Shown here piece by piece: positions 1 through 28,021 of a DNA stretch of 28,021 nucleotides. Location of the stretch: contig JAVKIJ010000039.1 in assembly GCA_031459535.1 (NCBI GenBank), positions 1 to 28,021 of the forward strand. Reading direction: 5' to 3'. The stretch's first letter is position 1. Every line of letters starts with the position of its first letter. The translations under genes were made by a program, and so were the position numbers. The notes below the pieces were generated by a model, which did no database searches, was not told the DNA's origin, and saw only the letters and a list, made by a program, of their open reading frames with translations. The stretch comes from Candidatus Fervidifonticultor quintus. GTDB taxonomy: Bacteria > Sysuimicrobiota > Sysuimicrobiia > Sysuimicrobiales > Humicultoraceae.

Positions 1-455
1 GCCAGGTCCGAGAAGGTCTTGATGCCGTATCGCTCCGAGACGTCCTGCGTGGTGGCCAGCGCCTGCGTATCATTGAACTGCGCGGGCTCCAGCCACTCGA
101 GCTTGAACTGCTCCTTGTACCCTTTGCGCACGGCCTCCAGGACCGCCTTCGGATCAGCGATGGGCGGCTGTTTGAGAACCGTCAGCAGGCCGGTGCTGGT
201 GTACTCGGGGTACAGGTCGATCTCACCTTTCACCAGCGCCTCGTGGGCCACCGGCGTCCCTCCCAGGTTGAACTTCCGTTCGACCTTGAAGCCAGCATCC
301 TCGAGCAGCAGAGCGTACATCTCGGCAAGGATGAACTCCTCGGTAAAGTCCTTCGAGCCCACCCTGATCGTGACCGGCGCCCCACCCCGCGGCCCGCAGG
401 CTGCCGCCAGTGCCACAACCAGGAACACCACCGACAGACGCCACCAGCGCTTCAC
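1..455 (-). CDS. Glycine betaine/osmoprotectant ABC transporter substrate-binding lipoprotein (OpuAC/OsmF family), 3' end runs off the window
   Basis: Not in the ORF track; read manually. GTG at 453-455 after an AAGGGGGGA RBS. Translates MKRWWRLSVVFLVVALAAAC (lipobox) GPRGG..VGSKDFTEEFILAEMY..KFNLGGT..GEIDLYPEYTSTG, typical OpuAC-family motifs. Directly downstream of a matching permease. Confidence 0.9.
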   Translation of the reverse strand, partial: MKRWWRLSVVFLVVALAAACGPRGGAPVTIRVGSKDFTEEFILAEMYALLLEDAGFKVERKFNLGGTPVAHEALVKGEIDLYPEYTSTGLLTVLKQPPIADPKAVLEAVRKGYKEQFKLEWLEPAQFNDTQALATTQDVSERYGIKTFSDL

Positions 456-472
456 GTCGATCCCCCCCTTGT

Positions 473-1114
473 CTATGCAGTGCGGACCAGCGTCTTGAGC
501 ATCCGCTGGATGCCGGCCAGAACAGCCTCGGCGCCGATCGTCAGCACGGCAACCGGGATGGCGCCGACGAGCATGATGGACGGATTGAAGAGAGCAAACC
601 CCCTGGCAATGAAGTCGCCCAGGCCTCCGCCGCCGATGAATGCGGCGAGGGTGGCGCTGGCGAACACGTCGACCGCCGCGGTGCGCACGCCGGCCATGAT
701 GACCGGAGCGGCCAGCGGCACCTCCACGCGCCAGAGCACCTGACGGCCGCTCATGCCCATACCGTGCGCCGCCTCGACGACCGCGGGGTCGAGCCCTCGG
801 AACGCGGCCTCGGTATTGATGAGAATGGGCGGGCACGCCAGAATCGTCAAGGCCACCAGGGCCGGGGTGAACCCCAGGCCGAGGTAGGGCACCGCGAGGA
901 AGAGGATGGCCAGGCTGGGAACCACACGCAGCCCGGCAAAAAGCCCCAAGATCTCGGCTGCCAGCCGACGCCCGCGGGCCACATAGAGCCCCAGCGGGAT
1001 GCACACGATCGCCCCGATGGCCAGCGCCAGCACGGACAGGCGCACGTGCACCGCCACGGCTGCCCAGAACGCCGCGCGGTTGGCCAGGGCGTAGTTGTAG
1101 GCTGATACGAACAT
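473..1114 (-). CDS. Osmoprotectant ABC transporter permease (OpuBB/ProW-like)
   Basis: VVPSLAIL, PPILINT, EAA loop (VVEAAHGMGMS), VEVPLAAPVIMAGVRTA, IGGGGLG. Start placed at ATG 1114; ATG 1123 and GTG 1135 are alternatives. Confidence 0.88.
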   Translation of the reverse strand: MFVSAYNYALANRAAFWAAVAVHVRLSVLALAIGAIVCIPLGLYVARGRRLAAEILGLFAGLRVVPSLAILFLAVPYLGLGFTPALVALTILACPPILINTEAAFRGLDPAVVEAAHGMGMSGRQVLWRVEVPLAAPVIMAGVRTAAVDVFASATLAAFIGGGGLGDFIARGFALFNPSIMLVGAIPVAVLTIGAEAVLAGIQRMLKTLVRTA

Positions 1115-1121
1115 CTCCCCC

Positions 1122-1127
1122 ATTCTA
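1122..1127 (-). promoter_or_regulatory. Putative -10 element TAGAAT, 7 nt upstream of ATG 1114 (possible leaderless start)
   Basis: Minus strand reads CGA-TAGAAT-GGGGGAG-ATG. No convincing -35. Confidence 0.4.
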
Positions 1128-1141
1128 TCGGCCACCGGGCG

Positions 1142-2473
1142 CTACGACGATCTGCCTGGCAGGCAGTGCGACGGCAGCACCCCCTGCGCGTCCAGGCGCA
1201 GCACGGTCTGGAGCAGCACTTCGGCGCCCAGCGCCGCGTCAGCCCACTCCGTCCACTCGCGCGGCGAGTGGCTGATGCCGCCGCTGCTGGGCACGAAGAT
1301 CATCCCGGCGGGCACGTGGGGCGCCAGGACCATGGCATCGTGGCCGGCGCCACTCGGCATGGCAAACGGCTCTTCGCCCACATCGCGGATCGCCGCAGCA
1401 ATCACCCGCTGGATCCAGGCGTCCATGGGCGCAGGCGGCTTGTGGTCCCAGGGGGTGAGGTGCGCCTCCAGGCGGGCACGCTGTGCGATGCGCTGGATCT
1501 CGAGCTCGATCCCCCGGCACAGGCCTGCCAACTGGCCGGCATCGGGTGAGCGGAACTCGATGGTGAGTTCCGCGCGGCCTGGCACGATGTTCGCCGCGCC
1601 CGGGGAGAGGGTCAGGACGCCTACCGTCCCTACGGCGGGCGGGCCGGCGGCCTGGGCCATGGCCCGCACGGCCAGCACCACCTCCGCGGCGGCGGCCAGC
1701 GCATCGCGGCGCAGCGCCATGGGCGTGGTGCCGGCATGGTTGGCCTCGCCCTCCAGTGCCGCCATCATGCGCGCCATGCCCGTGATCCCGGTGACCACGG
1801 CGACCCGGCGACCGGACTGGGCCAGGACCGGCCCCTGCTCCACGTGGAGCTCCAGGTACGCGCCGAGCCTATCGGGGACGCGCGCGGCCGGCAGCCCCGG
1901 GTCGAACGCGGCCAGCGCCTCGGCCAGCGTCCGGCCGTCGCGGCCACGGATCGCCTCGAAGTGCGCGCGGGGAATCTCACCCACCAGACAGCGCGACGCG
2001 AGCGTGCCGCGCCCGAACGCGAAGCCCTCCTCGTCGGCAAACCCCACCACGGCCAGCGGGTGGCGTACCGACATCCGGCGCTCGTGGAGGGTCTGGGCGA
2101 CCTCCACGGCCGCCAGCACCCCGAGCGCGCCGTCGAACATGCCGCCGTGCGGCACCGAATCGAGGTGAGAGGCCAGGACGATGGCCGGCAGGTGCGGCTC
2201 CCCGGATCGGAGGCCGACCAGGTTGCCGAACTCGTCGCACCCGGCCTCGAGGCCCGCCTGCTGCATCCACTCTGCAACCAGGCGCGCGGCCTGCGCGTGG
2301 GTGTCTGTGTAGGGAAACCGGCTTACGCCGCGGTGGTGCCCGCGTGCCCCGGGATCAGGGGGATCGCCACCGACCTCCGCCAGCTGCTCGAGACGCGCGC
2401 GCAACCGATCGGCGCATATCCGAAACGGCGCCGGGTCTGGGTCCGTCGGATGCGCCAGATGGGGCTCCGTCAT
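1142..2473 (-). CDS. M20-family Zn amidohydrolase (N-carbamoyl-L-amino-acid hydrolase / allantoate amidohydrolase type)
   Basis: C-terminal 443 aa of the 1013-aa ORF. Motifs SHLDSVPHGGMFDG, DEEG, ELHVEQGP, GEANHAGTTPM, SGAGHDA, GISHSPRE. GGAG lies 6 nt before ATG 2473. Confidence 0.9.
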   Translation of the reverse strand: MTEPHLAHPTDPDPAPFRICADRLRARLEQLAEVGGDPPDPGARGHHRGVSRFPYTDTHAQAARLVAEWMQQAGLEAGCDEFGNLVGLRSGEPHLPAIVLASHLDSVPHGGMFDGALGVLAAVEVAQTLHERRMSVRHPLAVVGFADEEGFAFGRGTLASRCLVGEIPRAHFEAIRGRDGRTLAEALAAFDPGLPAARVPDRLGAYLELHVEQGPVLAQSGRRVAVVTGITGMARMMAALEGEANHAGTTPMALRRDALAAAAEVVLAVRAMAQAAGPPAVGTVGVLTLSPGAANIVPGRAELTIEFRSPDAGQLAGLCRGIELEIQRIAQRARLEAHLTPWDHKPPAPMDAWIQRVIAAAIRDVGEEPFAMPSGAGHDAMVLAPHVPAGMIFVPSSGGISHSPREWTEWADAALGAEVLLQTVLRLDAQGVLPSHCLPGRSS

Positions 2474-2587
2474 CGACATCTCCGGGCGGCAGGCCTCCTG
2501 ACCAGGCAGGGCTGTGGGAGTCCACCGCGTATTACCCGGAAGGCATCTCCATTTCCTGTCGGCAGCCCGAGGAATCGTTGAGGCACC

Positions 2588-3589
2588 ATGGGAACCCGCC
2601 TTCCGTTCCGCGTATTGGTCTCGGCACCTGATTTCGGTCGCGTGGGCGAGACGGCGCTGCGGATGCTCCGCGACGCCGGCTGCGAAGTCACCACGAACCC
2701 CGGAGACACCCTGGGGGAGGACGACCTCATCGCCCTGATCGGCGAGGCGGACGCCGTCATCGCGGGCGTCGAGCCCATCACCGCTCGGGTGCTGGCGGCG
2801 GCGCCGCGACTCAAGATCGTCGCCCGGCGCGGCGTGGGGTACGACACCGTGGCCCTGGAGGCGGCCACGGCGCGCGGCGTGGTAGTCACCATCACGGCCG
2901 GCGCACTCGCCGAGACGGTGGCCGACCACACGATGGGGCTCATCCTGGCTGTCGTCCGGCGCATCCCCGAGCTCGACCGGCTCGTGCGGTCCGGGGGCTG
3001 GGATCGTATCCCATCTGTGGACGTCTGGGGCAAGACGCTGGGCATTGTCGGCTTCGGCGCCATCGGGCGGGCCGTGGCGAAGCGGGCCGCCGGGTTCGAC
3101 ATGCGGATACTCGCCCACGACATCCGCCCGGATCCTGCCACGGCGACGGCGATGGGGGTGACGCTCACCGACCTTGACAGTCTGCTGACGCAGAGCGATA
3201 TTGTAACGGTGCATGTCCCCCTGACGCCGCAGACCCGGGGCCTGATCGGCGCAGCCGCGCTGCGGCGCATGAAGCCTACGGCCTATCTCGTCAACACGAG
3301 CCGGGGCCCGGTCGTGGATGAGGCCGCCCTGCTCGCGGCGTTGCGTGAGGGACGGCTGGCCGGCGCCGCGCTCGACGTGTTCCAACACGAGCCGCCCCGT
3401 GACCGTGCGCTCGCCTCCCTCCCCAACGTGGTGGCGACGCCGCATGTGGCTTCCCACACGGTGGAGACCCTGGCGCGCATGGAGCGGGCGTGCGCCGAGG
3501 CCGTCCTGGCGGTCATGCACGGACAGCGGCCTGCGCACGTGGTGAACCCGGAAGTGTACGACCGGCGGCCGACGACGCCGGCATCTTAG
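2588..3589 (+). CDS. D-isomer-specific 2-hydroxyacid dehydrogenase (SerA/glyoxylate reductase-like, no ACT domain)
   Basis: GVGYD, Rossmann GIVGFGAIG, HVPLT, NTSRGPVVDE (catalytic Arg), LDVFQHEP (Glu), TPHVAS (His). Confidence 0.92.
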   Translation: MGTRLPFRVLVSAPDFGRVGETALRMLRDAGCEVTTNPGDTLGEDDLIALIGEADAVIAGVEPITARVLAAAPRLKIVARRGVGYDTVALEAATARGVVVTITAGALAETVADHTMGLILAVVRRIPELDRLVRSGGWDRIPSVDVWGKTLGIVGFGAIGRAVAKRAAGFDMRILAHDIRPDPATATAMGVTLTDLDSLLTQSDIVTVHVPLTPQTRGLIGAAALRRMKPTAYLVNTSRGPVVDEAALLAALREGRLAGAALDVFQHEPPRDRALASLPNVVATPHVASHTVETLARMERACAEAVLAVMHGQRPAHVVNPEVYDRRPTTPAS

Positions 3590-3601
3590 AAGGGGGTGCC
3601 T

Positions 3602-4174
3602 ATGAAAATCATCGGCGTGCTGGTCGTAGTGCTTGCGGCGCTCGTTGCGATCAACGTGGTGCAGAAACTCCACGCTGCACCCACCTCGGGCACCGTGCAC
3701 GTCGCCGTCAGCCCGGGCGGGAAGATCACCGCGGTGCCCGGCGGTCTGCGGGGAACGCTGTACCACAGCTACGAGCCCGCGCGGATCACCGTGAAGCCCG
3801 GGACGACCGTGGTCTGGACCAACAAGTCGGCACTGGCCGAACCGCATTTCGTCACGTTCCTCCAACCCGACCCTCGGACAGGCGCGATGAAGGGCGGACC
3901 GCCGTGGCTCATCGTCCGACCGAAGCCTGGCAAGGAGGGCTCGAAGAACCCGCTCGATGCGGACTATCTCGAGAATCCGCAGTACCTGTTCCCGTCGGAG
4001 ATGACGGGTGCGGCGTTTCGAAACTCGGGCATGCTGTGGCCGTCGCGGATGGGGCCGCCCGGCGCCCAGTCGAGCTGGAAGACCACCTTCACCGCGCAGG
4101 ACGCCGGAAAGACGCTGAAGTACACCTGCGTCATCCACCCGTGGATGACCGGCGAGGTGATCGTGACCCACTAA
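3602..4174 (+). CDS. Secreted cupredoxin (plastocyanin/azurin-like type-1 copper protein)
   Basis: N-terminal signal/hydrophobic segment; ITVKPGTTVVWTN..EPHFVT (His ligand); C-terminal YTCVIHPWMTGEVIV (Cys-x2-His-x2-Met). AGGGGG RBS upstream. Confidence 0.82.
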   Translation: MKIIGVLVVVLAALVAINVVQKLHAAPTSGTVHVAVSPGGKITAVPGGLRGTLYHSYEPARITVKPGTTVVWTNKSALAEPHFVTFLQPDPRTGAMKGGPPWLIVRPKPGKEGSKNPLDADYLENPQYLFPSEMTGAAFRNSGMLWPSRMGPPGAQSSWKTTFTAQDAGKTLKYTCVIHPWMTGEVIVTH

Positions 4175-4185
4175 CAGGTCCACCG

Positions 4186-4218
4186 GCCGGGGTTTGGAGC
4201 GTCGGCTCGGACCCCGGC
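4186..4218. terminator. GC-rich hairpin between convergent genes (possible bidirectional terminator)
   Basis: GCCGGGGT (4186-4193) pairs with ACCCCGGC (4211-4218), with an inner GAGC/GCTC stem. No U-tract. Confidence 0.5.
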
Positions 4219-4243
4219 TCGGACTGCGGCGGGCGGAGCGGCT

Positions 4244-5080
4244 CTACGGCCGCCAGAGCAACTTCGGGTCGAACACGTCCCGCAGGGCGTCGCCCAGCAG
4301 ATTCAGCCCGAAGATGAAGAGGACGATCGCGGTGCCCGGCGCCGCCAGCAGCCAGGGCGCCGTGGCCAGGTACGTCCGCGTGGTCGCCAGCATGTTCCCC
4401 CACTCCGCCGCGGGAGGCTGGACGCCCAGGCCGAGGAAGCCCAGCGCCGTGACCGTGAGCATCGCGTAACTTCCCATCAGCGTCGTGTAGACGATCGCGC
4501 GACCGGCGATGTTGGGCACGATGTGTCGGCCGATCAGCCGCAACGGGCCCGCGCCGATGGCGCGGGCCGCCTCCACATACTCCATGCTGGCGGTCGTCAG
4601 AACCAGGCTGCGGATCAGACGGGCCAGGGCTGGCGCAGCGGTCAACCCCACCGCGATGACCACGCTCTTCAGCCCGGCGCCGAACAGGCTGACCAGCACC
4701 ACGGCCAGCACCAGGGACGGAAACGTCAGCGCGGCGTCGGAGGCGCCCATCAGGATGCGATCGGCGGTGCCGCGCAGGAACCCTGCGGCCAGACCGACCG
4801 GTGCCGCGATGGCCCCTGCCAGCAGCATCCCCGCTCCGACGATGGCCAGATCCACCCGCGCGGCAACAATCACACGGCTCGCCAGGTCGCGGCCGAGATC
4901 GTCGGTCCCAAGCCAGTGAGACGACGACGGGGGCTGCAGCGCCGCCAGCAGATCCTGCGCGTGTGGATCCTGAGGAGCCAGATAGGGCCCGAACACGCCC
5001 AACAGCAGGTAAGCCGCGATCAGGCCGATGCCTGCCACCATGGCGGGCACGTGCAGTAGCCGTCGGAGCCTCCTACGCAT
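4244..5080 (-). CDS. Peptide/nickel ABC transporter permease (DppC/OppC type)
   Basis: HWLGTDDLGRD, EYVEAARAIGA, HIVPN, LGFLGLGVQPPAAEWG, NLLGDALRDVFDP. ATG overlaps the stop of the upstream permease. Confidence 0.93.
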   Translation of the reverse strand: MRRRLRRLLHVPAMVAGIGLIAAYLLLGVFGPYLAPQDPHAQDLLAALQPPSSSHWLGTDDLGRDLASRVIVAARVDLAIVGAGMLLAGAIAAPVGLAAGFLRGTADRILMGASDAALTFPSLVLAVVLVSLFGAGLKSVVIAVGLTAAPALARLIRSLVLTTASMEYVEAARAIGAGPLRLIGRHIVPNIAGRAIVYTTLMGSYAMLTVTALGFLGLGVQPPAAEWGNMLATTRTYLATAPWLLAAPGTAIVLFIFGLNLLGDALRDVFDPKLLWRP

Positions 5081-5993
5081 AGCGCACACGGGGGTCGAAG
5101 GCGGCGTACGACAGGTCCACGACCAGATTGACGAGCAGGAATCCGATCACGTACACGAACGTGATGCCCTGCACCAGGAAGTAGTCACGCAGCGACACGG
5201 CCGTGATCATGGCCTGACCGAGCCCCTGGTACGCGAAGAGGGTCTCGACCACCACAGAACCCCCGAGCAGATACCCAGCCTGCAGGCCGATCATGGTGAT
5301 GATGGGGATCATGGCGGGCCGCAGGGCGTGCCGGTAGAGCACGATGCGCGGTCCCAACCCCTTGGCCCGCGCCGTGCGCACGTAGTCCTCGCCCAGGATC
5401 TCCAGGACGCTGGCCCGGGTCGTCCGGCTGACGAGCGCGACCAGGCGGGCGGCAACCGCCAGCGTGGGCATGATGAGGAAACCGATGCCGCCGGTCCCTG
5501 CGGCCGGCAACAGCCGCCACCGTACCGACAGGTACTGCATCAGCAACATGCCTAACAGGAAGTTGGGAATGGACAGCGCCAGGATCGACGCGGCCATGAC
5601 TCCCTGGGCCGTCAGGCCATGGGGCCGTACCGCGGCGACGACCCCGGCCGGCACAGCTAGCAGGACTGCCAGCGCCAGGCTGCTGACCATGAGGACGATG
5701 GTCGGACGCAGCCGGGCCTTCAGCACCTGCGCCACGGGCTGGCGCAGGCTCAACGAGACTCCCAGGTCGCCGCGGCCTAGGTCGGTGAGGAAGCGGGCGT
5801 ATTGGGCCCACAGCGGACGGTCGAGTCCCAACTCGCGCCGAATGACCTCGACCTGTGCCTGCGTCGCATTGGGCCCGGCCACGATCAGCGCCGGATCACC
5901 CGGCACCAGCCGGAAGAGCACGAAGATCAGCGTGACGATGCCCAGCGCCTGGGGGATGAGCAGGAGCAGCCGCCGGACCGCAAACTGTCCCAT
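5073..5993 (-). CDS. Peptide/nickel ABC transporter permease (DppB/OppB type)
   Basis: PGDPA, LGLDRPLWAQY, GDLGVS, DYVRTARAKGL, HALRP, GSVVVETLF, DLSYAAFDPRVRY. Confidence 0.94.
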   Translation of the reverse strand: MGQFAVRRLLLLIPQALGIVTLIFVLFRLVPGDPALIVAGPNATQAQVEVIRRELGLDRPLWAQYARFLTDLGRGDLGVSLSLRQPVAQVLKARLRPTIVLMVSSLALAVLLAVPAGVVAAVRPHGLTAQGVMAASILALSIPNFLLGMLLMQYLSVRWRLLPAAGTGGIGFLIMPTLAVAARLVALVSRTTRASVLEILGEDYVRTARAKGLGPRIVLYRHALRPAMIPIITMIGLQAGYLLGGSVVVETLFAYQGLGQAMITAVSLRDYFLVQGITFVYVIGFLLVNLVVDLSYAAFDPRVRYA

Positions 5994-6002
5994 CAGCGGA
6001 GG

Positions 6003-6039
6003 GGCAGCCGGGGAACGCGCGGCCGCGTCCCCGGCTGCC
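6003..6039 (-). terminator. Strong intercistronic hairpin after the substrate-binding protein gene
   Basis: GGCAGCCGGGG-A-ACGCG-CGGC-CGCGT-CCCCGGCTGCC: an 11-bp plus 5-bp stem with one bulge. Confidence 0.6.
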
Positions 6040-6047
6040 GGAGCAGA

Positions 6048-7637
6048 CTATGGCCTGGCGTTCCGCAGGATCGTGAAGATCACGGGCAGGACCTCGACGC
6101 CCTTGAGGTCCCTCCGCTTGGCGACGATGACGTTCTCGGCGTAGAGCCACACGTACGGCGCGTCGTTCCACACGATCCGGGCGGCCTGGGCCAGCAGGTC
6201 TTTGCGCCTAGCCTGGTCCACGGTCACATCGGCTTGGTTGAGCAGCTCGTCCACCTTGGGATTGGAATACCAGGTGAAGTTCCACACCTTGGGCGGGCTC
6301 GTGCGAGTGGGGTTGCTCTCGAACAGCGATGTGAGGTGGTACCCACCGTCGCCGTTGGACGGATTGAAGCCGAACAGTACCATGTCCCACTGGATCCGGT
6401 CGGGCAGTACCCTGAGGAAGTCCCAAAACGCGGCGGGCTCCACCCGGTTGATGCTGGCCCGGACCCCGATCACCCGCAGGAAGTTCTGAAAGGCCTGCGT
6501 CACCTCGATGTCCTTGGGCATCATGCCGATAGGTGTCAGCAGCGTGATCTCGAAGGGCTGGCCGTCCTTGCGGAGCACGCCGTCGGGCCCCGGCCGCCAG
6601 CCGGCCTCACCCAGCAGGGTCCTCGCCCGCTCCACGTCATAGGGCCAGGCGCCCACCGGGCTGTACCCGCTCGTGAAGGGCGAGAGCGGCGAGTCGATGG
6701 GCGTGGCGTAGTCCTTGAAGATGGCCTTGATCACAGGGCCGCGGTTGACGGCATAGTTGAAGGCGTGCCGTACCCGGACGTCTTGGAAGAACCGGCGGTT
6801 CAAGTTGAACGCAAATCCGAACGTGCGCAGCGCGGGGCGGGCGATGACCTCCACGTTGGGATTGCCCTGCAGCTGCGCCACATTCTCGGGCGGGATGGCG
6901 TTGATGACGTCGGCCTGGCCGGACTGCAGCAGCGCAATCCGGGTCGTGGGGTCGGGAACGTGCCGCAGCACCATCCGGCTGTACGCCGGCCGGCCGCCCC
7001 AGTACGTCTCGTTGCGGCGCAGGATCAGCTCGGTACCCGTCTCCAGCCGCTCGAATACGTAGGGACCGGCGCCCACGGGCGCGCGCGCAAACCCGTCGCC
7101 GAGCCGTCGGACCGCCGCTGGGCTGACCACGCCGCCGGAACCGTGCGCGAGGGTGTTGAGCAGCGCACCGTAGGGCTTCTGCGTGGAGATCTCCACGGTG
7201 AAGTCGTCCACCTTGCGGACGCCGGAGACCGGATCCCACAGCGGGCGGTTGCCGCGGTTCTGGGTCGGATCGGCCTGTCGTTGAATGTGGAAGACCACCG
7301 CGTCGGCATTGAAGGGCGTCCCGTCGTGGAACGTCACGTTGCGGCGGAGCCTGAACGTCCACGTCAGGCCGTCCCGCGAGGTGGACCACTCGGTGGCCAG
7401 TTGCGGGACGACCTGCATTCGGTCGTTGAACGCCACCAGGTTGTCGTAGATCAGGAACATGGCCTCGTAGCCCGCCGGGTACACGGTCCCGATGGAGGTC
7501 CCGGCCGTGTCCATGGCGGTGACCGGCACGTTCTGCGCGTAGACCAGCGGTCGCTCCACCTGCGCGCCCACCGTCACGGGCAACGCTAGGGCGGCTGCCG
7601 CGACCATGCCCAGCGCAATGCGCATCTTCATCGCCAT
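6048..7637 (-). CDS. ABC transporter substrate-binding protein, family 5 (DppA/OppA/GsiB-like)
   Basis: Signal peptide; PQLATEW..DGLTWTFRLRRNVTFHDGTPFNADAV family-5 signature; PVGAGPY; DVRVRHAFNYAVNR; YSNPKVDELL. AAGGAGG RBS. Confidence 0.95.
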   Translation of the reverse strand: MAMKMRIALGMVAAAALALPVTVGAQVERPLVYAQNVPVTAMDTAGTSIGTVYPAGYEAMFLIYDNLVAFNDRMQVVPQLATEWSTSRDGLTWTFRLRRNVTFHDGTPFNADAVVFHIQRQADPTQNRGNRPLWDPVSGVRKVDDFTVEISTQKPYGALLNTLAHGSGGVVSPAAVRRLGDGFARAPVGAGPYVFERLETGTELILRRNETYWGGRPAYSRMVLRHVPDPTTRIALLQSGQADVINAIPPENVAQLQGNPNVEVIARPALRTFGFAFNLNRRFFQDVRVRHAFNYAVNRGPVIKAIFKDYATPIDSPLSPFTSGYSPVGAWPYDVERARTLLGEAGWRPGPDGVLRKDGQPFEITLLTPIGMMPKDIEVTQAFQNFLRVIGVRASINRVEPAAFWDFLRVLPDRIQWDMVLFGFNPSNGDGGYHLTSLFESNPTRTSPPKVWNFTWYSNPKVDELLNQADVTVDQARRKDLLAQAARIVWNDAPYVWLYAENVIVAKRRDLKGVEVLPVIFTILRNARP

Positions 7638-7664
7638 CCCTCCTTCCTCGATCTGCTGACGCGC

Positions 7665-8711
7665 TCAGCGCACTGCTTCCCGCTTCGCCATGTGCTCCAT
7701 CAACGCGCGGCTCGACGCAAACAACGCCGGCTGGCCTCCGGTGTGAATGAAGACCACCGTCGCGCCCTGGCGCACGACGCCGCGCCGGATGTGATCCAGC
7801 ATCCCCGCCGCAGCCTTGCCGGTATAAACCGGGTCGAGCAGGAGTCCCTCGCGCCGTGCAAAAGTCAGGATGGCATCCAGGCACTCCGGCGTGGGGATGC
7901 CGTACCCCGGGCCGATGTAGTCCCGAGTTGCCTCGACCTCGTCCGGCGTCACGGTTAGCGTGAGCCCCAGCAGCGCGGCGGTCTCGGTGGCGATCTCGGC
8001 GGTGCTCAGCCACGGATCCTCATTCGCCGTGGAGGCGATGCCGATCACTCGCACCGGCAATCCCAGCGCCTTCCTTGCGAGTACCAGTCCGGCCAGGCCC
8101 TTGCCGCCCGACGAGATGTAGATGTGTTCCGGCTGGCGGCCGTGCGGCCGCAGCAGCTCCAGGATCTCCAGAAAGTTCTCCACCGTCGCGAGCGCGGCGC
8201 CGCACCGGAACATTTTGCCATGGTTGAGGCTCCACGGTCTGCGCCCCCTGGCGCGCAGTTCATCTACGACATCCTGCACCGCCCGGCCCAGATCGCTGTA
8301 GCTCGGCAGGTCCATCAGACGGACCTCGGCGCCAAGCACCAGGTCACAGAGCAGGTTACCCTGCGGCTCGGGTTCTGCCTGGCCGCGTAGCACCAGGACC
8401 AGGGGCAGGCCCAGCATGTTAGCCGCCGCCGTGGTCTGCCGCGCGGAGTTGGATGTGGCCTCAACGCCGAAGACCAGGATGTCGGCGCCGCTGGCGAGCG
8501 CCTCGGCCATGCGCCACTCGAGGTTGCGCATCTTGTTGCCGCCGAAGCCCGGCCCGGTGAGGTCGTCACGCTTCACCCACAGGTCGACGCCCAGATCCCG
8601 AGACAGGTTGGCGCAGCGCTGAAGCGGCGTCGGCAGGAACGCCAGCTTGACCCGCGGGAGCGCGGCGATGCGCCGGCGCAGATCCTCAACGGTCAGGGCC
8701 ATCGTCGTCAT
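7665..8711 (-). CDS. PLP-dependent D-cysteine desulfhydrase / ACC deaminase family protein (D-Cys desulfhydrase-type residues)
   Basis: PTPL, WVKRDDLTG..GGNKMR (PLP lysine), GPGYG, EGLLLDPVYTGKA, FIHTGG. AGGAGG lies 9 nt before ATG 8711. Confidence 0.85.
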   Translation of the reverse strand: MTTMALTVEDLRRRIAALPRVKLAFLPTPLQRCANLSRDLGVDLWVKRDDLTGPGFGGNKMRNLEWRMAEALASGADILVFGVEATSNSARQTTAAANMLGLPLVLVLRGQAEPEPQGNLLCDLVLGAEVRLMDLPSYSDLGRAVQDVVDELRARGRRPWSLNHGKMFRCGAALATVENFLEILELLRPHGRQPEHIYISSGGKGLAGLVLARKALGLPVRVIGIASTANEDPWLSTAEIATETAALLGLTLTVTPDEVEATRDYIGPGYGIPTPECLDAILTFARREGLLLDPVYTGKAAAGMLDHIRRGVVRQGATVVFIHTGGQPALFASSRALMEHMAKREAVR

Positions 8712-8724
8712 GATCCCGCGCCTC

Positions 8725-9774
8725 CTAGACCGCAAGCCAGGGATACCGCGGCTCCCTGTACAGGCGACCGAAGTCGATGCCGCTCTGCACCATGAAGCCC
8801 AAAATCTCGACGAAGTTGCCGTGCAGATCTGCCGGCACGGCGTCGGTGCCCGGGTCGAGGAGTCCGGGGCCGTCGTTGTTGGCCTCTGCTGCCGCGCACA
8901 GGTCGTGGACCCGGCGGTCCACGTCGCGGTCGTGGAGCACCTCCCGTCGGTCGAGTAGCAGGGCCAGGGCGGCTTCGATGCCGTAGGCGCCCCAGTTAGA
9001 GACGGCGGTCAACACCAGGGCGTGGGGCACGAACGCGGGCACCACCGAACCGCCGCACGGGCACTGGCACGTAGCAGCATAGGGCACCTTCGCCACCACC
9101 GTGTCCCGGATCAGCGCACAACCCAGTTCGTTGCCGCCGTCACCGACGCCCAGCGTGTAGGCACCCGCGGCCTTGCCCTTTTCAAACAGCACGTCCACCT
9201 TGGCGCAGTGCTCGGTGAGACGGAATCCCTTGGCTCCGTGGTAGTGCCCATGTTCGTTGGCCCCCGGCCGCTCGATGGCGATCAGGGCCTTCGGGCGGGT
9301 TCGCTCCAGCAGCCGATCGGCCTCTACCGCCGCCCGAGCCCACTCTGTGGGAAAGGCCACCACGGCCGCGGTGGTAGGGAGCTGCAGCGCGTCATCCAGC
9401 CCGCGGGCGTACAGCCCCGCGCCCCGCACCGCAGCCCGGCACATGTCGACATGGATGGGCTCGGTGACGATCACCGGGCGCGCGGCCAGCCCGATCACCA
9501 GCGCCCGGGCCAGCGTGGCGGCGCCCACCGGCCCATCCTGCTCTCCGGAGAACCAGGGATAGGTCGGCAGACCGGTGGCGATGATCACCACGTCGCCCGG
9601 CCCGACGCGCTGCACGAGTTCCCGCGCCGCCGCAAGGCACAGAGGACCTTCGGGCTGCGCCGCGCGCGCCGCCAGGTAGAGATCGCGGACCACTCCACGG
9701 CCGGTGATCTCAATGGTACAGAGGCTGTCGATGGCTTCGCCGACCTTGAGCAGTTTCTCGTCACGATCGGTCAC
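8725..9774 (-). CDS. DUF4392 / D-glutamate cyclase domain protein
   Basis: C-terminal 349 aa of the 510-aa ORF, with a GTG start after GGGGAGGGG. Motifs EQDGPVGA, IAIERPG, GVGDGGNELG, AVSNWGAYG. Confidence 0.8.
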   Translation of the reverse strand: MTDRDEKLLKVGEAIDSLCTIEITGRGVVRDLYLAARAAQPEGPLCLAAARELVQRVGPGDVVIIATGLPTYPWFSGEQDGPVGAATLARALVIGLAARPVIVTEPIHVDMCRAAVRGAGLYARGLDDALQLPTTAAVVAFPTEWARAAVEADRLLERTRPKALIAIERPGANEHGHYHGAKGFRLTEHCAKVDVLFEKGKAAGAYTLGVGDGGNELGCALIRDTVVAKVPYAATCQCPCGGSVVPAFVPHALVLTAVSNWGAYGIEAALALLLDRREVLHDRDVDRRVHDLCAAAEANNDGPGLLDPGTDAVPADLHGNFVEILGFMVQSGIDFGRLYREPRYPWLAV

Positions 9775-10561
9775 GGATCCCCTCCCCAGTGCTCGCCGCT
9801 GACCGCACCGGTCCCTGGGCCTCGACGGTGAACGCGAAGGCATAACGCTCGGGCCGGAATCGCGCCCGTACGAGCTGCGCCGGCCGGCCGCCGGCGCTGA
9901 CGGCGAACTCGGCGACCAGCACCGGGGCGCCGTGCCGCACGCCGAGCAGCCGGGCTTCGTCCCGCCCGGCCGCGCGGGCGGCGATACGGACCCGGGCGTG
10001 GTCGACGCTGAACCCTCTCGCTCGGGCCAGCGACGCCAGGATGCTGGGCGTGGCATAGTCGCGCGGCCGGAGCTGCGCCGCCCAGGTCCGCACGATGTAG
10101 CGATCCTCGATCCACAGCGGCTGGCCGGAGGCGGTCCCCAGGCGACGCAGCCACAGGACTTCCGCGTCTGGCTCGAGGCCCAGCGCCTCCGCCACATCCG
10201 AGGGCGTCGGGATCCACTCCGCCCTGAGCACACGCGCCGCGGGCGTGAAGCCCCCACGCCGAATGTCCGCTTCGAATCCCATCAGGTCCGCCGGGTTCCG
10301 CTCGATCCTGAACTCCACCGATCGCGCCGTGTTCACGAATGTGCCGCGGCCCGGGACGCGGTAGATCAGGTCCTCCTGCACCAGGCGCTCCAGGGCCCGG
10401 CGCACGGTGATGCGACTGACGCCGAAGCGCCGGATCAGGGCCTCCTCCGTGGGTAACGGGATTCCGGCGGGATAGCGGCCCGTGGATAGCTCACTGCGCA
10501 GCAGTGACTCGATCTGGTAGTAGAGCGGCACCGGTGAGCGCCGAGAAACTGTATTTATCAT
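9761..10561 (-). CDS. GntR-family transcriptional regulator, HutC/UTRA subfamily
   Basis: PLYYQI..LPTEEAL..FGVSRITVRRAL..GRGTFV winged HTH, followed by a UTRA-type domain (GFEADI, RRLGTASGQP, RARFRPERY). Start placed at ATG 10561. Confidence 0.92.
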   Translation of the reverse strand: MINTVSRRSPVPLYYQIESLLRSELSTGRYPAGIPLPTEEALIRRFGVSRITVRRALERLVQEDLIYRVPGRGTFVNTARSVEFRIERNPADLMGFEADIRRGGFTPAARVLRAEWIPTPSDVAEALGLEPDAEVLWLRRLGTASGQPLWIEDRYIVRTWAAQLRPRDYATPSILASLARARGFSVDHARVRIAARAAGRDEARLLGVRHGAPVLVAEFAVSAGGRPAQLVRARFRPERYAFAFTVEAQGPVRSAASTGEGIRDRS

Positions 10562-10577
10562 AACAATATTATATTTC
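10553..10577 (-). promoter_or_regulatory. Perfect -10 box (TATAAT, 10568-10573) 6 nt before the gntR ATG, with an overlapping candidate GntR operator
   Basis: AT-rich island reading GAAA-TATAAT-ATTGTT-ATG-ATAAAT on the minus strand, with no RBS. ATTGTTATGATAAAT is an imperfect TGTnTAnACA-like dyad. Confidence 0.6.
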
Positions 10578-10700
10578 AACGACCGCGGGCCGTCCTCCTT
10601 GCTCCGATCCGTCGGCGCAGCCCGCCCCGCGCCTTGCGTTGCCCCGTGTTCGCGCGGCCCTGCGGGGGGACCGGTTCGAACACCTGCCGAAAAGAAAACC

Positions 10701-11738
10701 ATGATGTCCAAAGCGGTCCACGCTACCTACACCGAGATCCTGGAGCAACCCCAAGTCCTGGCCCGCATGCTCACCGAGCAGGCCCGACACGTCGGTGAGG
10801 TGGTCGCCGCCCTGCAGCGGCGGAATCCCTCGCTGGTCGTGTTCGTGGCGCGGGGGACCTCGCACAACGCCGCGATCTATGGCCAGTACCTGGTGGAGAC
10901 CCTGCTGCGCATCCCGACCAGCACCGCCATGCCGTCGGTGACCACGCTCTACGAGCGCACGCCCAACTGGGAGAGCGCAGCGGTGATCGGCATCTCCCAG
11001 TCGGGACGGTCTGTTGATGTCGGCGAGGTCGTGGCCGCCGCGCGGGCGCAGGGGGCGTTGACCGTGGCACTCACCAACGACCCCGCTTCACCCCTGGCCC
11101 AGCACAGCGCCCACGTCCTGCCCCTCTCAGCCGGACCGGAGCGAAGCGTGGCCGCCACCAAGACCTTCACCGCTTCGCTGGCCATGCTGGCCGCGCTGGT
11201 GGTGGGCTGGGGACAGCACCGGGACCTGGCCCGGGCCCTGGCGCGCCTGCCCGATGCCGCCGCAGGCGTCATGGAATTGGACGCGACGATCAGGGCGGTG
11301 GCGAAGAGGTACGCGAAGCGGGATCCCTGGATCGTGACGACCCGCGGTTACATGCTGGGCGTGGCCGACGAGGCAGCCCTCAAGCTCAAGGAGACCGCCT
11401 ACGCCTACGCCGAGTCCATGTCCTCGGCCGAATTGCTGCATGGCCCCATCGCCGCGCTGGACAGGCGAAGCACCGTGATCATCTTGCTGCCGCCGGGACG
11501 CACGGCCCGGGGGCTTGTCGACGTGCGGGTACGCCTGCGCCAGCGCTCGGTACCGACGCTCACCTTCGCGCTCGGGAACGAGCCCGGCGACGTGGCGGTC
11601 AACGCGGGCCTCCCCGAAGCGCTGGCGCCGATTGCCGCCGCGCCGGTGGTGCACCTGTTCGCGTACCACTTCTCGGTGGCCAGAGGCCTGAACCCCGATG
11701 CGCCTAGGGGACTGCGCAAGGTCACGTTGACGCGCTAG
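10701..11738 (+). CDS. Stand-alone double SIS-domain protein (GlmS isomerase-domain-like; candidate glucosamine-6-phosphate deaminase)
   Basis: EILEQP, ARGTSHNA, ISQSGRS, AGPERSVAATKTF, EAALKLKET, ELLHGP, PRGLRKVT. No N-terminal glutamine amidotransferase domain. Confidence 0.88.
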   Translation: MMSKAVHATYTEILEQPQVLARMLTEQARHVGEVVAALQRRNPSLVVFVARGTSHNAAIYGQYLVETLLRIPTSTAMPSVTTLYERTPNWESAAVIGISQSGRSVDVGEVVAAARAQGALTVALTNDPASPLAQHSAHVLPLSAGPERSVAATKTFTASLAMLAALVVGWGQHRDLARALARLPDAAAGVMELDATIRAVAKRYAKRDPWIVTTRGYMLGVADEAALKLKETAYAYAESMSSAELLHGPIAALDRRSTVIILLPPGRTARGLVDVRVRLRQRSVPTLTFALGNEPGDVAVNAGLPEALAPIAAAPVVHLFAYHFSVARGLNPDAPRGLRKVTLTR

Positions 11739-11754
11739 TCGAAATCCCAGGACC

Positions 11755-12732
11755 GTGTCCGATCTCGCCCTCAGGGTGGCCAGCAATCCCATGGCACCGG
11801 TGGTCGCCGCGCGCGCGCTCCAGAAGCGCTACGGGACCCTGGTGGCCGTCGACGGCGTCTCCTTCGAGGTCGGGCCCGGTGAGTGCTTCGGATTCCTGGG
11901 GCCCAACGGCGCCGGCAAGACCACCATCATGAAGATGATCTACTGTGTCCTCCAGCCCACCGCCGGCGAGCTGGCGGTGCTGGGCATGGACGTGCGCCGA
12001 TACCCGCGACAGATCAAGGCGCGCCTGGGCGTCGTGACGCAGGACAACACGCTGGATTCGGCCCTCTCGGTGCGCGAGAACCTACTCATCTTCGCCCGGT
12101 ACTTCGACATCCCCTGGAGCGTGGCGCGGCGGCGCGCCGATGAGCTGCTGGCGTTCGTGGCACTGAGCGAGCGCGGCCGGGACAAGGTCGAAGAGCTCAG
12201 CGGCGGCATGCGCCGCCGCCTCATGATCGCCCGAGCGTTGATGCCGCAGCCGCAGCTGCTGATTCTCGACGAGCCGACCACGGGGCTGGACCCGCAGGCG
12301 CGCCAGCTCACCTGGGAGAAGCTGCGGCAGCTCAAGCGCAGCGGCGTCACGCAGGTGCTCACCACACACTACATGGAGGAAGCCGCGGCGCTGTGCGACC
12401 GGCTGGTCATCATGGACCACGGCCGGATCGTAGCCGAGGGCCGGCCGGCCGACCTGATCGCAGAGCATGTCGGCCGCGAAGTCGTCGAGCTTGGGGGGTT
12501 CGACAACGAGGCTCGGGCGCGCCAGGTGGCCCGGCAGATGGCCGAGGTGGCCGGGGATCTGGTCGAGCAGGCCGAGGCGCACGGCGACCTGGTACTCCTC
12601 TACACCGGGGACGGCGAGGCGTTGCTGCACCGCGTTCGCCAGCGGGCCGTCGCCGTGGAGTCCGCCACCCTGCGCCGGGCCACGTTGGAAGACGTCTTCC
12701 TGCGACTGACAGGGAGGATGCTGCGCGAGTGA
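11755..12732 (+). CDS. ABC-2 exporter ATP-binding protein (NodI/DrrA-like)
   Basis: Walker A GPNGAGKTT, signature LSGGM, Walker B LILDEPTTGLDP, TTHYMEEA, TLEDVFL. The start may be ATG 11791. Confidence 0.92.
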   Translation: MSDLALRVASNPMAPVVAARALQKRYGTLVAVDGVSFEVGPGECFGFLGPNGAGKTTIMKMIYCVLQPTAGELAVLGMDVRRYPRQIKARLGVVTQDNTLDSALSVRENLLIFARYFDIPWSVARRRADELLAFVALSERGRDKVEELSGGMRRRLMIARALMPQPQLLILDEPTTGLDPQARQLTWEKLRQLKRSGVTQVLTTHYMEEAAALCDRLVIMDHGRIVAEGRPADLIAEHVGREVVELGGFDNEARARQVARQMAEVAGDLVEQAEAHGDLVLLYTGDGEALLHRVRQRAVAVESATLRRATLEDVFLRLTGRMLRE

Positions 12733-13499
12733 GGTCCCTGTTCTGGCCCAAGGGCGCGCTGCGGTTCTGGCAGCGCAATGCGTTCATCTTCCGGCGCATT
12801 TTCCCGGAGTCTATCGCCGTCAACTTCCTCGAACCGGTGATCTACCTGCTGGCGATGGGCTTCGGGGTCGGGGCCTACCTGCGCACGGTGGGCGAGCTAC
12901 CCTATCTGACCTTCGTGGCCACCGGCCTGGTCTCCACCGCGGCCATGTTCGGCGCCACCTTCGAGTGCACGTACAACGCCTACGTCCAGATGTACTACGA
13001 GAAGGCCTACGACGGCGCCATCACCACACCGCTGGGCATCGAGGACGTGGTGGTGGGCGAGATCTTCTGGGGGGCGACCCGCAGCGTGCTCTACGGGACC
13101 GTGTTCCTGGTGGTGATCGCCCTGTTCGGGGCCGTGCGGTCGCCGCTGGCCCTGCTGGTGCCGCCGCTATTCCTGCTCTCGGGCCTGATGTTCTCGGTGA
13201 TCGCCATGACCTTTACCGCCATCAACCCCAACATCGACTACTTCACCTTCTACTTCGCCCTGTTCATCACCCCCATGTTCATGTTCGGCGGCATCTTCTT
13301 CCCTCTGGACGCGCTGCCGCGGTGGGTGGGCGCCGTCGCCTGGTGGACGCCCCTTCCGCACGTGGTCAACCTGAGTCGGGCGCTGGCACTGGGGACGCTG
13401 GAGGCGCGCCACCTCTGGGACCTGCTCTGGATCGCAGCTGCCACCGCGGTCCTGTTCCCCTTGCCGGTGGTGCTGATGCGGCGCCGCCTGATCAAGTAA
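12729..13499 (+). CDS. ABC-2 exporter permease (NodJ-like)
   Basis: GTG overlaps the ATPase stop (GTGA). EPVIYLLAMGFG, GEIFWGATRS, ITPMFMFGGIFFP, PLPHVVNLSR; about 6 TM segments. Confidence 0.9.
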   Translation: MRSLFWPKGALRFWQRNAFIFRRIFPESIAVNFLEPVIYLLAMGFGVGAYLRTVGELPYLTFVATGLVSTAAMFGATFECTYNAYVQMYYEKAYDGAITTPLGIEDVVVGEIFWGATRSVLYGTVFLVVIALFGAVRSPLALLVPPLFLLSGLMFSVIAMTFTAINPNIDYFTFYFALFITPMFMFGGIFFPLDALPRWVGAVAWWTPLPHVVNLSRALALGTLEARHLWDLLWIAAATAVLFPLPVVLMRRRLIK

Positions 13500-13532
13500 G
13501 CACCGCCGGATCGGGCCGGCGCCGCATCCGCG

Positions 13533-14558
13533 TCAGTGGAACAACCGTGTCAGCCTGTAGAGTTCCAGATCCAGCTTGTTGCTGCCGGTCAGGGCCTCAT
13601 CGAGACTGACGAGCACGATGTTGGTGCCCCGCAGGGCTGTCATCACACCGGAGTGCCCGGCCTCCAGGGCCTCCACCGCCGCAACGCCGAACCGGGTGGC
13701 CAACACGCGGTCGAAGACCGTGGGCGACCCACCCCGCTGCAGGTGTCCCAGGACGGTGACGCGGGTCTCGTACCCGGTCCGCGCCTCGACTTCCCGCGCC
13801 AGCAGGGCGCCGACGCCGCCCAGCCGAACGTGGCCGAACTCGTCGACCCGGGCATCCTGGGTGATCTGCTGGCCGTAGTCGGACGGTTTGGCCCCCTCGG
13901 CCACGACCACGATGCTGAAGGTCCGGCCCTGCGCGTGACGCTGCCTCACGATCTGGCAGACTTCCTCGATCGAGAACGGTACCTCGGGCACCAGGATCAC
14001 GTCGGCTCCGCCGGCCAGCCCACCGACACCGGCCACCCATCCGGCATCCCGACCCATGGTCTCGATGATCATGACCCGGTGGTGGGCCTCGGCGGTGGTG
14101 TGGAGCCGATCGCAAGCCTCCATGACGATGTTCACCGCCGTGTCGAAGCCGATGGTGTAGTCGGTCCCGGGCACGTCGTTGTCCATGGTCTTGGGGACCC
14201 CGACCACCCTCACGCCCATCTGGGCCAGCTTCCTGGCCACGCTCAACGTATCATCCCCGCCCACGGCGATGATGGCGTCGATCCCGAGAGCCTGGATGGC
14301 CTCGAGCACGCGCTTGCCACCCTCTTCGGTCTTGAAGGGGTTCGTCCTCGACGTGCCCAGCATCGTGCCGCCCCGCGGCAGGATGCCCGAGACGCTGTCG
14401 CGCGTCAGCGGGACGGTGGTCTGGGAGAGCAATCCCAGCCAGCCGTTTCGAATGCCGATCACTTCGTGGCGACCTTCCAACGCCCGGCGAACGATCGCGC
14501 GGATCGCCGCGTTCAACCCGGGCGCGTCGCCACCACCTGTCAGCACTGCAATGCGCAT
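13533..14558 (-). CDS. pfkA: 6-phosphofructokinase (PfkA family), PPi-type signature
   Basis: LTGGGDAPGLNA, GGTMLGTSR, GGDD, PKTMDND, MGR, LGHLQRGG. GAGGAGG RBS. Confidence 0.93.
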   Translation of the reverse strand: MRIAVLTGGGDAPGLNAAIRAIVRRALEGRHEVIGIRNGWLGLLSQTTVPLTRDSVSGILPRGGTMLGTSRTNPFKTEEGGKRVLEAIQALGIDAIIAVGGDDTLSVARKLAQMGVRVVGVPKTMDNDVPGTDYTIGFDTAVNIVMEACDRLHTTAEAHHRVMIIETMGRDAGWVAGVGGLAGGADVILVPEVPFSIEEVCQIVRQRHAQGRTFSIVVVAEGAKPSDYGQQITQDARVDEFGHVRLGGVGALLAREVEARTGYETRVTVLGHLQRGGSPTVFDRVLATRFGVAAVEALEAGHSGVMTALRGTNIVLVSLDEALTGSNKLDLELYRLTRLFH

Positions 14559-14588
14559 CCCCCCACCTCCTCGTGCTCTGCGAGGGCC

Positions 14589-15689
14589 TCAGGCCTCGTC
14601 ACCCATCGCAATGCCCAGCTCGCGGGCGGTCCTGACCAGCGCGCCATCAGGCCGCACGCGTTTGGGCTCAGCAATCCCCTCGGCCATGGGGATGTCTATC
14701 ACGTCAGGGCCGCGGAGCGCGACCATGCGGCCGTGCGCTCCTGCCGCCGCACACTCGACGGCCCGCACGCCGAACCGAGTGGCAAGCAGCCGGTCGAAGG
14801 GCGTCGGGCTTCCCCCGCGCTGGAGATGCCCGAGCACGGTGCACCGGGTCTCGCGCCCGGTGCTCTCGGCCAGGGCGTCCGCCACGCGCTGGCCGATCCC
14901 TCCAAGCCGCGGCAGTTTCCCGGGCGCTGGCGGCTCCTGGTAGACCTGCTCGCCGCCCACGGGCGCGGCGCCCTCGGCGACCACGACGATGGAGAACCGC
15001 CGGCCGCGCGCCGCACGTTCCTCGATGGTCCGGACGACGGCTTCCACGTTGAAGGGAATCTCCGGGATGAGGACGGCGTCCGCGCCACCGGCGATACCGG
15101 ATTCCAGCGCGATCCACCCGGCATTGCGGCCCATGGTCTCGACCACCATGATGCGGTGATGGCTTTCTGCGGTGGTGTGGAGTTTGTCTATGGCCTCGGT
15201 GGCGGTCACCCGGGCGGTGTCGAAGCCGAAGGTGACGTCGGTCCCGGAGATGTCGTTGTCAATGGTTTTGGGGATCCCAATGACTGGCGCGCCCATCCGG
15301 TAGAGCGCATCGGCGATGTGGAGGGTACCGTCGCCGCCGATGATCAGCATGGCATCCAGGTGCAGGGCCTCCAGGCGCTGCAGCACCTCCCGCGAGGCGT
15401 CCACGACCTGCGGCGTGCCGTCGCGAACCACGGGCCAGGCAAACGGATTCCCACGGTTGGTGGTACCAAGGATCGTCCCGCCGTGGGTCAGAATCCCCCG
15501 GACATCGTCGAGGTCCAGGGGCCGCAAGCGGTCGTGCAGCAGGCCGTCGAACCCGTCCTCGACCCCCAGCACTTCCCATCCACTGATACCTACAGCGGAG
15601 AGCACTACGGCGCGGATCACGGCATTCAGGCCCGGGCAGTCTCCCCCGCCGGTCAGGATGCCGATACGCTTGCGCCGGCCTGCGAGCAT
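14589..15689 (-). CDS. pfkA: 6-phosphofructokinase (PfkA family), ATP-type signature
   Basis: LTGGGDCPGLNA, GGTILGTTN, GGDG, PKTIDND, MGR, LGHLQRGG. Confidence 0.93.
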   Translation of the reverse strand: MLAGRRKRIGILTGGGDCPGLNAVIRAVVLSAVGISGWEVLGVEDGFDGLLHDRLRPLDLDDVRGILTHGGTILGTTNRGNPFAWPVVRDGTPQVVDASREVLQRLEALHLDAMLIIGGDGTLHIADALYRMGAPVIGIPKTIDNDISGTDVTFGFDTARVTATEAIDKLHTTAESHHRIMVVETMGRNAGWIALESGIAGGADAVLIPEIPFNVEAVVRTIEERAARGRRFSIVVVAEGAAPVGGEQVYQEPPAPGKLPRLGGIGQRVADALAESTGRETRCTVLGHLQRGGSPTPFDRLLATRFGVRAVECAAAGAHGRMVALRGPDVIDIPMAEGIAEPKRVRPDGALVRTARELGIAMGDEA

Positions 15690-15694
15690 TCACA

Positions 15695-17296
15695 TCACTC
15701 CGTTCTGGGCGCCGCGGCGCGCACCGCGGCTGGCACGTACGGGGCGAACTCCTCGAAGGCCTCGGCGAACATCCGGGCGAGAGCCTTCGTTCGGGCGTCG
15801 AACGCCGCGGCATCCCGCCAGGTGGCCCTGGGCTGCAGGATCTCATCTGGCACGCCTGGCACGCGCTCGGGCACCTCCAAATTGAACACCGGGTCGGGCC
15901 TCCTGGGCACCCGGTCCAGGGCACCTGCGATGGCCGCGCGCACCATGGCCCGCGTGTATGCCAGCCTGATGCGCTCACCTTGGCCGAACGGCCCGCCGGT
16001 CCAGCCGGTGTTGACCAGCCAGACGCTGGCGCCGTGGGCCGTGATGCGCTCGCTCAGCATCTGGGCGTACACGCTGGGCCGCTGGGCCATGAACGGCGCG
16101 CCGAAGCAGGCGCTGAACGTGGCCTGGGGCTCGGTGACCCCTCGCTCCGTTCCCGGGATCTTCGACGTGTAGCCGCACAGGAAGTGGTACATGGCCTGCT
16201 CCGGGGTCAGACGGGCGATGGGCGGCATCACTCCAAAGGCATCCGCCGTCAGGAAAATGATCGCCCGCGGGTGTCCGGCCACGCCGGTGGTCGTGGCGCG
16301 GGGCAGGAAGGTGATCGGATACGCTGCCCGCGTGTTCTCGGTCAGGGTGTCGTCGTCGAGATCGATCCGGCGGCTCTCGGGATCAATGGCGACGTTCTCC
16401 AGCACGGTCCCGAACATGTGGGTGGCCCGGTAGATCTCGGGCTCGCCTTCTGCAGACAAGCGAATCACCTTTGCATAGCAGCCACCCTCGAAGTTGAACA
16501 CGCCATCGGCCGACCAGCCGTGCTCGTCGTCGCCCAACAAGATGCGCTCGGGATCGGTAGACAGCGTGGTCTTGCCGGTGCCGGAGAGCCCAAAGAGCAG
16601 AGCGACATCTCCCCCCGGTCCCACGTTCGCAGAACAGTGCATCGGGAGGACGTCCTGCAGCGGCAGCAGGTAGTTCATGAGCGTGAACACTGACTTCTTG
16701 ATCTCGCCAGCGTACGACGTGCCGCCGATGAGCACCAGCTTCCGGGCCAGGTGCATCAAGATGTAGACCTCACTGCGGGTGCCGTCGGTCTCGGGAATGG
16801 CGTGGAACCGGGGGGTATCGATGATGGTGAATTCAGGGGTGTGTGCGGCCAGCGCCTTGCCGTCGGGCACGATGAACATGGTGCGAGCGAACAGGCTGTG
16901 CCAGGCATACTCGGTGATGACCCGGACGTGCTTCCGGTACCGCGGGTCCGCACCCACGAAGACGTCCTGGACGAACAGCTCCTTGCCCTGGAGGTACGCC
17001 AGCAACCGCCGGTGCAGCCGGTCGAACCCTTCGGGATCGACCGGTTGGTTGTGCCTGCCCCACCAGATGTGGTCCTCGCTGGACGGCTCGCGCACGATGA
17101 ACTTGTCCCGCGGCGAACGCCCGGTGTGATGGCCGGTATGCACCACCAGGGGGCCGCCCGACGCGATCAGCCCCTCCCGGCGCCGGGCCGCGTGCTCGTA
17201 CAGCGCGGGCGGGGTCAGGTTCCACCCCACCATGTCGGCGTGAATCCCGTGCACCTCGAGCCCCACCCGGCTCCGAATGCCTTCCTCAATGACCAT
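15695..17296 (-). CDS. pckA: Phosphoenolpyruvate carboxykinase (ATP)
   Basis: C-terminal 533 aa of the 836-aa [77 protein letters not shown]. Confidence 0.97.
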
Positions 17297-17354
17297 CGTG
17301 CGCCACCCCCGCGCGCAAGAGACCGCTTGGTTTCCCCACTGCCGTACCATATCA

Positions 17355-17383
17355 CCATTCGCCTCCCCCAGCACCTTTCCCCC
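17355..17383 (-). promoter_or_regulatory. Possible alternative-sigma (SigH-like) promoter upstream of pckA
   Basis: Minus strand GGGAAAG-N11-GGC-GAAT resembles the Bacillus SigH consensus AGGAWWW-N11/12-RNNGAAT. Confidence 0.25.
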
Positions 17384-17446
17384 GGGCGCAGGGCGCACGG
17401 GGCATCGTCGCCGAAGGTACGTTGCCAGAAGGGCTCGCGAGGCGAC

Positions 17447-18298
17447 ATGGGGATGATCACGACGAGCTACCATACCCACAGCCGCTACTGTGACGGCAGG
17501 GGCGAGATCGCCGCGTACGCCGACGCGGCGGCCGCCGCCGGGCTGGAAGCCCTGGGCGTCTCCAGCCATTGCCCTCTGCCGTTCCCCGAGCCGTACGCCA
17601 TGCGGGCCGAAGACCTGCCCACCTACTGCCAGGAGGTCACCCGCGTCAAGCAGGCGCATGCCGGCAGGTTGAGGGTGCACCTCTCGCTGGAGATCGACTA
17701 CTTGCCGGAGTACGCCGCCCAGGTGGCGAACATGGTCGCGCCATATCCGTTCGAGTACCTCATCGGGGCGGTACACTTCGTGGGCGTGGATGCCGACGGC
17801 ATCCCGTCTGCTTACGACCTGTCCCGGAAGGGATTCGAGCGCGGGCTGACCGAGTTGTTCGGCGGGGATATCCGCCGCATGGTGGCCGCGTACTATGGGC
17901 GCGTGCGCTCCCTGGCGGAGTGGAACCGCACCGCGATCCTGGGACACCTCGACCGGATCAAGATGTGGAACGCGGGCGACCGGTACTTCGCCGAGACCGA
18001 ACCCTGGTACCGGGGCGAGGTGGAGGCCACCCTCCAAGCGTGTGCGCAGGCGGGCATGATCGTCGAGTTGAACACCTCGGGCTGGCGCCACGCGGTCCGG
18101 GCACCGTACCCGAGCCCGTGGATCCTGCGCCGGTGCCTGGACCTGGACATCCCGCTTGTGGTCACCACCGACGCCCACCATCCCACGCGCGTGACGGAGT
18201 TCCATGCCGAGGCCGCGGCCGTTCTTGAAGACATCGGCTGCACGAAGCTGGCGGTGCTCCGGGACGGGGGCTGGATGCTGGAACCGTTCGTCAGGTAG
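17447..18298 (+). CDS. PHP-family histidinol-phosphatase-like protein (HisJ/HisK type)
   Basis: [42 protein letters not shown] metal-binding motifs. ATG at 17447 or 17453. Confidence 0.87.
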
Positions 18299-18544
18299 GG
18301 GCGTTGCGGGCGCCAGCCACGTCTCTCGCAGGCGCGGTCAGCAGCGTCTTCCCACCCAGGTACAGGAGAAACGCACCGCCGACCAGGCGCAGCCAGCGCT
18401 GCCCTGGACCAACAGCCCGGACACGAACCCCGCGGCGCGGCCCTGGGCCAGCGTCCGCGGGATGCAGAGAATCTCAATGGGCCCTATCGGCGCGGCAATC
18501 GACAACCCGACGAGGATGCCTCTGGCGAACAGCCCCAACTCCAT
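18291..18544 (-). pseudogene. Decayed LysE-family translocator
   Basis: Frame 1 gives the LysE N-terminus MELGLFARGILVGLSIAAPIGPIEILCI..GRAAGFVSGL. A different frame then gives QRWLRLVGGAFLLYLGGK, a downstream LysE helix. The intervening helix and the C-terminal half are missing. Confidence 0.8.
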
Positions 18545-18565
18545 GAGGTCTGGGGCGACCCACGG

Positions 18566-19129
18566 TCAGTCGCTGATGATCGCGTCGGCCTCGATCTCGA
18601 CGAGCATGTCGGGGTCGATCAGACGGCCGACCTCGACCAGAGTTGTCGCGGGCCGGATGGCATCAAACACCTCGCTGTGCGCCCTGGCGACCTTCTCCCA
18701 GGCCTCGATGTTGGTCACATAGATGCGGGTTCTAACCACGTGCTCCAGACGCGCCCCGGCGGCGTGCAGGGCCGCCTCGATGTTCCGCAACGCCTGCAGC
18801 GCCTGCATGTAGGGATCGCCTCGGCCAACGAGGTTCCCGTCGGTATCGATGGCCGTCGTACCCGACACGTGCACCGCGGCCCCGACGCGGACAGCGCGAG
18901 AGTACCCGACCGAAGACTCCCACGGCGTGCCAGCCTCCACCGTCTGTCGCTGGCCTCGACCCGGCCTGGCCCCCGGTCGCGCCGGCTGCGCCTCGGGCGT
19001 CCTAGGCCGGGCACCCTCGGGCCGTTTGGGTTCAGGGCCCTCCGCTCTCTTCGGCGGTGGAGAGCCCCCCGGGTCTTGTCGTACCCACTTGACGATGCGG
19101 CTGGGGCCCTTCGGTCCGTCTCCGCTCAT
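18566..19129 (-). CDS. RidA/YjgF/UK114-family protein with a Pro/Arg-rich N-terminal extension
   Basis: GTPWESSVGYSRAVRVG, VSGTT, VVRTRIYV, IRPATTLVEV, LVEIEADA. GGGGAGG RBS before ATG 19129. Confidence 0.9.
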   Translation of the reverse strand: MSGDGPKGPSRIVKWVRQDPGGSPPPKRAEGPEPKRPEGARPRTPEAQPARPGARPGRGQRQTVEAGTPWESSVGYSRAVRVGAAVHVSGTTAIDTDGNLVGRGDPYMQALQALRNIEAALHAAGARLEHVVRTRIYVTNIEAWEKVARAHSEVFDAIRPATTLVEVGRLIDPDMLVEIEADAIISD

Positions 19130-19254
19130 GCGTCCTCCCCCGCGGGTAGTTCCGGCCTATGGAGTCTTCGCACCCGGCTGCGCTGACCCTGCACCACGCC
19201 GACGGAGCGTGGGACAGCTGGGCTCGACGTCGGTCCGCATCTCCGGTCCAGACC

Positions 19255-19284
19255 CGATGCCAGCCGGGCAATCTCCTGGCATCG
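19255..19284. promoter_or_regulatory. Perfect 9-bp inverted repeat in the divergent rid / bd-like intergenic region
   Basis: CGATGCCAG-N12-CTGGCATCG. Confidence 0.35.
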
Positions 19285-19333
19285 TACGGGTGAGGACTCC
19301 GGTTCTGCGCCCGCGGGAGCTCAGGAGGCTGCT

Positions 19334-20701
19334 ATGCACTACCCCTGGTGGTACGTCCCGTTCCTGACGGCGCCGATGCTCATCGCCATCGTCGCCGTCC
19401 TCCACGTCCTCGTGTCGCACTACGCGGTGGGCGGTGGATTGTTCCTGGCTCTGGAGACCCAATACGCCTATCGGGTCAAGAACAGGGCGTACCTCGACTA
19501 TCTGCGGGCTCACGCCTGGTTCTTCATCCTGCTGACGGTGGTCTTCGGCGCGATCAGTGGGGTCGGCATCTGGTGGACCATCGGCCTGGCATCGCCGCTG
19601 GCCACCGAGACGTTGATCCACACCTTCGTCTTCGGCTGGGCGATGGAATACGTCTTCTTCGTGCTGGAAATCGTCTCGGCGTTCATCTTCTACTACTACT
19701 GGGGGCGCCTGCGGCCGCAGACACACGTGCAGATCGGGTGGATCTACGGTGCCTCGGCGTGGATCAGCCTGGTATTGATCACTGGCATCACGGGTTTCAT
19801 GCTGAATCCCGGCGCCTGGCTCCAGCACCGGAGTTTCTGGGTCGGTTTCTTCAACCCTCAGTTCGTCCCCCAGGTGCTGGCGCGCACTGGCGGCGCCTTT
19901 CTGCTGGCCTCGCTCTACGTGTACCTGCACGCGTCCTTCAAGGTGCACGACCCGGCGCTGCGCGACCTGATCGAGAAGCGGTCGGCGCGACCGGCACTGG
20001 CGGGCGCCATCCTGATTCTGTTGGGCGGCGCGGGATGGTACCTGTTCCTTCCGCCGTCGGCGAGAGCGGCGCTGGCGGCCGCCCCCGTGCTGAACGTGCT
20101 GATGGTCCTGATCTTCGCCACCACCATCATCGTCTTCCTCATGCTCTACTTCGGACCGTACCGGAACCCTGGCTGGCTGACACCCGGGTTCGCCATCCTG
20201 TTCTTTGTGTTCGGTGCGACGGCGTTCTCCACCGGCGAGTACATCCGCGAGGCGGTGCGCAAGCCGTACATCGTGTATCAAGTGGTCCTCGGCAATCAGC
20301 TCCTCGCCGAGGAGATGCCCCGGGTGCGGGAGGTCGGCTATCTCGAAGGCGGCGTCTGGACCAAGGCGTTCGTCGCGGCACACTACCCCCACGTCATGAA
20401 CGGCGGCAAGGTGGACCGCGCCAAGCTGCTGGCCCTGCCCGAGGCCGACCAGGTGCGGCTGGGTCGCGTGATCTTCCAGTACGCGTGCAACAACTGCCAC
20501 ACCGAGGTGGCGGGCTACTCGCCCGTCAGCCAGCTCACCAGGGGCTGGAACGCCGACACCATCCGGGCGGCGATTCCGTCACTGGGTGACCTGTCCATCT
20601 TCATGCCGGCCTGGGTCGGCACCCCGGAGGAGGTGGAGCTGCTGACCCGATACCTGGCCACGATCGCAGCGCCGCGTCCCAGGCCGCTGACACCTCCCTA
20701 G
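19334..20701 (+). CDS. Cytochrome bd oxidase subunit I (CydA)-like membrane protein with a C-terminal c-type monoheme domain
   Basis: HVLVSH in TM1, FGAISGVGIW, WAMEYVFFVLE (E99/E107-like), GFMLNP, GEYIREAVRKPY (ExGRQPW-like). C-terminal CNNCH with a downstream MP as candidate distal Met. AGGAGG RBS. Confidence 0.8.
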   Translation: MHYPWWYVPFLTAPMLIAIVAVLHVLVSHYAVGGGLFLALETQYAYRVKNRAYLDYLRAHAWFFILLTVVFGAISGVGIWWTIGLASPLATETLIHTFVFGWAMEYVFFVLEIVSAFIFYYYWGRLRPQTHVQIGWIYGASAWISLVLITGITGFMLNPGAWLQHRSFWVGFFNPQFVPQVLARTGGAFLLASLYVYLHASFKVHDPALRDLIEKRSARPALAGAILILLGGAGWYLFLPPSARAALAAAPVLNVLMVLIFATTIIVFLMLYFGPYRNPGWLTPGFAILFFVFGATAFSTGEYIREAVRKPYIVYQVVLGNQLLAEEMPRVREVGYLEGGVWTKAFVAAHYPHVMNGGKVDRAKLLALPEADQVRLGRVIFQYACNNCHTEVAGYSPVSQLTRGWNADTIRAAIPSLGDLSIFMPAWVGTPEEVELLTRYLATIAAPRPRPLTPP

Positions 20702-20715
20702 ACAGGAGAGGACCC

Positions 20716-21843
20716 ATGGATCCCACACGGTTGATCGGTCCGTCCAGCCCCCTGGGCTTCCCGGCGCCCTACTGGTTCATGGCCGCCCTCAAGGTGCTGG
20801 GCTTCACGCTCCACCTGATCCCCATGGGCCTGTGGTTCGCCGGGATTCTGGTGGCCATGATCGTCTGCCGGCGCGGCGAGCAGCCCCGGCGCTTCGCTCA
20901 CCGCCTCATGACACAGATGCCGGTCATCGTCGCGCTGGGCGTCAACTTCGGGATCGTGCCGCTCCTGTTCATCCAGGTGGCCTACTATCGGGTCTTCTAT
21001 CCCGCGACCATCCTGCTGGCCTGGCCCTGGTTCGCCGTGATCGTCCTGTTGTTGGTGGCCTATTACGGCGTCTACCTCTATGCGCTGGGACTGCGCGAGG
21101 CGATGACGCCCGCGCGCAGCGTTGCTGGATGGGTCGCGGCGGTGCTCTTCGTCGTCATCGGCTTCATCTTCAGCAACGTGTTCTCGCTGATGACGAACCT
21201 GCCGGCCTGGGCGGGGCTCTGGATGCGCGGCAGTGTGGCCGGCGCCACGACCGGCCTGTCCCTGAATGCAGGCGACGCGACCCTGTGGCCCCGGTGGCTG
21301 TTGACCCTCGGCCTGGCGCTGATGACGACCGCCGCCTATGCGGTGGTGGACGCGGGGTTCTTCGCGCGTCGTGAGCCCGAGGCGTACCGGCGCTGGGTCC
21401 GGCGCTTCGCAGGGGGGCTCTATGCGCTGGGCGCCGTCTGGTACGCCGGCGCGTCTGCGTGGTATGTCTTCGGCACGTGGAGTACCGAACTGCGTGCGCT
21501 GATGTCGAGTGGTGGGATGGCAGTCCTCACGGTCCTGACAGCCGTGGCGCCGCTGCTGACGCTGGTGGTGATGCTGGCACAGCGGAACGAGGTCACAGGG
21601 GCGTTGGCCGCGGTCGTGGGCCTGCTCCAGGTCGTCGTCCTGGCGCTGAACGCCATCAGCCGGCAGGTGGTCCAGAACGCCGAGTTGCGGCGCTTCCTGG
21701 ACGTGACCGCTGAGCGCCTCCAGATCCAGTGGAGCCCCCTGGTGCTGTTCCTGCTCCTGTTCGTCGCAGGGCTGGGCGTTGTAGCCTGGATGATCGCCAG
21801 GGCCCTGGAGGCCAGCCGACAGCCGGCTCCCGCACGGCGCTAG
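20716..21843 (+). CDS. Polytopic membrane protein, probable second subunit of the bd-like complex (divergent CydA-fold)
   Basis: About 9 TM segments, TM1 His (FTLHLIPM), GVNFGIVPLLFIQV. Starts 14 nt after the preceding gene with an AGGAGAGG RBS. Confidence 0.6.
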   Translation: MDPTRLIGPSSPLGFPAPYWFMAALKVLGFTLHLIPMGLWFAGILVAMIVCRRGEQPRRFAHRLMTQMPVIVALGVNFGIVPLLFIQVAYYRVFYPATILLAWPWFAVIVLLLVAYYGVYLYALGLREAMTPARSVAGWVAAVLFVVIGFIFSNVFSLMTNLPAWAGLWMRGSVAGATTGLSLNAGDATLWPRWLLTLGLALMTTAAYAVVDAGFFARREPEAYRRWVRRFAGGLYALGAVWYAGASAWYVFGTWSTELRALMSSGGMAVLTVLTAVAPLLTLVVMLAQRNEVTGALAAVVGLLQVVVLALNAISRQVVQNAELRRFLDVTAERLQIQWSPLVLFLLLFVAGLGVVAWMIARALEASRQPAPARR

Positions 21844-21868
21844 CACCCTCACCGGAAGCCCGGAGGTC

Positions 21869-21915
21869 TTGACAGAGCGACCTCAAGTGCTCTATTTATT
21901 TAGGAGTCCTAAGTA
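21869..21915 (+). promoter_or_regulatory. Sigma70-type promoter (-35 TTGACA at 21869-21874) and palindromic operator (21897-21915) upstream of marR
   Basis: Perfect TTGACA, then an AT-rich TCTATTTATT at -10 distance, overlapped and followed by the dyad TAtTTAGGA-G-TCCTAAgTA. Confidence 0.65.
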
Positions 21916-21931
21916 TAGGCCTTGATGCACC

Positions 21932-22576
21932 ATGACGCCCGATCCCTTTGATATCGCTGCGGACCCGCCGGCGCAGCGCATTGCGACCGGCCTGGCCAAG
22001 GTGGGGCTCGCACTCAAGCACCAGGCCTGGCGCCGGGCCGGTCGGCGGGGGCTCTCGCCCACCCAGGCGCAGATCCTGACGACGCTGCGGCCGGCGCCGC
22101 GGGGGATGCGCCTCGGGGAAGTGGCCGAGCGGCTGGCCGTCACGGCCGCCACCGCCAGTGAGGCGGTGGGCGCGCTGGCGCGGAAAGGATTGGTCCGCAA
22201 GGTGCGGCATCCGGCTGATCCCCGGGCACTAGCCCTCCGGCTCACACCGGCGGGTCGTCGGGAGGCCTGCCGCGTCGCCGGCTGGCCCGACGTCCTGCTG
22301 GAGGCCCTGGACGCCCTCGAACCCGAAGAGCAGGCCGTCTTCCTGCGAGGGCTGGTCAGGATGATCCACCTCCTGCAGCAACGGGGACAGATTCCCGTCT
22401 CGCAGATGTGTGTCACATGTCGTTTCTTCCGACCGTACCTGCACCGAGACCCAGAGCGCCCGCACCACTGCGCGTTCGTCGACGCACCCTTTGGCGACCG
22501 TCATCTGCGGCTGGACTGCCCCGATCACCAGCCGGCAGTCCCACAACACCTCGAGATGAGGAGGTCGGGCACATGA
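21932..22576 (+). CDS. MarR-family regulator with a C-terminal 4-Cys metal-binding domain
   Basis: GLSPTQAQIL, LAVTAATASEAVGALARKGLV, DPRALALRLTPAG (MarR wHTH). C-terminal C-x2-C-x16-C-x15-C with flanking His. Confidence 0.88.
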   Translation: MTPDPFDIAADPPAQRIATGLAKVGLALKHQAWRRAGRRGLSPTQAQILTTLRPAPRGMRLGEVAERLAVTAATASEAVGALARKGLVRKVRHPADPRALALRLTPAGRREACRVAGWPDVLLEALDALEPEEQAVFLRGLVRMIHLLQQRGQIPVSQMCVTCRFFRPYLHRDPERPHHCAFVDAPFGDRHLRLDCPDHQPAVPQHLEMRRSGT

Positions 22577-23163
22577 GTCAGCAGACCATCCCAGGCTACA
22601 CGTACGGCACCGCCCAGGTGGCCCCATCACCGGTGACGTCAGAGGACCTGGCGCGCCTCAAGCAGAGCGTCCTGTTCACCGCGGACGACGAGCGCTACCT
22701 GCGCATGGCCGGCGATGTGCTCGCCGACCAGGTGGAGGAGATCCTGGATCTGTGGTACGGGTTCGTCGGATCGCACGCGCACCTGGTCTACTACTTCACC
22801 GCCCCCGACGGCCAGCCCGATGCTGCCTATCTTGCGGCCGTTCGGCGGCGGTTCGGCCAGTGGATTCTCGATACCTGTCGGCGTCCCTACGATCAGGACT
22901 GGCTGAACTATCAGCACGAGATCGGCCTGCGCCACCACCGGGCCAAGAAGAACCAAACCGACGGCGTGCGCTCGGTCCCCCACATCGGCCTGCGGTACCT
23001 GGTCGCCTTCATCTACCCCATCACGGCCACCATCAAGCCGTTCCTGGCCAAGCGGGGCCACAGCGCCGACGAGGTGGAGAAGATGTACCAGGCGTGGTTC
23101 AAGTCGGTGGTGTTGCAGGTCGCGCTGTGGAGCCGCGCGTACGTCAGCGGGGACGACTGGTAG
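22573..23163 (+). CDS. Protoglobin
   Basis: 196 aa from an ATG overlapping the marR stop (ATGA). IPGYTYG..SPV, ILDLWYGFV, RRFGQWILDT, YDQDWLNYQHEIGLRHHRAKKNQTD, IKPFLA, AWFKSV, all characteristic of protoglobins. Confidence 0.93.
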   Translation: MSQQTIPGYTYGTAQVAPSPVTSEDLARLKQSVLFTADDERYLRMAGDVLADQVEEILDLWYGFVGSHAHLVYYFTAPDGQPDAAYLAAVRRRFGQWILDTCRRPYDQDWLNYQHEIGLRHHRAKKNQTDGVRSVPHIGLRYLVAFIYPITATIKPFLAKRGHSADEVEKMYQAWFKSVVLQVALWSRAYVSGDDW

Positions 23164-23166
23164 TCC

Positions 23167-24045
23167 CTAGGGGCGCGGGGCGAACTCCACTGGCCACCAC
23201 GTGAGGGTGACGCTCTTCTGTCCGTTGCGCTGACGCTGGTGGCCGTCCCACACCGCGACGTTGAGCAGGGTTCGTGACCCCACTGCAAACCGCACGTCGG
23301 CTTCGTCGGAGGTGACCAGCGGCCGGGCCATCACCACCGTCCACCGCCCGCTCCTCCACGCGCCGAAGCCGATCACGTCCTGGTGCGGTTGCGTGGTGAC
23401 GGTGCCGAAGCCCCAGGCAACCAGGTCTTCCACGGCGCTGGTGCGCCGCGGGCGGGAGAGCAGGTTGCCCGCCGCCACGCCGGCGTTGAACCCCTCCCGA
23501 TCCCTGGCCGTCTTCGCCAGTTGCACGTCGTAGTAGTAGTCGACGAACATGTGGGGATAGACGGCCCGCAGGTCCCGGCCGCGCGTCACCTCGTCCTGCC
23601 AGGCGGCCTTCCACTGCCAGATGTTCACCGGCCGGTTCCGATCGCCCATGAGCGGGCTCGCGAGTGGTGGAGCCGTGCTCATGGGGAACTGCAGGGCCAC
23701 GGCGTCCGTGAATCCGGCTGGCCCCAACGGACCCCGGTCCGGCGTGGCGTCCGCCCAGGTGAGCTCGAAGTACGCCATCCGACCGTCGTGCAGCGCACGT
23801 ACCCGGATCTCCTTGACGGTCCCTCCGCCGAACGGTTTGATGAGGGTCTGCGCGACCAGAGGGATGGCACGCGGCGTCGCCTGACGGAACGCCGCGTCAG
23901 CGGCCCCGGGATCCAGCGGCACCTTGGATGCGGTGAAGGCGGCGACGATCGGCGGCTGCTGCGGCTGTCCCACTGCCATGACCACCGTCAAGCCCAGCAC
24001 CAGGAATGCCGTCAGGCCTCCTGCGGCAAGCCGGCGAACGTTCAT
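23167..24045 (-). CDS. nxrC: Type II DMSO-reductase-family heme-b gamma subunit (NxrC/EbdC-like, periplasmic)
   Basis: Signal peptide MNVRRLAAGG..; WADAT, FTDAVALQFP, PLMGD (Met ligand), PVNIWQWKA, GFGTVT, GRWTVVMARPL, AVWDG..RNGQKS (Lys ligand). ATG overlaps the upstream stop. Confidence 0.82.
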   Translation of the reverse strand: MNVRRLAAGGLTAFLVLGLTVVMAVGQPQQPPIVAAFTASKVPLDPGAADAAFRQATPRAIPLVAQTLIKPFGGGTVKEIRVRALHDGRMAYFELTWADATPDRGPLGPAGFTDAVALQFPMSTAPPLASPLMGDRNRPVNIWQWKAAWQDEVTRGRDLRAVYPHMFVDYYYDVQLAKTARDREGFNAGVAAGNLLSRPRRTSAVEDLVAWGFGTVTTQPHQDVIGFGAWRSGRWTVVMARPLVTSDEADVRFAVGSRTLLNVAVWDGHQRQRNGQKSVTLTWWPVEFAPRP

Positions 24046-24989
24046 AGTCGGCCCCCGATCTCCACGGTCACCTCGTACCCTTCCACGCACCGCTCGCACG
24101 CGCCCAGCGCCGCAGTCCATCCCGGGAAGTCGATGCTGATGCGGGCCGCCACGACCTCGGGGATGGCCGCGGCCCAGGTGTACGTGGGAAATCCACACAA
24201 CGGGCACGGAGCCCCCAAGACCGGCGCAGAGTGTTCCTGCCCCCTCGCCGCCGTCAGGGCCGGCACCCCGGCCCACGCAGCCAGGGCCTGCCAGTGACGC
24301 GCGTACTCCACGAGCGCGTCGTACGTCGGGCGCTGTCCGTCCCACAGGCGCCCGACCACCAGTGGAGCGAGGTCCCGGGGACACTCGGGAAACAGTCGGC
24401 GAAAGGCTTCGCACCGCTCGTCGCGTTCGGCCAGTGGTGCGCGGCCCGCCCTGGCCGTTCGGCCGTCTACCACACAGTCCCACAAGAGCCCGAAGCGTTC
24501 ACCCCCAAGACGCCCCAGGGCCCGGCCCGGTAGCGGAGTCACGCTGTGCCCATATCCAAACGCCGGGTCGAGCATGTCGGCCACATGGCCCAGCTCGTGA
24601 TCCAGCCATCGCGACAGATCCGGCGATCCGAACCGCTCGGCCATGATGCGAATCCCCAGGGTAGCGTGATCGGGGCTGATATCGGCTCCCTCTTCGCCCG
24701 CATGCCAGGCACGCGCCACCATCACCACCTCGAACGGGCGCGCCAGACGCTCGAGGGCCTCGACGATGGCTCGGTCGCAACCCAACTCCTCGAAGAATCG
24801 GGCGTGTAGCGCGACGAAGGCGGCGCGCCGCAGGCGTGGGTCGTCGAACCGACGGTAGACCGCGTCGGCCTCGCGCCGGTACCGTTCGCGCACCGATGCA
24901 TCGCCGCCACGGGCGCGGTCGCGCATCTCTTGCAGGATCACGGCTTCCTGCAGGTCGGGCGCGAAGCGCAGGGACGGCTGTGGCGTCAT
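24042..24989 (-). CDS. Hypothetical protein with an HExxH zincin motif and a C-terminal CxxC...CxxC finger
   Basis: WLDHELGHVADMLDPAFGY; CPLCGFPT ... GACERCVE. ATGA overlaps with both neighbours inside the nxr operon. Confidence 0.8.
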   Translation of the reverse strand: MTPQPSLRFAPDLQEAVILQEMRDRARGGDASVRERYRREADAVYRRFDDPRLRRAAFVALHARFFEELGCDRAIVEALERLARPFEVVMVARAWHAGEEGADISPDHATLGIRIMAERFGSPDLSRWLDHELGHVADMLDPAFGYGHSVTPLPGRALGRLGGERFGLLWDCVVDGRTARAGRAPLAERDERCEAFRRLFPECPRDLAPLVVGRLWDGQRPTYDALVEYARHWQALAAWAGVPALTAARGQEHSAPVLGAPCPLCGFPTYTWAAAIPEVVAARISIDFPGWTAALGACERCVEGYEVTVEIGGRL

Positions 24990-25738
24990 GGTGGCGGGGC
25001 TATCGGGCACCCGTCTGCGCCGCAGACGGGGTGTGCGGCATCAGGGAGCTCCGCGTCCGGTGACGGGAGCAGATCCGGATCGCCGAGCGGGCTGGCGCCG
25101 ACGGCGGCCGCGTCGGCCGCAACCCACGCCGCCAGCGCCGCGGCCAGAGCCCTGTACGGGTCACCGGCCGTGTTGCCCACCAGGCGGCTGAGGGCCGGGA
25201 CCCAACGGCCGAGGTGGTCGCGCAGAAACGCCCGCTGGGCGTCCGCCAGCAGGGCGACGTGGTCCGGGCCGTGGTGCTGACGCGCGTACGCCTCACGGTA
25301 GGCGAGGACGTGCATGAACTCCAGTTCGAGGCTGATGTGATCGGGCCGCTCACGCACCGCGTCGCCCACCTGCAGGCCGAACGCCCGGTAGAAGCCTGCC
25401 ACATCGGCCAGGCACTGGGCCTGGGGGAAGATCCCGCCCGGCACGTACTGCGCCTCGTACAGCGGGCAGTCGCCGCCCACGCGGTGCCCGAAGACACGAT
25501 AGTACTCGGCGCGCAGCGCGTCGCCCCCCGTCTCCGCGCACGCCCGTCCGAGGGCCTCCAGCGCGGCGGCCGCGTCCTGGGACGCGCTCCGAGCCGCCTG
25601 CGCCACGGTCTGCCACTGCGCCGGGTCAATGGCCAGCAGGCTTTCGTCCGGCGGCCGCATGGCCGTCGAGAGAAATCGGTAGACGAGGCTGCGCCTCAGC
25701 GCGTGTGCTATGACTTCGGCCTGCTCGACCGCCTGCAT
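24986..25738 (-). CDS. TorD/DmsD/NarJ-family molybdoenzyme maturation chaperone
   Basis: RSLVYRFLS, EYYRVFG, CPLYEAQY, DVAGFYRAFG, ERPDHISLELEFM, QRAFLRDHLGRW. Confidence 0.92.
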   Translation of the reverse strand: MQAVEQAEVIAHALRRSLVYRFLSTAMRPPDESLLAIDPAQWQTVAQAARSASQDAAAALEALGRACAETGGDALRAEYYRVFGHRVGGDCPLYEAQYVPGGIFPQAQCLADVAGFYRAFGLQVGDAVRERPDHISLELEFMHVLAYREAYARQHHGPDHVALLADAQRAFLRDHLGRWVPALSRLVGNTAGDPYRALAAALAAWVAADAAAVGASPLGDPDLLPSPDAELPDAAHPVCGADGCPIAPPP

Positions 25739-25752
25739 GGATGACCCCACGG

Positions 25753-27006
25753 TCAGATGGTGTTCAGGTGCTGGCGCGGTCGGATAAAGACTGGCTCCTC
25801 GACTGTCAGCCGTACGACTTCCTTGCCTGCGCGATCCAGCCCGATCACCGTGTCGTTGAACATCTCCCACTTTCTACCGCGGATCGTGGTCTCGAACACC
25901 TTCCGGCCGGGCTCGATCCGGTACTGAAAGATGAGCCGCTGCGTCGTCCGGAACAGCTGGAGGACGGCCAGCAGCTCCCGCGACGGTGCCGTGTAGGCGG
26001 CAATGGCATCATCCACCCCGGGGCCGAACATCTGCCGCAGGTACGGGCGTGGTACCCAGCGGGGCGGAATGTAGTACACGTTGGGTTGCGTGCCGAACTG
26101 CGGGTACATCGGCAGGGCGACCTTGGCCACCTGCACCAGGAAGTAGAGAGGATGGTAGCGGTCCTCAGTCCACTGGCCATCGGCCCCGATGCGGACCAGC
26201 CCCTGGAGCCGGATCTTGCCGACGCAGGCGGCCATGCACCGCGTCTCGATGGGCACACCGGGGTACAGCGGGTCGCGCCCCTCGATGCGGGGGTAACAGG
26301 CGATACACTTCTCACTGACCCGGGTGTACGCGTTGAACATGGGCTTCTTGTACGGGCAGGCCTCCACGCACTTCCGGTAGCCGCGGCACCGCTTCTGGTC
26401 GATCAGGACGATGCCGTCTTCGGGCCGTTTGTAGATGGCATTGCGGGGGCAGGCGGCCAGGCAGGCCGGATAGGTGCAGTGGTTGCAGATGCGCTGCAGG
26501 TGGAAGAACCATGTGCGGTGCTCCGGCAGCTGCTCCCCGGTCGGGTGGTAGGTGCCCGGCGCCACCGGATAGGCGGTCGGCGTGTCCTCATAGATGTTGG
26601 GCGCGCGCCACTCACCGTCGGCGGGCAGGTAGCCCAGCACCTCCTCACCGCCAGCCGCGGCCTCGAACAGCGTCTTGCCCTGGAAGACCCCGTAGGGGGC
26701 CCGTCGTCCGTCCCGCCCGGCGAGCGTCCAGGTCTGGCCGCCGGGGTTGGCTTGCTCCAACAGCTCCAGGGTCCTGACATCCCAGAACTGGGGATAGCCC
26801 CCGTAGGGCTTGGTTTCCACGTTGTTCCACCACATGTACTCCTGGCCGCGCGCGTGGGTCCAGGTGCTCTTGCAGGCCATGGTGCAGGTCTGGCAGCCGA
26901 TGCAACGGTTGATGTTGAAGACGGCGGCGAACTGTTCGCGGGGATGGCGCTCCTGGAAGCGGTAGGCCATCTTGCGGCCGAGCTGCCAGTTGTAGACCTC
27001 AGGCAT
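25753..27006 (-). CDS. nxrB: Nitrite oxidoreductase / nitrate reductase beta (Fe-S) subunit, Nitrospira/anammox type
   Basis: N-terminus MPEVYNWQLGRKM..VFNINRC..QEYMWWNNVETKPYGGYPQF closely resembles Nitrospira NxrB as I recall it. Four Cys groups: CIGCQTCTMAC, CNHCTYPACLAACP, CRGYRKCVEACP, CIAC..CMAAC. Also PQFGTQPN.YYIPPRW. Confidence 0.92.
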   Translation of the reverse strand: MPEVYNWQLGRKMAYRFQERHPREQFAAVFNINRCIGCQTCTMACKSTWTHARGQEYMWWNNVETKPYGGYPQFWDVRTLELLEQANPGGQTWTLAGRDGRRAPYGVFQGKTLFEAAAGGEEVLGYLPADGEWRAPNIYEDTPTAYPVAPGTYHPTGEQLPEHRTWFFHLQRICNHCTYPACLAACPRNAIYKRPEDGIVLIDQKRCRGYRKCVEACPYKKPMFNAYTRVSEKCIACYPRIEGRDPLYPGVPIETRCMAACVGKIRLQGLVRIGADGQWTEDRYHPLYFLVQVAKVALPMYPQFGTQPNVYYIPPRWVPRPYLRQMFGPGVDDAIAAYTAPSRELLAVLQLFRTTQRLIFQYRIEPGRKVFETTIRGRKWEMFNDTVIGLDRAGKEVVRLTVEEPVFIRPRQHLNTI

Positions 27007-27301
27007 GCCCCTCGCCTCCTGCACGGTCGCCCACCGCTGTCACTGTCCACACCCCCCACGACGCCGCGACCTCGGCGATCAGCGCCGCGACGGCCTCCTC
27101 CCCGCGGGCCCGGTAGATCCCATGAAGAGCCCGGTAGAACGGGTTGCGGAAGAGCGCCAGCAGCCGCACCTCGTCCCAGCCGGCCCGGAGGTACTCTTCC
27201 ACCAGGCAGCGCGCCATCTCGTCGGCGGCGGCCGCGTCGGCGTCCCCCACCACGCCCACCAGCGCCATCGGATCGTCCGGCTCGAAGCTCTTGGTCGCCA
27301 C
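26999..27301 (-). CDS. Small hypothetical protein (100 aa) between nxrA and nxrB
   Basis: GTG 3 nt after the nxrA stop; its stop overlaps the nxrB start. Protein-like sequence EPDDPMALVGV..EMARCLVEEYLRAGW..LFRNPFYRALH. Confidence 0.75.
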   Translation of the reverse strand: MATKSFEPDDPMALVGVVGDADAAAADEMARCLVEEYLRAGWDEVRLLALFRNPFYRALHGIYRARGEEAVAALIAEVAASWGVWTVTAVGDRAGGEGHA

Positions 27302-27304
27302 TGT

Positions 27305-28021
27305 TCAACCCTTCTTGATCTGGACCAGCGCTCCAGCCAGATAGCGCTTCATGAAGCCGCGCTCACGGCCGGGAGTGTTGCCGGTCTGCGCTGGCTCCCA
27401 CAGCCCGCGGCTGCCCAGGCCGCCGTCCTCCGCCTTGGTGATCCTCACCAGGGTCTCCTTGGGGACGGTGTTGACCGCGTGGTTGTCGGCCTCGCCGCCG
27501 AAGATGAACGCCATGGTCGCCTTGGACTTGTGGAAGAGGGTGTCGGTCTGGTGCATCGGCATGTGCCAGTTGCGGGTGACGGACTGCTGGCTGCCGTACC
27601 GGAAGTTGGCCTGGTAGCCGGTGTCCTCGGACTGGGCCAGACCGTCGCGCCGGGTCTCGTGGGCCCGCACCGACTTCTCGGTGGCGATGAACGGCGCGTG
27701 CTTCATCATCACCACGTTGTACGGGTAGGCCGGGTTATACCTGGCCCGCACCATGCAGCGGGCCACGCGGTAGAAGGGATCGTTGGGCTTCCAGCCCAGA
27801 TACGGACGGTCGGCGGCGTAGGCGTCCACGTAGACGTAGTCACCGTCGTTGATGCCCAAATCTCGCGCGGCCTGTGGGTTGATGTGGAGCTGGTGCTCCC
27901 CCACGCCGGGAGCCCGCTTGTCCAGCCGGTAGGGATCTGCGAAGTTGGAGTCCCAGATCAGGTTCCAGTCGGTGCTGCTCCACGAGGAGTGCACGCGGTG
28001 GCGCGTCTTGGGCGTCAGGCA
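27305..28021 (-). CDS. nxrA: Nitrite oxidoreductase alpha (Mo-bisPGD) subunit, C-terminal fragment
   Basis: Open to the window edge: CLTPKTRHRVHSSW, NFADPYRLDKRAPGVGE, INPQAARDLGINDGDYV, GYQANFRYGSQQSVTR, PMHQTDTLFHK, GGEADNHAVNTVPKETLVRITKAEDGG. This matches the C-terminus of Nitrospira/anammox-type NxrA as recalled. Confidence 0.9.
   Translation of the reverse strand, partial: CLTPKTRHRVHSSWSSTDWNLIWDSNFADPYRLDKRAPGVGEHQLHINPQAARDLGINDGDYVYVDAYAADRPYLGWKPNDPFYRVARCMVRARYNPAYPYNVVMMKHAPFIATEKSVRAHETRRDGLAQSEDTGYQANFRYGSQQSVTRNWHMPMHQTDTLFHKSKATMAFIFGGEADNHAVNTVPKETLVRITKAEDGGLGSRGLWEPAQTGNTPGRERGFMKRYLAGALVQIKKG

What the first reader, a model, noticed from the sequence alone, without database searches (positions are those of the whole stretch)
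23167..28021. Periplasmic Nitrospira/anammox-type NXR operon in an apparently non-canonical, high-GC host
Seen: a tightly coupled minus-strand operon alpha - 100 aa hypothetical - beta - chaperone - HExxH protein - secreted heme-b gamma. Known: the NxrA C-terminus and NxrB N-terminus match the Nitrospira/Nitrospina/anammox NXR clade rather than NarGH or Nitrobacter NXR, and the EbdC-like gamma with a signal peptide implies a periplasmic enzyme. Inference: the neighbourhood (peptide and osmolyte ABC transporters, amino-acid catabolism, protoglobin, high GC) does not look like a classical nitrifier or anammox bacterium. This may be an unrecognised nitrite oxidiser, or a mixotroph using NXR as a nitrate reductase. 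The direction of catalysis cannot be read from sequence.
Basis: partly seen in the sequence, partly recalled or inferred. Interest (0 to 1): 0.8.

Follow-up and report, generated by a model that had tools for sequence, protein, structure and literature searches.

The report
Periplasmic nitrite oxidoreductase operon in Sysuimicrobiota
This is a real, complete gene cluster for the nitrite/nitrate enzyme NXR of the Nitrospina/anammox type, sitting in a hot-spring bacterium of the uncultured phylum Sysuimicrobiota (CSP1-3), where its presence has already been published, and which way the enzyme runs in the cell is still unknown.

Summary
On the minus strand of 23167-28021 lie six tightly coupled genes: nxrA (3' end only, cut by the contig end), a conserved 100-aa ORF, nxrB, a TorD/NarJ-type chaperone, an HExxH/Cys4 protein and a secreted haem-b NxrC. 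The rest of nxrA, with a twin-arginine signal, is on contig C67, which overlaps the window end by 309 nt. All three subunits match the solved Kuenenia NXR far better than Pcr, Ebd or Nar. The cofactor ligands named for the Kuenenia enzyme are conserved. NxrA and NxrB trees place it inside the clade that holds Nitrospinota and Brocadiaceae. The host is no known nitrifier or anammox lineage. By RpoB (92% to Ca. Fervidifonticultor sextus) it belongs to Humicultoraceae, phylum Sysuimicrobiota. A 2024 paper already reports periplasmic-type NxrA in this family and proposes nitrite oxidation, so the finding is real but not new. The genome also holds CODH/ACS, an aa3-type oxidase operon and nrfHA, with no NarG or NapA over cut-off. 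Either direction of catalysis is therefore feasible. The operon is patchy in the family (7 of 24 relatives searched). The two accessory ORFs occur with this NXR type in all seven relatives that carry it.

The parts
27305..28021 (-). nxrA, last 238 codons (molybdopterin catalytic subunit). The first 1036 codons, including the Tat signal, lie on contig C67:1-3108 (minus strand), which overlaps the window end by 309 nt.
   Evidence: 7b04_B (Kuenenia NXR-A) E 9e-117 was the only PDB hit at E<=0.001. The C67 part scores 1582 bits against 7b04_B, versus 206 for PcrA, 178 for EbdA and 137 for NarG. The overlap has 3 mismatches in 309 nt.
26999..27301 (-). Conserved 100-aa cytoplasmic ORF between nxrA and nxrB; small four-helix protein of unknown function.
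   Evidence: No Pfam or NCBIfam family. Homologues sit between nxrA and nxrB in 44 of 80 related loci. The 33-row alignment A1 has a conserved DPMELVGV...EMARCLVEE core. AF2 mean pLDDT is 80.8, with no PDB fold match. It occurs in exactly the 7 of 40 relatives that carry this NXR type.
25753..27006 (-). nxrB, iron-sulfur subunit (417 aa from the ATG at 27006; a GTG at 27024 is also open).
   Evidence: 7b04_A (Kuenenia NXR-B) E 2e-181 at 607 bits, versus PcrB 209, EbdB 204 and NarH 178. Fer4_11 and related families match. The database form is 417 aa.
24986..25738 (-). TorD/NarJ-type molybdoenzyme assembly chaperone.
   Evidence: PF02613, E 5e-25. TIGR03482, the type II DMSO reductase chaperone model, scores 94.6 bits, below its cut-off of 152.3.
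24042..24989 (-). HExxHxxD plus C-terminal CPLC...CxxC protein (315 aa from the ATG at 24989), a cytoplasmic accessory gene of this NXR type. It is probably the 'putative zinc finger' protein of the conserved NXR gene set.
   Evidence: No Pfam or NCBIfam family. It has 18 homologues beside nxr genes in 80 loci, including Brocadiaceae and Nitrospinota. Invariant residues are H138 E139 H142 D145 C269 C272 C305 C308. AF2 pLDDT is 89.2. Fold matches are weak and zincin-like only. The Atlas returns only hypothetical-protein clusters.
23167..24045 (-). nxrC, secreted or N-terminally anchored haem-b subunit (EbdC-like).
   Evidence: PF09459, E 2.5e-32. 7b04_C E 1e-53 versus EbdC 2e-16. The haem ligands Met and Lys of Kuenenia NXR-C (M155, K305; PMC8387239) align with M133 and K277. 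The N-terminus MNVRRLAAGGLTAFLVLGLTVVMAVG is hydrophobic.

Best explanation
The locus encodes a genuine NXR-ABC of the Nitrospira/Nitrospina/anammox ('periplasmic') type in a hot-spring Sysuimicrobiota (CSP1-3) bacterium of the Ca. Fervidifonticultor group (Humicultoraceae).

How it most likely works, with the basis for each step:
- Assembly. NxrA receives Mo-bis-MGD and the FS0 cluster in the cytoplasm with the help of the TorD-like chaperone. This is inferred from the family.
- Export. NxrA pairs with the signal-less NxrB and is exported folded by the Tat system through its RRREFL signal. The motif is shown; the export is inferred.
- Third subunit. It joins NxrC, which is exported separately and carries a Met/Lys-ligated haem b. 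The ligands are shown by alignment.
- Catalysis. On the outer face of the membrane the enzyme interconverts nitrite and nitrate. It exchanges electrons through the NxrC haem with a carrier that has not been identified here.
- Accessory ORFs. The 100-aa ORF and the HExxH/Cys4 protein are cytoplasmic. They are inherited together with this NXR type and probably act in its maturation (inferred from synteny and co-occurrence only).

The operon looks vertically inherited within Humicultoraceae, with losses. It behaves as an optional respiratory module, not the core metabolism.

Direction is not resolved. My split is:
- about 45% nitrate reductase under anoxia, feeding nitrite to NrfHA;
- about 35% supplementary nitrite oxidation to the aa3-type oxidase;
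- the rest both or neither.

The confidence given is for the identity of the enzyme and of the host, not for a direction.
For: Identity of the enzyme:
- Scores against Kuenenia NXR A, B and C are 1582, 607 and 186 bits. The next best solved relatives score 206, 209 and 63 bits.
- The residues named for KsNXR in PMC8387239 (passages) are FS0 C67/D71/C75/C115, substrate Asn70 and Mo ligand Asp275. They align with C89/D93/C97/C137, N92 and D297 of the NxrA encoded on C67.
- In the NxrA tree (48 rows) the window is sister to Ca. F. sextus (98). It sits in a 6-row Sysuimicrobiota clade (100). That clade lies inside a 38-row clade (100) with Nitrospinota and Brocadiaceae. A second, distant type and E. 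coli NarG fall outside.
- The NxrB tree (60 rows) agrees.

Host:
- Own RpoB is 92%, 90%, 86% and 84% identical to the genomes of Ca. F. sextus, Ca. F. secundus, the CSP1-3 MAG and an 'Armatimonadota' MAG. Against a Dehalococcoidia genome it gives only pieces at 53-81%.
- NCBI places Fervidifonticultor in Humicultoraceae, Sysuimicrobiota.
- The contig's bd-like gene is 73-75% identical in 4 of the 5 same-genus genomes and matches a fragment at 87% in the fifth, which argues against misbinning.

Vertical inheritance:
- NxrA identities of 90%, 87%, 85% and 83% to the same four genomes track RpoB.
- Operon GC equals genome GC.

Optional module:
- This NXR type was found in 7 of the 24 same-family relatives searched and in 1 of the 5 same-genus relatives.

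Both directions are feasible in the own genome:
- It has a cox operon (CtaA/B, COX2, COX1, COX3) and acsB.
- It has nrfA (Pfam E 2e-142) followed by nrfH.
- No NarG or NapA match exceeds its cut-off.
Against: - No Nitrospira sequence could be put in the trees, so 'Nitrospira-type' rests on Kuenenia, Brocadiaceae and Nitrospinota rows and on the papers' statements.
- Both trees are quick searches with LG+G4, not careful ones.
- nxrA is split over two contigs with 3 mismatches in the overlap. The joined gene is therefore an inference, and the MAG is 88.85% complete with 5.24% contamination.
- The NCBIfam type II DMSO reductase models score below their cut-offs for beta, chaperone and gamma.
- No electron partner is identified. 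The neighbouring bd-like/cytochrome c gene is not co-distributed with NXR among relatives. It has no match in the five Nitrospinaceae, Nitrospinales, Nitrospina, Brocadiaceae and Planctomycetota genomes searched.
- Expression is not shown. Contigs of one RNA-labelled run cover the operon, but equally all 30 bins of the 20 kb laid.
- The role of the two accessory ORFs rests on synteny alone.
Confidence: 0.85

Rival explanations
1. The organism is a true chemolithoautotrophic nitrite oxidiser. NXR would feed electrons from nitrite to the aa3-type oxidase for energy and, by reverse flow, to CO2 fixation by the Wood-Ljungdahl or reductive glycine pathway. That would make Sysuimicrobiota a further phylum with nitrite oxidisers.
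For: - All characterised members of this NXR clade named in the papers read serve nitrite oxidation in vivo, in Nitrospira, Nitrospina and anammox bacteria (PMC8387239 and PMC3578206, passages).
- The Met/Lys haem ligation, which the Kuenenia paper links to a high potential, is conserved.
- A cox operon and acsB are present.
- PMC11604079 proposes nitrite oxidation for this family.
Against: - The operon is patchy: 7 of 24 family relatives and 1 of 5 genus relatives searched. That is unlike a core energy metabolism.
- Only one nxrAB copy was found.
- CODH/ACS points to an anaerobic lifestyle, and the published enrichments of this group were anaerobic with H2 or sulfide as the proposed donors (PMC11604079, passages).
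- No nitrite-dependent growth or activity is reported in the passages read.
Confidence: 0.2
2. NXR works only as a periplasmic nitrate reductase. Under anoxia it would reduce nitrate with electrons from H2, sulfide or organic donors, and NrfHA would then reduce the nitrite to ammonium (DNRA).
For: - Kuenenia NXR reduces nitrate about 25 times faster than it oxidises nitrite in vitro: 1.5 umol versus 61 nmol per min per mg (PMC8387239, passage).
- No NarG or NapA exceeds its cut-off in the own genome, so NXR is the only candidate nitrate reductase found.
- nrfA plus nrfH are present.
- The family is described as facultatively anaerobic with hydrogenases and sqr (PMC11604079, passages).
- The patchy distribution is typical of accessory respiratory modules. 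The comparison is my inference.
Against: - nrfA is in all 6 genus genomes, while this NXR type is in only 2 of them including the own one, so the two are not linked.
- No quinol-oxidising partner for NXR is identified.
- No known organism is shown, in the passages I read, to use this NXR clade solely as a nitrate reductase.
Confidence: 0.3
3. The enzyme is an NXR look-alike acting on another substrate (for example chlorate, selenate or an organic compound), as other type II DMSO reductase family members do.
For: - NCBIfam type II models match below their cut-offs.
- The clade holds many MAG sequences from lineages with no known nitrite oxidation.
- Activity is untested.
Against: - The Asn proposed to coordinate substrate (N70 in Kuenenia, Ile in EbdA according to the legend read) is conserved. 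So are the Mo-ligand Asp and the unusual 3Cys/1Asp FS0 site.
- NxrA is 64% identical to a Brocadiaceae NxrA. The Kuenenia paper's legend gives about 60% between Kuenenia and NOB homologues.
- Scores to Pcr and Ebd are about eight times lower than to Kuenenia NXR.
Confidence: 0.05
4. The contig is misbinned or chimeric, and the NXR belongs to another community member.
For: - MAG contamination is 5.24%.
- DNA depth over 26031-28021 is 2 to 8 times the rest of the window in three runs, so other community members carry near-identical nxrAB.
- The contig breaks inside nxrA.
Against: - Other genes of the same contig have their best matches in the same genus: the bd-like gene at 73-75% in 4 of 5 genus genomes, plus a fragment at 87% in the fifth.
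- NxrA and NxrB are nearest to Ca. F. sextus, as is RpoB.
- The same six-gene operon is present in six related Sysuimicrobiota-group loci.
- GC is uniform.
Confidence: 0.03

Closest known systems
Kuenenia stuttgartiensis NXR-ABC (PDB 7B04; PMC8387239)
   Same: - The three subunits share architecture and strong sequence matches: 1582, 607 and 186 bits.
- NxrA has a Tat signal.
- The FS0 ligands (3 Cys plus 1 Asp), the substrate Asn, the Mo-ligand Asp and the Met/Lys haem b ligands are all conserved.
- A TorD-like chaperone and an HExxH/Cys4 homologue sit in the Brocadiaceae loci too.
   Different: - The gene order differs. Brocadiaceae locus L073 reads C-B-chaperone-HExxH-A.
- No homologue of the 100-aa ORF was found in Brocadiaceae loci.
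- No NXR-T, cytochrome c or cupredoxin genes were seen beside the operon here.
- The host is not a planctomycete and has no anammoxosome.
NXR operons of Ca. Fervidifonticultor sextus and secundus and other Sysuimicrobiota (CSP1-3) MAGs (PMC11604079)
   Same: - The six-gene order is identical: A, 100-aa ORF, B, chaperone, HExxH, C (L014-L018 and L023).
- NxrA is 83-90% and NxrB 83-89% identical.
- They form the same clade in both trees.
- RpoB is 84-92% identical.
   Different: - Flanking genes are not shared. No protoglobin, MarR or bd-like homologue was found within 8 kb in those loci. tblastx of C67:3000-14000 against all 80 related loci gave no hit at E 1e-10 in the six Sysuimicrobiota-group loci whose results were examined.
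- It is probably a different species from Ca. F. sextus (RpoB 92%).
Nitrospina / Nitrospira periplasmic NXR (PMC3578206)
   Same: - It is in the same clade as the Nitrospinota rows: NxrB 63-64%, NxrA 57-58% identical.
- NxrC is soluble or signal-anchored and EbdC-like.
- The conserved accessory set described for Kuenenia, Nitrospira and Nitrospina includes a TorD-like chaperone and a 'putative zinc finger' protein (passage).
   Different: - Those organisms are obligate or main nitrite oxidisers with duplicated nxr operons. Here there is a single copy with a patchy distribution.
- No Nitrospira sequence was available to me for direct comparison.
Respiratory nitrate reductase NarGHI, and Nitrobacter-type cytoplasmic NXR
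   Same: It belongs to the same superfamily (Mo-bis-MGD alpha, 4-cluster beta) and shares the Asp Mo ligand.
   Different: - The Tat signal and the EbdC-like gamma replace a membrane NarI.
- FS0 is 3Cys/1Asp where solved NAR has 3Cys/1His.
- NarG scores 137 bits versus 1582, and NarH 178 versus 607.
- TIGR01580 scores far below its cut-off.
- E. coli NarG and NarH root the trees on long branches.
A second, distant NXR-like type in relatives (possibly the Nitrotoga-type periplasmic clade; that label is my inference from identity levels, not tested)
   Same: It is a type II enzyme with alpha, beta, EbdC-like gamma and a chaperone. It is present in same-genus genomes G007 and G008 and in all 4 genomes of family f5 searched.
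   Different: - Alpha is only 43-44% and beta 49-50% identical by tblastn.
- The order is A-B-C-chaperone.
- It has no 100-aa ORF and no HExxH gene.
- It branches outside the clade holding the window.

Membership tests
Periplasmic NXR of the Nitrospira/Nitrospina/anammox type | Catalytic NxrA is closest to known members of the clade, not to Nar, Ebd or Pcr. | tested here: met
   It scores 1582 bits to Kuenenia NXR-A, versus 206 for PcrA, 178 for EbdA and 137 for NarG. In the tree it sits inside the clade with Nitrospinota and Brocadiaceae. No Nitrospira row was available.
Periplasmic NXR of the Nitrospira/Nitrospina/anammox type | Twin-arginine signal on NxrA (extracytoplasmic active site). 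| tested here: met
   RRREFL lies at residues 27-32 of the NxrA N-terminus on contig C67. It aligns with the Kuenenia N-terminus. No signal-peptide predictor was run.
Periplasmic NXR of the Nitrospira/Nitrospina/anammox type | FS0 ligands C/D/C/C, substrate Asn and Mo-ligand Asp, as in KsNXR-A (C67, D71, C75, C115, N70, D275). | tested here: met
   C89, D93, C97, C137, N92 and D297 align with them. The residue list comes from PMC8387239 passages.
Periplasmic NXR of the Nitrospira/Nitrospina/anammox type | NxrB with four Fe-S clusters, closest to NXR-B. | tested here: met
   It scores 607 bits to 7b04_A over residues 9-423, versus 209, 204 and 178 for PcrB, EbdB and NarH. Cys motifs are listed.
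Periplasmic NXR of the Nitrospira/Nitrospina/anammox type | EbdC-like haem-b NxrC with an export signal and Met/Lys ligands. | tested here: met
   PF09459 matches. 7b04_C gives E 1e-53. M133 and K277 align with M155 and K305. The N-terminus is hydrophobic. Cleavage versus anchoring was not tested.
Periplasmic NXR of the Nitrospira/Nitrospina/anammox type | Nitrite-oxidising (and nitrate-reducing) activity. | not testable with these tools
   This needs enzyme or tracer assays.
Nitrite-oxidising bacterium (physiological guild) | Terminal oxidase able to take electrons from nitrite, and a CO2-fixation pathway. | tested here: inconclusive
   One cox operon is present, as is acsB. No RuBisCO was found in a genome that is 88.85% complete. 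Neither shows coupling to NXR.
Nitrite-oxidising bacterium (physiological guild) | Growth or energy gain from nitrite. | not testable with these tools
   There is no culture. The RNA-run contigs are uninformative.
Membrane-bound respiratory nitrate reductase NarGHI | Cytoplasmic NarG without a Tat signal, a NarI membrane subunit, and a score over the narG model's cut-off. | tested here: not met
   NxrA has a Tat motif. The gamma subunit is EbdC-like, not NarI. The best TIGR01580 piece scores 60 bits against a cut-off of 1084.
Sysuimicrobiota (CSP1-3), family Humicultoraceae, genus Ca. Fervidifonticultor (host) | Marker-gene closeness to named members. | tested here: met
   RpoB is 92% and 90% identical to Ca. 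F. sextus and Ca. F. secundus and 86% to the CSP1-3 MAG. The lineage is from NCBI taxonomy. Only one marker was compared, and no GTDB-Tk run was possible.

The most novel reading that the evidence does not exclude
Humicultoraceae that carry this operon are thermophilic nitrite oxidisers in a phylum with no cultured member. They would couple a periplasmic NXR to Wood-Ljungdahl or reductive-glycine autotrophy, much as anammox bacteria couple theirs to the acetyl-CoA pathway. The HExxH/Cys4 protein and the 100-aa ORF would then be dedicated, still uncharacterised maturation factors of this NXR type.
Probability: 0.2. Interest if true: 0.7.

Novelty: already known. Interest (0 to 1): 0.3.

Why it matters
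Nitrite oxidation is the main known biological source of nitrate, and few lineages are shown to perform it. NXR-like operons in uncultured phyla could hide further nitrite oxidisers. They could equally be reversible nitrate reductases that blur gene-based nitrogen-cycle budgets.

For this locus the lineage-level observation and the hypothesis are already in print. What this check adds:
- it assigns the window to that lineage;
- it shows the operon is complete once contig C67 is joined, and that the cofactor ligands are intact;
- it shows the operon is patchy within the family;
- it shows the genome also holds nrfHA and an aa3-type oxidase, so gene content does not decide direction;
- it shows two unnamed accessory genes travel with this NXR type among the relatives searched, which makes them candidates for a maturation role.

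Tried and rejected
- **bd-like CydA/cytochrome c gene as NXR partner (19334-20701).** Rejected as evidence. It is in 13 of 41 genomes, including several without NXR, and was not found in 4 of the 7 relatives with NXR. It has no match at E<=0.001 in the five Nitrospinaceae, Nitrospinales, Nitrospina, Brocadiaceae and Planctomycetota genomes searched (which had no positive control). No homologue lies within 8 kb of nxr in the 80 loci.
- **Expression.** One RNA-labelled run holds 49% of the operon's sampled words. Its contigs cover all 30 bins of the 20 kb laid at low depth, so it shows nothing specific.
- **Synteny to prove the C72-C67 join.** tblastx of C67:3000-14000 against all 80 related loci (the six Sysuimicrobiota-group loci were the ones examined) gave no hits in those six at E 1e-10. 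The regions upstream of nxrA differ, so the join rests on the 309-nt overlap alone.
- **Fold searches for the 100-aa ORF.** Foldseek against the PDB gave nothing at E<=0.001.
- **Fold searches for the HExxH protein.** Foldseek's best E was 0.38, and the list holds many zinc peptidases. VIA-align wide reached at most Z 6.3, on helical pieces, with Wss1 and aminopeptidase rows at Z 4.8-4.9. No fold is assigned.
- My first tblastn table used a wrong frame for the C67 NxrA, so the first column is invalid. It was redone.
- **Nitrospira NxrA or NxrB for the trees.** None came among the 80 loci or the 120 listed proteins.
- **NirK, NirS and RuBisCO.** No NirK exceeded its cut-off. No NirS and no RuBisCO were found. 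The genome is 88.85% complete, so this is 'not found', not 'absent'.

Full report
**What is there.** The window is a whole contig, C72, of a 3.12-Mb assembly with 138 contigs and 68.7% GC. The assembly is 88.85% complete with 5.24% contamination.

The minus strand of 23167-28021 carries six ORFs in a row:
- the last 238 codons of a molybdopterin alpha subunit, open at the contig end;
- a 100-aa ORF;
- a 4-cluster ferredoxin beta subunit;
- a TorD/NarJ-type chaperone (PF02613, E 5e-25);
- a 315-322-aa ORF with HExxH and no family;
- an EB_dh haem-b gamma subunit (PF09459, E 2.5e-32).

The genes are translationally coupled. There are 3 nt between nxrA and the 100-aa ORF. The 100-aa ORF and nxrB overlap by 8 nt. 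ATGA overlaps sit at chaperone/HExxH and at HExxH/nxrC.

**The missing part of nxrA.** A search of the own genome with the type II alpha model found a 1060-codon open frame at the start of contig C67.
- Its last 103 residues are identical to the window's first 103 alpha residues.
- The DNA overlap is 309 nt with 3 mismatches.
- Only one nxrB and one nxrA N-terminus were found in the genome.

The simplest reading is one nxrA broken by the assembler. In three DNA runs that hold the stretch, summed contig depth over 26031-28021 is 2 to 8 times that of the rest of the window. In run X1, for example, it is 124-443 against about 34-65. Near-identical nxrAB of other community members probably caused the break. 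This is inference, and a bridge was not shown.

The upstream part of the C67 frame starts MNERDG... and carries RRREFL at residues 27-32, a twin-arginine motif. It aligns with the N-terminus of Kuenenia NXR-A.

**What enzyme it is.** Scores against all solved structures:

| Subunit | Kuenenia NXR (7B04) | Next best solved relatives |
|---|---|---|
| NxrA (C67 part) | 1582 bits | PcrA 206, EbdA 178, NarG 137 |
| NxrA (window's 238 residues) | E 9e-117, the only hit at E<=0.001 | none |
| NxrB | 607 bits | PcrB 209, EbdB 204, NarH 178 |
| NxrC | 186 bits | EbdC 63 |

The Kuenenia paper (PMC8387239; passages read) names these residues:
- FS0 ligands C67, D71, C75 and C115;
- substrate-coordinating N70;
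- Mo ligand D275;
- NxrC haem ligands M155 and K305.

In the printed alignments they correspond to C89, D93, C97, C137, N92 and D297 of NxrA, and to M133 and K277 of NxrC. All are conserved.

The NCBIfam type II DMSO reductase models match beta, chaperone and gamma below their curated cut-offs. That fits a clade those models were not built on.

**Trees.** From the 80 related loci of named genomes I cut NxrA and NxrB by tblastn. I added three loci of a second, distant type from relatives and E. coli NarG/NarH as root.

NxrA tree:
- It has 48 rows. I left out 14 of 62 as near-duplicates, mostly Nitrospinales.
- It is a quick IQ-TREE search with LG+G4.
- The window's protein is sister to Ca. Fervidifonticultor sextus (SH-aLRT 98).
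- It sits in a 6-row clade (100) inside a 38-row clade (100) that also holds Nitrospinota and Brocadiaceae rows.
- The second type and NarG lie outside.

NxrB tree:
- It has 60 of 82 rows.
- The same 6-row clade appears (100), inside a 56-row clade (96) with Brocadiaceae and Nitrospinota.

Limits: both are quick trees, and no Nitrospira row could be obtained. By tblastn, NxrA is 64% identical to a Brocadiaceae NxrA and 57-58% to Nitrospinales. The Kuenenia paper's legend gives about 60% between Kuenenia and NOB homologues, about 40% to Nitrotoga and Hydrogenobaculum, and about 20% to Nitrobacter-type enzymes, NAR and EbdA.

**Who the host is.** The nearest NxrB loci come from these MAGs:
- Ca. 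Fervidifonticultor sextus, 89%;
- Ca. F. secundus, 86%;
- an 'Armatimonadota' MAG, 86%;
- 'Armatimonadetes bacterium CSP1-3', 83%.

To separate host from gene, I searched those genomes with the own RpoB from contig C11. Identities were 92%, 90%, 84% and 86%, in the order listed above. A Dehalococcoidia genome gave only pieces at 53-81%. NCBI taxonomy puts Ca. Fervidifonticultor in Ca. Humicultoraceae, Ca. Sysuimicrobiota.

Another gene of the same contig, the bd-like gene, is 73-75% identical in 4 of the 5 same-genus genomes and matches a fragment at 87% in the fifth. That argues against misbinning.

The host is therefore neither a known nitrite oxidiser nor an anammox lineage. The runs that hold the stretch are labelled hot springs metagenome.

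**Is it new?** No. PMC11604079 (Natl Sci Rev 2024; passages read) analysed 112 CSP1-3 MAGs and named the phylum Sysuimicrobiota. It states three things:
- MAGs of all families except one carry NxrAB/NarGHI genes.

Homologues of this NXR type are also very common in MAGs. There were 6986 proteins at E<=1e-20 among the 8000 candidates scored. Named loci come from Chloroflexota, Pseudomonadota, Methylomirabilota, Poribacteria, Ignavibacteriota and others. [quoted passage not shown]

**Distribution and inheritance.** I searched 40 relatives.
- NxrB of this type (75-89% identical) was found in 7, all in the own family. That is 7 of the 24 family members searched and 1 of the 5 same-genus genomes.
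- A second type was found in 6 others: 2 same-genus genomes and all 4 of family f5. Its beta is 56-58% identical in that search and 49-50% by tblastn; its alpha is 43-44%. Its order is A-B-C-chaperone.

NxrA identities to four named relatives (90%, 87%, 85%, 83%) track their RpoB identities (92%, 90%, 86%, 84%). Operon GC equals genome GC. I read this as vertical descent with losses inside Humicultoraceae. It is an inference from four points.

Flanks are not conserved. None of the window's downstream genes, and nothing upstream of nxrA on C67, recurs beside the operon in the six closest loci.

**The two unnamed ORFs.** Both are real genes tied to this NXR type.

The 100-aa ORF:
- It has homologues between nxrA and nxrB in 44 of the 80 loci. 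These include Pseudomonadota, Chloroflexota, Ignavibacteriota and two loci labelled Nitrospinota (L044, L047).
- None was found in the Nitrospina-like group (NxrB 63-64%) or in Brocadiaceae loci.
- The alignment has a conserved core.
- The AF2 model is a small four-helix domain with pLDDT 80.8. It has no PDB match.

The HExxH protein:
- It has homologues in 18 of the 80 loci. These include Brocadiaceae (directly after the chaperone), Nitrospinota, Poribacteria, Methylomirabilota and a Dehalococcoidia MAG.
- In an alignment of 17 of these homologues plus the window's copy (one locus, L031, was dropped), H138, E139, H142, D145 and four C-terminal cysteines (CPLC...CxxC) are invariant.
- The model is confident (pLDDT 89.2), but fold searches gave only weak, zincin-like rows.
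- The Atlas shows only 'hypothetical protein' clusters without a Pfam family.

Profiles of both were run over the same 40 relatives. The 100-aa ORF hit exactly the seven genomes with this NXR type. The HExxH protein hit the same seven plus one partial match, G043. Neither hit a genome that has only the second type.

Lücker et al. 2013 (PMC3578206; passage) list a gene set conserved in Kuenenia, Nitrospira and Nitrospina. Besides NxrABC it includes a TorD-like chaperone, 'one putative zinc finger' protein and a bd-like oxidase. The HExxH/Cys4 protein is probably that zinc-finger protein. This is my inference. A full-text search for 'nitrite oxidoreductase' plus 'HEXXH' found no paper.

**Direction of catalysis.** This cannot be read from sequence, and Kuenenia NXR runs both ways in vitro. 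Gene content of the own genome leaves both ways open.

| Gene or pathway | Result in own genome |
|---|---|
| cox operon (CtaA/B fusion, COX2, COX1, two COX3) | present on C83 |
| acsB of CODH/ACS | present |
| nrfA (Pfam Cytochrom_C552, E 2e-142) followed by a NapC/NirT-type nrfH | present on C61 |
| NarG, NapA | no match over cut-off |
| NirK | no match over cut-off |
| NirS | not found |
| RuBisCO | not found |

So NXR is the only candidate nitrate reductase found, and NrfHA could take its nitrite to ammonium. Equally, an oxidase exists for nitrite-derived electrons. nrfA is in all 6 genus genomes, whether or not they have NXR, so it is not linked to NXR.

The patchy distribution, the single copy and the anaerobic, H2- or sulfide-based picture of the family in PMC11604079 make me lean slightly to an optional module used mainly as a nitrate reductase (about 45%). 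Supplementary nitrite oxidation gets about 35%. A true lithoautotrophic nitrite oxidiser gets about 20%.

**Verdict.** The enzyme assignment and the 'non-canonical host' are supported. The claim of an unrecognised case is not, because the lineage-level finding and the hypothesis are published. Interest is low to moderate. What is left open is experimental: the direction of catalysis, the electron partner, and the role of the two accessory proteins.

Noticed in passing
window 19334-21843 (+): A 455-aa protein has a weak N-terminal cytochrome bd subunit I match (PF01654, positions 5-222 of 418) fused to a C-terminal cytochrome c domain (PF13442). A 375-aa ORF with no family follows it. It is the only bd-like gene found in the genome. 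It is present in 13 of 41 genomes searched but is not co-distributed with NXR. It has no match in five Nitrospinaceae, Brocadiaceae and Planctomycetota genomes. Function unknown.
   Followed up: partly
window 21932-23163 (+): A MarR-family regulator and a protoglobin gene (PF11563, E 3e-36) converge on the end of nxrC. Only 3 nt lie between the protoglobin stop and the nxrC stop. This pairing is not conserved beside the operon in the six closest loci.
   Followed up: partly
relatives G007, G008 (same genus) and G033, G038, G041, G044 (family f5); loci L096-L098: These genomes carry a second, distant NXR-like type II enzyme. Its alpha is 43-44% and its beta 49-50% identical to the window's, and its order is A-B-C-chaperone. 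It has neither the 100-aa ORF nor the HExxH gene, and it branches outside the window's clade together with a 'Nitrospinae bacterium RIFCSPLOWO2' NxrA. It may be the Nitrotoga-type periplasmic clade; this was not tested.
   Followed up: partly
G000 contig C61:28707-30473 (locus L116:3208-4974): nrfA (Pfam Cytochrom_C552, E 2e-142) is followed by a 147-aa NapC/NirT-type tetrahaem nrfH. This points to ammonifying nitrite reduction. nrfA-like genes are in all 6 genus genomes searched.
   Followed up: partly
window 13533-18205 (-): Two adjacent phosphofructokinase paralogues (341 and 366 aa) lie next to a PEP carboxykinase. The PEPCK open frame is 836 aa, but the PEPCK_ATP domain starts only at residue 326. 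The real start is probably far downstream of the first start codon.
   Followed up: no
window 26031-28021 and contig C67:1-309: Summed contig depth in three DNA runs is 2 to 8 times the window's background over nxrB 5' / 100-aa ORF / nxrA. The two contig ends also differ at 3 of 309 positions. Several close strains or species with near-identical nxrAB appear to share the sample.
   Followed up: partly
locus G021 (contigs C283, C400, C416): One family relative has three nxrB-like pieces at 87%, 67% and 82% identity and three copies of the 100-aa ORF. This suggests more than one operon of this type, or a mixed bin.
   Followed up: no
window 7665-10257 (-): A PALP-dependent enzyme and a D-glutamate cyclase-like protein (PF14336) sit directly next to, on the same strand as, an Opp-type peptide ABC system (SBP_bac_5 plus two permeases). 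This looks like a possible peptide or D-amino-acid utilisation cluster.
   Followed up: no
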